Shown here: positions 1-41,975 of the stretch, piece after piece
Layout of the letters: each line of letters begins with the position of its first letter
How positions within the stretch are numbered: position 1 is the first letter of the stretch
NCBI GenBank assembly: GCA_045648865.1
Contig: JAZROU010000011.1
Span: 1 to 41,975 of the forward strand
Source of the DNA: Candidatus Enterousia sp.
Lineage (GTDB): Bacteria; Pseudomonadota; Alphaproteobacteria; Rs-D84
Length of the DNA: 41,975 nucleotides
Reading direction: 5' to 3'
The notes under the pieces: model-generated
The model's input: the letters and a program-made list of their open reading frames with translations, nothing else
Database searches by the model: none
What the model was told of the DNA's origin: nothing
Program-made: the position numbers and the translations under genes

Positions 1-58
1 CTGCCCTGGCCCCCAGCCCAACAGCCGATAATATCACTGCACACAAAATTTTTTTCAT
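1..58 (-). CDS. 5' end of a CDS running off the left edge; N-terminus MKKILCAVILSAVGLGARA resembles a signal peptide
   Basis: ATG at 58..56 on minus strand, frame open to position 1; preceded by a promoter-like element 7 nt upstream. Confidence 0.4.
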   Translation of the reverse strand, partial: MKKILCAVILSAVGLGARA

Positions 59-65
59 GAAACGC

Positions 66-94
66 ATAATATCATAAAACCAATCATCATTCAA
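66..94 (-). promoter_or_regulatory. sigma70-like promoter TTGAAT-17-TGaTATTAT, 7 nt before the ATG at 58
   Basis: minus-strand reading: TTGAAT (94..89), 17-nt spacer, extended -10 TGaTATTAT (-10 hexamer 71..66), then gcgtttc then ATG. Confidence 0.5.
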
Positions 95-156
95 ACCTAT
101 TTTGTTAAAAAACATAATTATTGTAAATATGAATAAAATCGCATTATTTGTTTTTC

Positions 157-184
157 TTGCAATTCAAAAAAATATTGTTATAAT
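157..184 (+). promoter_or_regulatory. promoter of tRNA-Met: TTGCAA-16-TGtTATAAT
   Basis: TTGCAA 157..162, 16-nt spacer, TG at 176..177, TATAAT 179..184; mature tRNA 5' end at 196. Confidence 0.6.
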
Positions 185-195
185 CCGTACCGCTT

Positions 196-270
196 GGCAG
201 CGTAGCTCAGTGGTAGAGCAGAGGAATCATAATCCTTTGGTCGGGGGTCCGAATCCCTCCGCTGCTACCA
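196..270 (+). tRNA. tRNA with CAU anticodon (elongator Met or lysidine-modified Ile2; not initiator)
   Basis: hand-folded cloverleaf: acceptor GGCAGCG/CGCTGCT, D arm GCTC-AGTGGTA-GAGC, anticodon arm GAGGA-ATCATAA-TCCTT, variable TGGTC, T arm GGGGG-TCCGAAT-CCCTC, discriminator A, encoded CCA. Confidence 0.9.
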
Positions 271-278
271 GAATTCAA

Positions 279-305
279 GCCGGGTTTATCCCGGTTTTAA
301 TTTTG
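279..305 (+). terminator. rho-independent terminator after tRNA-Met
   Basis: stem CCGGG / CCCGG with loop tttat, followed by ttttaatttt. Confidence 0.5.
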
Positions 306-360
306 TCGGACAAAGGCCTAAGAATCCGATATTTTTCAATCAATAAAAGGATATAATGTT

Positions 361-510
361 ATGAAAAATCAGAAAAACAAAAAACAAATTAGCGTAACAG
401 CTTTCCTGATGGCTGTGAAAAACTTTGCCACATCTGTGATAAATGATTTCAAAGATGCACAACGTGAATTGGATGCCATTCGTGAAGGAATGAATCAGCG
501 CAGTAAATAA
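361..510 (+). CDS. small hypothetical protein, 49 aa (MKNQKNKKQISVTAFLMAVKNFATSVINDFKDAQRELDAIREGMNQRSK); below the ORF-track length cutoff
   Basis: ATG 361, TAA 508..510, AAAGGA 346..351 upstream, own hairpin terminator right after the stop. Confidence 0.45.
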   Translation: MKNQKNKKQISVTAFLMAVKNFATSVINDFKDAQRELDAIREGMNQRSK

Positions 511-514
511 AAAT

Positions 515-539
515 CCGCCCGTGTGGCGGTTTTAATTTT
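515..539 (+). terminator. rho-independent terminator after the 49-aa ORF
   Basis: CCGCC (515..519) cgtgt GGCGG (525..529) followed by ttttaatttt. Confidence 0.6.
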
Positions 540-615
540 GGTATAGTTGTGGCGGATAAGGCCCCCAGGGGCCCACACACAAACCACACCCAACACATGC
601 GACAATTATATTTCC

Positions 616-644
616 TTGTATTTACGTCTATTGTTATCTATAGT
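616..644 (+). promoter_or_regulatory. candidate promoter TTGTAT-17-TATAGT for the GT8 gene
   Basis: TTGTAT 616..621, 17-nt spacer, TATAGT 639..644; AAGGG Shine-Dalgarno near 663 and ATG at 675. Confidence 0.45.
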
Positions 645-674
645 TACGAATATATTCGTAATAAGGGTTTACCA

Positions 675-1649
675 ATGGCAAAAAATTCTAGAACATCAAT
701 TAATATTGCTTTTTGTTTTGACAACAACATGTGGATGTTGGCGGGGGTTGCAATTGCATCATTACTGTACCAGGGTGTTGGTATAACATCATATAATATA
801 TACTGCGTTGTTCCAAAAAATCTGGGTAATGCTAAGCGTCGCGAACTAACCGACATGGTTGCTTCAATTGATGAAACCAGCCAGATTACATTCCTGGACG
901 CGAACAACGATTTTGATTCTGCCGTGGTCAAGCAATATACAACCGGCATATATTTCAGATTTATGTTGGCTAAACTGTTGCCAAACCTGGACAAGATTAT
1001 TTACTGTGACGCAGACGTCACATTCAGCGATAATTTAACTGAATTATTTGCAACAGATATGGGCGACAACATCATTGCCGGTGTTCGTGATGCAACCCAG
1101 GGCCGCAAATGGCCCAGCAACCCAAACGGATATATAAACAGTGGGGTACTGATGCTGAACCTGGCCCAGATTCGAAAACAGGGTTTATATGAAAAATGGA
1201 TTGAACTGTCCAAAAGTGACGAATTCGCATATCCAGACCAAGACATATTAAACAAAACATGCGATGGGAAAATTTTGTATCTGCCATTGAAATATAACTA
1301 CATGTGTGGCGCAAACGGCCACAGATTAAACGCGGTTATCCCGCACGGCATCTATTCCGCAGACGAAGTCGCAGACGCTCATGCCAATCCGGTTATTATT
1401 CACTATATTTTACGTCAACCATGGTTGGGCCGCGCACATATGCACGGGGACCAGTGGTGGCGTTATGCTGCAATGACACCGTTTTACGCCGCATTTCGCG
1501 CACGTGTCACCCAAATGCCAGATACAGAAACAAGAAAGGTTTTATTGTTTAACTTTATCAATCTATTAACAATCAAGATTCGTCAGCACAACATAAAATG
1601 TTATCTTTTCGGCAAAATACCACTGTTTCGAATTAAAACTGTAAATTAA
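675..1649 (+). CDS. glycosyltransferase family 8 (LPS/surface-glycan alpha-glycosyltransferase, RfaI/RfaJ-like)
   Basis: INIAFCFDNNMWMLAGVAIASLL start, DxD motif in IYCDADV, NSGVLMLNL and YPDQDILN blocks typical of GT8; start trimmed from 549 (GTG) to ATG 675. Confidence 0.85.
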   Translation: MAKNSRTSINIAFCFDNNMWMLAGVAIASLLYQGVGITSYNIYCVVPKNLGNAKRRELTDMVASIDETSQITFLDANNDFDSAVVKQYTTGIYFRFMLAKLLPNLDKIIYCDADVTFSDNLTELFATDMGDNIIAGVRDATQGRKWPSNPNGYINSGVLMLNLAQIRKQGLYEKWIELSKSDEFAYPDQDILNKTCDGKILYLPLKYNYMCGANGHRLNAVIPHGIYSADEVADAHANPVIIHYILRQPWLGRAHMHGDQWWRYAAMTPFYAAFRARVTQMPDTETRKVLLFNFINLLTIKIRQHNIKCYLFGKIPLFRIKTVN

Positions 1650-1654
1650 GTATA

Positions 1655-1686
1655 AACCGCCCAGAACGGGCGGTTAACTTTTTTTC
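1655..1686 (+). terminator. rho-independent terminator after GT8
   Basis: AACCGCCC agaac GGGCGGTT followed by aacttttttt. Confidence 0.7.
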
Positions 1687-1758
1687 ACAACAACGGCATA
1701 CAACACGAAAAATCGCATCATACAAATGATTTTTTTTAATGACATTACCAAGAACTTG

Positions 1759-1786
1759 TTGAAAAAAAACACTTTTTTGATATAAT
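1759..1786 (+). promoter_or_regulatory. near-consensus promoter TTGAAA-16-TGaTATAAT
   Basis: TTGAAA 1759..1764, 16-nt spacer, TG 1778..1779, TATAAT 1781..1786; AAGGG SD and ATG 1813 downstream. Confidence 0.65.
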
Positions 1787-1812
1787 TTTATAAAAAGATA
1801 AGGGTAGAAAAA

Positions 1813-2454
1813 ATGCCTAGAATACAAAAAGATAAATATGATATTTTGGCCGAAGTTGCCTTGGCACTTCGGGTACAAAATCAAAAGATAATAATTGAAA
1901 CACTAGACGCCAAAGATATCGGGTTTGCAATGGTGTATGATAATATACCACAAATTCCAACAAGACGCACAAAAAATGAATTTAATGGCATTGCTTCATT
2001 AAGCAGAATTCACGCTAAATCAATAAAAATTGGGAATAATATTTCTATTAAACGTATCCATCGCAAGCCCTCTATTATAAAAACAAAAATTCAAGAATAC
2101 GAAGTTGATAATGGATGGTATTATCTTGTTCGCACACCAAATGGCGAAGCACAATTTGATAGAACCGATGAAGATTTTTTAAATGTATGGAACTATGCAT
2201 TAGCAATGCATGACAACACGGACGATTATACAAAATTTGCAAAATCCCTGCAAAATAAAAAGGTAAAAAAAGCAGCGTGGGGCCCAATGATAATGCAAGA
2301 TACAAATACCAACAAATACAAAGACGCAATAAAAAAATTAAAATCATTGGGTATTGAACCAATAAATGCTGTTACAATATTTAAAAACAACAGAAAAAAA
2401 CATATAAAAACATCCCTGTTGGGATGTTTTTTATTTCCCATTATGGGCGGTTGA
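1813..2454 (+). CDS. hypothetical protein, 213 aa, Lys-rich, no signal peptide, no family recognised
   Basis: long ORF with SD (ataagggtag) and strong promoter; 3' end reads through its own terminator hairpin. Confidence 0.6.
   Translation: MPRIQKDKYDILAEVALALRVQNQKIIIETLDAKDIGFAMVYDNIPQIPTRRTKNEFNGIASLSRIHAKSIKIGNNISIKRIHRKPSIIKTKIQEYEVDNGWYYLVRTPNGEAQFDRTDEDFLNVWNYALAMHDNTDDYTKFAKSLQNKKVKKAAWGPMIMQDTNTNKYKDAIKKLKSLGIEPINAVTIFKNNRKKHIKTSLLGCFLFPIMGG
2410..2436 (+). terminator. rho-independent terminator overlapping the last codons of the 213-aa ORF
   Basis: ACATCCC tgtt GGGATGT followed by tttttatttc. Confidence 0.55.
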
Positions 2455-2507
2455 CTTTTTTTTATATATTCACAATAATAATAGAAAACAATAAGGAAGG
2501 TTATATT

Positions 2508-3005
2508 ATGCAAAAGTTTTTATTTGCTTTATTGGCCATGGTGCCAACATCTGTACTGGCCAATCCGGCATGTCCTGTATGCACAATTGCGGTTGGTGCG
2601 GGGCTGGACATTGCGCGTCGCCTGGGGGTTCCTGACAGTATTGTTGGTCTGTGGGCTGGGGCACTGTTAACGCTATTGGGTTATTGGATGTTAAAATGGA
2701 TGGATAAAAAGAACTGGCATTTTCGTGGTCGTGATACGCTGGTCATTTTATTATCTGTTTCAATGATTGGTTTTGTATACCTGGGGACTGTCAAATATAA
2801 TCCTGTATCAATCTGTGGTGGGTTTGTGATGGATCCTGTACTGTTTGGTACAATTTGCGGTGCACTTATATTTATTGGCACCGGCAAATTATACCAGTGG
2901 ATGAAGCAAAGAAATGGTGGACACGCACATTTTCCATTTGAAAAAGTTGTATTACCAATTGCAGCACTGTCTTTGGCCAGTGCCGCAATGATGCTGTGTT
3001 TCTAA
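2508..3005 (+). CDS. hypothetical polytopic membrane protein, 165 aa, with N-terminal NPACPVCT (CxxC) motif
   Basis: AAGGAAGG SD 8 nt before ATG 2508; signal-like N-terminus MQKFLFALLAMVPTSVLA and several hydrophobic segments; start trimmed from 2424. Confidence 0.7.
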   Translation: MQKFLFALLAMVPTSVLANPACPVCTIAVGAGLDIARRLGVPDSIVGLWAGALLTLLGYWMLKWMDKKNWHFRGRDTLVILLSVSMIGFVYLGTVKYNPVSICGGFVMDPVLFGTICGALIFIGTGKLYQWMKQRNGGHAHFPFEKVVLPIAALSLASAAMMLCF

Positions 3006-3027
3006 GTAATGACAAAGGAAAAAAGAA

Positions 3028-3585
3028 ATGAAAAAAATAGAATCTGTTCAAGAATTTGTTGAAAAATTAGACGCTGCAAAAAAGATTAATCCCAAAGATT
3101 TATCATCAGACCAAGATTTAACGATTGGCATTATGAACCTGATATCAATCGAAGAACACCTGATGTTTTCTGGTGCCAAGACCGGTAAAACAGAATTCTA
3201 TGATTTAATTAATGATGTTCGTGAAATGCGCAAAAACGCCATGTTAAAAATCATACCTGCCTATGAAGGCGAAGTATGGTGCATATCCAAACATTTGCTG
3301 GCGGCATCCATGCGCGTATTCGAAGTTGGCACCAAGGCCTTGGCTGCTGGCGACCGCGAAACGGCCTATTCTTTGTTTGACCAATCATATGAATTATATT
3401 GCATGTTCTGGGGGTTAAACATGGGCATGCTGACTGGCGAAAAGAAAGATGCAAAAAATATAAAAAAAGCACCCCAGTCAAAGCCTGCACAAACCAGCGC
3501 CCCAATCGCAAAATCAGATGCCAAAGGCGGCATGGGCAAATTAAAAAGCTGGGTAAAGAACGCTGTTAATTGTTGTATTGAATAA
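3028..3585 (+). CDS. hypothetical soluble protein, 185 aa, low-complexity Lys/Ala/Pro tail ending ...KLKSWVKNAVNCCIE
   Basis: AAAGGAAAAAAG SD before ATG 3028; 22-nt gap to the upstream membrane-protein gene; terminator downstream. Confidence 0.7.
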   Translation: MKKIESVQEFVEKLDAAKKINPKDLSSDQDLTIGIMNLISIEEHLMFSGAKTGKTEFYDLINDVREMRKNAMLKIIPAYEGEVWCISKHLLAASMRVFEVGTKALAAGDRETAYSLFDQSYELYCMFWGLNMGMLTGEKKDAKNIKKAPQSKPAQTSAPIAKSDAKGGMGKLKSWVKNAVNCCIE

Positions 3586-3611
3586 AAACACAACATGCAC
3601 TATCCTGAAAC

Positions 3612-3640
3612 ATACCCGCCCATGCGGGTATTTATTATTT
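3612..3640 (+). terminator. rho-independent terminator
   Basis: ATACCCGC ccat GCGGGTAT followed by ttattattt. Confidence 0.7.
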
Positions 3641-3683
3641 CACCATACAAAAACACTGCAGATACAATAAATAAAATTCTTAT

Positions 3684-4661
3684 TTAAAATTCAAATCGCA
3701 ATCCCAACATCGCATTGATATACAGCAAATCTTCTGCATTGAACCATTCGCGATATTTAGAATCTTCTTTGTTATACAATTCCCATTTAACTCGTGGCAA
3801 ATACATCGCCCGCACACCAAAATCCATAAATATATTTTCACTGATACCATACGAAAAACCAACAGCCAACAAACCTGCAACATTTGACGTATTACATTCT
3901 GATTTGTTAAATTGAACAACACCATATTCATCAACAGTTCCATATTTTTGTAATTCAACCTGGGCAGACAAATCCCCATATGGATCCGACAGATTTAACA
4001 CTGTTTTTGTATCTGCATACCCAATACCAAACCCAACATATGGGATTGCCTGTTGCATTGGTTTTTGCAATCCATCAAAGAAGTCATAGAACGCCATTGC
4101 GCTGACAACATCTGTCGATATCTTAGAATTAACAGTTGAACTTTGCACATCTATGACAACACCATTAACATCCCCACCAACCAGTTCTAATTCACCTGAA
4201 AACATTGGCGAAGAATTATATTCACTTTCTGAAATATGATCCCATCCTGCCTCGATACGCCACTGTGGTCTGTTTGGGATTGTCCATCCGACACTGGCCC
4301 CTGCTGCAAAAGAAAAACTTTCTAAATCCTTGCTGGCTGGCAATTTGTTCAAATCACCGTATCCCGCATACAGATAATCTGAACACCCCCCCTTATCAAT
4401 ACAGGACAAATAATATGTCGCTGTCACAACGGTGCCACCATCTGGGCTGATATAGTATTCGTTTGCAATTGCCCCGACCTGGTTTTTAATTTTACCCATA
4501 CCAAACGCACCACCACCACGTGCCGACATTACAAATCGCGACCCATCATCGTTCCACCAACCATCCCCGACATATGTACCTGGATATTGCCAATCCGCCA
4601 TCACAGGCCCAGCAATCATTGCGAACAAAACCGATAAAAAACAAATTTTTCTTTTTCTCAT
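3684..4661 (-). CDS. outer-membrane beta-barrel protein (Omp25/Omp31/WSP-like porin-family protein)
   Basis: signal peptide MRKRKICFLSVLFAMIAGPVMA, alternating aromatic/Gly beta-strand pattern, C-terminal ...AMLGLRFEF with terminal Phe; start trimmed from GTG 4688 to ATG 4661. Confidence 0.8.
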   Translation of the reverse strand: MRKRKICFLSVLFAMIAGPVMADWQYPGTYVGDGWWNDDGSRFVMSARGGGAFGMGKIKNQVGAIANEYYISPDGGTVVTATYYLSCIDKGGCSDYLYAGYGDLNKLPASKDLESFSFAAGASVGWTIPNRPQWRIEAGWDHISESEYNSSPMFSGELELVGGDVNGVVIDVQSSTVNSKISTDVVSAMAFYDFFDGLQKPMQQAIPYVGFGIGYADTKTVLNLSDPYGDLSAQVELQKYGTVDEYGVVQFNKSECNTSNVAGLLAVGFSYGISENIFMDFGVRAMYLPRVKWELYNKEDSKYREWFNAEDLLYINAMLGLRFEF

Positions 4662-4731
4662 ACATACTATTATATCACAAAAGCCCACCCGATAAAATCA
4701 AAATCTGTTTCCAGCAACCGAACAAAGCAAC

Positions 4732-5745
4732 CTATTTTTCGAATTGAGATTTTTCAGGAAATCTTTCCCCCAGAAACATTGCATTACCACACAGCACCGC
4801 ATCTGACGAATCCGCAGAATCATTAATACAAAACACAGGCGCATTCATCAGTGCATTACGTGCCGCCTGTGCATCTGTACAAACCACAGGCGAATTTTTT
4901 ATCCACGGTGCAAACACAGTATTATAAATAAAATTGCTTAATTTATGTTGTGAATGCTTGCACGCACGCGAATGGACGAAAATGGCACGTCCATTTATAA
5001 AATCGTACAAATTGAACAACCATCTTTGCAGTTCATCATTTGTTCTGAATTTGTTTCTGATTTGATTATCTATTGCAGACGTTATCATTGGGTGATTTCT
5101 GCATTCAACCCACGAAGATTTTATATACGGGTCGATACTGTGTGCCGGCCTGTATTTATACAAAGACCTGTTAAAAATTCTGTTAATATAATGTGCGGCC
5201 AAAATCAATGTCTGCGTGTATTCATCGACGCTTTCCATCCACTGTCCGATATTTTTATTATGTTTTTTGTGCGTACTGAATAACACACGTGCCCTGCCCC
5301 GCCTGTCATAAAAGAAATCTGGTTTCAACGGCCGGTTAAAGAACATATCATCATTTACCAACAAGAAATATTCAGACAATCCTGGTATATTTGGAATACA
5401 CATTTCAATTGCGACGGAATTAAATGTTGGCAAACTGTCTGCTGGCATAATTTGTTCATGTGGAACGATTGTTATTTTTGGGTTATCTGTATTCATCCAA
5501 TCTGGCACCTGTCCAAATCCGGTCACAACATATATATGATTTACCCACGGTGCGAACTTATCCAAACTGCGCAAAGAATATAACAATTCACCATTATCCC
5601 GCCACCGTGCATTTGTTTTTGCATCCACGCTGACTGATTTTTTTGCCCCAGTTATCCCCAGCCATTTATTTTTTTCTGCCTGCCAGATTTCATCTTTGTT
5701 ATCAACCCACAGGTAAACAACATCTATTTTCAAATCTGGCGCCAT
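4732..5745 (-). CDS. Stealth-family (CR1-CR4) sugar-1-phosphate transferase for capsule/phosphoglycan synthesis
   Basis: CR1 IDVVYLWVDNKDEIW; CR2 NGELLYSLRSLDKFAPWVNHIYVVTGFGQVPDWM; LPTFNSVAIE and LSEYFLLVNDDMFF blocks. Confidence 0.9.
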   Translation of the reverse strand: MAPDLKIDVVYLWVDNKDEIWQAEKNKWLGITGAKKSVSVDAKTNARWRDNGELLYSLRSLDKFAPWVNHIYVVTGFGQVPDWMNTDNPKITIVPHEQIMPADSLPTFNSVAIEMCIPNIPGLSEYFLLVNDDMFFNRPLKPDFFYDRRGRARVLFSTHKKHNKNIGQWMESVDEYTQTLILAAHYINRIFNRSLYKYRPAHSIDPYIKSSWVECRNHPMITSAIDNQIRNKFRTNDELQRWLFNLYDFINGRAIFVHSRACKHSQHKLSNFIYNTVFAPWIKNSPVVCTDAQAARNALMNAPVFCINDSADSSDAVLCGNAMFLGERFPEKSQFEK

Positions 5746-5750
5746 ATTAT

Positions 5751-6581
5751 TTACACTTTCAGTCTTCGGAATCGTTCTGGGATTTTAACAACACATTTTA
5801 TCCCCAGCATTCCTGGTTTATCCCACGCATATATTGGTCTGAATATACGTTGCATTACCCGCGCAATTCCTATCCAGCCTTCACCCCGAACCGGTCTTTT
5901 TGTAACATCATTAATTGTTCCATTTCCCCGACGTTTCAGATGATTGACCCAATCCGGTCCCCGCAATGCAGCCTTGTTCACCAACATATTCATATCAACT
6001 GCGCCAAAATGCAACAGGTATAAATACCTATCTATATGGAAATTATGTCCATTTACACTGTGAAATCCGCTGCCCCACCGCACAGGCCGATTAATAACCA
6101 CCGGCTTTGTATATCGCGTTGACAGCAATGCAAACGAACGCTGGTCCAGAAACGGTCTGTTCAAATCCAGTTGTTTTTCCACATTTAAATTTTGCCCAAC
6201 ATCCATTCCCAATCCAGACACAGTCGTCTTGATATTTTTATTCGATAAATATTGTGCCAGGTTCATTTTCACATCTGGGTCTACGACCAAGAATTCATCT
6301 GCATCGCACCCAACAACGATATCATATTTTTTCAGTAATTCCGCCGCCAAATTTGACAGTTTTCCAATTCTATATTTATCGCCTGCGGCCCGTGACATAT
6401 CAACATGTTCCAACCTGGTAACATTTGCATTTTCTGCATTTTCCGGGATATCTTGGTCCATACCGTCCAACAATATATATAAATTTTCTTTTCCAAATTG
6501 CCCGCCATAGTATTCAATCCACCTGGACAAAAAGAAATTATCATTTCGTGCCATTGTAATCGCAGCAATTTTTTTCATCAT
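5751..6581 (-). CDS. glycosyltransferase, GT2-like fold (Glyco_tranf_2_4/GT92-like)
   Basis: AAITMARNDNFFLSRWIEYY...LYILLDGMDQD and VVGCDADEFLVVDP (DxDE) motifs; 5 nt from Stealth start, 1 nt from upstream gene stop. Confidence 0.7.
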   Translation of the reverse strand: MMKKIAAITMARNDNFFLSRWIEYYGGQFGKENLYILLDGMDQDIPENAENANVTRLEHVDMSRAAGDKYRIGKLSNLAAELLKKYDIVVGCDADEFLVVDPDVKMNLAQYLSNKNIKTTVSGLGMDVGQNLNVEKQLDLNRPFLDQRSFALLSTRYTKPVVINRPVRWGSGFHSVNGHNFHIDRYLYLLHFGAVDMNMLVNKAALRGPDWVNHLKRRGNGTINDVTKRPVRGEGWIGIARVMQRIFRPIYAWDKPGMLGIKCVVKIPERFRRLKV

Positions 6582-6582
6582 A

Positions 6583-7446
6583 TTAAATTCCTTCTATAAA
6601 CAGTTTATACAACACGTGCCTCAGGTTTCGTATTATCACCCCAAATGGTCCAACCCCCATTAACCAGTCTGTATATTTATCCCCATACACCCGTCGCACA
6701 GATGTCATAATTGCGCCCCTTGCACCTGCATCAACGTTTTCCATTACCCATCGCAATTGACGCCCCAGCGCACCATGATTACGTGTAAATGCGACACGTT
6801 TAACAAACGGCATTTTTTCACGATATAACTTTTTCACTTTATTATACACACCGCGCCCAGGCACAGAATACAAACACCCCCAGCATAATTTATGCCGTTC
6901 AATCAGTTGTGTCAGTCCCTGTTCATATTTTCGTGTGACCTCGCCCTTGGATTTTTGTTTTTTCACGCCTTTCATAAAAGAATCAAACCATTTTGATTCG
7001 AACGCCGTCTTTTTCATTCCCACGAACCAAGACTGAATATGTGGATGTTCACGATGTGGATTTTTGACAATTCCAAATGCGTCACACCCACCCGATTCCA
7101 TATTTTCCAGATACGGTCCTAAATCATACAGTGGCCCATACACAGAATCATTAACCAGATATACGAAATCATATTCTGCCATTTTCAGATTATCCTGCGC
7201 CCACAGATATGCACGTTTATACGAACCGAAATCATATTCACCGTGTCGTTTTGCCCCTGCATACAGGCAATATTTATCAATCTTTGCCAACTGTGACGCG
7301 TCACAATCACAATCCATAAACAACACAACATCGCCAAACCTGCCCAATGCCCGAACATAAAATATCAACGCATCATCAATCACAGCTGACTTATCATACC
7401 CTGCGAACAGAAACAAACGTTTTTTCATGGAATCAAAACCTTTCAT
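6583..7446 (-). CDS. RgpF-like (rhamnan synthesis protein F family) polysaccharide biosynthesis protein; start uncertain (7446, 7428 or 7539)
   Basis: LFLFAGYDKSAVIDDALIFYV, GEYDFGSYK, YLVNDSVYGP, HIQSWFVGMKK blocks recalled from the RgpF family; family call is tentative. Confidence 0.6.
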   Translation of the reverse strand: MKGFDSMKKRLFLFAGYDKSAVIDDALIFYVRALGRFGDVVLFMDCDCDASQLAKIDKYCLYAGAKRHGEYDFGSYKRAYLWAQDNLKMAEYDFVYLVNDSVYGPLYDLGPYLENMESGGCDAFGIVKNPHREHPHIQSWFVGMKKTAFESKWFDSFMKGVKKQKSKGEVTRKYEQGLTQLIERHKLCWGCLYSVPGRGVYNKVKKLYREKMPFVKRVAFTRNHGALGRQLRWVMENVDAGARGAIMTSVRRVYGDKYTDWLMGVGPFGVIIRNLRHVLYKLFIEGI

Positions 7447-7723
7447 ACTATATAATCTACATGTTTTATTTGTAATTTGCAACAGCGGAGTTTTTTTATG
7501 TCCATCCAAATATTTGGTCCCATCAGATATAAAAATCACTTATTAAAATCTGGTATTTTTGACACACTCTCTGCGCCAACAATCACGCCTGTACAACAAA
7601 CGCTATGGCGGGAAATTTATTAATCAGGTAAAAAGAATTCTGATAAAAATATCTGCATGCTTTATACCTATACGCACATGGCGCGGCCGGTATCGAACAT
7701 ACATGCGAACCAGATTCATCGGA

Positions 7724-7749
7724 TAAAAAAACTGCCCCACATGGGGCAG
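7724..7749 (-). terminator. rho-independent terminator of the 7761..8348 OMP gene
   Basis: minus-strand CTGCCCC atgt GGGGCAG followed by tttttttt. Confidence 0.7.
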
Positions 7750-7760
7750 AAATCCCAGAT

Positions 7761-8348
7761 TTAAAACACGTATCGTGCCCCAACAGAAAATTCAGACATA
7801 GTATTTATCAAATCATTCCCCAGTGGTGTATATTGATATTGAATAATCGCAGCAACCCTGTCATACGGGAACGTGTACATCAAACCGATTCCAAAACGTG
7901 TACTGACGGTGTTATCAGACATCTCCTGCTGAAATTCATCCAGGTTATCAATATATTCGTATTTATTGTATATTTTGTAATTTGCAACACCAAAAGATGT
8001 AAAGAAATCAAAATTATCAGCAACCCCATAATAGCCATAAATATCAAATCCAAACGCCATATAATACAGTTCGTGATTTATTGCGCTGAACATATGAACA
8101 TATTCCAGTTCATTTGTCGAAGAATGTGAAAAGAATAATTCCACACCAAAATTTTTCCCAATCCGCGCCCCTGCATTAATTGTTGCCGAATAATAATTTT
8201 CATCTAATTCGGTATCCATTGTATAATCAGCAATATTCAATCCCGCATCAATACCCAAATAAGGTTTAAAATTATTATTGGTATAAATCCCAGCATACGC
8301 GTTAAACGAAAACACCCCAGCAAGCATAACAAATAAAATTTTTTTCAT
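7761..8348 (-). CDS. small outer-membrane beta-barrel protein (OmpA-like 8-strand/OMP_b-brl type)
   Basis: signal peptide MKKILFVMLAGVFSFNAYA, C-terminal ...FSVGARYVF; GGTGGGGAA SD before ATG 8348 (trimmed from 8360). Confidence 0.8.
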   Translation of the reverse strand: MKKILFVMLAGVFSFNAYAGIYTNNNFKPYLGIDAGLNIADYTMDTELDENYYSATINAGARIGKNFGVELFFSHSSTNELEYVHMFSAINHELYYMAFGFDIYGYYGVADNFDFFTSFGVANYKIYNKYEYIDNLDEFQQEMSDNTVSTRFGIGLMYTFPYDRVAAIIQYQYTPLGNDLINTMSEFSVGARYVF

Positions 8349-8472
8349 ATTCCCCACCATTCATTACAAAGATAATTTTATTAAACCCCAAAATAAAAGG
8401 CAATGGTAATATTTGCTTCTGGTGACGATTGCTACAATAAAAAACACCCCATGTGGGGCATTTTTTTTAAAC

Positions 8473-8549
<77 letters not shown>

Positions 8550-8562
8550 ATAAGGTGTGCTT

Positions 8563-8590
8563 ATTATATACTTTTTATGACAATAGTCAA
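8563..8590 (-). promoter_or_regulatory. promoter of tRNA-fMet: TTGACT-16-TATAAT
   Basis: minus-strand TTGACT (8590..8585), 16-nt spacer, TATAAT (8568..8563), 13 nt before the mature 5' end. Confidence 0.65.
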
Positions 8591-8636
8591 ACAAAAAAAA
8601 TTCACACGCATTTTTAGACGATATTCCTAGTCTTTC

Positions 8637-8665
8637 TTGAATTATGTATTTTTTATTGCTAAGAT
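8637..8665 (+). promoter_or_regulatory. candidate promoter TTGAAT-17-TAAGAT for the DUF374-lpxK-lpxC operon
   Basis: TTGAAT 8637..8642, 17-nt spacer, TAAGAT 8660..8665. Confidence 0.5.
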
Positions 8666-8694
8666 TCTGGCATGATTAAATCAAAGGTTATATC

Positions 8695-9495
8695 GTGTTA
8701 AAAAATAAAACATTCAGAAAACTGTGGAAAGGTTTTTGGGAACCAATACTGTCGCTGGGGATTTTTCAGTGGATTATTGCTATTTTCATGGCTATTCCGA
8801 TTTGGTTTGCATACTTTACATCTGTCAAACGCATAACAAACATAGAAACATTCTATAAATATCGTAAAAAACCGGCTATTTTTGTATTCTGGCATGGTCG
8901 CAGTTTGATGTTAAGCCCGATTATTTGCCTGGGTGGCATGCGCGCATACGCCGTGGCCAGTCGCCACAAAGACGGTCGAATGATGGCAAAATTGCAACAT
9001 TTATTTGGTTTGCGTGCCATATACGGTTCTTCGCACAAGGGGGGTGTATCTGTTCTGCGTGCTGGTCTGCGTGTATTGGCCCGTGGCGATCATGGTATTT
9101 GCATGTCGCCAGATGGCCCTGGCGGCCCATCACTGCGTGTCCAAGACGGTGCACTGTATTTTGCAAAGATGTCTGGCGCCCCAATCATACCTGTATGTTT
9201 CAGTGCCAAACGCGCCTGGATTCAAGATAGATGGGATAAATATTTACTGGCCCTGCCATTTAACAAAATAACCTGCAATGTTGGCAATCCTGTATTTGTT
9301 CCTAAACGCGCCACCACCCAAGAATTTGAAAAAATCAGAAAAGACCTGGAAGATTTCATGGTTGCACAAATGCGTGAACTGGACGCGGAATTTGGCCTGC
9401 CACACATTGAACAAGATTTAACCGCATCTGAATACAAACGCAAAAAACGCGAACAGATTGAAAACAACAAGAAAAACAAAAAAGGAAAAAAATGA
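8695..9495 (+). CDS. DUF374 / lysophospholipid-acyltransferase-superfamily protein commonly linked to Kdo/lipid A genes
   Basis: FVFWHGRSLM, SRHKDGRMMAKLQHLFGLRAIYGSS, MSPDGPGGP, GAPIIPV, RWDKYLLALPF blocks; GTG start with AAAGG SD. Confidence 0.8.
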   Translation: MLKNKTFRKLWKGFWEPILSLGIFQWIIAIFMAIPIWFAYFTSVKRITNIETFYKYRKKPAIFVFWHGRSLMLSPIICLGGMRAYAVASRHKDGRMMAKLQHLFGLRAIYGSSHKGGVSVLRAGLRVLARGDHGICMSPDGPGGPSLRVQDGALYFAKMSGAPIIPVCFSAKRAWIQDRWDKYLLALPFNKITCNVGNPVFVPKRATTQEFEKIRKDLEDFMVAQMRELDAEFGLPHIEQDLTASEYKRKKREQIENNKKNKKGKK

Positions 9496-10394
9496 AAACC
9501 CCATGGTGGTTTCTTAGCAAAAATCCCGTATCCATATTACTGGTACCAATTTCATGGCTGTATTACAGCGCCAGTTGTATTGTGCATTTTTTACGCGGTT
9601 TTAAACCACTAAAATCACGTCGAAAAATCATCTGTGTTGGCAACATACTTGCCGGTGGTGTTGGCAAAACCCCGATTGTACGTGCAATTGCGAACATGTA
9701 TGGTGCCCCTGTTGTAATGCGCGGATACAAGGGCAACGCCAAAACCGGCAACATTGGCGACGAAGCCACAATGTTATCACGCACAGGTTTGGCCGTACAC
9801 GTTGGCGACAGAAAAAGCAACATAATTTTACTGAACAAACAAACCGACACCGGTCCAATTATAATGGACGATGGCCTGCAAAATCCGACAATTAAAAAAG
9901 ACATTTCAATAATGGTATTTGACCAAGGTCTGGGATACGGCAATGGCCTGATGTTACCGGCCGGTCCGCTGCGCCAACCAAAGCGTATGGTTAAACGTGC
10001 AGACGCCGTGATTATCATAAAAAATGATAAACCCAAAAAGAAATTCAATCTGCCTGTTGGCGTTCCTGTATTTTATGCAAAAAATCAGACCACATCACCA
10101 TATGACGAAGACGAACGTCTGGTTGCATTTGCGGGCATTGGTTATCCAAAAAAATTCTTTTCATCCCTAAAAAACGTTGTTTCACGTCGCAGTTTTCCAG
10201 ATCATTATCAATATACAACCCAGGATTTAGAAAAACTTATATCCCTGGCTGAAAAGAAGCATGCCAAATTAATCACTACTGAAAAAGATTGGGTACGCCT
10301 GCCGATTGAAATACGCGATCAAATAAAATATGCCAGACTGGACACAGTTATTGAAAACACATTTTGGGACTGGCTAAAGGAGAAAATAAAATGA
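9492..10394 (+). CDS. lpxK: tetraacyldisaccharide 4'-kinase
   Basis: P-loop VGNILAGGVGKTP, DDGLQN block, size 300 aa; ATGA overlap with upstream gene. Confidence 0.9.
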   Translation: MKTPWWFLSKNPVSILLVPISWLYYSASCIVHFLRGFKPLKSRRKIICVGNILAGGVGKTPIVRAIANMYGAPVVMRGYKGNAKTGNIGDEATMLSRTGLAVHVGDRKSNIILLNKQTDTGPIIMDDGLQNPTIKKDISIMVFDQGLGYGNGLMLPAGPLRQPKRMVKRADAVIIIKNDKPKKKFNLPVGVPVFYAKNQTTSPYDEDERLVAFAGIGYPKKFFSSLKNVVSRRSFPDHYQYTTQDLEKLISLAEKKHAKLITTEKDWVRLPIEIRDQIKYARLDTVIENTFWDWLKEKIK

Positions 10395-11329
10395 CGACAC
10401 TGAAAAAAGCAGTCAAAATATCTGGTGTTGGTATTCATTCTGGTGCGCCTGTGGACATCATTGTAAAGCCATCAGAAAATCCTGGGATATATTTTCATCG
10501 TGTTGACATTGCTGGGTCTGAATTAATTCCTGCGACATTCGACAATGTTGGCGAAACCAAGATGCGCAACACAACCATTGGCGACAAAGACGGTGCCCAT
10601 GTCCAAACAATTGAACATTTAATGGCCGGGCTGTTTATATCCGGCATAGACAGTGCAATTATTGAAATCAACGGACCTGAAACACCAATCCTGGACGGCA
10701 GTGCCGCGCAATTTATTTCTGAATTTGACCGGGTGGGCAAAACCCCGGGTAAATTGAAAAAAATTATTGTAAAAAAACCTGTAATTGCCCATTCCCGCGA
10801 AATTTTACGCGACCTACCACTGTTTACCAGATTCAAGATATGGTTATTCAACACAATATCTGGTCGTAAAAATAATGGATTTGTAAAACTATCACCAAAC
10901 GATGGCACACGCCTAGAAATTACTGCGACATTAATATATCCAGAAAAGATAATTGGCAATCAAACATATAAATACACATTTGATTCAACACCTGAATCTG
11001 TTTCTGATTTTACGCGCAACATTGCCCGCGCCCGAACATTTGGAAAATATTCAGAATGGGAATACCTGAAAAAGCGTGGCATGGGTCGTGGTGCAAATGA
11101 AAACAATGTTATCGCATTAAATGACACGGGTGACGGGACACTGAACGAAACAATTTGGCCTGATGAATTTGTACGTCATAAAATTATTGATGCACTTGGC
11201 GACATGTACACATCTGGTGGTTTTATATGTGGATCACTGGAATCGTACAAAGGCAGTCATGCCTTAAACAATTTAATTTTGAAAAAATTGTTCAGCAACC
11301 CTGACAATTATGATATAATCGACGGGTAA
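10391..11329 (+). CDS. lpxC: UDP-3-O-acyl-N-acetylglucosamine deacetylase
   Basis: TLKKAVKISGVGIHSGAPV N-terminus, TIEHLMAGL, ILDGSA, HKIIDALGD blocks; AAGGAG SD, ATGA overlap with lpxK stop; start trimmed from 10364. Confidence 0.9.
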   Translation: MTTLKKAVKISGVGIHSGAPVDIIVKPSENPGIYFHRVDIAGSELIPATFDNVGETKMRNTTIGDKDGAHVQTIEHLMAGLFISGIDSAIIEINGPETPILDGSAAQFISEFDRVGKTPGKLKKIIVKKPVIAHSREILRDLPLFTRFKIWLFNTISGRKNNGFVKLSPNDGTRLEITATLIYPEKIIGNQTYKYTFDSTPESVSDFTRNIARARTFGKYSEWEYLKKRGMGRGANENNVIALNDTGDGTLNETIWPDEFVRHKIIDALGDMYTSGGFICGSLESYKGSHALNNLILKKLFSNPDNYDIIDG

Positions 11330-11348
11330 ATCACAAGGGGGGACATAT

Positions 11349-11765
11349 ATGAAGAAATTTTTTGCATTATTTGCTGTTTTATTGTCTGTCACCGCATGCA
11401 GCAACATGATTAAGAACGAAAACAACAGTCAATATTTGGTTCAGCTTGATTCCGAACCAATTGGTTGTACATTCTTATACAAACTTGAATCCGAGGTTTC
11501 CGTCTACGCCGCCGAAGATGCCCGCAGATATCTGGAAAACCGCATCGCAGACCAGGCCCGTCCCGGCAACGCATACTGGATAACCAGTCAACGGACCAAG
11601 CCAAACGAATGGGTAATATTTGGTCCCGAACGTGCATTTGTATTGGTTGCAAACGTATATGATTGCCCACACCAAAATAATATCAGAACCGCCCGTGACG
11701 GTGGTCCTGCGACCGTATCTGTACAATCTGTATCAAATGGTTGTACATACGGAACATGCCAATAA
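11349..11765 (+). CDS. hypothetical lipoprotein, 138 aa
   Basis: lipobox LLSVTAC after MKKFFALFAV; AAGGGGGG SD; terminator downstream. Confidence 0.7.
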   Translation: MKKFFALFAVLLSVTACSNMIKNENNSQYLVQLDSEPIGCTFLYKLESEVSVYAAEDARRYLENRIADQARPGNAYWITSQRTKPNEWVIFGPERAFVLVANVYDCPHQNNIRTARDGGPATVSVQSVSNGCTYGTCQ

Positions 11766-11797
11766 AAAAAGTCCCATGATTCTGGGACTTTTTTTTA
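11764..11797. terminator. bidirectional rho-independent terminator between convergent genes
   Basis: A-run, AGTCCCA tgattc TGGGACT, T-run. Confidence 0.7.
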
Positions 11798-11810
11798 TTT
11801 AAAAATTAAT

Positions 11811-12422
11811 TTATTTAAAACATTTTTTTAAATCATCACCTGATTCAACATCATCTATTTTTTTATTACGAATTTCTTGTGCAGCGGCTATTTTCTGTTT
11901 TATTAAAATCAGTTCAGGATGTGATTGTAACTCACTGTTCATTACATTTATAATATCATCGATATCATCACGTGATTTAACAAATCGTGGCATAACAGAT
12001 TGCGCTGCACTGTAAACAGCCATTTGTAAATCACCCTTTAAATCATCAATTACAGACAGATATGTTTTTATATGCATATCTTCATGATTTAATATTGCAT
12101 TAAACGCACATGAATTTGGTTGATGTCTGATATCGATATGCACGACAAAGTCACTGTATCCAACGACACAATTTACATATTTTAATCCGACACAATATCC
12201 CCCATTGACTGGATTTACATCTGCATTTATTTGATAATTATCAACCAGCGTCGCCACAACATTACCATGCCACAAATTCATTTGTTCATGTGGTTGAACG
12301 ACTGTCTTTGACCAATCTGGTGTATTGATATAAACCCCTGGAATTTTTTTAAATTGCAAACAATCTGCCGCCACACATGGCCACCCCATCAAAAACAAAG
12401 TGCCCCAGACTAAAATTCGCAT
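11811..12422 (-). CDS. secreted hypothetical protein, 203 aa, with HExxH motif (HEDMH); possibly DUF922-like Zn-protease fold; helical C-terminal half
   Basis: N-terminal hydrophobic signal MRILVWGTLFLMGWPCVAA; HEDMH encoded at 12086..12072; start ATG shares one nt with the virB4 stop (TAATG). Confidence 0.6.
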   Translation of the reverse strand: MRILVWGTLFLMGWPCVAADCLQFKKIPGVYINTPDWSKTVVQPHEQMNLWHGNVVATLVDNYQINADVNPVNGGYCVGLKYVNCVVGYSDFVVHIDIRHQPNSCAFNAILNHEDMHIKTYLSVIDDLKGDLQMAVYSAAQSVMPRFVKSRDDIDDIINVMNSELQSHPELILIKQKIAAAQEIRNKKIDDVESGDDLKKCFK

Positions 12423-14854
12423 TAATCGGCCGCCCCTTGTTTTTTCAGGTATTCATTAACAAAATTATTACCATACATTTTGTACAATTCTTCGGCCAAC
12501 AGCACCGACGAACGTCCTGATTCAAACAGTCTTAATAAATTCCCCAAACCACCCAGTTCTGTATTTAAAATCACAGATTCACCATTAACCGGCCGCGACA
12601 GCAACACCGCGCGCTTCAAATTTGGATATGCCTTGCCCTGGATGAACGCCATTTCTAATGGGTTTAAATTCCAGTGTGCATAATCTGACGCATCTGCGGC
12701 CGGGTTTCGGAAAAACATAACTGTCTGTGCCTGGCCACGCACAACATCACCCACCCCTAATTTATCCAGCACATTTGCACGTTGGAATGCAACCATATAT
12801 GCCTGGCGATTTTTACGTCCTTCTTGTAATCCTGTAATAAAGTTATCACGGAACATTTTGTTTTCCAGCATTGGTGCAGTTTCGTCAATCATAATCAACG
12901 ATGGGTTTCCACCTGACACAGTAATATTGTTAATTCTGTGTAATATATATGAAATTACCGCCGGGGACAAAACCTGGTCGTTTAAAATATCTGTAAAATC
13001 GAATGTTGTCAGACGCGAATGCAAATCCAGTGTATCTGATACTTCGTTAAACATATCACCATATTGCAATGGGTCGACCCATTTTTTCAGTGCCGCGCGC
13101 ATATTTCCGGACGACGAAAAACAACTTTCCCACAAATTTTTCAACATCCTGTCATTATCGTTCAAGTAATCAAAATTCACCGACACAGCGCGCGCAATTT
13201 CATCTGCGGACGCGGCATCACTTTGCCCTGAAATAATTGCGAACCACCGCCGCAAGAACGCACGATTCACTGCGGAATCCGGCATTTTCAGCGGATTTAA
13301 ATGGGTCAAGAAAGTCTGTTCCATCGGATCAGATTTTTTTTCTTTTCCATGCATTGTGATATACTTTCCACCGACCGCCAATGTAAAGATTTCCGCCCCT
13401 TTGTTTCTGTCGAAAAAGAACGCCTTTAACTTTGGGTGACGCAAACTTTGCGCAATCAAAAATGAAAACAGTGTTGTCTTACCACCACCTGTCGGTCCGA
13501 TTGTCAACGTATGTCCAACAGCCGCCGGTTTATCCGACACATGAAATTGGAATTGATACGGCGTCCCCTGCGCGGTTGGGAACACCACCAGTGGCCCTGG
13601 CCCCCAGTCTGAATTTTCAACACCGCGTGGCTGACTTGACATTGGAATTGAAATTGCCGCCGCCCGTGATAACAATTTAAAACTGCGTGGAAAAACATTA
13701 AATCCTGGAATTTGTGCGAACCACGAAACCTTGGACGCAAATGTTTCAACAACAGGCGAAATACCAAATTGCGCTGCAATCTTTCTAAATTCATCAACAT
13801 ATTTTTGCAAATCTTCAATTGTTGCACCAAACAAAACAAACAATGGATAGTAATCAACCAAGCTTTGGTTACCGCTAACATTTTCATCCATTGCGACCTG
13901 GGCCTGTGAAATTTGTGATTCTGTTGACTGTGCCTTTTCTTCTTCTGCGGTTGAACGTTTTCTTCTTATTGTATTTTCGACATCTGCGGCCTTCATTATA
14001 TGAAAACCATTCATAGTAATCATTTCTGTCTGAATTGTCGACACAGTATCAAAGAATTCTTCATCCAGATAATCCGGCGAAATTTTAAATGACACACATG
14101 CTGCAAACGATTGATTTCCACCGCTGATATACCGCACAACGCCATCATTCAAGAATTCCACATCATCAACCGTTGTTAATTTTGCGATATTATTATCTGC
14201 GCGTTTTGGCATTGGTTTTGAAATTGGCGACAAAATCCGTCCAAAGAAACGTGCCATATTATCTGGACTGTCATTTTTCAACACCACCGGTTTATATGGG
14301 GCCAGTATTGATTCAATATAATTACCATATTGATTCAGTTTTGCCCGCGCATCCCCCCCTGCAACGGACAACACAATATAATAATTATTCAAGAAAATCT
14401 TTAATCCCTGTCCGCGCCATTTATTATATATACGCTGCAACGTGGGCTGATCGAATTCATAATTTGTATTTTCATCTGCCGCGTCACGTATCATATAGAA
14501 CCGCAGAACAACACCTGAATCACGAATTTGATTAAACAATTGCGCCCGCAAATCCAAGAATTTTTCTTTTGCCGCATCATCCTGCATACTGGTCTGCAAT
14601 CCTGCAACCCTGTACACACGAATTAAACTGCCATCGGTCAGCTGCATAGAATTATCATTATATACCGTACTGAACGGCAAATAGTTTGAATATTTTGCAT
14701 AACCAAATTTAGGAAAAATCCTACGATTTAAAACCGGCACATACATTACCAGTATTAAAAACACACACAAAGACGCCAACACCAAAACAGTTAAAGTAAT
14801 TGGGAAAACACCACCTGCAAAATATTCAAAAAATTCATTTAACTGATGTATCAT
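12422..14854 (-). CDS. virB4: type IV secretion system ATPase VirB4 (CagE/TrbE family)
   Basis: 810 aa; Walker A GPTGGGKTT, IMIDETAPML Walker B region, N-terminal region ...LPFSTVYNDNSMQLTDGSLIRVYRVAGL typical of VirB4. Confidence 0.9.
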   Translation of the reverse strand: MIHQLNEFFEYFAGGVFPITLTVLVLASLCVFLILVMYVPVLNRRIFPKFGYAKYSNYLPFSTVYNDNSMQLTDGSLIRVYRVAGLQTSMQDDAAKEKFLDLRAQLFNQIRDSGVVLRFYMIRDAADENTNYEFDQPTLQRIYNKWRGQGLKIFLNNYYIVLSVAGGDARAKLNQYGNYIESILAPYKPVVLKNDSPDNMARFFGRILSPISKPMPKRADNNIAKLTTVDDVEFLNDGVVRYISGGNQSFAACVSFKISPDYLDEEFFDTVSTIQTEMITMNGFHIMKAADVENTIRRKRSTAEEEKAQSTESQISQAQVAMDENVSGNQSLVDYYPLFVLFGATIEDLQKYVDEFRKIAAQFGISPVVETFASKVSWFAQIPGFNVFPRSFKLLSRAAAISIPMSSQPRGVENSDWGPGPLVVFPTAQGTPYQFQFHVSDKPAAVGHTLTIGPTGGGKTTLFSFLIAQSLRHPKLKAFFFDRNKGAEIFTLAVGGKYITMHGKEKKSDPMEQTFLTHLNPLKMPDSAVNRAFLRRWFAIISGQSDAASADEIARAVSVNFDYLNDNDRMLKNLWESCFSSSGNMRAALKKWVDPLQYGDMFNEVSDTLDLHSRLTTFDFTDILNDQVLSPAVISYILHRINNITVSGGNPSLIMIDETAPMLENKMFRDNFITGLQEGRKNRQAYMVAFQRANVLDKLGVGDVVRGQAQTVMFFRNPAADASDYAHWNLNPLEMAFIQGKAYPNLKRAVLLSRPVNGESVILNTELGGLGNLLRLFESGRSSVLLAEELYKMYGNNFVNEYLKKQGAAD

Positions 14855-15147
14855 GCTGCCAATTTTCCTGGTATTTTACGTTTTAATAGTTGTAATTTTG
14901 CGGTAACAATCTGTCCCAATTGCGGGTCACGCTTTGAAAATATTGCGATTATCATATGAACAATTATAACCGACACTAAAAAATATAGCGGTTGCACTGG
15001 CCTAGTGCCCTTGGTAACAACCACAGAAATAACAAATACAACAATCCAAATCAAGAATTGAACAAGAAAATTTAACACGGCCAACGAATAAGGCACATAA
15101 AAAATATGCGCCGGGTTTGCCAATGCTTTTAATACTTGCTGTTTCAT
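14851..15147 (-). CDS. virB3: type IV secretion system protein VirB3
   Basis: 98 aa, two hydrophobic helices, LANPAHIFYVPYS and SKRDPQLGQIV blocks; ATGA overlap with virB4; GGAAAGAG SD. Confidence 0.8.
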   Translation of the reverse strand: MKQQVLKALANPAHIFYVPYSLAVLNFLVQFLIWIVVFVISVVVTKGTRPVQPLYFLVSVIIVHMIIAIFSKRDPQLGQIVTAKLQLLKRKIPGKLAA

Positions 15148-15168
15148 TCTCTTTCCGTCCTGTTGATA

Positions 15169-15197
15169 ATTATAACAATTTCAACAATTTTCAACAA
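15169..15197 (-). promoter_or_regulatory. candidate virB3 promoter TTGTTG-17-TGtTATAAT
   Basis: minus-strand TTGTTG (15197..15192), 17-nt spacer, extended -10 TGtTATAAT (-10 hexamer 15174..15169), 21 nt with SD before ATG 15147. Confidence 0.45.
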
Positions 15198-15372
15198 GCA
15201 TAAAAAGCCCAGAACTTATTTTTGTTAAAACTGTTAAAAACCTATCCCCTTTTCAACTGTTAATTATTTTGTTAAATTTTCAACAATTTCGTAAAAAGTC
15301 GGGAAAACCTGGCAAATAATTGTTGAAAACCTGTTAATAAAAAACTAAAAACTGTTTTCAACACTTTCAACC
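15178..15372. repeat. array of TTTTCAACA-type 9-mers (six direct, one inverted) interleaved with CTGTTAA/TGTTAA words
   Basis: TTTCAACA 15179..15186; TTTTCAACA 15188..15196, 15277..15285, 15355..15363; TTTTCAACT 15250..15258; TTTCAACC 15365..15372; inverted TGTTGAAAA 15321..15329; CTGTTAA at 15231, 15257, 15331. Confidence 0.8.
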
Positions 15373-15407
15373 ACCCCTACTACAACTACTAATAAATAAT
15401 ATATTAT

Positions 15408-15435
15408 TTGATTTTTAAAAAAATATGTTTATAAT
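15408..15435 (+). promoter_or_regulatory. rpmJ promoter TTGATT-16-TATAAT
   Basis: TTGATT 15408..15413, 16-nt spacer, TATAAT 15430..15435; AAAAAGGA SD then ATG 15459. Confidence 0.55.
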
Positions 15436-15458
15436 CGCCTTGTAAAAAGGATTAAGAC

Positions 15459-15593
15459 ATGAAATTTTTAAGTTCATTAAAGGCTTGGAAGAAACGCGGT
15501 AATGTAAAACAGATCCGTCGTGGCAAACAGGTTATCTTGATCGACCCTAACAACCCAAAATTCAAAGCAAAACAGGGTTTCAAGAAAAAATAA
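15459..15593 (+). CDS. rpmJ: 50S ribosomal protein L36, Cys-free long form (44 aa); missed by the ORF track
   Basis: MKFLSSLKAWKKRGNVKQIRRGKQVILIDPNNPKFKAKQGFKKK matches the alphaproteobacterial MK..SLK....R......RR.G...I.....P.FKARQG pattern. Confidence 0.85.
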   Translation: MKFLSSLKAWKKRGNVKQIRRGKQVILIDPNNPKFKAKQGFKKK

Positions 15594-15598
15594 AAATT

Positions 15599-15621
15599 CC
15601 GCCGATTGGCGGTTTTTTTTT
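15599..15621. terminator. bidirectional terminator shared by rpmJ and sspB
   Basis: CCGCC gatt GGCGG followed by a 9-nt T-run; the sspB stop lies in the T-run. Confidence 0.65.
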
Positions 15622-16084
15622 ATTTTCTGTTCTTTCTAAATTCATCCAAAGACACAACACGACCTGGGTCTGGGACGGTATCTGGTTTTTCTTCCAGTGG
15701 TAATTCCATATCATTATCTGTGGTTGCTGGTTGCATTTTTGTCTGGAACGACAGCATAAAATCAACCGATGGGTCTTTGAATTCGACCAACGCAGAAAAT
15801 GGCACACGAATAAAGAACGGACGTCCATCAAACGTTAGTTGCACACCAAATTCTTTATCTGACACATGCAGGTTATTATAAGAATATTGCAAAACAATTG
15901 TCATAATATCTGGATATCTGATACGCAAAAAGTCCGGCAAAACGACACCACTGTCACGTGTACGAAACGTGATAAAGAAGTGCGTTCCATCCCCCAGTCC
16001 ATTAAATTGTGCATGAACCAATGCGTCTTTGACCACAGATTTCAATGCATTGTCTAACAAAGTTTGATAATCGATACGTGCCAT
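15620..16084 (-). CDS. sspB: ClpXP adaptor SspB (alphaproteobacterial type)
   Basis: DYQTLLDNALKSVVKDAL...THFFITFRTRDSGVVLPDFLRIRYPDIMTIVLQYSYNNLHV...FSALVEFKDPSVDF matches the alpha-type SspB pattern I recall. Confidence 0.8.
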   Translation of the reverse strand: MARIDYQTLLDNALKSVVKDALVHAQFNGLGDGTHFFITFRTRDSGVVLPDFLRIRYPDIMTIVLQYSYNNLHVSDKEFGVQLTFDGRPFFIRVPFSALVEFKDPSVDFMLSFQTKMQPATTDNDMELPLEEKPDTVPDPGRVVSLDEFRKNRK

Positions 16085-16090
16085 AATAAA

Positions 16091-17170
16091 TCACTCCGGG
16101 CATACTATATTACTTATTTCACCATTTGTGCAAGAAACAAATACAGCATCATTTATATTACTAAATATTTCCGGCGCCAATCCTGTTGCCCAAACTTGGG
16201 CGTTTGATTTTGCCAGTTCTGAAAACACTAAATCGCGCGCATTTTTATCCAGGTGCGCCGCAGCCTCGTCCAGCAGAATTATTGGATTATACGATGTTTT
16301 TGTATGTATCAGCTTTGCATGCGCCAATATTAAATCAATCAGCACAGTTTTTTGTTGTCCTGTACTGGTCAGATATGCCGGTAAATTTAGTTCATTATTA
16401 AATACGCCAAAGTCCGATTTATGCGGCCCATCCAGCACCATTTTATCACCACGCATTGTGCGATTTTGTTTTAAATATTCCAGATATGCACGTTCTGCGT
16501 CCCCTGCACTCATCCCATCAATCAGCATTTTTTCAATAACCCCAGACACAGACACCGCGCATCTTTTTAAAAAATAGTTTAATTCCCCTGCGTATTGAAT
16601 ACGTGCGACGGCAATTGCGACGGCAACACCGGCGATTTGCATATCCAGTGCATCCATCCAATGTGCATTCGCCCCTGATTTTATTGCGAACGCCCGCTCG
16701 CTCAGCAATTTTGCCAATCTTGCATTTCTGCCTTGGTGTGATGCGTCAAAACTGGCGCACAGTCTGTCAAAGAAAGCGCGTCTTTCTGCGGCGCCTTCTA
16801 CAAACAGTCTGTCTTCACGTGGGGTTATCCAAACAATTCTGATATATTTTGCCAAATCTGCCAATGGTGCATTATCGCCATCTATTTTTGCACGTCTGTT
16901 TGTATCCCCCCCGACAAATTGTACTGAAATTTCTGTTTCATCGGCCAGATTTGCAAAAACACAAAATCCCCCATTACCAGAAAATCTTGCAATATCACCC
17001 ATACCAACGCCACGCATACCACGATCCCCCCCCAGCATTGATACCGCCTCTAATATTGCTGTTTTACCTGCCCCATTTGGTCCAGTTATAATAACATTGC
17101 GTCGTCCAAACGTGTTAATACGACACATATTATGATTTCGAAAATCTGTCAGGCAAATAGTATTAATCAT
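16091..17170 (-). CDS. recF: DNA replication and repair protein RecF
   Basis: LTDFRNH, Walker A GPNGAGKTAILEA, SxGQQK signature (STGQQKT), ILLDEAAAHLD; start trimmed to ATG 17170. Confidence 0.9.
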   Translation of the reverse strand: MINTICLTDFRNHNMCRINTFGRRNVIITGPNGAGKTAILEAVSMLGGDRGMRGVGMGDIARFSGNGGFCVFANLADETEISVQFVGGDTNRRAKIDGDNAPLADLAKYIRIVWITPREDRLFVEGAAERRAFFDRLCASFDASHQGRNARLAKLLSERAFAIKSGANAHWMDALDMQIAGVAVAIAVARIQYAGELNYFLKRCAVSVSGVIEKMLIDGMSAGDAERAYLEYLKQNRTMRGDKMVLDGPHKSDFGVFNNELNLPAYLTSTGQQKTVLIDLILAHAKLIHTKTSYNPIILLDEAAAHLDKNARDLVFSELAKSNAQVWATGLAPEIFSNINDAVFVSCTNGEISNIVCPE

Positions 17171-17223
17171 GCGCCGATGATACAAAAAAATTCCCAACTG
17201 TACAAGTGTTCAAAATATTATAT

Positions 17224-17892
17224 TTATTCGCACAGGAATGCTTCTTTTAATGCTGTATCAACCTCTGCGCCGGACAAACCCGCACACCTCAAAAAGAATA
17301 TTTGTTCATCACCTGGTTTATACAAAGACGCACTGTGGTCTGCGCGTATTGGTTCAGACATAATATTTTGACCTGGCATAAATTCTATTTTTGCACCATC
17401 ATCTGCCATTGCGATAAATGCGATATCAGATTCGCAATCTTCACATTCTTTGTTAATGAACGCCACCCCGGACAATTTTGAAACAGAATTTTTCCCGGCC
17501 AAAACCTTATTTTTTATCAAAACAGCCGTATTTTTATAAAAATGTTCGGCGTTACATTTATATACCAGATCTGATTGATTATCAATCAAGACTGTACCTG
17601 AAATAACAGAATTTTTCCCGGCGTTTTTGATAAAAATGTTCAAAAAAGCCGGCTTTTTTATTTTTACATTAACACTAACAATAATTTTTTGATTTTCTGC
17701 CCCGACTAAAATTTCCAGATTGTTTTTCCCGGCGATTTCGCCAACATATATTATATGCACCGGCAAATTAAATTTAGTATTAATTGGTGCATTTGGCAAT
17801 GTTGATAAATCACTACAATATTGTCCATCGCGGTAAACAATAGTTTCCGCAGGAATTGTTTTTATATTGAATTCGTTCCACATGTATGACAT
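17224..17892 (-). CDS. short SufD/SufB-family (SufBD beta-helix) protein, 222 aa
   Basis: C-terminus ...IRADHSASLYKPGDEQIFFLRCAGLSGAEVDTALKEAFL parallels the E. coli SufD ...[23 protein letters not shown]...AF block; repeated AGKNS coil units. Confidence 0.65.
   Translation of the reverse strand: MSYMWNEFNIKTIPAETIVYRDGQYCSDLSTLPNAPINTKFNLPVHIIYVGEIAGKNNLEILVGAENQKIIVSVNVKIKKPAFLNIFIKNAGKNSVISGTVLIDNQSDLVYKCNAEHFYKNTAVLIKNKVLAGKNSVSKLSGVAFINKECEDCESDIAFIAMADDGAKIEFMPGQNIMSEPIRADHSASLYKPGDEQIFFLRCAGLSGAEVDTALKEAFLCE
17617..17653. repeat. copy A of a 37-nt repeat (inside the SufD-like CDS)
   Basis: cccggcGtttttgataaaaatgttcaaaaaagccgg; 36/37 identical to 19024..19060. Confidence 0.9.
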
Positions 17893-17901
17893 ATTGTTGC
17901 T

Positions 17902-17930
17902 ATTATAAAGGATTTGATAATGGGATTCAA
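17902..17930 (-). promoter_or_regulatory. promoter TTGAAT-17-TATAAT, 9 nt before the SufD-like ATG
   Basis: minus-strand TTGAAT (17930..17925), 17-nt spacer, TATAAT (17907..17902), agcaacaat, ATG 17892. Confidence 0.55.
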
Positions 17931-18999
17931 TTGTGGAATTGTGGGTCTGCCAAATGTTGGTAAATCTACACTGTTTAATGCTTTGACACAAAGTGCCGCG
18001 GCCGATGCGCAGAATTATCCATTCTGTACAATCGAACCGAATACGGGGCGCGTGGTTGTACCAGATGCAACTTTGCATGAATTGGCGCGTGTGGCGGGTT
18101 CTCAGAAAATACTGCCGACCCAGCTGGAAATTGTTGATATTGCGGGCCTTGTCAAGGGCGCGTCCACCGGCGAAGGATTGGGGAATAAATTCCTGGGGAA
18201 TATTTTATCGACCGACGCGATAATTCATGTTGTCAGATGTTTTGAAAATGACGATATTGTGCACGTTCACGGCAAGATTGATCCACTGGGGGATATTGAA
18301 ACAATTGAAACAGAATTAATGTTGGCGGATTTGGAAAGCATTGATAAACAAATTAAAAACCTGGAAAAGCGCGCGCGTGGCCTGGACAAAGATGCGATTA
18401 AATTATTGGCAGACGCCAACGCGATTAAAGCAAACCTGGAAAAATCAATACCTGCGCGCATGGGTGATATTGATTCAACGCCATTTAATTTACTGACATC
18501 AAAACCTGTGATATACGTTTGCAATGTTGACGAATCGTCCGCTGCCACCGGCAATAAATATTCAGATATGGTTCGCGAAAAATTCGGCGCAACAAACGAT
18601 GTATTGGTAATATCATCAAAGATAGAGATGGAGATTTCACAAATCGTTGACCCAGACGAACGTAAAATGTTCCTGGATGACTTGGGCTTGTCTGAATCTG
18701 GACTGGACCAGGTGATTAAGACTGGCTATAAAACATTGGGGTTGCAAACATATTATACCATTGGCCCCAAAGAGGCACACGCCTGGACAATAACCGCCGG
18801 CATGACGGCGCCCCAGGCGGCGGGAAAAATCCACACTGATTTTGAACGTGGATTTATCCGTGCCGAAGTGATTTCGCCCGCTGACTTTATATCGCTTGGT
18901 GGCGAAGTCGCCGTCAAAGAGGCCGGCAAAATGCGTCTGGTTGGCCGTGATTATGTGATGCAACCGGGCGACATATGTCACTTCTTGTTTAATACCTAA
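17920..18999 (+). CDS. ychF: ribosome-binding ATPase YchF (Obg-family GTPase fold)
   Basis: GIVGLPNVGKSTLFNALT, DIAGLVKGAS, C-terminal TGS-like ...RAEVISPADF...GRDYVMQPGDICHFLFN; AAAGGA SD before ATG 17920. Confidence 0.9.
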   Translation: MGFNCGIVGLPNVGKSTLFNALTQSAAADAQNYPFCTIEPNTGRVVVPDATLHELARVAGSQKILPTQLEIVDIAGLVKGASTGEGLGNKFLGNILSTDAIIHVVRCFENDDIVHVHGKIDPLGDIETIETELMLADLESIDKQIKNLEKRARGLDKDAIKLLADANAIKANLEKSIPARMGDIDSTPFNLLTSKPVIYVCNVDESSAATGNKYSDMVREKFGATNDVLVISSKIEMEISQIVDPDERKMFLDDLGLSESGLDQVIKTGYKTLGLQTYYTIGPKEAHAWTITAGMTAPQAAGKIHTDFERGFIRAEVISPADFISLGGEVAVKEAGKMRLVGRDYVMQPGDICHFLFNT

Positions 19000-19023
19000 A
19001 AAAATAAAACTGTTGAAAAAAAT

Positions 19024-19060
19024 CCCGGCCTTTTTGATAAAAATGTTCAAAAAAGCCGGT
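19024..19060. repeat. copy B of the 37-nt repeat, in the ychF-dnaG spacer; also forms the only hairpin plus T-run downstream of dnaG
   Basis: cccggcCtttttgataaaaatgttcaaaaaagccgg; CCGGC...GCCGG arms, T-run on the minus strand at 19016..19023. Confidence 0.85.
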
Positions 19061-19064
19061 ATTT

Positions 19065-20684
19065 TTATATTGAAACTAAAATATCTAATTTCTCGGTATA
19101 TTTTTCAATTTCCGAATTTATGCGTGTTATTTCATCACGCGCATCTTCGTTCCCCGCCAACAGTTGCTTTGTAAATTCGCGTTTCTGCGCGTTCAGTTTT
19201 TCCAAATATCTTTGCAGTTTCAGTGACACAATATATTTTTCAGCTGCACCCGCATCCATACTAAGTTCCGGCGCATTCCCATCAAAATCCACCCCCAGCG
19301 TCCCCAAGAAATCCATATATCGTTCTGCCAGTTCTGGGAAATTATTAACGATATAAACCAAGGTATTTTTTGTCACCGCCCCAACATCTGGCAATTTTAC
19401 ATCTGGCAATTTCGTTGTTTTTTTCCATTTATTCCAGTTTTGAAATTTACGTTTATCATATTCTTGCTTGTACTGTTTACGCAATTCTGGGTCGACAATT
19501 TTTTCAATTTGCCCGTCCAAGAATTTTTCTGCCTGGGTCCGTCCCCCTGGTGTTGATACAACATAGTTTTTATTTGCCAATTCCCACAAAAAATCAGTCA
19601 AGGTCATCGCATCGTCGATAATTTTTTTCATGGCCCCTGTGCCACCAGATTTTAGTATTTCATCTGGGTCTTTGCCCCCGGACACGAACGCGAATTTTAC
19701 ATCTGATGTATCACGAATAAACGGCAATACAATGTTGCATGCGCGCGCAGCAGCCTTTTGCCCGGCCGCATCCCCGTCAAAACAAAATGTTATATTCCTG
19801 TTTGATTTACACAGCAACGCAATATGATCTTCGGTCAGCGCAGTCCCCAGTGGCGCAACAGTTTCCCCGAATCCATTTACCTGCATTTTGATTGCGTCAA
19901 TTTGTCCTTCGACGACGATACTGCGGTTTGCGCGATGGATTGCGTCACGTGCAAAGTTCAACCCAAACACGGTCTGACGTTTATGGAAAATATCAGTATC
20001 TGTTGTATTTATGTATTTTGGTTCTGATCCATCCAGTGATCGTCCTGAAAACGCCACAATTTTTCCCCGCGCATTAAATATAGGGAACATTAATTTATCG
20101 CGAAAAAAATCATACATTCCATTATTTCCGTGCCGACATAACCCCGACGCAATCAGATATTTAGATTCTGCAAATTTATTTGCGATAATATTATTTTTAG
20201 GCGCATAACCGATACGATATTTTTTTATCATATCATCTGAAAAACCGCGTCTACGCACGTATTCCAGTGCATGCGCTGCATCTGATGTAAACAATTTTTC
20301 AGAATATGTCTGTGCGGCCCGTTCACAAATATCGAATAATGCATCTTCGTGTTTTACGACATTTGGGTCACGAGGTTTATAATCTGGCATTTTCAGTCCC
20401 GCCATATTGGCCAGTTCTGAAATCGCAGCCTTGAAATCCATGTTATTATGCTTCATCGTGAACGAAATAATATCGCCATGTTCGCCACATCCGAAACAGT
20501 GATAAAACCCCTTTTCTTCATTCACGGAAAAACTGGGGGTTTTTTCATTATGAAACGGACAGCACCCCCAGTAATTTTGTCCCTTGCGTGATAATGGCAC
20601 AACGCGTCCTACAACATCCACCACCGACAACCGCGCACGCAGTTCATCTGTGAAATTGGAATAATTGTGTCGTGTTGGCGCCAT
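19065..20684 (-). CDS. dnaG: DNA primase
   Basis: zinc-binding CPFHNEKTPSFSV...YHCFGCGEHGD, TOPRIM region IVVEGQIDA...FDGDAAG; ATG 20684 shares one nt with the topA stop (GTG 20687 is the alternative). Confidence 0.9.
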   Translation of the reverse strand: MAPTRHNYSNFTDELRARLSVVDVVGRVVPLSRKGQNYWGCCPFHNEKTPSFSVNEEKGFYHCFGCGEHGDIISFTMKHNNMDFKAAISELANMAGLKMPDYKPRDPNVVKHEDALFDICERAAQTYSEKLFTSDAAHALEYVRRRGFSDDMIKKYRIGYAPKNNIIANKFAESKYLIASGLCRHGNNGMYDFFRDKLMFPIFNARGKIVAFSGRSLDGSEPKYINTTDTDIFHKRQTVFGLNFARDAIHRANRSIVVEGQIDAIKMQVNGFGETVAPLGTALTEDHIALLCKSNRNITFCFDGDAAGQKAAARACNIVLPFIRDTSDVKFAFVSGGKDPDEILKSGGTGAMKKIIDDAMTLTDFLWELANKNYVVSTPGGRTQAEKFLDGQIEKIVDPELRKQYKQEYDKRKFQNWNKWKKTTKLPDVKLPDVGAVTKNTLVYIVNNFPELAERYMDFLGTLGVDFDGNAPELSMDAGAAEKYIVSLKLQRYLEKLNAQKREFTKQLLAGNEDARDEITRINSEIEKYTEKLDILVSI

Positions 20685-22924
20685 CACTTTTTCTTTGCCT
20701 TGTTATTAATCAGTTTTATTGCGGTTTCCAAATCCGGCTGTTCACGCACCGAAACATTCACACGATTTGATGATATATACGCACCATACCGCCCGGTTGG
20801 GTAATAGTAAATAATTTTTTTGGTTTCTGGATTTTCGCCAATTTTTATTGGTTCTGCTTTTTTTGCGATATTGGATAATAAATCGTGTGCGATTTCCAGT
20901 GTTATTGTATCGGCGCTATATTGTTTTGCGGCCACATTTTTTACACCATCTGTCACATACGGACCAAATTTTCCCACACGAAATTCAATCCCATCCCCCA
21001 GTTCAACTGTACCTGATTTAGCATTCACTGCGGCGGATTCTGCAACCTGTGCGGCGGCATCAACCTTGCCCAGTTGTTTTGTGTACTTGCAATCTGGGTA
21101 TTTTTCGCATCCAATAAATGGTCCAAACTTAGACAATTTTATACCCAGTTTTGCGCCACATTCCGGGCATACATCATTACCATCTGGGAATAAATGCCTG
21201 TTCATAAATTCATTCAGTTCATCGATAATCTCTGACGTTTTAATACCGCGTGCACCATCAATCATTGCATCTGTCGGCCCCCAGAAATTTTTCAACGCGC
21301 TGATTTTATCTTGTTTACCATTTGACACATCGTCCAGTGTATCTTCTGTTTTTGCGGTAAAGTTTACATCAACTAAATCCGTAAAGTACTTGTTTAAATA
21401 TGACGCAATCACCCATCCGCCATTTGTTGGGTGGAAACGGCGTTGTTTATCTTGTTCGACATATGCACGGTCGACAATTGTTGACATAATTGTCGCATAC
21501 GTAGATGGTCGCCCAATCCCCAGTTCTTCTAACTTTTTAACCAACGAGGCTTCTGTATATCTGGGTGGTGCCTGGGTAAAATGCTGTTCTGGCATCAGTT
21601 CAGAAATTTTAATTGCATCACCAACATTCAATGGTGGTAATTTTGCGTCACGCTTGTCTTCTTCATCATCTTTATCTTCGGTATAAACCTTCATAAAACC
21701 ATCAAATGTTCGTGTTGAACCAACTGCGTGAAATATTGCAACTTTGTTTTCTGTTTCGATATCCGCCGCGACCGAGTCAAATTCTGCATTCGTCATCTGG
21801 CATGCGATTGTACGTTTCCAAATCAGGTCATACAGTTTTGCCTCATCCCCGCTTAAATTTTTTGCCGGCGCGTCAAAATGTGTTGGTCGAATTGCTTCGT
21901 GTGCTTCTTGGGCATTTTTGGATTTTGTTGCATAAATGTTTGGTGATTTTGGAACAAATTTTTCACCGTATTCACGTGCGATATACCCGCGAATTTCATT
22001 AACTGCATCTGCGTTCAGGTTTGTTGCGTCTGTACGCATATATGTGATTAACCCCTGTTCATAGAGGTGCTGTGCCGCACTCATTGTGCGTTTTGATGCA
22101 AAATATAATTTACGTGCTGCCTCTTGTTGCAGGGTTGACGTTGTAAATGGTGCCGCCGGTTTTCGTTGATTTTTCTTTTTTTCAACATTTATAACACTGG
22201 CCCCGATTTCAGGATTACCAATTTGTGATAAAATATCATCAACCATCGATTTGTTTTCAATGGTCATTTTTTCAATTTTTTTACCATTAAATTTATTCAG
22301 CATTGCTTTAAAAGCCGCAGAATCCGCCGTACACGTTGATTCTAATGACCAATATTCCACAGGCTTGAAATTTTCAATTTCTTTTTCACGATCAACCACC
22401 AATTTTACCGCCACAGATTGTACGCGTCCCGCAGATTTTCCCAAATTTCTGCGCCACAGCAACGGTGAAATTCCGAACCCAATCAGGTAATCTAACGCGC
22501 GCCGCACCAGGTATGCATCCACCAAATTTGTATCAATTTCACGTGGTGCTTCAATAGCAGTCTGGACGGCTTTTTTTGTAATTTCATGGAACGCAACGCG
22601 ATAAACTTTCTTGTCTTTTAATAATCTTTTTGCCTTTAAAATATCCAACAGATGCCATGCGATGGCTTCTCCTTCGCGGTCAGGGTCGCTTGCCAGATAA
22701 ACAGCATCTGCTTTTTTTAATTCATCTGTAATCAGTTTAATTTGCTTTTCTTTACCTGGCATAATTTGCCATTTCATTTTGAAATTATTTTCGGTATCTA
22801 CACTGCCGTTTTCTGGAACCAAATCGCGTACATGACCAACAGATGCGATAACACGCCACCCTGCCCCCAGGTATTTTTCAATTGTTTTTGCCTTGGATGG
22901 TGATTCCACGATTAACAAGTTCAT
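20684..22924 (-). CDS. topA: DNA topoisomerase I
   Basis: MNLLIVESPSKAKTIEKYLG, DPDREGEAIAWH, active-site region ITYMRTD, C-terminal CPECG...CEKYPDC zinc ribbon; start trimmed from 22990 to ATG 22924. Confidence 0.92.
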   Translation of the reverse strand: MNLLIVESPSKAKTIEKYLGAGWRVIASVGHVRDLVPENGSVDTENNFKMKWQIMPGKEKQIKLITDELKKADAVYLASDPDREGEAIAWHLLDILKAKRLLKDKKVYRVAFHEITKKAVQTAIEAPREIDTNLVDAYLVRRALDYLIGFGISPLLWRRNLGKSAGRVQSVAVKLVVDREKEIENFKPVEYWSLESTCTADSAAFKAMLNKFNGKKIEKMTIENKSMVDDILSQIGNPEIGASVINVEKKKNQRKPAAPFTTSTLQQEAARKLYFASKRTMSAAQHLYEQGLITYMRTDATNLNADAVNEIRGYIAREYGEKFVPKSPNIYATKSKNAQEAHEAIRPTHFDAPAKNLSGDEAKLYDLIWKRTIACQMTNAEFDSVAADIETENKVAIFHAVGSTRTFDGFMKVYTEDKDDEEDKRDAKLPPLNVGDAIKISELMPEQHFTQAPPRYTEASLVKKLEELGIGRPSTYATIMSTIVDRAYVEQDKQRRFHPTNGGWVIASYLNKYFTDLVDVNFTAKTEDTLDDVSNGKQDKISALKNFWGPTDAMIDGARGIKTSEIIDELNEFMNRHLFPDGNDVCPECGAKLGIKLSKFGPFIGCEKYPDCKYTKQLGKVDAAAQVAESAAVNAKSGTVELGDGIEFRVGKFGPYVTDGVKNVAAKQYSADTITLEIAHDLLSNIAKKAEPIKIGENPETKKIIYYYPTGRYGAYISSNRVNVSVREQPDLETAIKLINNKAKKK

Positions 22925-22928
22925 ATCC

Positions 22929-24074
22929 CTAACTCCCCTTTGCAGATAATTGTTGGTCTTTGTGAATATACGCGTTTTGGCACAGTCCAAATCCGAACAT
23001 CAGTGATAACAGACTGCTGCCACCAAACGACATCAGTGGCAACGGCACACCGACGGTTGGCAACAACCCCAAAACCATGGAAATATTTATAAAGTAATAA
23101 ACAAAAAAGTTCAACATAAATCCAAAGCATATTAATTGTCCAAATCTGTTTCGGCACATTTTCGCCGCCCAGAACAGCAACACGACAATCCACGTATATA
23201 TTGCCAATAAACTGAACGCGCCGATAAATCCGAATTCTTCGCCCAGCATTGTAAATATAAAATCAGTCTGTTTTTCCGGCAGGAATGATTGCTGTGATTG
23301 TGTGCCTGCCATATACCCTTTGCCGGTTATACCGCCACTGCCGAATGCGATTTTTGCCTGGTTTATTTGATATCCTGCACCTTGGATATCGCTGTCTGGG
23401 TTCAAGAATGTTATAATACGTCCACGTTGATAATCGTGCAGTCCACCAAACCACACAACCGGTGCCGCCATACACCCCAGTATCGCCGCGATAATAAACC
23501 ACTTTTTATTTGCCCCGACGATATAGAATACCCCGACCGTAATCATCCCCAATGACAAAGCTGTCCCTAAATCAGGCTGGGCAACGATTAAGCTAAACGG
23601 CACCAACAGCATCAGCATCGGCGCAACATAGTTTTTAAATTGTCCCAGTTCCACCGAATTAAACCACGCAAAATACCGCGCCAGTGCCAACACCAGCGCA
23701 ATTTTAATCAGTTCTGACGGCTGAATATGAATCACCCCCAGGTTCAACCACCTTTGCGCCCCCATACCCGTATGTCCAACGAATGTCACCAATACAATCA
23801 TAATCAATGCGATTGCATAAATCAGATACGCAGATTTAATCCATGTTTTTATATTTGTAAATGCTGCGAAAAAGAATACCCCAAACCCTAACATGATTTT
23901 CATCAGTTGTGATAGCGCAAACGGCTTCCAATTACCGCCACCGGCCGAATACAGTACAACGATTGAAATTGCCAACACCATACACATTGGCACGAACAAC
24001 CCCCATGAAAATCTGCTTAACTTTTCAGGGAACGTCATCATATTTGCATTTGAAACGCGTATTTGTCGTGCCAT
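22929..24074 (-). CDS. rodA: SEDS peptidoglycan glycosyltransferase RodA
   Basis: polytopic FtsW/RodA-type sequence with ...EKQTDFIFTMLGEEFGFIG and LPLMSFGGSS blocks; ATG 24074 overlaps the mrdA stop (TAATG); trimmed from 24164. Confidence 0.9.
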   Translation of the reverse strand: MARQIRVSNANMMTFPEKLSRFSWGLFVPMCMVLAISIVVLYSAGGGNWKPFALSQLMKIMLGFGVFFFAAFTNIKTWIKSAYLIYAIALIMIVLVTFVGHTGMGAQRWLNLGVIHIQPSELIKIALVLALARYFAWFNSVELGQFKNYVAPMLMLLVPFSLIVAQPDLGTALSLGMITVGVFYIVGANKKWFIIAAILGCMAAPVVWFGGLHDYQRGRIITFLNPDSDIQGAGYQINQAKIAFGSGGITGKGYMAGTQSQQSFLPEKQTDFIFTMLGEEFGFIGAFSLLAIYTWIVVLLFWAAKMCRNRFGQLICFGFMLNFFVYYFINISMVLGLLPTVGVPLPLMSFGGSSLLSLMFGFGLCQNAYIHKDQQLSAKGS

Positions 24075-25849
24075 TACTTTAATCCTTTTAACAGTTCTTT
24101 CATAACGGCGGCAACGGTACGTGCGGCGGGGCCACTGCCGCCGGCATGTTCTGTCACGACGCATACTGCATACTTTGGTTTATCAGTTGGTGCATATCCG
24201 ACAAACAATCCGTGATTTCGCATTTGCCATTGCAGCTGTTCATTGGTCAGAACACCGCTTTGTCGTTCTTTCTTAGAAATACTGCGCACCTGGGACGTAC
24301 CTGTTTTTCCACCCATATGCATACCATTAACATTAATTGCGCTGCCTGCGGCGGTTCCACCTTTTTTCAGCACCTGTTCCAATCCATTTAAAACATATTG
24401 GATATTTTTTTGTTGTAAATTCATACTGTCAAAATTCGGCTTTTTTGTATCCGCAATCAGTCGTGGAACAACGCGCTTGTTCGAAGATGCACGCGCCATC
24501 ATAATTGCCAACTGCAAACAGTTTGCTAAAATAAACCCCTGGCCGATTCCTGAAATAACTGTATCGCCATGAACCCAACGTACACCGACCTGTTTTTCTT
24601 TCCAGTATCTGTCTGGCATAACGCCGGGCATTTCGCGCGACAATATGTTATCCATATATGTTTCAGTCAACCCCAGTCGAATTGCCATATCTTTGATTGC
24701 GTCTATTCCGATACGCAACGCAATCTGATAGAAATAAATATCGCACGAATGTTTCAGCGCCCCCGCCAGGTCGACGTATCCGTGTCCTTTTTCTTCCCAG
24801 CAATGATATCTGCGGTCACCGTAATCCCAGTATCCCGGACAGAAAATTTTTTCTTTGGGATTAATTGCGCCTGATTCCAGCGCCGCCAACGCCACAACGA
24901 TTTTGAATGTCGACCCCGGCGGGTACAAACCTTCGATTGCCTTGTTCATAAATGGTTTTGCGATATCATCCCGCAGGTTTTGAATATATTCGTCCGCATC
25001 ATCTTCGCGGAACATATTCGGGTCAAAACTGGGCACAGAAACCATTGCCAGAATATCACCTGTTTCTATATCCAGCGCCACGCCACATCCCGACCTGTGT
25101 TTTGCCAGTGCATCATACATAACGCGCTGAACATTATCATTAATTGTTGTCTTTACATTTTGTCCAATTGTTGGTGCGACATATTGTGATTTGTCTTCGC
25201 CTGTGATACGTCCCACTGCATTCGATATTAAAACAGTCTGTCCTGCGATACCCTTCATCACATCGTCAAAACGTTTTTCCAGTCCTGTCACACCGGTTGT
25301 AAAGAAAGGTGCATTTGGGATTTGATTCTTAGGTTCGCCAACATATCCAAAAATTTGTGCGCCGGCCGGTCCCATTTCATAAATTCGTGCATATCCACTT
25401 TCCACGTGCAGTCCCGGCAAATTTTTTGCCTGTAATTTTGCCAACGCGTTCCAATCAGTATTTTCACTGACTAATACCGGTTGAAATTTAAGTTGTTTTT
25501 TTATCTTGGCACGTATTTTTTCGACGCGTTTTTCCCGCAGATTTAAATCCCTTGCCACCGTTTCGACCAGGTTATCTATATCACGTGCCTCTTCTGGGAT
25601 GATATAAATACGATAAATCGGTGCGTCGCGTGAAATAGGTGTCCCACTGCGTGTTAAAATTTTCCCGCGTTCAGGCATATTTATCTGTATACGATAAGAA
25701 TTATTCTCGCTTTTCTTTTTATAGTCACGATAACTAAACACCTGCATCTGCAGCATTCGTAACACCAACGCAGACGTTAACACCGCCCCTGCTGTTAAAA
25801 ACAGGGCACTGCGTCTATCAAAAGTTCTTGCAACTTCCTTGTCAATCAT
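24074..25849 (-). CDS. mrdA: penicillin-binding protein 2 (elongasome transpeptidase)
   Basis: N-terminal anchor, SxxK as STFK (PPGSTFKIV), KTG as GGKTGTSQV, 591 aa. Confidence 0.9.
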   Translation of the reverse strand: MIDKEVARTFDRRSALFLTAGAVLTSALVLRMLQMQVFSYRDYKKKSENNSYRIQINMPERGKILTRSGTPISRDAPIYRIYIIPEEARDIDNLVETVARDLNLREKRVEKIRAKIKKQLKFQPVLVSENTDWNALAKLQAKNLPGLHVESGYARIYEMGPAGAQIFGYVGEPKNQIPNAPFFTTGVTGLEKRFDDVMKGIAGQTVLISNAVGRITGEDKSQYVAPTIGQNVKTTINDNVQRVMYDALAKHRSGCGVALDIETGDILAMVSVPSFDPNMFREDDADEYIQNLRDDIAKPFMNKAIEGLYPPGSTFKIVVALAALESGAINPKEKIFCPGYWDYGDRRYHCWEEKGHGYVDLAGALKHSCDIYFYQIALRIGIDAIKDMAIRLGLTETYMDNILSREMPGVMPDRYWKEKQVGVRWVHGDTVISGIGQGFILANCLQLAIMMARASSNKRVVPRLIADTKKPNFDSMNLQQKNIQYVLNGLEQVLKKGGTAAGSAINVNGMHMGGKTGTSQVRSISKKERQSGVLTNEQLQWQMRNHGLFVGYAPTDKPKYAVCVVTEHAGGSGPAARTVAAVMKELLKGLK

Positions 25850-26297
25850 GTTGCACCCTTTGTATCAGTTTTGCGGTCGGTATATAAATCGCGGTTGCCA
25901 TTATAAACATCCACCCCCCCCGCAGAATATTTATAAATGTAAAGTTTGTAATTACCTGAATAAACACAGCCACCCCAAAAAATACCATAAACGCCAGTAT
26001 ACCATACTTATCCATATGTGTTATATCAATATACGTCTGAAACCCATTTATTGCAAAGAACAAACAATACATCGCCAACCAAAAGCAAACTGTTTCAAAA
26101 TTATAATCAATACACACACACATCAAAACGGAAAAAATCGGGAACCAGTTTACCGGTCTTGCAAAAGAACAAATGAAAACAGGCACAATTGCCAGTATAC
26201 CTGCTGGGTTCCAAAACGGGTGTGCCAACCGCCACAATCCGATTGTTAATAAAAACGGAAATGCGGCACGTAAAAAATTAATTATATTTTCTTTCAT
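25842..26297 (-). CDS. mreD: rod shape-determining protein MreD
   Basis: 151-aa polytopic membrane protein between mreC and mrdA, overlapping both (4 nt and 8 nt). Confidence 0.75.
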   Translation of the reverse strand: MKENIINFLRAAFPFLLTIGLWRLAHPFWNPAGILAIVPVFICSFARPVNWFPIFSVLMCVCIDYNFETVCFWLAMYCLFFAINGFQTYIDITHMDKYGILAFMVFFGVAVFIQVITNFTFINILRGGWMFIMATAIYIPTAKLIQRVQHD

Positions 26298-27118
26298 TTA
26301 TATTCGTTTTTTGGTGTATCGAATTTTAGTACCATAACCCGTGAAATTTCGGCTGGATTTGCAACTGCGACATCTGTTTCATCAATCATTTCACCAACGA
26401 TAAGTCCTGCTGGCAAAACCCCGGATATATTACTGGAAACCAGTTTTATTCCACGCACAGGTTGAAATTCAGGATTGCTAAAAAATCCCATTGTTGGATA
26501 CTTTGACCCATTTCCTGTCATAAAACCATAAACATCCGACCCAACAACACGCACAGCAATATTTGTATCTGCATCTGTCAGGGCCCGCACACGTGAAAAA
26601 TTATTTGCGCTGTCAATTATAATTCCGGCCAGACGCATATCAGTTGTTACCACAACCATACCTGTTTCGACACCATCACGTCCACCCCGGTTTATTATAT
26701 ACGTATTATGCCCCAGTGCCCGATTATCATGAATAACATCTGCGATAACTGCGTCACGTGGCTGGGTACTTACCAGTCCTAATTCATTGGTTAATTTTTG
26801 ATTTTCTTTTATTGCGATATCGCACAAATCCTTGTTTATCATTGCGGCGTCCAAACGCGCACGCAGTTCTTTATTTTCTTCGCGCAGTGATGAAACCTGT
26901 GTAATTGCACTGAACGTATTTCCGATGACCCGAAACGGCCACGTAATTACATCCCCCACCACCTGGGCCACAGGCACAACCACATGTCCCAACGCATTCA
27001 TAATTGCATAGTCTGGTTTTGCAACCATGATGTATATAAACAGAACTGGCAAGACCGCCGCCGTTGCGACCGCGCGAATCAAAGGGTATATTTTGGAAGA
27101 TATCTTATTTTGTTTCAT
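26294..27118 (-). CDS. mreC: rod shape-determining protein MreC
   Basis: N-terminal anchor, coiled-coil LREENKELRARLD, beta-rich C-terminal domain with GGRDGVETGMVVV and GLIVGEM blocks. Confidence 0.85.
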   Translation of the reverse strand: MKQNKISSKIYPLIRAVATAAVLPVLFIYIMVAKPDYAIMNALGHVVVPVAQVVGDVITWPFRVIGNTFSAITQVSSLREENKELRARLDAAMINKDLCDIAIKENQKLTNELGLVSTQPRDAVIADVIHDNRALGHNTYIINRGGRDGVETGMVVVTTDMRLAGIIIDSANNFSRVRALTDADTNIAVRVVGSDVYGFMTGNGSKYPTMGFFSNPEFQPVRGIKLVSSNISGVLPAGLIVGEMIDETDVAVANPAEISRVMVLKFDTPKNEYK

Positions 27119-27126
27119 CGGGCATT

Positions 27127-27155
27127 ACTTTAACCCCAAAAAGTCAGATATTCAA
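27127..27155 (-). promoter_or_regulatory. candidate promoter TTGAAT-17-TAAAGT, 8 nt before the mreC ATG
   Basis: minus-strand TTGAAT (27155..27150), 17-nt spacer, TAAAGT (27132..27127), aatgcccg, ATG 27118. Confidence 0.45.
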
Positions 27156-27258
27156 TAAAAACTTGATTTTTGAAATAAATCTGGCAAAATAGGCACAGTC
27201 AAAGTGGCAGGCATTGCCACCAGACACTAAAAACTATCTAGAAATAAAAGGATATAAA

Positions 27259-27462
27259 ATGCCAAAATTAAAGACCAAGTCGTACTTGAAAAAACGTGCG
27301 TCTATGACCGCGACCGGTAAAATCCGTGTTGCACGCAACTCTCATAAAAAACTGTTGCGCAAGAAATCTGCCCGCGCAAACAAGGCAGGTGCAAAACCAC
27401 AGTATTTGAATGAAAACATGGTGGGTCAGGCAAAAATCCTGGCGCCATACGGTTTGAAATAA
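27259..27462 (+). CDS. rpmI: 50S ribosomal protein L35
   Basis: MPKLKTKSYLKKRASMTATGKIRVARNSHKKLL...; AAAGGA SD; start trimmed from 27214. Confidence 0.9.
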   Translation: MPKLKTKSYLKKRASMTATGKIRVARNSHKKLLRKKSARANKAGAKPQYLNENMVGQAKILAPYGLK

Positions 27463-27476
27463 GGGGGTAACAGGTC

Positions 27477-27845
27477 ATGGCAAGAGTAAAACGCGGTACA
27501 ACCGTTAAACAAAAGCACAATAAAATCTTAGCACGTGCCAAGGGTTACCTGGGCCGTCATCATTCAACATATCGCGCCGCCCGTGAAAAAACGGAAAAGG
27601 CGGGTCAGTATGCATATCGCGATCGTCGCGTTAAAAAACGTGAATTTCGTGGTTTGTGGATTGTCCGTATCAATGCAGCGGTACGCGCAAATGGTATGAC
27701 TTACAGCCAGTTTATGAATGGCCTGAAAAAGGCAGGCATCGCCCTGGACCGCAAGGTTTTGGCCGAAATGGCATATGCAGGTGATGCAAACTTCGTCAAA
27801 TTGGTTGACACAGCGAAACGATTTAACAACGCCGAAAGTAAATAA
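27477..27845 (+). CDS. rplT: 50S ribosomal protein L20
   Basis: [24 protein letters not shown]...[25 protein letters not shown]. Confidence 0.95.
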
Positions 27846-27881
27846 TACCTTGTCGGCGGGGTATCTGTTTTGTAATAATAA

Positions 27882-27906
27882 AGGCCGTCGTATGACGGCT
27901 TTTTTA
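27882..27906 (+). terminator. rho-independent terminator (possibly partial) after rplT
   Basis: GCCGTC gtat GACGGC followed by ttttttaaa. Confidence 0.6.
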
Positions 27907-27926
27907 AATGTTTTAAGGTAAGAATC

Positions 27927-28874
27927 ATGCACGAACAAATAAAAAATATTAATACATTGGAAGATTTACAGGCGCTGTACACCGCAACATTTGGCAAAAA
28001 TGGCACAATGACGGCGCGCCTGAAAGAGATGAAAAATCTGGATAACGACGCGCGCGCGGCATTAAACCGTGAAAACACGGAACTGCGCGAATTATTTAAA
28101 ACACGCCAGATTGAAATTGAAAATGCAGTATTGATGGCGGGCCTGCAGAAACAGAAATTGGATATGTCTTTGAATCCAATGCCAGAAAATCGTGGTACAT
28201 TACACCCACTGACGCAAAGTCTGTCTGAAATATCGGCAATTTTGGAATCGTTTGGTTATACGATGTACACAGGTCCTGAAATCGAAGATGATTGGCATAA
28301 TTTTACTGCATTGAACACCCCAATGCATCACCCTGCCCGTGATATGCAGGATTCTTTCTTTTTGCCAAATGGCAATGTGTTGCGTACGCAAACATCTGCG
28401 ATTCAAATTCGTGCGATGGAAACAGATGGTGTACCAATTAAAATGTTCGGCATTGGTTCGACATATCGCAAAGAAATGGACGCAACACACAGCCCGATGT
28501 TCCATCAAATCGAAGGTTTATATATCGACAAAGATATCACTATGTCGGATTTAATTGCGGATGTTCGTGCATTTTTATCGCGCTATTTTGGCATTGAAAA
28601 CGTTGAATTACGCATTCGTCCATCATACTTTCCGTTTACAGACCCATCCATTGAAATTGACTTAAAATGGCAGGGTGGCAAATGGCTGGAAATCATGGGA
28701 TCTGGGATGGTTCATCCAAATGTATTGCGCAATTGTGGTATTGACCCCGATGTTTACCAGGGTTTTGCGTTTGGTTTTGGTTGGGACCGATTGGCGATGT
28801 TAAAGTACGGTCTGAACGACATCCGTCAATTTTACGACAGTGATGTGCGCTGGCTGAAAAAATCTGGATTTTAA
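27927..28874 (+). CDS. pheS: phenylalanine--tRNA ligase alpha subunit
   Basis: class II motifs: HPARDMQDSFF, FRVGSTYRKE-like IGSTYRKEMDATHSPMFHQIEG, GFAFGFGWDRLAML. Confidence 0.93.
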   Translation: MHEQIKNINTLEDLQALYTATFGKNGTMTARLKEMKNLDNDARAALNRENTELRELFKTRQIEIENAVLMAGLQKQKLDMSLNPMPENRGTLHPLTQSLSEISAILESFGYTMYTGPEIEDDWHNFTALNTPMHHPARDMQDSFFLPNGNVLRTQTSAIQIRAMETDGVPIKMFGIGSTYRKEMDATHSPMFHQIEGLYIDKDITMSDLIADVRAFLSRYFGIENVELRIRPSYFPFTDPSIEIDLKWQGGKWLEIMGSGMVHPNVLRNCGIDPDVYQGFAFGFGWDRLAMLKYGLNDIRQFYDSDVRWLKKSGF

Positions 28875-28888
28875 TGTGGGGGTAAAAA

Positions 28889-31192
28889 ATGAAGTGGACA
28901 TATGATTGGTTAACAGAATATTTAAAAACAGACGCATCTGCGGACGTGATTGCCGATACTTTGACCAGAATCGGGCTCGAAGTAGAAGACCTGCAATCAC
29001 CTGTTTCCCCAATTGCGGCAAAAATTATTGAATGCAAACCACATGAAAACAGTGACCATCTGCACGTGTTAATGGTTGATGATGGCACGCCCACCCCGCG
29101 TCAGGTTGTATGTGGTGCGCCAAACGCGTGCGTGGGTCTGATATCTGCGTTGGCAACGCCCGGCTGCATAATTGATGGGCATGAAATTACATCTGGCAAA
29201 TTGCGCGGGGTTGTATCGAATGGCATGATGTGTTCTGCGCGCGAATTGGGAATTGGCGACGACCACAGTGGCATTATTGAATTGCCATCCGACACAAAAA
29301 TTGGAACGCCTGTTATTGAATCCAAGACCGTATTTGACGCCGGTATCACACCAAACCGCCCTGATTATTTATCGGTTCGTGGCATTGCGCGTGACCTGGC
29401 TGCGGCGGGGGTTGGTGAATATATTGCACCAAAAGACGGCGAATTTAAATCTGTTGCGGGCGCGCGTTCTGTAAAACTGGAAACACAAAAATGTCGTGCA
29501 TATAAAATGGTTGAAATTCATGGAATTGATATCGCCTCCAGTGATAAAAAGATTGCGTCACGCCTGCGTGCGATTGGGATAAATCCGAAAAATGCCCCAA
29601 TTGACGCAACGAATTATATCTGTTATGACATGGCGCAACCAATGCACTGTTTTGACGCAGACGAAATTGATGGCGACATTGTTGTGCGTAATGCGCGCGC
29701 CGGTGAAAAGTTCACAGACCTGTTCGGCACAGAACATGAATTAACCGACAATGACGTTGTTATTACCGATGCGTCGGGCATATTGGCATTGGCGGGTGTT
29801 ATCGGTGGTGCGCGTGGTGCAACGACTGAAAAAACAAAGAATATCATCTTGGAATCCGCATACTTTGACCCAGTATCTGTCCGTAAATCTGCGAAAAGAT
29901 TGGGAATATCGACCGACGCATCATATCGCTATGAACGTGGTATTGACCCAACAATCACCGGTCCGGCCGCCATGCGTGCCACAGACATAATTATGTCCCA
30001 GTGTGGTGGAAAAATTGTCGGCGCATTTTCTGCTGGCACAGATTCTGGGGCGGACATAAAAATCAAATATACGCCATCGTATTTCATGAAAAAAACCGGA
30101 TTTGATATTCCGTCTGAAACGCAACATGAAATTCTGACGCGTCTTGGGTACGATATAAAAACGTCTGGCGATAATTGGGTGTTAACACCACCTTCGTCAC
30201 GCGTAGACGTCCAAATCCCAGAAACAATTGTGGCGGATTTGTTGCGTATATATGGATATGACAAAATTGCGACATCGTCTGCGCATACCATTGGTGACGC
30301 GCGTCCACACGACACACACGAAATGGATATCAAGACGTTGTTGTCATCACGTGGCCTGAACGAATGCCGTTCATTTGGTTTTGGGAATCTGGTAACCGAA
30401 CAATTGTTATCAGACAAAACAAATATTCAGATTGCCAATCCAATAACTGCGGATTATGACACAATGCGTAACGGACTGTTGTGTGGATTGTTAACCGCGG
30501 TGTCAAATAATGAAAAACGCGGATACCCAGATTTGAATTTATTTGAATTGGGCACGGTATTTGACGGTGACGCGCCGGGTGGGCAACATACATCGCTGTG
30601 CATTGTTCGCACGGGCGCCACATCGCCACGGCATTGGACTGGGCGTAATAGAAATGTTGATGTTTACGATGTGAAATCAGACCTGATTGCATTAATGTCG
30701 GGCCAGCGTTTCACGGTATCAACAGACAACCCGCCACGCTGGGCGCATCCATATCGTTATGCGGCCATATATCAGGGTAAAAAGCAAATTGCCCAATTTG
30801 GTGAATTGCACCCATCGGTTGCGAAAAAATTACGCATTAAAACGAATGTGGTTATTGCTATTGCGGATGATGTAAAAAATCTGCCATCTCGTCGCCGTGG
30901 CACAGCACCGGTATTATCTGAATTCCAACCTATAACGCGTGATTTTGCGTTTATCACAGATTCAGATACAATGGCGGAAAAATTGACGTCTGTGGCGCGT
31001 TCTGCGGACAGCCGTATCACTGATATTGTTGTCTTTGACGCGTTTGATTTATCGAACGGGAAAAAATCCATTGCATTTACAATTACGATTCAACCAACGG
31101 ACAACATGTCTGACACAGATTTGATGGCCGTGCAAAATGCGGTTATATCTGCGGTTGAAAAAAAGTGTAATGCGCAAATTCGCGATAAATAA
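28889..31192 (+). CDS. pheT: phenylalanine--tRNA ligase beta subunit
   Basis: MKWTYDWLTEYL N-terminus, tRNA-binding domain (VCGAPN), B3/4 and B5 regions, C-terminal FDVF-like anticodon-binding domain; 767 aa. Confidence 0.93.
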   Translation: MKWTYDWLTEYLKTDASADVIADTLTRIGLEVEDLQSPVSPIAAKIIECKPHENSDHLHVLMVDDGTPTPRQVVCGAPNACVGLISALATPGCIIDGHEITSGKLRGVVSNGMMCSARELGIGDDHSGIIELPSDTKIGTPVIESKTVFDAGITPNRPDYLSVRGIARDLAAAGVGEYIAPKDGEFKSVAGARSVKLETQKCRAYKMVEIHGIDIASSDKKIASRLRAIGINPKNAPIDATNYICYDMAQPMHCFDADEIDGDIVVRNARAGEKFTDLFGTEHELTDNDVVITDASGILALAGVIGGARGATTEKTKNIILESAYFDPVSVRKSAKRLGISTDASYRYERGIDPTITGPAAMRATDIIMSQCGGKIVGAFSAGTDSGADIKIKYTPSYFMKKTGFDIPSETQHEILTRLGYDIKTSGDNWVLTPPSSRVDVQIPETIVADLLRIYGYDKIATSSAHTIGDARPHDTHEMDIKTLLSSRGLNECRSFGFGNLVTEQLLSDKTNIQIANPITADYDTMRNGLLCGLLTAVSNNEKRGYPDLNLFELGTVFDGDAPGGQHTSLCIVRTGATSPRHWTGRNRNVDVYDVKSDLIALMSGQRFTVSTDNPPRWAHPYRYAAIYQGKKQIAQFGELHPSVAKKLRIKTNVVIAIADDVKNLPSRRRGTAPVLSEFQPITRDFAFITDSDTMAEKLTSVARSADSRITDIVVFDAFDLSNGKKSIAFTITIQPTDNMSDTDLMAVQNAVISAVEKKCNAQIRDK

Positions 31193-31200
31193 AAATGTTT

Positions 31201-31230
31201 AAAAAGCCGGCATTTGCCGGCTTTTTTTTT
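31201..31230. terminator. bidirectional terminator (AAAAA GCCGGC attt GCCGGC TTTTTTTTT)
   Basis: perfect 6-bp (7-bp with the flanking A-T pair) stem 31206..31221 flanked by A- and T-runs, between convergent genes. Confidence 0.75.
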
Positions 31231-31696
31231 AACGATATTTCATATGATTTTTAAACAAAACACACTTTACAATTTCGCATGCATTTTTTTCAGACGTAAC
31301 ACCCGCTTTGACAATCTTGTTGCAAGGCTGTTCTGTTAACTTGCAATATGGAACCTCATTTTTATACGTATACATACCAGCAATATTTTTTATACCATTA
31401 TTATCTGGTTCCTTTTTATTAGTAATCATGAACAATTCATCCAAAATTTTTTGTCCAGACCAGGTTTTCATACGTGCCTCTATCTCAACAGAAAACTTGA
31501 TATCATACTTGCTTTCTAGTTCTGTAAGCAATTCTAACATATCCAACGAATCAAACCCTGCACATTGGGTCAAGAAAAGTTCTTCATTCAAATGACTTTT
31601 TAGAACATCCACTGGAATATGTGAATAACGAGAAACCTTTTCTAAAAAGAATTTTTCAATATTTTCTCGATCGGTTTTTTTTTGCACAAATTTCAT
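31229..31696 (-). CDS. acyl/peptidyl carrier protein-like domain fused to a ~70-aa four-Cys C-terminal extension
   Basis: phosphopantetheine-site motif GFDSLDMLELLTELESKYDIKF; tail has YCKLTEQPC and ACEIVKC; AAGAGG SD before ATG 31696 (trimmed from 31720). Confidence 0.7.
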   Translation of the reverse strand: MKFVQKKTDRENIEKFFLEKVSRYSHIPVDVLKSHLNEELFLTQCAGFDSLDMLELLTELESKYDIKFSVEIEARMKTWSGQKILDELFMITNKKEPDNNGIKNIAGMYTYKNEVPYCKLTEQPCNKIVKAGVTSEKNACEIVKCVLFKNHMKYR

Positions 31697-31720
31697 GTAT
31701 AACCTCTTTTTAATAGACAT

Positions 31721-31748
31721 AAAATATCATATTATTCAGATTTGTCAA
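31721..31748 (-). promoter_or_regulatory. promoter TTGACA-16-TGaTATTTT for the carrier-protein gene
   Basis: minus-strand TTGACA (31748..31743), 16-nt spacer, TGa TATTTT (-10 hexamer 31726..31721). Confidence 0.55.
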
Positions 31749-31781
31749 CTTTGATATTTGTTTTCTATTTTGTTTGATAAG

Positions 31782-31805
31782 AAAAAAATCCCGCAAATGC
31801 GGGAT
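31782..31805 (-). terminator. rho-independent terminator of mreB
   Basis: minus-strand ATCCCGC attt GCGGGAT followed by ttttttt. Confidence 0.7.
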
Positions 31806-31808
31806 TTA

Positions 31809-32873
<1,065 letters not shown>

Positions 32874-32888
32874 TTATGATTTTTTTGA

Positions 32889-32917
32889 ACTATAAATCAC
32901 AGCATTGAAAAAATCAA
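32889..32917 (-). promoter_or_regulatory. mreB promoter TTGATT-17-TATAGT
   Basis: minus-strand TTGATT (32917..32912), 17-nt spacer, TATAGT (32894..32889). Confidence 0.55.
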
Positions 32918-32936
32918 GGCGCGCCAACAAATTTAT

Positions 32937-32963
32937 TTGATTAATCAGATATTATGGTATTAT
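32937..32963 (+). promoter_or_regulatory. candidate rnpA promoter TTGATT-15-TGgTATTAT, 9 nt before the ATG
   Basis: TTGATT 32937..32942, TG 32955..32956, TATTAT 32958..32963, ATG 32973; no SD in between. Confidence 0.4.
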
Positions 32964-32972
32964 ATCCGCACT

Positions 32973-33320
32973 ATGATAAGAGATACTATAAAAAATCATG
33001 CTGACTTTGCGATGGGCGAAAACGACCCAGTGGCGAAAAGTGCATATTTTCTGGTTCGTGCCAAACGCGCAAAATTACCAGATGATGCCCGATACGGTAT
33101 GATTGTTACTAAAAAGACCTTCAAGCATGCGGTTGACCGCAATCGTGCCAAACGCATGTTGCGTGATTGGATTGCACATTGTGAACATATGATGTGCCCA
33201 GAATGGGATTATGTTTTTATTATCCGCCGTGCGATAATCGAAGCCGACCGTACATCTGGTCGCGATGCGATGAAAAAGGCGCTAAATTATCTGCGCAAAC
33301 AGGAAATAAATGCCGAATAA
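32973..33320 (+). CDS. rnpA: ribonuclease P protein component
   Basis: TIKNHADF...YFLV, TKKTFKHAVDRNRAKRMLRDW (RNR motif); start trimmed from TTG 32937. Confidence 0.85.
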   Translation: MIRDTIKNHADFAMGENDPVAKSAYFLVRAKRAKLPDDARYGMIVTKKTFKHAVDRNRAKRMLRDWIAHCEHMMCPEWDYVFIIRRAIIEADRTSGRDAMKKALNYLRKQEINAE

Positions 33321-33546
33321 ATTATCTGTTTTTCAGCGCGCATCAATTGCCCTGGTACGGTTTTATCAATATGCATTATCACCTATATTCGGAGGTCGTG
33401 CGGCATGCCGTTTCACCCCAACCTGCAGTGAATACACCCGTACAGCGATTGAAAAATACGGTGTACTTCGTGGCTGCTGGATGGGCTTAAAAAGAATTTG
33501 CAGATGTCGTCCTGGGGGTGGGTATGGATTCGACCCTGTTCCTTGA
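33310..33546 (+). CDS. yidD: membrane protein insertion efficiency factor YidD
   Basis: RFYQYALSPIFGGRAACRFTPTCSEYTRTAIEKYG...CRCRPGGGYGFDPVP; overlaps rnpA by 11 nt. Confidence 0.9.
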   Translation: MPNKLSVFQRASIALVRFYQYALSPIFGGRAACRFTPTCSEYTRTAIEKYGVLRGCWMGLKRICRCRPGGGYGFDPVP

Positions 33547-33570
33547 CAATGTTTGCATATGTGGTACAAT
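33543..33570 (+). promoter_or_regulatory. accBC promoter TTGACA-16-TGgTACAAT
   Basis: TTGACA 33543..33548 (includes the yidD stop), 16-nt spacer, TG 33562..33563, TACAAT 33565..33570. Confidence 0.6.
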
Positions 33571-33615
33571 TTACCATACGCATGATGGTAAAATATTATA
33601 CATAAAGGATTAAAT

Positions 33616-34059
33616 ATGTCATTTCGTGCAACCGTTGAATCTATGTCAAAAATCATGGATGATATGGGGATTACAGAACTGGATTTAGAACGTCAGTTTT
33701 TATTTGGCGTATATCGCAAACACATTCATTTATCAAAACAACAGGCTGTTGCTGTGGCATCTGCGCCGGTATCTGGCGATGCGGCGCCTGTAAAATCATC
33801 TGAAACGACAAAGCCTGTTGTTAACGGATACGCATTAAAATCACCAATGGTCGGTGTTGTATATCTGGCACCAGAACCCGGGGCAGATGCATTTGTATCT
33901 GTAGGAAAGCAGATACATGCCGGTGACACCGTCGCCTTGGTTGAAGCTATGAAGACATTTAACCCGATAAAATCTGATCGTGACGGCATTATCAAAGAAA
34001 TATTGGTATCTGATGGTGCGGCCGTTGAATTTGATCAACCATTGATTGTTATTGAATAA
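33616..34059 (+). CDS. accB: biotin carboxyl carrier protein of acetyl-CoA carboxylase
   Basis: C-terminal biotinyl domain with VALVEAMKTFNPIKSD (AMK biotinylation site), Ala/Pro linker; AAAGGA SD. Confidence 0.9.
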   Translation: MSFRATVESMSKIMDDMGITELDLERQFLFGVYRKHIHLSKQQAVAVASAPVSGDAAPVKSSETTKPVVNGYALKSPMVGVVYLAPEPGADAFVSVGKQIHAGDTVALVEAMKTFNPIKSDRDGIIKEILVSDGAAVEFDQPLIVIE

Positions 34060-34070
34060 AAGCATATAAA

Positions 34071-35417
34071 ATGCCACAAATAAAGAAAGTATTAATTGCA
34101 AATCGTGGGGAAATTGCCCTGCGCATTATTCGTGCATGTCGTGACATGGGGATACGTACGGTTGCGGTTTATTCGACTGTTGATCGTGATGCCATGCATG
34201 TACAATTGGCGGATGAATCTGTATGTATTGGTCCGGGTCCTGCGCGTGAATCTTATTTAAATGAATCTGCGATATTAACGGCGGCATTATTAACAAATTC
34301 GGATGCGATTCATCCTGGGTATGGTTTTTTATCTGAACGTGCGGACTTTGCGCACAAGGTTGAACTGCATGGCATGATATGGGTTGGTCCATCCCCTGAA
34401 ATGATTACCAAAATGGGGGACAAAGTTAATGCCAAGCGTACCGCGATTGAATGTGGTCTGCCGGTTGTTCCGGGTTCTGATGGCGCGATTGAATCGTTGG
34501 AACATGCGCTGGACGTTGCGGAAAAGATTGGATATCCCATTATGTTAAAGGCATCTGCCGGTGGTGGTGGTCGTGGCATGCGTCCTGTTATGTCGGCGGA
34601 CGAAATGTCTGATGCGTACCAGCTGACCAAGAACGAAGCCGCATCTGCATTTGGCGACGACACGTTATATATGGAAAAATTGTTAACCCACCCACGTCAC
34701 ATTGAATTTCAGGTTTTGGGCGACAAACATGGCAACGTTGTAATTTTTGGTGAACGCGATTGTTCCTTGCAGCGTCGCAATCAAAAGGTTATGGAAGAAT
34801 GCCCAGCCGCCATTTTAACCCAGAAACAGCGTGACGATATGATAGAGGTATGCAAATCTGCTGCGAAAAAAATGGGTTATACAAATGCCGGCACATTTGA
34901 ATTTATGTTCGAAGATGGCAAATTTTATTTTCTGGAAATGAACACCAGGTTGCAGGTTGAACATCCTGTCACAGAAATGGTATATGGTGTTGATTTGGTT
35001 CGCGAACAGATACGCATTGCAGCGGGCGAAAAACTTGGGTACACACAGTCAAATGTAATTCCGAACGGCCATGCGATTGAATTTCGCATCAATGCCGAAG
35101 ATTCTGAAACATTTATTCCAAATCCCGGCAAAATTACATTGTATGCGCCATCGGGCGGAATGGGTGTCCGCGTGGACAGTGCGGTCTATACCGGCTATAC
35201 AATTCCACCGACATATGATTCAATGATTGCAAAGTTAATTGTTCACGCGCAAAATCGTCCAGCGTGCATTATGCGTGCTGCGCGTGCACTGGATGAATTC
35301 GTTATCGAAGGTGTAAAAACAACAATCCCACTTCAACAGCGTTTATTGCGGAACAAGGATGTAAAACAATTGAACTTTGACAATAAATGGCTTGAAAAAT
35401 TCTTAAAAAAAGACTGA
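34071..35417 (+). CDS. accC: biotin carboxylase subunit of acetyl-CoA carboxylase
   Basis: KKVLIANRGEIALRIIRAC, HPGYGFLSE, ATP-grasp GGGGRGMR, EMNTRLQVEHPVTE. Confidence 0.95.
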   Translation: MPQIKKVLIANRGEIALRIIRACRDMGIRTVAVYSTVDRDAMHVQLADESVCIGPGPARESYLNESAILTAALLTNSDAIHPGYGFLSERADFAHKVELHGMIWVGPSPEMITKMGDKVNAKRTAIECGLPVVPGSDGAIESLEHALDVAEKIGYPIMLKASAGGGGRGMRPVMSADEMSDAYQLTKNEAASAFGDDTLYMEKLLTHPRHIEFQVLGDKHGNVVIFGERDCSLQRRNQKVMEECPAAILTQKQRDDMIEVCKSAAKKMGYTNAGTFEFMFEDGKFYFLEMNTRLQVEHPVTEMVYGVDLVREQIRIAAGEKLGYTQSNVIPNGHAIEFRINAEDSETFIPNPGKITLYAPSGGMGVRVDSAVYTGYTIPPTYDSMIAKLIVHAQNRPACIMRAARALDEFVIEGVKTTIPLQQRLLRNKDVKQLNFDNKWLEKFLKKD

Positions 35418-35446
35418 TAAAAATCCCCTGAAAATGGGGTTTTTTA

Positions 35447-37507
35447 TTAATTTAAAATTTTCACATATTCGCGTGCGACTTTTTTTATACCGCGCGTTTT
35501 GAATGCGATTGTTAATATTGCGCCACCATCTTCGATAACGACCCCTGCCCCCAGTTCTTCGTGCGACACCAATTTGCCAAGCATTGATACAGGACGCGAA
35601 ATTTTTGGTTTTTCTGTGGTCGCATGATTGTGCATGGGCGCATATGCCCGCGGACCACCGCCTTGGAAATCCAGATATTTATTATCCATTTCTGTGATAA
35701 ACCGACTGGGTGAATTATATGTACGTGTTCCAAACACAAAGCGTGTCATTGCGTTTGAAATAACACAACGTTTCTGGGCCCGCGTTATTGCAACATACGC
35801 CAGGCGCCGTTCTTCTTCGATTGCGCCTTCATTAATTGCTTTATCATTTGGGAAAATACCATCTTCCCATGCGGGCAAGAACACCGTATCAAATTCCAGT
35901 CCCTTGGCGGCATGGATTGTCATAATACTGACGGTATTTGTATTTTGCGTGGTATCATTTGCGTCATTGTCATCTGTCATCATCAGTGCCGCCTGTTCCA
36001 AGAATTCGGCCAGTGTACTGTATTTGGAAATAACCGACGTCAACAATTCACGAATATTTGATATCCGTTCGGGGGCATCTGCATCTTTGGAATCGGCCCA
36101 CATTTTCATATATCCCGTACGTTCCAGCAATTCCTTGGCGGCATCTTTTGGTGACATTGCCCCCCATTCGAAATCAAACGCAGACAGAAAATCATCGGCC
36201 GCGGCCTGTAATTTTGGTGCCAATTTTGCGCCACGCAAAGCATCCATCATCGTCAGACCACTTGCTTTTAAATTTGCGATTGCCTTGTCCCCAAATCCCC
36301 GTCGTGGTTTTGCAATTACACGTAAAAAAGACATATCGTCGAACGGATACACCATCAGGCGCAGATACGCAATAACATCACGTATTTCCATGCGGTCATA
36401 GAACTTTGTTGCACCAATTAATTTATATGGAATGCCGCGTGATGCGAATTCTTCTTCGAAAATTCGTGACAAACTGCCTGCACGAATCAACAGTGCGAAT
36501 TTAGAAAAATCCGTTGTATCTGCCCGCACGATTGCGTCGGCGATTATTCGTGCCTCGTCCCTGTCTGTTGGCACGGTCAGAACATACACAGGTTCCCCGA
36601 CTGAATCCGATTTTTCTGCACGTAAATCCTTGCCCAGGCGTCCTTGGTTGTGTCGAATTAACGAATTTGCCGCATTCAGAATGTTCGAAGTACTGCGATA
36701 ATTTGTTTCCAGGCGAATTATCTGGGCGTTTGGGAATGTTTTCTCAAAATTTAATATATGTTTTATTTCTGCGCCGCGCCATGAATATATCGATTGGTCA
36801 TCATCCCCAACACAGCAAATATTTGGTGTTTCCACGTCGCGCGTCAACATTTGCAGAAATTCCATTTGTGCATTATTTGTATCCTGGAATTCATCGACCA
36901 GAATATATTTAAATTGATTTTGATATCGTGCCAAAACGTCTGGATTTTTATCAAACAAATCCAAGACGCGCAAAATAATATCGCCAAAATCCACCGCATT
37001 CAACCGCGCCAATTCTGCGTTATACGCATTGAATAATTTGTCGGTGCATTTCAAAGCGACCAACCCTTTGTCTTTTTTTGCAGAAAATTCTTCGACGTAA
37101 TCTGCCGGTGTTTTTGTTGTTGCCGTCAGCAAAGATTTTATAACGTTTTTCTGATCGTCTTCGCCGTAAATTATAAAGTCCCGTCGCAACCCGGCGCGTT
37201 CTGCGTTACTGCGCAAGATTCGCAAACAAATCGAATGGAATGTCCCGCACCATATATCACCTGGAAACCACGCGCCATCGGAAAAAGATTCCAGTCTTTT
37301 TTTCATTTCATTTGCAGCCTTGTTCGTGAATGTCAGGGCCAAAACCTGCCATGGCAATGCCATGTTGTTGTTCAAGATATATGCAATACGTGTGGTCAAT
37401 ACGCGTGTTTTTCCGGTGCCTGCGCCGGACAATACTAATAATGGTCCGGTGGTTGTTTCGACCGCCATGCGTTGTTCGTTGTTAAGATTTTCTAGCATTA
37501 ATTTCAT
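35447..37507 (-). CDS. uvrD: UvrD/PcrA/Rep-family superfamily-1 DNA helicase
   Basis: LNNEQRMAV, GAGTGKT, LTFTNKAANEM, VDEFQDTN, YRS, TIHAAKGLEFD, LAYVAITRA. Confidence 0.9.
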   Translation of the reverse strand: MKLMLENLNNEQRMAVETTTGPLLVLSGAGTGKTRVLTTRIAYILNNNMALPWQVLALTFTNKAANEMKKRLESFSDGAWFPGDIWCGTFHSICLRILRSNAERAGLRRDFIIYGEDDQKNVIKSLLTATTKTPADYVEEFSAKKDKGLVALKCTDKLFNAYNAELARLNAVDFGDIILRVLDLFDKNPDVLARYQNQFKYILVDEFQDTNNAQMEFLQMLTRDVETPNICCVGDDDQSIYSWRGAEIKHILNFEKTFPNAQIIRLETNYRSTSNILNAANSLIRHNQGRLGKDLRAEKSDSVGEPVYVLTVPTDRDEARIIADAIVRADTTDFSKFALLIRAGSLSRIFEEEFASRGIPYKLIGATKFYDRMEIRDVIAYLRLMVYPFDDMSFLRVIAKPRRGFGDKAIANLKASGLTMMDALRGAKLAPKLQAAADDFLSAFDFEWGAMSPKDAAKELLERTGYMKMWADSKDADAPERISNIRELLTSVISKYSTLAEFLEQAALMMTDDNDANDTTQNTNTVSIMTIHAAKGLEFDTVFLPAWEDGIFPNDKAINEGAIEEERRLAYVAITRAQKRCVISNAMTRFVFGTRTYNSPSRFITEMDNKYLDFQGGGPRAYAPMHNHATTEKPKISRPVSMLGKLVSHEELGAGVVIEDGGAILTIAFKTRGIKKVAREYVKILN

Positions 37508-37513
37508 CGTTCC

Positions 37514-37542
37514 ATTATAATACCCGCGACAATTATTATCAA
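37514..37542 (-). promoter_or_regulatory. promoter TTGATA-17-TATAAT ending 6 nt before the uvrD ATG
   Basis: minus-strand TTGATA (37542..37537), 17-nt spacer, TATAAT (37519..37514), ggaacg, ATG 37507; no SD possible. Confidence 0.6.
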
Positions 37543-37557
37543 GGGCTGGGATTGGAA

Positions 37558-38235
37558 ATGAAACGTGTAATTTGTTTTGACATTGAAACGACTGGGTTTG
37601 AATATATGCGTGGCGACCGTGTGATTGAAATTGGCGCGGTAGAGGTTATAGACGGCAAAATTACCGACAATTCATTTCATGAATACATTAATCCAGATGG
37701 AAAAATAATCCCGCCTGATACATACATGGTTCACAAGATTTCCAATGCTTTTTTGGAAGATAAACCAAAAATGGCGGCGGTTGCACCACGTTTTCTGGAA
37801 TTTATCGGGGACAGTCCGATTGTCGCGCACAATGGCATGGACTTTGACTTTCCGTTTGTAAATTATGAATTAAATAAACTGGGGCTGCGCCCAATTCCAC
37901 GCGAACAGATGATGGATACGCTGGTAATTGCGCGCAATCGCGTCTTTGGTCCAAAAAGTTATACATTAGACGCATTGGCAAAATGGTATGGAATATCACT
38001 GACTGCGCGTGCGGACGCGCATGGTGCATTAATCGACTCGGAAATCCTGGCCAAGGTGTACCTGGAACTTGAAAATACCGCCCCTGCCCCGGATGTTTCT
38101 GAAATTATTGCCAAACAGCATGCCGCCATGTTGGCCCACCCAAAGGTTGGTGGCGATTTTCCATATCGAAAATTTGAAATTCCTGCACCAGACCTGGAAA
38201 ACCACCGGGCATTTATGGAAAAAATTAATAAATAA
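37558..38235 (+). CDS. dnaQ: DNA polymerase III epsilon subunit (3'-5' exonuclease)
   Basis: Exo I VICFDIETTG, Exo II VAHNGMDFDFPFV, Exo III HGALIDSEILAKVY; ATG 37558 preferred over TTG 37552. Confidence 0.9.
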   Translation: MKRVICFDIETTGFEYMRGDRVIEIGAVEVIDGKITDNSFHEYINPDGKIIPPDTYMVHKISNAFLEDKPKMAAVAPRFLEFIGDSPIVAHNGMDFDFPFVNYELNKLGLRPIPREQMMDTLVIARNRVFGPKSYTLDALAKWYGISLTARADAHGALIDSEILAKVYLELENTAPAPDVSEIIAKQHAAMLAHPKVGGDFPYRKFEIPAPDLENHRAFMEKINK

Positions 38236-38262
38236 AAATGCCGGCATTTGCCGGCTTTTTCG
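38236..38262. terminator. bidirectional terminator with the same GCCGGCatttGCCGGCttttt core as 31206..31226
   Basis: stem 38240..38255, A-run before and T-run after, between convergent genes. Confidence 0.75.
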
Positions 38263-39474
38263 TTACATTCTGGGGCCACGCATTGGGTTCATTCTTTGTT
38301 GTGGATTTGCAGACGTCATACCAACCCGTCCGACAATAATTTTATCACCCATTTGAATTTCATCTGAAATAATTTCAGATTCTGTTGCAGTCACCAATCC
38401 CTTGGTGTATGGAACCAATATAACATCGTCCCCCCGCATAATTGCCAGATGTGTCACAGGTGTTGCGCCATTGACAATATCTGAATCCAGAAAGTTTGTA
38501 AAATTTCGCACCAAGAACGCGGAGTTTGCCGCCCGCCATACATTATTTCTTTCTGAAATAACGATTGTTACAAACGCGGTCATACCCGGCATCAAACGCA
38601 ATTGTGTATTGTCTACATCAATAACAACGGTATAAACAACGACGTTTGATGTTGTTGTTGGTGACAGTCTGATTTGTCGCACTACGCCATCAAAATTTTC
38701 TGTTGGATACGCATCAACAGTAAATGTGACAGGTTGTCCTTCTTTGATAACGCCAATATCTGCCTCGGACACAGCGGTTTCGATTTGCATTTTTGTTAAA
38801 TCTTCGGCGATTTCGAACAAATCAGGTGTCTGGAAAGACGCCGCAACAGTTTGTCCGACATCAACCTTGCGCGAAATGACGGTGCCATCGACCGGGGAAA
38901 CGATTGTTGCGTATCCCAGGTTTGTCACTGCGCGATCATATGTTGATTGTGCACGTTTCACAGATTGTTCGGCCTGTTCATACTGTGTCTGCGATTGTTC
39001 CATTTCGGCGCGCGCGATAAAGTCTTCTGCGTATAATGTTTTATTGCGTTCATATTCGCTTTTTGCGAAATTTCGTTGTGAAATCGCGCTGTCCAACGAC
39101 GCCTTTGATTCGTCGACACTTGCCTGCAAGACAGATGGTTCAATTGTTAATAAAACATCGCCTTTTTTTACCTTGCTGTTAAAATCCACATACAGGTTAT
39201 CGATTGTACCCGACACCTGGGACCCGACATTAACGGTATTAACAGGTTGAATTTCACCTGTTGCGGTCACGACCTGTCGCAGGTCCCCGCGTGTAATATT
39301 CAGCGTAATAAATTCACCTGGTTTTTTTGATGTGCCACCAAATATTAACCACGCGCCAATTATCGCCGCCATTGCCATCAGTACCCACCACTTTTTACGC
39401 CACAGCCATCCAAACACGCGACGCGTAACAGATTTTTTTGGTTGTCCAGATTCAGTTGTTTTATTGTTTTTCAT
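38263..39474 (-). CDS. periplasmic adaptor / membrane-fusion protein (HlyD/MacA-type)
   Basis: N-terminal anchor WWVLMAMAAIIGAWLIF, lipoyl-like VSGTIDNLYVDFNSKVKKGDVLL, long coiled-coil, IVSPVDGTV, beta-barrel region; start ATG 39474 overlaps the tolC end by 14 nt. Confidence 0.85.
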   Translation of the reverse strand: MKNNKTTESGQPKKSVTRRVFGWLWRKKWWVLMAMAAIIGAWLIFGGTSKKPGEFITLNITRGDLRQVVTATGEIQPVNTVNVGSQVSGTIDNLYVDFNSKVKKGDVLLTIEPSVLQASVDESKASLDSAISQRNFAKSEYERNKTLYAEDFIARAEMEQSQTQYEQAEQSVKRAQSTYDRAVTNLGYATIVSPVDGTVISRKVDVGQTVAASFQTPDLFEIAEDLTKMQIETAVSEADIGVIKEGQPVTFTVDAYPTENFDGVVRQIRLSPTTTSNVVVYTVVIDVDNTQLRLMPGMTAFVTIVISERNNVWRAANSAFLVRNFTNFLDSDIVNGATPVTHLAIMRGDDVILVPYTKGLVTATESEIISDEIQMGDKIIVGRVGMTSANPQQRMNPMRGPRM

Positions 39475-40798
39475 GTTCTTTACCCTTGTCCAATTCTGTC
39501 TTGATTTCACCAACGGCCAATGCGACGGCTGCGCGTTTTGTAAACAAATCGTATCTGGCGGCGTTATTTTGCTTTTCCGCATTCAGCAATTCAGACTGCG
39601 CCGTCTGCCAATCCAGCATTGTTGCCCGTCCCACTTTGTACATACCGGCGGTCACGCGTTCAGATTCCGTTGCAGATTTCAGCAGTGTTTCGGTTTGACT
39701 TAACAGCGTCAAGGCCGTCTTGTAATTATGATATGCTGTGAATATATCCAGTGTTGCATTATCATTTGTTTGACGTTCGATTTCGACCGCGCGGTCATAG
39801 TTTGCCGCCGCCGCCCGCGCATTATACAGGTTTGCGAATCCTGCAAACAGTGGCATTGATGCGCGTATGCCGATACTGCCACTGACTTTGTCTTGGCCTG
39901 CGCCAAATGTTTCAGACGGTGTATCGTTCCACGACACAGAACCCGACGCAGAAATTGACGGCAGATTGCTAAGGAATACGCTGTTTCTGCGGTGCCACGC
40001 GGCATCTTTGTTTGCGGTTGCGCGCAATAAATCGGGGCGTGTTTTTTGTGCCTGTTCAAATAATTCTTCCAGTGATTTTGTTTCCTGTGGTGTACCGATT
40101 TCTGATGGCAAATCTGCAATTTCGATTTCCGCATTTGCCGGGAAAGACAGCTTGCTAAGCAGGGTTCCCTTGGCGATTTCGCGGTTATTTTTTGCGCGTT
40201 CCAAATCCAAATCACGCCCAGCCAATGTTGTATCTGCCTTTAACACATCTGCCTTGGCAACTGCGCCGGCCTTGAATTTTTTTTGCGCTGTATCACGCGC
40301 GGTCTGTGCGACTGTCCGCAGCATTTGCGCCGATTCAACATCTGCATCTGCATTTAATAATGCATAGTATGCCCCGATTATGCTGTAAACATAGTTTTGG
40401 ACACTTTCGTCATAATCAAATCCCGCCGCGCGCCACGCGTATATAGACTGTTTAACATCAGAAAATCTTTTACCGAAATCAAAAATCAAATATGACGCAG
40501 ACAGCGATGCACCATACGACCAATCGCCCCATTGTTCGTTTCTGTACGGCAAAGACGCATTTGCAGACGCATTAACACTGGGCAAATAATCGGCATATCC
40601 GGCATTTTTTGCAAATCGTGCAGATTCATACGCCATAAACGCGGCGGCGGTTTGCGGGTTACGGCACAGCCCCAATTCAATAACCTGTGGCAGGTTTAAT
40701 TTACCATCCGGCACATCTGTGCGCGTCATACAGTTATTGTCCGCCGCACCAGCACAAAATGGCATTAACGCCAGAATAAAAAAAGACAGTTTTCTCAT
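39461..40798 (-). CDS. tolC: TolC-family outer-membrane efflux/secretion channel
   Basis: signal peptide MRKLSFFILALMPFCAGA, two OEP repeats with coiled-coil character (LP...NASAN..., YDRAV..., LDWQTAQSELLNA); start trimmed to ATG 40798. Confidence 0.85.
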   Translation of the reverse strand: MRKLSFFILALMPFCAGAADNNCMTRTDVPDGKLNLPQVIELGLCRNPQTAAAFMAYESARFAKNAGYADYLPSVNASANASLPYRNEQWGDWSYGASLSASYLIFDFGKRFSDVKQSIYAWRAAGFDYDESVQNYVYSIIGAYYALLNADADVESAQMLRTVAQTARDTAQKKFKAGAVAKADVLKADTTLAGRDLDLERAKNNREIAKGTLLSKLSFPANAEIEIADLPSEIGTPQETKSLEELFEQAQKTRPDLLRATANKDAAWHRRNSVFLSNLPSISASGSVSWNDTPSETFGAGQDKVSGSIGIRASMPLFAGFANLYNARAAAANYDRAVEIERQTNDNATLDIFTAYHNYKTALTLLSQTETLLKSATESERVTAGMYKVGRATMLDWQTAQSELLNAEKQNNAARYDLFTKRAAVALAVGEIKTELDKGKEHEKQ

Positions 40799-40847
40799 AT
40801 AAAATCTCTCTCGGAATAACAATATATTAAATTATACAATTTTTATG

Positions 40848-40876
40848 TTGAATTACAAATTATTTTTGCGTAATAT
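40848..40876 (+). promoter_or_regulatory. tRNA-Cys promoter TTGAAT-17-TAATAT
   Basis: TTGAAT 40848..40853, 17-nt spacer, TAATAT 40871..40876, tRNA 5' end at 40893. Confidence 0.55.
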
Positions 40877-40892
40877 GGTCACGCAAAGTTCA

Positions 40893-40966
40893 GGCCTGGT
40901 GGCAGAGTGGTTATGCAGAGGACTGCAAATCCTTGGATGCCGGTTCGATTCCGACCCAGGCCTCCA
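40893..40966 (+). tRNA. tRNA-Cys (GCA)
   Basis: GGCCTGG acceptor, anticodon arm GAGGA-CTGCAAA-TCCTT, TTCGATT T-loop, discriminator U73 typical of tRNA-Cys, encoded CCA. Confidence 0.9.
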
Positions 40967-40970
40967 CTAT

Positions 40971-40998
40971 AAAACACCCCAAGATGGGGTGTTTTTTT
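40971..40998. terminator. bidirectional terminator
   Basis: aaaa CACCCC aagat GGGGTG ttttttt; serves tRNA-Cys and the convergent Cys-rich gene. Confidence 0.7.
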
Positions 40999-41975
40999 AA
41001 GAATTGCTGTTTTTTATGCAAACACCGTTTTGCATTGTAAAATCGGGATCGCATACGCATGTCCCGTACGAGTTGCGTTCGCTGTTATCCGGACATTTTA
41101 GTACACACGATGTTCCCCATGGTATATACCCGGTCTTACATCTACATCTGGTGTTAACACATTTTTTGTCGTTTCCAATTTCTCCGGCCGGGCATTCTGT
41201 CGACTGATACTCTGAATTATCTGGGCACAGTAACGACTGATAGAACATTTCGGATATGTTGTTTATACATGTTTCTTCGTCTGTTATGGGGCAACTGGTT
41301 GTATCGCCATTAAACACCGCGTATGCGCACGTCAGTGCAACATTACGACACGCCCCGCGCATTACATTATAAATGCCACTTACACTGGCGGATGATGACC
41401 ATGCATTTACCTGGGTCACCTGTTGGTTATAGCATTGTGCGATATCCACCATACAACTGGACGCATATTTTGAAATGGCGCGTTGCTGTGCGGCACGAAT
41501 ATTAACCATTGCGCGCTGGACATAGTTCACAACAACATCGTTATATGGAATGTAATTACCTGACGCATCATAGGATACGCGCTGACACTTGTCCAAAACG
41601 GCGCGACACAGCCCTTCGTCGGTCACATTTTGTTTTGTGCCAATTTTTTGTAATAAATATTTTGCAACGCATGACCCATCGCCACCGACGCTTGGGTCAT
41701 CAGACGATGAAACTTTGCTACAACTTTCTGAATTTATTATTTGGTTGTCGTACGCGTTTTCCAAGAACGTTTTATCAATATTCGCATTGTTGTAATTTTT
41801 CATAAAATCAGTGATATCTGAAACCCTTTGTCCTAATACCACATTACCATTTTCGTCGATATATTTTTTTGTTGGGTCGACACATTTCAGGTAATCATCC
41901 CCACAGACCATATCGTCCTTCATACATGTTTCCAGTGCCCCGATACAAGCCTTGGCGTCATATTGGTTTTTGTTT
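40997..41975 (-). CDS. C-terminal part of a large Cys-rich secreted/surface protein with EGF-like C-terminal modules; 5' end lies beyond the window
   Basis: the frame stays open upstream of the track's Met (41923) to the window edge (…NKNQYDAKACIGALETC-MKDD…); 22 Cys in the last 308 aa; two CPDNSE-initiated Cys modules at the C-terminus. Confidence 0.7.
   Translation of the reverse strand, partial: NKNQYDAKACIGALETCMKDDMVCGDDYLKCVDPTKKYIDENGNVVLGQRVSDITDFMKNYNNANIDKTFLENAYDNQIINSESCSKVSSSDDPSVGGDGSCVAKYLLQKIGTKQNVTDEGLCRAVLDKCQRVSYDASGNYIPYNDVVVNYVQRAMVNIRAAQQRAISKYASSCMVDIAQCYNQQVTQVNAWSSSASVSGIYNVMRGACRNVALTCAYAVFNGDTTSCPITDEETCINNISEMFYQSLLCPDNSEYQSTECPAGEIGNDKKCVNTRCRCKTGYIPWGTSCVLKCPDNSERNSYGTCVCDPDFTMQNGVCIKNSNS

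What the first reader, a model, noticed from the sequence alone, without database searches (positions are those of the whole stretch)
11811..15147. Stand-alone virB3-virB4 module translationally coupled to a secreted HExxH protein in the VirB5 slot
Seen in sequence:
- virB3 and virB4 overlap by ATGA (14851..14854).
- The virB4 stop shares one nt with the ATG of a 203-aa ORF (TAATG at 12422), and a bidirectional terminator follows at 11764..11797. This looks like a closed three-gene unit.
- No virB1, B2, B5-B11 or virD4 lies anywhere in the 42 kb.
- The third protein has a signal-like N-terminus, a Cys-containing beta-rich half carrying HEDMH (12086..12072), and a helical C-terminal half.
- VirB4 also carries an extra N-terminal hydrophobic segment (FAGGVFPITLTVLVLASLCVFLILVMYVPVL).

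Established knowledge: in canonical virB operons the gene after virB4 is virB5, a secreted helical pilus-tip protein. Scattered rvh-type loci usually continue with virB6 copies.

Inference: a zincin-motif protein stoichiometrically coupled to the T4SS ATPase would be an undescribed accessory, for example a periplasmic processing or wall-remodelling factor, or a divergent VirB5 with a catalytic head.
Basis: partly seen in the sequence, partly recalled or inferred. Interest (0 to 1): 0.7.

Follow-up and report, generated by a model that had tools for sequence, protein, structure and literature searches.

The report
VirB3-VirB4 operon with periplasmic HExxH protein
A gut bacterium with a tiny genome keeps two type IV secretion genes fused into one operon with a secreted, probably zinc-binding protein of an unnamed family whose other members sit next to a cell-wall-cutting enzyme, which points to a new kind of wall-remodelling helper for a secretion machine.

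Summary
virB3 (14851-15147), virB4 (12422-14854) and a 203-aa ORF (11811-12422) lie on the minus strand. They are joined by ATGA and TAATG overlaps and end at a bidirectional hairpin terminator.

The organism is a Candidatus Enterousia (order Rs-D84), a gut alphaproteobacterium with a genome of about 0.9 Mb. The trio is adjacent in 80 of 80 related species genomes, although the flanking genes are reshuffled.

The 203-aa protein has a signal peptide. H113, E114, H117, D190 and three cysteines are invariant, and a fourth cysteine (C105) is nearly so. HExxH is present in all 279 full-length family members checked.

The protein is not VirB5. It has no Pfam or NCBIfam match, and two confident AlphaFold models match nothing in the PDB. 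Relatives show only sub-threshold similarity to DUF922.

Two of the more distant relatives whose context could be read are translationally coupled (TTAATG) to the lytic transglycosylase gene mltA.

Best reading: a periplasmic metallohydrolase recruited as a wall or envelope remodelling partner of the T4SS. This is inferred, not shown.

New findings: rpmJ lies divergently upstream across a conserved control region holding 5-11 TGTTGAAA-like boxes. An intact virD4 sits on a separate island. No virB6 or virB8-11 were found.

The parts
15599..15612 (.). Bidirectional terminator hairpin (CCGCCAATCGGCGG with T runs on both sides). It ends rpmJ (+) and sspB (-) and isolates the virB3 control region from sspB-recF.
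   Evidence: Terminator scan finds it on both strands. It is conserved in the 9 of 10 close loci whose sequence covers it.
15459..15593 (+). rpmJ (ribosomal protein bL36, 44 aa, cysteine-free type), transcribed divergently from virB3.
   Evidence: Pfam PF00444 at E 1.3e-5, 25.7 bits against a cut-off of 26.1. A homologue 86-98% identical lies within 900 nt upstream of virB3 in 76 of 76 loci.
15148..15458 (.). Gene-free divergent control region between rpmJ and virB3. It carries 9 copies of TGTT[GA]A[AT]A, in both orientations, between 15161 and 15363.
   Evidence: Pattern counts: 13 exact TGTTGAAA in the window against 5.3 expected, 5 of them here; 42 degenerate matches against 17 expected, 9 of them here. 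Related loci hold a median of 8 copies (range 5-11) per 350 nt, against a background of 0.29, in 76 of 76 loci. All but one of the clusters of 5 or more found in all held sequence, which includes about 3 Mb of clade loci, lie upstream of virB3. There is no VirB2-like ORF here.
15169..15197 (-). Putative virB3 promoter: -10 TATAAT at 15169-15174 and a -35-like TTGTTG at 15192-15197. It is overlapped by three direct TGTT(G/A)-type repeats spaced 10 and 9 nt apart.
   Evidence: Read from the sequence. The scanner gives an overlapping site at 15166-15194. The 40-nt block GCTTTTTATGCTTGTTGAAAATTGTTGAAATTGTTATAATT is conserved in at least 95% of 77 sequences at nearly every position. Promoter function is inferred.
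14851..15147 (-). virB3, 98 aa, with two hydrophobic segments.
   Evidence: PF05101 at E 1.1e-5, above the cut-off. It is 60-85% identical across 78 loci.
14851..14854 (-). ATGA overlap of the virB3 stop and the virB4 start.
   Evidence: The same -4 overlap occurs in 25 of 78 related loci; the rest have gaps of 10 nt or less (approximate start calls).
12422..14854 (-). virB4 ATPase, 810 aa. Features: N-terminal hydrophobic segment (residues 12-42, 14729-14821), Walker A (13475-13498), Walker B (12881-12898).
   Evidence: PF03135 at 1.6e-13; TIGR00929 at 1.9e-109. Coordinates. Median identity across 80 genomes is 82%, higher than LpxC at 70%. The closest plasmid relatives are 32% identical and sit in complete T4SS loci.
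12420..12424 (-). TAATG junction: the virB4 stop TAA (12422-12424) shares one nucleotide with the ORF203 ATG (12420-12422). An AAGGGG Shine-Dalgarno-like element lies 10 nt upstream, inside virB4.
   Evidence: In 80 related loci the junction is usually -1 to +12 nt.
11811..12422 (-). ORF203 ('X'), a secreted HExxH protein. Features: signal peptide (residues 1-19, 12366-12422), HGNV (12258-12269), C21 (12360-12362), C77 (12192-12194), C105 (12108-12110), HEDMH (12072-12086), D190 (11853-11855), C201 (11820-11822).
   Evidence: 297 close homologues. 618 clusters at 50% identity. Invariant columns. HExxH in 279 of 279 relatives and 80 of 80 loci. AlphaFold pLDDT 92. No Pfam or NCBIfam hit.
11764..11797 (.). 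Bidirectional intrinsic terminator (A8-GTCCCA-loop-TGGGAC-T7) between ORF203 (-) and the convergent lipoprotein gene 11349-11765 (+).
   Evidence: Folds at z -4.6 and -4.9 on the two strands.

Best explanation
The locus is a self-contained chromosomal operon, virB3-virB4-X, of a Candidatus Enterousia (Rs-D84 Alphaproteobacteria).

X (ORF203) is exported by a Sec signal peptide. It very probably carries two disulfides and a metal site built from H113, H117 and, as third ligand, probably D190, with E114 as the catalytic base. It belongs to a large family of periplasmic HExxH proteins that has no model in Pfam or NCBIfam. The family is present in many bacteria and has no recognisable solved fold.

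In two low-GC alphaproteobacterial lineages the family gene is translationally coupled to mltA (lytic murein transglycosylase A). In the Enterousia lineage and its neighbours a copy has instead become the fixed third cistron behind virB4.

The most likely mechanism is that X is a periplasmic zinc hydrolase working on the cell wall (peptide stems or cross-links) or on envelope proteins. It would be made together with the VirB3/VirB4 inner-membrane platform, so that the wall is opened or the machine matured where the T4SS is assembled. That is a VirB1-like role carried out with different chemistry.

The operon is driven from a strongly conserved promoter. The promoter lies inside an array of 5-11 TGTTGAAA-like boxes shared with the divergent rpmJ gene, which implies control by an unidentified DNA-binding protein.

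Shown:
- The operon anatomy, its conservation and the family-wide motif.
- The mltA coupling of two of the relatives whose context was read.
- The absence of VirB5 features.

Inferred:
- Metal binding and catalysis.
- The substrate.
- The link to T4SS assembly.
For: Anatomy.

Synteny:
- The trio is adjacent in 80 of 80 genomes while the flanks vary. LpxC lies 2-10 kb away on either side or is absent, and SspB/RecF are adjacent in only 1 of 80.
- Linkage also holds in lineages whose VirB4 is only 58-65% identical and whose X is 27-34% identical.
- Some lineages carry two tandem X paralogues behind virB4, and both keep HExxH.

Family:
- 618 representative clusters.
- In alignment A2 (16-49% identity) C21, G53, C77, H113, E114, H117, D190 and C201 are invariant.
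- HExxH is present in 279 of 279 full-length relatives.
- Signal peptides are visible in nearly all N-termini.

mltA link:
- P0172 and P0179 start at the mltA stop with a TTAATG junction, in a SecB-Tim44-MltA-X context.
- They are the only non-T4SS relatives near the top of the profile ranking whose context could be read on a long contig.
- Another relative lies beside genes for a SPOR-domain protein and ZapA.

Zincin hint: sub-threshold DUF922 and eCIS_core hits centre on the HExxH helix. DUF922 is itself a predicted zincin (PMC3650047).

Functional T4SS context:
- VirB4 is very conserved, with intact Walker motifs.
- An intact VirD4, 74-90% identical, is found in 248 gut or rumen contigs.

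Control region.
Against: - Neither confident model (pLDDT 92 and 93.9) matches any zincin, or anything else, in the PDB. The best Foldseek E-values are 0.12-0.16 with TM below 0.2.
- The predicted architecture is unlike a compact protease: a 20-residue-per-strand beta-hairpin plus long helices.
- I could not read model coordinates, so the H113/H117/D190 site is not verified.
- The mltA link rests on two lineages only. Other relatives have unrelated or uninformative neighbours.
- No virB6, B8, B9, B10 or B11 was found in about 3 Mb of clade sequence around the two islands. Whether a complete T4SS exists is therefore open.
- In genomes this small, operon fusion can arise from compaction alone.
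Confidence: 0.45

Rival explanations
1. X is a periplasmic processing protease for the T4SS itself. It would mature a pilin or VirB2-like subunit, another channel subunit or a secreted substrate, rather than acting on peptidoglycan.
For: HExxH with the catalytic Glu is invariant. X is co-translated with VirB4. X evolves faster than VirB4 (median 57% against 82% identity), as expected for a protein that tracks a variable partner.
Against: Family members occur without any T4SS nearby, next to mltA, and in free-living Methylobacteriaceae. No VirB2 or pilin gene is in the operon or its leader. No protease fold is recognised.
Confidence: 0.18
2. X is a general envelope housekeeping protein. Its place behind virB4 would be a by-product of genome compaction, with no specific role in type IV secretion.
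For: Genomes of the clade are 0.75-1.0 Mb (PMC12306168). The family is widespread and found in varied contexts. The window holds only one family member, and no second copy was seen in about 3 Mb of clade loci, so the virB-linked copy may be the cell's only one.
Against: The trio moves as a block through many rearrangements, in 80 of 80 genomes. Linkage persists in lineages with 58% VirB4 identity and very different GC content (25-43%). Tandem duplication of X happened inside the operon.
Confidence: 0.2
3. X is a non-catalytic structural or adaptor protein of the machine, a functional replacement of VirB5 or another periplasmic stalk component, and its HExxH serves a structural metal site.
For: X occupies the slot that holds VirB5 (PF07996) in the closest complete T4SS loci. 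The predicted shape is elongated, with long helices and a long beta-hairpin. No enzyme fold is recognised.
Against: There is no sequence or fold similarity to VirB5/TraC. The Glu of HExxH is invariant, which a purely structural site does not need. Homologues occur outside T4SS loci.
Confidence: 0.1
4. The TGTTGAAA-box array upstream of virB3 is the chromosomal replication origin (DnaA-box-like TTATCAACA / TTTTCAACA) rather than a transcriptional control region.
For: There are 5-11 boxes, one mismatch from TTATCCACA, in an AT-rich intergenic region that is unique per locus. recF is 1 kb away in the window.
Against: GC skew does not change sign across the array. It is positive on the virB strand on both sides in 42 of 47 loci, and the window profile shows no turn at 15.3 kb. 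Genes on the far side are transcribed toward the array. recF is adjacent in only 1 of 80 genomes.
Confidence: 0.07

Closest known systems
VirB1-type specialised lytic transglycosylases of T4SS (VirB1, P19, TrbN; from established knowledge)
   Same: A periplasmic, Sec-exported accessory encoded inside the T4SS operon. Its presumed job is to open the cell wall locally for machine assembly.
   Different: X has no SLT or lysozyme-like domain. Its signature is HExxH plus Asp plus four Cys. It sits after virB4, not at the head of the operon. The wall link is indirect, through relatives coupled to mltA.
Peptidase-type wall hydrolases dedicated to secretion machines (T6SS TagX L,D-endopeptidase; Gram-positive T4SS PrgK, TcpG and CwlT with peptidase domains; from my own knowledge, not tested here)
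   Same: They set the precedent that a peptidase, rather than a glycosidase, can be the dedicated wall-opening factor of a secretion system.
   Different: They belong to different families (LAS/VanY-like, NlpC/P60, CHAP). None is an HExxH protein, and none is known in a Gram-negative VirB-type T4SS.
VirB5 / TraC / TrbJ (PF07996)
   Same: The gene position immediately after virB4, export to the periplasm, and a helical C-terminal half.
   Different: X has no HMM match and no Foldseek match. X has a beta-hairpin half, HExxH and four Cys, and its homologues occur outside T4SS loci. The closest complete T4SS (Erythrobacter plasmid) has a true PF07996 protein in that slot.
DUF922 (PF06037, COG5661 'predicted secreted Zn-dependent protease')
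   Same: A secreted bacterial protein of about 200 aa with HExxH and uncharacterised function. Ten of 66 relatives of X give weak hits over the HExxH helix and the C-terminal part.
   Different: All hits are below the gathering score (14 bits or less in the hits inspected, against 27; best E 0.0048). The window protein gives none. A profile-profile test could not be run.
Rickettsiales vir homologue (rvh) T4SS organisation (from established knowledge)
   Same: A reduced-genome alphaproteobacterium with T4SS genes split into islands. virB3-virB4 head one island and virD4 lies elsewhere.
   Different: In rvh, virB3-virB4 is followed by virB6 paralogues, and virD4 follows virB8-11. Here virB4 is followed by X and a terminator, and virD4 stands alone next to genes for RsmE/RluB and LpoB.

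Membership tests
VirB4 (T4SS ATPase) | CagE/TrbE/VirB domain and Walker A/B motifs | tested here: met
   PF03135 at 51.6 bits against a cut-off of 21. TIGR00929 at E 1.9e-109, 367 bits, below its 643-bit cut-off. GPTGGGKT and LIMIDE are present.
VirB3 | VirB3 HMM match; small two-TM protein directly upstream of virB4 | tested here: met
   PF05101 at 26.1 bits against a cut-off of 23.9. ATGA overlap with virB4.
VirB5 / TraC / TrbJ | Match to PF07996 | tested here: not met
   No Pfam family at E up to 1 for ORF203. PF07996 is not among the 25 families most often hit by the 66 relatives.
VirB5 / TraC / TrbJ | Helical-bundle fold like TraC or the R388 VirB5 | tested here: not met
   Foldseek of two models (pLDDT 92 and 93.9) against the PDB gives best E 0.12-0.16 and TM below 0.2, with no T4SS protein among the 50 best matches listed.
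VirB5 / TraC / TrbJ | Family confined to T4SS or conjugation loci | tested here: not met
   Relatives occur after mltA, beside SPOR/ZapA genes, and on a Microvirga plasmid 45 kb from its T4SS.
Zincin metallopeptidases | Invariant HExxH on a helix | tested here: met
   H113, E114 and H117 are invariant. Present in 279 of 279 relatives and 80 of 80 loci. The motif lies in helix 105-127 of the model.
Zincin metallopeptidases | Third metal ligand (Glu, His or Asp) downstream | tested here: inconclusive
   D190, in the N-x-x-I-D motif of helix 169-192, is invariant across A2.
Zincin metallopeptidases | Zincin fold (mixed sheet, active-site helix, lower helical subdomain) | tested here: not met
   No zincin appears among the listed Foldseek matches with E up to 10 in the PDB for either model. 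The PDB sequence profile search finds only apolipoprotein-like noise.
Zincin metallopeptidases | Metal-dependent hydrolytic activity | not testable with these tools
   Needs biochemistry.
DUF922 (PF06037) | HMM score above the gathering threshold (27 bits) | tested here: not met
   Zero hits for the window protein. Ten of 66 relatives hit at E 0.0048-0.07, 14 bits or less in the hits inspected.
T4SS-dedicated cell-wall hydrolase (VirB1-like role) | Encoded within the T4SS operon and exported to the periplasm | tested here: met
   Third cistron of virB3-virB4-X. N-terminal signal peptide ending ...CVA/ADC, read from the sequence.
T4SS-dedicated cell-wall hydrolase (VirB1-like role) | Recognised peptidoglycan-hydrolase domain (SLT, lysozyme, NlpC/P60, M23, M15) | tested here: not met
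   No such Pfam or NCBIfam domain. The only link to wall enzymes is genomic coupling of relatives to mltA.
rvh-type scattered T4SS | virB3-virB4 followed by virB6 paralogues; virB8-11 and virD4 together | tested here: not met
   A terminator follows X. virD4 stands alone. No B6 or B8-B11 detected near either island.

The most novel reading that the evidence does not exclude
X founds a new structural class of periplasmic zinc hydrolases that act together with lytic transglycosylases (MltA) on peptidoglycan. In the Enterousia lineage this enzyme, and not a VirB1-type glycosidase, would be the dedicated wall-opening factor of a pared-down T4SS. Its expression would be set by a dense operator array shared with a ribosomal protein gene.
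Probability: 0.25. Interest if true: 0.75.

Novelty: new variant of a known kind. Interest (0 to 1): 0.6.

Why it matters
If X is a wall or envelope hydrolase tied to VirB4, three things follow.
- It adds a new enzyme class to the accessory set of Gram-negative type IV secretion systems.
- It gives a first functional handle on a family of at least 618 sequence clusters that no Pfam or NCBIfam model covers and whose predicted fold has no solved relative.
- It shows that Candidatus Enterousia, abundant uncultured gut bacteria with genomes under 1 Mb and no respiration, keep VirB4 under stronger constraint than LpxC. Some T4SS-derived machine is therefore probably central to how they live, possibly on other cells.

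The conserved box array offers an entry point to its regulation.

Tried and rejected
1. VirB5 identity. Rejected: no HMM or fold match, and homologues occur outside T4SS loci.
2. DUF922 membership. Only sub-threshold hits. I could not build a DUF922 profile for hhalign because no seed sequence was available.
3. Fold assignment. Foldseek against the PDB (two models) and BFVD, plus a PDB sequence-profile search, gave nothing.
4. Domain fusions as functional clues. The longer relatives are only a low-complexity tail (P0125) or an internal duplication whose second HExxH is lost (P0266).
5. A VirB2 gene in the 450-nt space upstream of virB3. None; the only real gene there is rpmJ.
6. The rest of the T4SS.
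   - tblastn and phmmer with Erythrobacter and Microvirga plasmid VirB2-B11 and VirD4 proteins were run against the window and about 3 Mb of clade loci.
   - They found only VirB4, VirD4 and an unrelated PilQ-like ATPase.
   - Whole genomes could not be fetched.
7. VirD4 homologues from the protein database were short pieces from higher-GC organisms (split genes), not from Enterousia. The metagenome scan then recovered intact Enterousia virD4.
8. The oriC reading of the box array. Rejected on GC skew.
9. A metagenome locus search with the divergent alignment A3 failed because no stretch was conserved enough. The frequency of mltA coupling across the family therefore remains unmeasured.
10. Plasmid tblastn with X-family proteins gave only two uninformative contexts.

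Full report
**1. What is in the sequence**

virB3 ends GCA GCA TGA, and the virB4 ATG starts inside it, giving ATGA at 14851-14854. virB4 ends GAT TAA, and its last A is the first base of the ATG of X, giving TAATG at 12420-12424.

- virB3 passes the Pfam VirB3 cut-off.
- virB4 passes the Pfam CagE/TrbE/VirB cut-off and matches TIGR00929 at 1.9e-109, though below every curated NCBIfam cut-off. It is therefore a divergent VirB4.
- Its Walker A and B motifs are intact.
- Downstream, A8-GTCCCA-loop-TGGGAC-T7 (11764-11797) folds well on both strands, z -4.6 and -4.9. It separates X from a convergent lipoprotein gene that follows lpxC.

**2.

The space between virB3 and sspB is not empty.

- A 44-aa ORF on the plus strand (15459-15593) is ribosomal protein bL36. 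Its Pfam L36 hit has E 1.3e-5, just under the cut-off.
- A bidirectional terminator at 15599-15612 closes both rpmJ and sspB.
- The 310 nt between the rpmJ and virB3 start codons hold nine copies of TGTT[GA]A[AT]A in both orientations.
- No VirB2-like ORF is present.

In related genomes rpmJ is divergent from virB3 in 76 of 76 loci. The 350 nt upstream of virB3 carry a median of 8 boxes (range 5-11), against a background of 0.29 per 350 nt. Only one other cluster was found.

A 40-nt block that contains a TATAAT and three direct repeats is conserved in at least 95% of 77 sequences at nearly every position. I read this as a promoter embedded in an operator array. This is an inference.

The boxes are one mismatch from a DnaA box, so I tested an origin reading. 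GC skew does not change sign across the array, so I reject it.

**3. Where the window comes from**

Close homologues of X come from MAGs named Candidatus Enterousia or 'Alphaproteobacteria bacterium', from human, ruminant and bird guts. Enterousia belongs to the uncultured order Rs-D84. Its genomes are 0.75-1.0 Mb and lack the TCA cycle and respiratory chains (PMC12306168).

The rest of the window is ordinary chromosome:
- LPS and capsule glycosyltransferases and outer-membrane proteins;
- lpxK, lpxC, sspB, recF, ychF, dnaG and topA;
- rodA, mrdA, mreDCB, pheST and accBC;
- uvrD, dnaQ and a HlyD/TolC pair.

No other T4SS gene is present. A profile of the X family finds only ORF203 in the window.

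**4. Is the trio a unit?**

A scan of one genome per species found 171 loci encoding a relative of X. In all 80 that were kept, virB3-virB4-X are adjacent and in the same order. The flanks are not conserved. lpxC lies 2-10 kb away on either side or is absent, and sspB-recF are adjacent in only one other genome.

By approximate start calls, the virB4-to-X distance is mostly -1 to +12 nt and the virB3-to-virB4 distance is -4 to +10 nt. Tight coupling is thus conserved, although the exact 1-nt overlap is not.

Median identity to the window proteins is 82% for VirB4, 68% for VirB3, 57% for X and 70% for LpxC. VirB4 is therefore under very strong constraint.

The linkage reaches further:
- A relative 27% identical to X follows a virB3-virB4 pair whose VirB4 is 58% identical, in a 25% GC genome. 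That trio again ends at a convergent gene.
- A relative 34% identical to X follows a VirB4 that is 65% identical.
- In two short contigs a second, divergent paralogue lies next to virB4 or to an ordinary X. L085 shows virB4 followed by the paralogue, and L088 shows a virB4 end, the paralogue, then X. Together these read as virB4-X2-X1, and both paralogues keep HExxH.

**5. What X is**

X has no Pfam or NCBIfam match at E up to 1.

Its N-terminus is a signal peptide ending CVA/ADC. This was read from the sequence, and homologues show the same A-x-A then D-C pattern. Among 29 close homologues 39 columns are invariant, including H113, E114, H117, four Cys and an HGNV motif.

A profile search of 1.84 billion representative proteins finds 618 clusters at E up to 1e-3. 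These are typically 200-250 aa with signal peptides and four Cys. In a 66-sequence alignment spanning 16-49% identity, the invariant residues are C21, G53, C77, H113, E114, H117, D190 and C201, and C105 is nearly so. HExxH is present in all 279 full-length members examined and in all 80 loci.

AlphaFold gives confident models for X (pLDDT 92, pTM 0.79) and for a distant member, P0179 (pLDDT 93.9, pTM 0.85). Both have the same topology:
- two short strands;
- a long beta-hairpin of about 20 residues per strand;
- a long helix that starts with HExxH;
- three more helices, the third of which carries D190.

Foldseek finds nothing in the PDB for either model (best E 0.12-0.16, TM below 0.2) and nothing in BFVD. 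A PDB sequence-profile search gives only apolipoprotein-like noise on the helical half.

Ten of 66 relatives give sub-threshold hits to DUF922, and three to eCIS_core, both HExxH families. The hits are centred on the HExxH helix. DUF922 was predicted to be a zincin on weak profile evidence and is uncharacterised (PMC3650047).

X is therefore a member of an un-modelled periplasmic HExxH family, possibly a remote relative of DUF922. A zincin fold is not demonstrated.

**6. Context of the wider family**

Two relatives that rank among the closest non-T4SS matches to the Enterousia profile start at the stop codon of mltA. These are P0172 and P0179, with a TTAATG junction, the same 1-nt overlap as in the window. 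They lie in a SecB-Tim44-MltA-X arrangement in two low-GC alphaproteobacterial lineages whose MltA proteins are 53% identical.

Other members form tandem pairs, one of them beside genes for a SPOR-domain protein and ZapA. One lies on a Microvirga megaplasmid, 45 kb from that plasmid's T4SS and not inside it.

This is the only functional clue from context. It points to peptidoglycan work, but it rests on few cases.

**7. The T4SS background**

The closest plasmid VirB4 proteins (32% identity, against about 25% for ordinary ones) sit in complete loci with a MobA/MobL relaxase. The gene order is VirB2-B3-B4-B5-B6-B8-B9-B10-B11-D4. The protein after VirB4 in the Erythrobacter plasmid is a true PF07996 VirB5. 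Those VirB4 proteins also begin with a hydrophobic segment.

X thus occupies the VirB5 slot of an ancestral canonical operon, but it is not derived from VirB5.

In one Enterousia-like contig a virD4 fragment lies 3.5 kb upstream of virB3. A metagenome scan with it found 248 relatives at 74-90% identity. These include intact 728-aa genes on contigs up to 935 kb. They are flanked by rsmE/rluB and by genes for a TPR lipoprotein and LpoB, with no other vir gene within 10 kb.

phmmer with plasmid VirB6 and VirB8-B11 found nothing in about 3 Mb of clade loci. The system is therefore split into islands, as in Rickettsiales, but with different content. Whether it is complete is unknown.

**8. Interpretation**

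The evidence that stands:
- a conserved, translationally coupled, separately terminated operon;
- a secreted third product with an invariant HExxH, an invariant Asp and four Cys;
- no relation to VirB5;
- relatives coupled to a lytic transglycosylase gene.

From this I infer that X is a periplasmic metallohydrolase recruited to work with the T4SS inner-membrane platform, most likely on the cell wall.

The rivals cannot be excluded with the tools at hand. They are a protease for T4SS subunits, a housekeeping protein caught by genome compaction, and a non-catalytic structural subunit. The lack of any recognisable enzyme fold and the elongated predicted shape are real cautions.

**9. Novelty**

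I found no paper linking VirB3/VirB4 with an HExxH protein, and none describing a T4SS in Enterousia. The association, the family and the control array appear undescribed.

Dedicated wall hydrolases of secretion systems are a known kind. I therefore rate this a new variant of a known kind, with a modest chance of being a new enzyme class.

Noticed in passing
window 15148-15458 (boxes at 15161-15363); upstream of virB3 in L001-L080: A dense array of 5-11 TGTT[GA]A[AT]A boxes in both orientations, unique to the rpmJ-virB3 intergenic region in 76 of 76 loci. It includes a nearly invariant 40-nt promoter block. The boxes resemble DnaA boxes with one mismatch, but GC skew argues against an origin. 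The binding protein is unknown.
   Followed up: partly
It is always divergent from virB3 in this clade (86-98% identity).
   Followed up: yes
L113 9551-13773; L075 2-358 (-): An intact virD4 (728 aa) forms its own island. It is divergent from rsmE-rluB-TPR and is followed by genes for a TPR lipoprotein and LpoB (PF13036, 3e-29). In L075 the island lies only 3.5 kb from virB3. No virB8-11 lies nearby.
   Followed up: partly
L071 16863-20470 (about 20 other loci alike): A cluster resembling the thin pilus of plasmid R64: PilO (PF06864), a secreted coiled-coil protein and a 545-aa T2SSE ATPase. It lies just downstream of lpxC and the lipoprotein gene. In the window that position is taken by the convergent X-virB4-virB3 unit.
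   Followed up: partly
L085 and L088; L092 532-1892; L095 1716-3106; protein P0266: The X family often occurs as tandem paralogues. L085 (virB4 then X2) and L088 (virB4 end, X2, then X1) together indicate virB4-X2-X1, and L092 and L095 carry X-X pairs. One fused two-domain protein has lost the second HExxH.
   Followed up: partly
L098 7250-9000; L100 732-2143: In higher-GC (46-51%) relatives virD4 is split into two ORFs (123+416 aa and 142+328 aa). It is preceded by several genes without Pfam matches. These could be pseudogenes, assembly errors or genuinely split genes.
   Followed up: no
window 12422-14854 compared with 10364-11329, across L001-L080: VirB4 (median 82% identity) is more conserved across 80 species-level genomes than the essential LpxC (70%).
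   Followed up: yes
window 11349-11765 (+): A 138-aa lipoprotein with a Cys-rich C-terminus and no family assignment. In 35 of the 42 loci where lpxC was found it lies immediately downstream of lpxC (39-88% identity).
   Followed up: no
window 40997-41923 (-): A 308-aa cysteine-rich protein, probably secreted, with no Pfam match, next to the TolC/HlyD pair.
   Followed up: no
window about 27100-27500: The cumulative GC skew reaches its minimum here, and gene orientation switches from mreC (-) to rplT (+). This is a more plausible place than 15.3 kb for a replication origin or another strand-bias boundary.
   Followed up: no

Follow-up and report, generated by a model that had tools for sequence, protein, structure and literature searches.

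The 311-nt divergent spacer between virB3 and rpmJ in a Candidatus Enterousia genome (26% GC, positions 15148-15458 of the 41,975-nt stretch of DNA analyzed here, hereafter the window) carries an array of about ten short sites, which keeps its sequence, positions and spacing across the genus, is specific to this spacer and coincides with a break in strand composition. The best explanation that we can offer, and we offer it tentatively, is that the array is a DnaA-box cluster and probably oriC, which would also gate the virB3 promoter; the same reserve applies to DnaA binding, to origin function and to the regulation of virB3. We favor a DnaA-box cluster because the sites match a documented variant of the DnaA box, the array is confined to this spacer, the spacer length is constrained and an AT-rich stretch flanks the boxes. 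A dedicated regulator is nevertheless kept in play because of a strict A at position 6 of the box (A6), an incomplete skew signal and a tight overlap of the array with the virB3 promoter.

The VirB4 protein encoded in the window is 92-93% identical to Candidatus Enterousia MAG proteins. Members of this genus (order Rs-D84) are uncultured, widespread gut bacteria that are predicted to live in dependence on a partner and have genomes of ~0.75-1.0 Mb (PMC12306168). Left of the spacer, virB3 (14851-15147) leads a minus-strand operon that continues with virB4 (12422-14854) and orf203 (11811-12422). To its right lie rpmJ, encoding the type B ribosomal protein L36 (15459-15593, plus strand, terminator at 15599-15612), the minus-strand genes sspB (15620-16084), recF (16091-17197) and a sufD-like gene (17224-18078), the plus-strand gene ychF (17914-18999) and, again on the minus strand, dnaG (19065-20687) and topA (20684-22990). 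About 69% of the coding DNA right of the spacer in the window, including dnaG, topA, rodA and pbp2, is oriented toward the spacer, and the units for ribosomal proteins and tRNA on this side (rpmJ, rpmI-rplT-pheST and tRNA-Cys) are all oriented away from it, a point in favor of an origin here. A signature scan of 200 loci found no dnaA within 6-10 kb of the spacer; in Alphaproteobacteria, the lack of a neighboring dnaA is no argument against an origin. Further T4SS genes were not found in the flanks, which contain rhamnose/LPS genes, ABC-F, integrase islands and pilus-like genes.

An initial annotation of this DNA had described two separate word families in the spacer, TTTTCAACA and CTGTTAA. 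An alignment of 76 species merges them into a single motif, TTTTYAACA (or TGTTRAAAA), of which CTGTTAA is the A-for-G form on the opposite strand. The occurrences reported earlier are all in place, i.e., four exact copies of TTTTCAACA (plus strand at 15188, 15277 and 15355, minus strand at 15321), CTGTTAA at 15231, 15257 and 15331, TGTTAA at 15223 and 15270, and a perfect 10-bp inverted repeat formed by TGTTGAAAAC (15321-15330) and GTTTTCAACA (15354-15363), 23 nt apart, which extends to 13 nt at 92%. One-off variants are present as well, with the corrections that the one near 15179 is ATTTCAACA at 15178-15186 and that the one near 15365, CTTTCAACC, has two mismatches. Dinucleotide-preserving shuffles of the spacer yield 0.03 exact copies of TTTTCAACA on average (0 of 5000 shuffles reach four) and 0.28 copies of the relaxed form TTTYAACA, as compared with seven observed (likewise 0 of 5000).

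Ten boxes, S1 to S10, can be followed through the alignment. Next to virB3, S1 (ATTTCAACA, 15178..15186, plus strand, core start 15179) and S2 (TTTTCAACA, 15188..15196, plus strand, core start 15189) form exact tandem direct repeats with a 10-bp period, with TTTYAAC found at the respective column in 74/76 species for S1 and 76/76 for S2. The orientation is reversed at S3 (15223..15231, minus strand, plus-strand reading TGTTAAAAC, core start 15224, 58/76 species), which stands in tandem at 9 bp with S4 (15232..15240, minus strand, TGTTAAAAA on the plus and TTTTTAACA on the minus strand, core start 15233, 65/76). The central boxes S5 (TTTTCAACT, 15250..15258, core start 15251, 52/76) and S6 (TTTTCAACA, 15277..15285, core start 15278, 51/76) are both on the plus strand, and S5 adjoins TGTTAAT (15258-15264), which is conserved and oppositely oriented. 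S7 (15321..15329, minus strand, plus-strand reading TGTTGAAAA, core start 15322) is kept in 75/76 species, in many of which it reads TGTTAAAAA, and lies 11 bp from S8, the weakest box (15332..15340, minus strand, plus-strand reading TGTTAATAA, i.e., TTATTAACA, core start 15333). Closest to rpmJ, the plus-strand box S9 (TTTTCAACA, 15355..15363, core start 15356, 70/76) is the first of a tandem pair facing an AT-rich stretch, and S10 follows at 9 bp on the same strand (CTTTCAACC, consensus ATTTCAACA, 15364..15372, core start 15365), with an exact 7-mer core in 37/76 species and the core AAC in 75-76 of 76. Pair spacings are thus 9, 10 and 11 bp, and orientations are mixed. The window has one extra box, TTATCAACA (15161..15169, minus strand), located at the predicted virB3 transcription start and absent from the genus consensus.

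Conservation was assessed on orthologous spacers from 75 species-level genomes with virB3 and rpmJ both on the contig. The divergent gene pair is present in 75/75 of these Candidatus Enterousia species, with a spacer of 307-325 nt in 72 and of ~375 nt in the remaining three. Among the 76 aligned species, the boxes occupy fixed alignment columns, and the linkers between them are free to vary in sequence while seldom changing in length. Pooling of 760 aligned sites gives the profile T-T-T-T-Y-A-A-C-A-(A/G) with a nearly invariant core T-Y-A-A-C-A, in which the C form, TCAAC, predominates (429/760) and position 6 is A in 753/760 sites and C in only 2. Even metagenome relatives with VirB3 only 43-52% identical keep the gene pair, a 311-314-nt spacer, the same sites and, unaltered, the block AATTATAACAATTTCAACA(A/T)TTTTCAACAAG(C/T)A(T/C)AAAA. 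The mean pairwise identity of the spacer (0.68) is the same as that of virB3 coding DNA.

The array is also specific to this location. The exact 9-mer occurs 245 times in 24.4 kb of virB3-rpmJ spacers (10 per kb), as compared with 6 copies in 75.5 kb of other intergenic DNA of 81 genomes (0.08 per kb) and 136 copies in 974 kb of coding DNA (0.14 per kb). Even with a relaxed motif, no further cluster of at least three sites and no further pair 8-12 bp apart was found in 1.05 Mb around this locus in the 81 genomes. An RNA element was considered and rejected: only the words are conserved, with linkers free to vary, Rfam gives no match above chance, and the predicted fold is not significant (z-score -1.5). 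In view of the missing RNA family match and fold, the element acts as DNA. A full-text literature search with the TTTTCAACA word alone returned primers only.

Relative to the E. coli DnaA box TTATCCACA, the TTTTCAACA-type word has other bases at positions 3 and 6, and the initial annotation had regarded a DnaA-box reading as weak on account of the A at position 6. This objection loses its force, as published consensuses allow A there. The Mollicutes consensus is TT(T/A)TC(C/A)ACA and the annotated boxes of Acholeplasma laidlawii follow TT(T/A)T(C/T)(C/A)ACA (PMC3322544, the latter in its Table 2), while the origin of Lawsonia intracellularis was placed with the box 'ttttcaaca' (PMC2671203). 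Compared by sequence alone, TTTTYAACA lies wholly inside the Acholeplasma laidlawii consensus, which 10-11 of the spacer sites fit, and it fits the Mollicutes consensus except that some boxes have T rather than C at position 5. A chance match to a documented DnaA-box variant appears unlikely. Conversely, none of the spacer sites matches strict TTATCCACA or TTWTNCACA; across the window, classical boxes with one mismatch are about as frequent as expected (18 vs. 16.3) and do not cluster, and the spacers of distant relatives contain no classical boxes. Near-exclusive A6 does weigh against DnaA and oriC, since C at this position should be tolerated or preferred by a standard DnaA. Because of it, the binder would be either a DnaA of changed specificity or a protein other than DnaA.

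Origins of reduced genomes rich in AT (those of Mollicutes and Acholeplasma laidlawii, and that of Lawsonia intracellularis as given in DoriC) are comparable in the form of the box, the presence of several boxes and an AT-rich intergenic region with an AT-rich stretch. The Enterousia array differs from them in having A at position 6 of every box without CCACA boxes mixed in, ~ten boxes rather than 2-7, and no adjacent dnaA, its flanks being the T4SS operon and rpmJ.

On the rpmJ side, the array continues into features reminiscent of an origin. Directly after S10 follows a GC cluster, CCACCCC (15371..15377, plus strand), part of a G+C-rich patch that every species retains although the rest of the spacer is AT-rich. 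Next in the window come a DnaA-trio-like run, CTA CTA CAA CTA CTA ATA (15377..15394 on the plus strand; bottom strand 3'-GAT GAT GTT GAT GAT TAT-5'), and a 46-nt stretch with only 2 G/C (15390..15435, 96% AT), a candidate unwinding element which also holds the UP-like region and core promoter of rpmJ. A basal unwinding module made of a DnaA-box pair, a GC cluster, DnaA-trios and an AT-rich element has reportedly been defined by Richardson et al. in 2016 and in later work. In the window, S9-S10, CCACCCC, the trio-like run and the AT stretch follow one another as do the parts of this module in E. coli and B. subtilis oriC, with matching strand polarity. Four of the six trios in the window are GAT on the correct strand; in most other species, however, the consensus at this place is CTACAAAAACAACA. 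For lack of this conservation we leave the trio run aside; the features counted here as origin-like are the GC patch and the AT-rich stretch, the latter in a conserved region after S9-S10. A further difference from the E. coli and B. subtilis module is that the AT-rich stretch of Enterousia doubles as the rpmJ promoter.

Both ends of the spacer carry predicted promoters that do not vary across the genus, and ~200 nt of conserved sites between the two core promoters are part of neither. The virB3 promoter has an extended -10 element, TGtTATAAT (15169..15177, minus strand), whose hexamer TATAAT (15174..15169) is confirmed on the minus strand where it had been annotated; it predicts a transcription start near 15162, followed by the Shine-Dalgarno sequence GGAAAGAG (15156-15149). 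A block at this promoter, AATTATAACAATTTCAACAATTTTCAACAAGCATAAAA, is nearly invariant across species. The tandem pair S2-S1 (TTGTTGAAAA TTGTTGAAAT) lies directly upstream of the -10 element and spans -17 to -36, i.e., the direct repeats overlap the -35 region: the minus strand of S2 contains TTGAAA, the sole -35 candidate of virB3, and S1 falls between -35 and -10. Among the boxes of the array, only S2 has a -10 partner. On the other side, the rpmJ promoter (TTGATT-16-TATAAT, 15408..15435, plus strand) is marked by the invariant blocks TATTTGATTTTT and GTTTATAAT and is followed by the Shine-Dalgarno sequence AAAGGA (15446-15451).

Raw GC skew tracks gene orientation and is uninformative. Third-codon GC skew was split into a coding-strand term and a strand term R, with R > 0 denoting a G-rich strand when read away from the spacer. 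Left of the spacer in the window, minus-strand genes have values of +0.30 to +0.56 and 7 of 8 plus-strand genes of -0.09 to -0.45, with R ~0.3; the minus strand on the virB side is G-rich independently of gene orientation. This is a true strand effect, because the sign for DUF374, lpxK and lpxC depends on gene orientation: the values are -0.09, -0.23 and -0.24 when these genes are directed at the spacer, as in the window, and +0.50, +0.46 and +0.31 when they are directed away from it, as in the genome L202. Right of the spacer in the window, the residual is ~-0.08 over 26 kb, a weak polarity matching that of the virB side, and the best single step in a skew scan of the window falls at 15000-15500. 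In the window and in L202, where the rpmJ side covers more than 10 kb, its residual is 0 to -0.08 instead of ~+0.3.

Across species, R is positive on the virB side in 30 of 36, and its median on the rpmJ side is +0.07; origin-type polarity on both sides is seen in 19 of the 28 species measurable on both, and neither side is ever below -0.10. The positive rpmJ-side values in other species come mainly from three genes, ychF, dnaG and sufD. We discounted the strong rpmJ-side skew of L011, L017, L022, L023, L029 and L070, which have an inserted island there (L011 has a confirmed integrase gene, L070 a 1560-aa gene), as well as the sspB-recF skew in the window, this block being a species-specific insertion. 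Equal and opposite values on the two sides are expected of a mid-replichore site, and equal positive values of an origin. The equal-and-opposite pattern is not seen at the spacer and, since over the longer flanks the origin pattern is not matched either, the result is a conserved discontinuity at the spacer without a clean sign inversion.

Several of these observations count against oriC, namely the orientation of most right-side coding DNA toward the spacer, the lack of a clean sign change in skew, the unconserved trio run and the absence of conserved CtrA and GANTC sites; the overlap with the virB3 core promoter, in turn, would be equally expected of a dedicated regulator. The array could be an operator field for a sequence-specific regulator (e.g., an OmpR/PhoB-type response regulator) controlling the divergent virB3-virB4 and rpmJ promoters, a contender to be taken seriously even if we consider it somewhat unlikely. 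At virB3, the pair of tandem boxes covering the -35 would then serve as a class II activator site or a repressor site, with the distal sites providing cooperativity or looping. Direct repeats in place of a -35 element are the geometry of pho-box-type promoters, and Enterousia shares with Pho-box and other OmpR-family promoters two 10-bp direct repeats just upstream of the -10 element, S1-S2 being exact repeats at -17 to -36. Even where VirB3 identity drops to 43%, the array keeps its linkage to virB3, strict A6 fits a binder that is not a standard DnaA, and the absence of a clean sign change in skew is in line with such a role. Unlike these promoters, however, Enterousia has eight more sites, in both orientations and up to 200 bp away, and neither a regulon nor a regulator gene for the array was found in the flanks. 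The operator array for a T4SS regulator suggested by the initial annotation draws support from the pair overlapping the virB3 -35, and lacks a regulator gene (none within 6-10 kb of the array in >80 species), another T4SS promoter and a second array (no pair or cluster at other promoters in ~1 Mb of flanks). Moreover, spacings of 9, 10 and 11 bp with mixed orientations would be unusual for a single dimeric response regulator, the agreement at 9/9 positions with a published DnaA-box consensus would have to be a coincidence, and ten sites seem lavish for one small operon in a genome of <1 Mb (PMC12306168).

All of the motif evidence for DnaA applies equally to a DnaA-box cluster that is not an active origin and would serve for titration or as a promoter region under DnaA control, with replication starting elsewhere and T4SS and L36 expression tied to the state of the initiator. 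Such non-origin clusters are known from E. coli (datA) and B. subtilis (DBCs), both with large genomes and a separate well-defined oriC, and share with the Enterousia spacer a dense intergenic array of DnaA boxes able to regulate its neighbors. The weak rpmJ-side polarity in the window that matches the virB side and the preponderance of right-side genes pointing toward the spacer agree with this possibility. We nevertheless consider it improbable, as the strong virB-side skew ends at the spacer in many species, the GC cluster and 96% AT stretch by a box pair together with the strict spacer length suggest more than titration, and a second large DnaA-box cluster would be costly in a 0.75-1.0 Mb genome (PMC12306168). 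Sites for a CtrA-type cell-cycle regulator (TTAA-N7-TTAA, half-sites TTAAC) appear very improbable. The T form of the box does contain TTAAC, S7-S8 read as a perfect TTAA-N7-TTAAC in some species (e.g., L030 and L036), and full CtrA-type sites are 3.6x commoner than in shuffles; yet TTAA-N7-TTAA is found in only 31/76 species, fewer than TTAA-N5-TTAA (44/76), the predominant TCAAC form does not fit, and GANTC occurs in 9/76 species, fewer than in shuffles. A Caulobacter-type origin signature (CtrA plus GANTC sites) is accordingly not conserved across the 76 species and was rejected. Caulobacter Cori combines DnaA boxes with five CtrA sites near hemE. The Enterousia spacer resembles it in the alphaproteobacterial host, the lack of an adjacent dnaA and an intergenic array with flanking promoters, and differs in having unconserved full CtrA sites, depleted GANTC and another genomic context. 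Hardly credible, finally, is the proposal that the words reflect a local -35 or UP-element flavor, stacked by chance or serving as decoy sites for RNA polymerase. The word contains TTGAAA, and its copy reported near 1759, outside the spacer, indeed serves as the -35 of a good promoter (1757-1765); the one reported near 19017 (19011-19019) is present between two convergent genes. The stacked or decoy -35 elements of the initial annotation, and generic sigma-70 -35 or UP elements at large, are contradicted by a 9-mer density ~125x higher in the spacers than in other intergenic DNA of the genus, the opposite of the similar density that the initial annotation had named as the sign of a mere -35 consensus. 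They are also contradicted by the fixed positions at which sites of either orientation are conserved, although none but S2 has a -10 partner. Plasmid-type iterons were likewise rejected: these are direct repeats of 17-22 bp that share one orientation and adjoin a rep gene, while the array has 9-bp units, mixed orientations and no rep gene.

Returning to the DnaA-box cluster as a probable oriC, its parts would work together as follows. About ten TTTTYAACA 9-mers in both orientations, partly in tandem 9-11 bp apart, would support assembly of a DnaA oligomer, and the duplex would open in the 46-nt, 96% AT stretch beyond the GC cluster at which S9-S10 point, with the virB3 and rpmJ promoters both predicted to fire away from the array. 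Since S1-S2 cover the virB3 -35 and the -35/-10 spacer, occupancy by the initiator may gate transcription of the virB3-virB4 operon; whether or not the cluster is an active origin, DnaA at S1-S2 would occlude or remodel this promoter. To our knowledge, each chromosome has a single origin, and it is otherwise uncommon for a 9-mer to be repeated about ten times in one array. A more specific version, in which the origin has A6 boxes only, read by an initiator of shifted specificity, and the promoter of the T4SS ATPase operon is built into two of the boxes so that secretion is tied to the replication cycle, strikes us as unlikely.

We know of no origin proposed so far for Candidatus Enterousia. 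A defined candidate could anchor growth-rate estimates from metagenome coverage (peak-to-trough ratios), the orientation and closing of MAGs, and replicating vectors. Should DnaA be the binder, strict A6 would provide a natural test case for the drift of initiator specificity in AT-rich reduced genomes, and the overlap with the virB3 promoter would suggest a simple link between replication and secretion; should another protein bind, the array would be the main control region of the T4SS of this lineage.

The motif is also encountered beyond the genus, in settings that lend independent support to a DnaA-box reading. In a metagenome scan for the S1-S2 pair, ~60 of 120 stretches among the matches listed came from unrelated organisms, and several unrelated contigs carry dense arrays mixing TGTTGA(A/T)AA with classical TGTGGA(A/T)AA boxes. 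On a Firmicute-like contig (L122), TTATCCACA and TTTTCCACA stand beside several TTTTCAACA-type boxes within ~100 nt; similar mixed arrays occur in the ruvB-mfd spacer of an organism with 53% GC (L139/L104) and at 58-59% GC (L110/L158). On an Enterousia-like contig (L112), TTTTCCACA apparently stands near where S4 would be expected.

Among the metagenome contigs recovered in the scan for the S1-S2 box pair, dense arrays in which TGTTGA(A/T)AA words are intermixed with classical DnaA boxes, TGTGGA(A/T)AA, were found in unrelated organisms at positions 3510-3800 of L139 (and in L104), 3916-4031 of L110 (and in L158) and 225-330 of L122. In L139, the mixed array fills the divergent spacer between ruvB and mfd. 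With the two box forms side by side, each of these arrays probably represents either an origin or a DnaA-box cluster. Four other metagenome contigs (L098, L114, L148 and L182; GC 0.57-0.61), all unrelated to Enterousia, share the 20-mer TTTCAACAATTTTCAACAAG, which lies 7 nt past the apparent 3' end of a tRNA gene (as judged by eye) and has conserved flanks; in these contigs it may serve an integrative element as its attachment or arm site.

Within the virB3-rpmJ spacer itself, a G+C-rich patch (GTCGGGAAAACCTGGC, window 15296-15312) lies in the middle of the array at a position conserved among species, and in some of them it takes the form of a short palindrome followed by a T run (GCCGG-N6-CCGGC in L013, ACCGG-N6-CCGGT in L109). 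This patch could be the site of a second factor or, alternatively, a weak bidirectional terminator. Two short words are scarce in the aligned spacers from 76 species, GATC being present in 2 and GANTC in 9 of them; shuffling predicts about 0.6 occurrences per spacer, several-fold more than is seen.

To the right of rpmJ, the window's genome carries an sspB-recF block (15594-17223) inserted ahead of the sufD-like gene, an arrangement unique to it, whereas the gene order in the remaining 75 species runs from rpmJ straight to sufD-like, ychF, dnaG and topA; in the L030 locus, sspB-recF is placed elsewhere, ~5 kb downstream of virB4. In some species the conserved locus is also adjoined by islands, on the rpmJ side in L011 (2112-3296, with a confirmed tyrosine-integrase gene) and L070 (477-5159, with a confirmed 1560-aa gene containing an M48-peptidase domain), and on the virB side in L201 (15346-21546, with RhuM, integrase and HTH genes). 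The flanks of the virB3-rpmJ locus appear to be insertion hotspots, and local skew estimates are distorted by the islands located there. In the window, third-codon GC skew displays a strong strand asymmetry (about 0.3) in the left 15 kb (1-15147) and almost none in the right 26 kb (15459-41975) of the same genome.

The promoter at 1757-1812, which uses TTGTTGAAAA as its -35 element (TTGAAA-16-TGaTATAAT, graded good), precedes three consecutive genes (1813-3585), whose products have no Pfam or NCBIfam family match. On the minus strand, orf203 (11811-12422; 203 aa, with a signal-like N-terminal segment) yielded no sequence match in Pfam, NCBIfam or PDB; located after virB4 in 79 of 81 loci, it is a conserved, uncharacterised partner of this VirB3-VirB4 pair.
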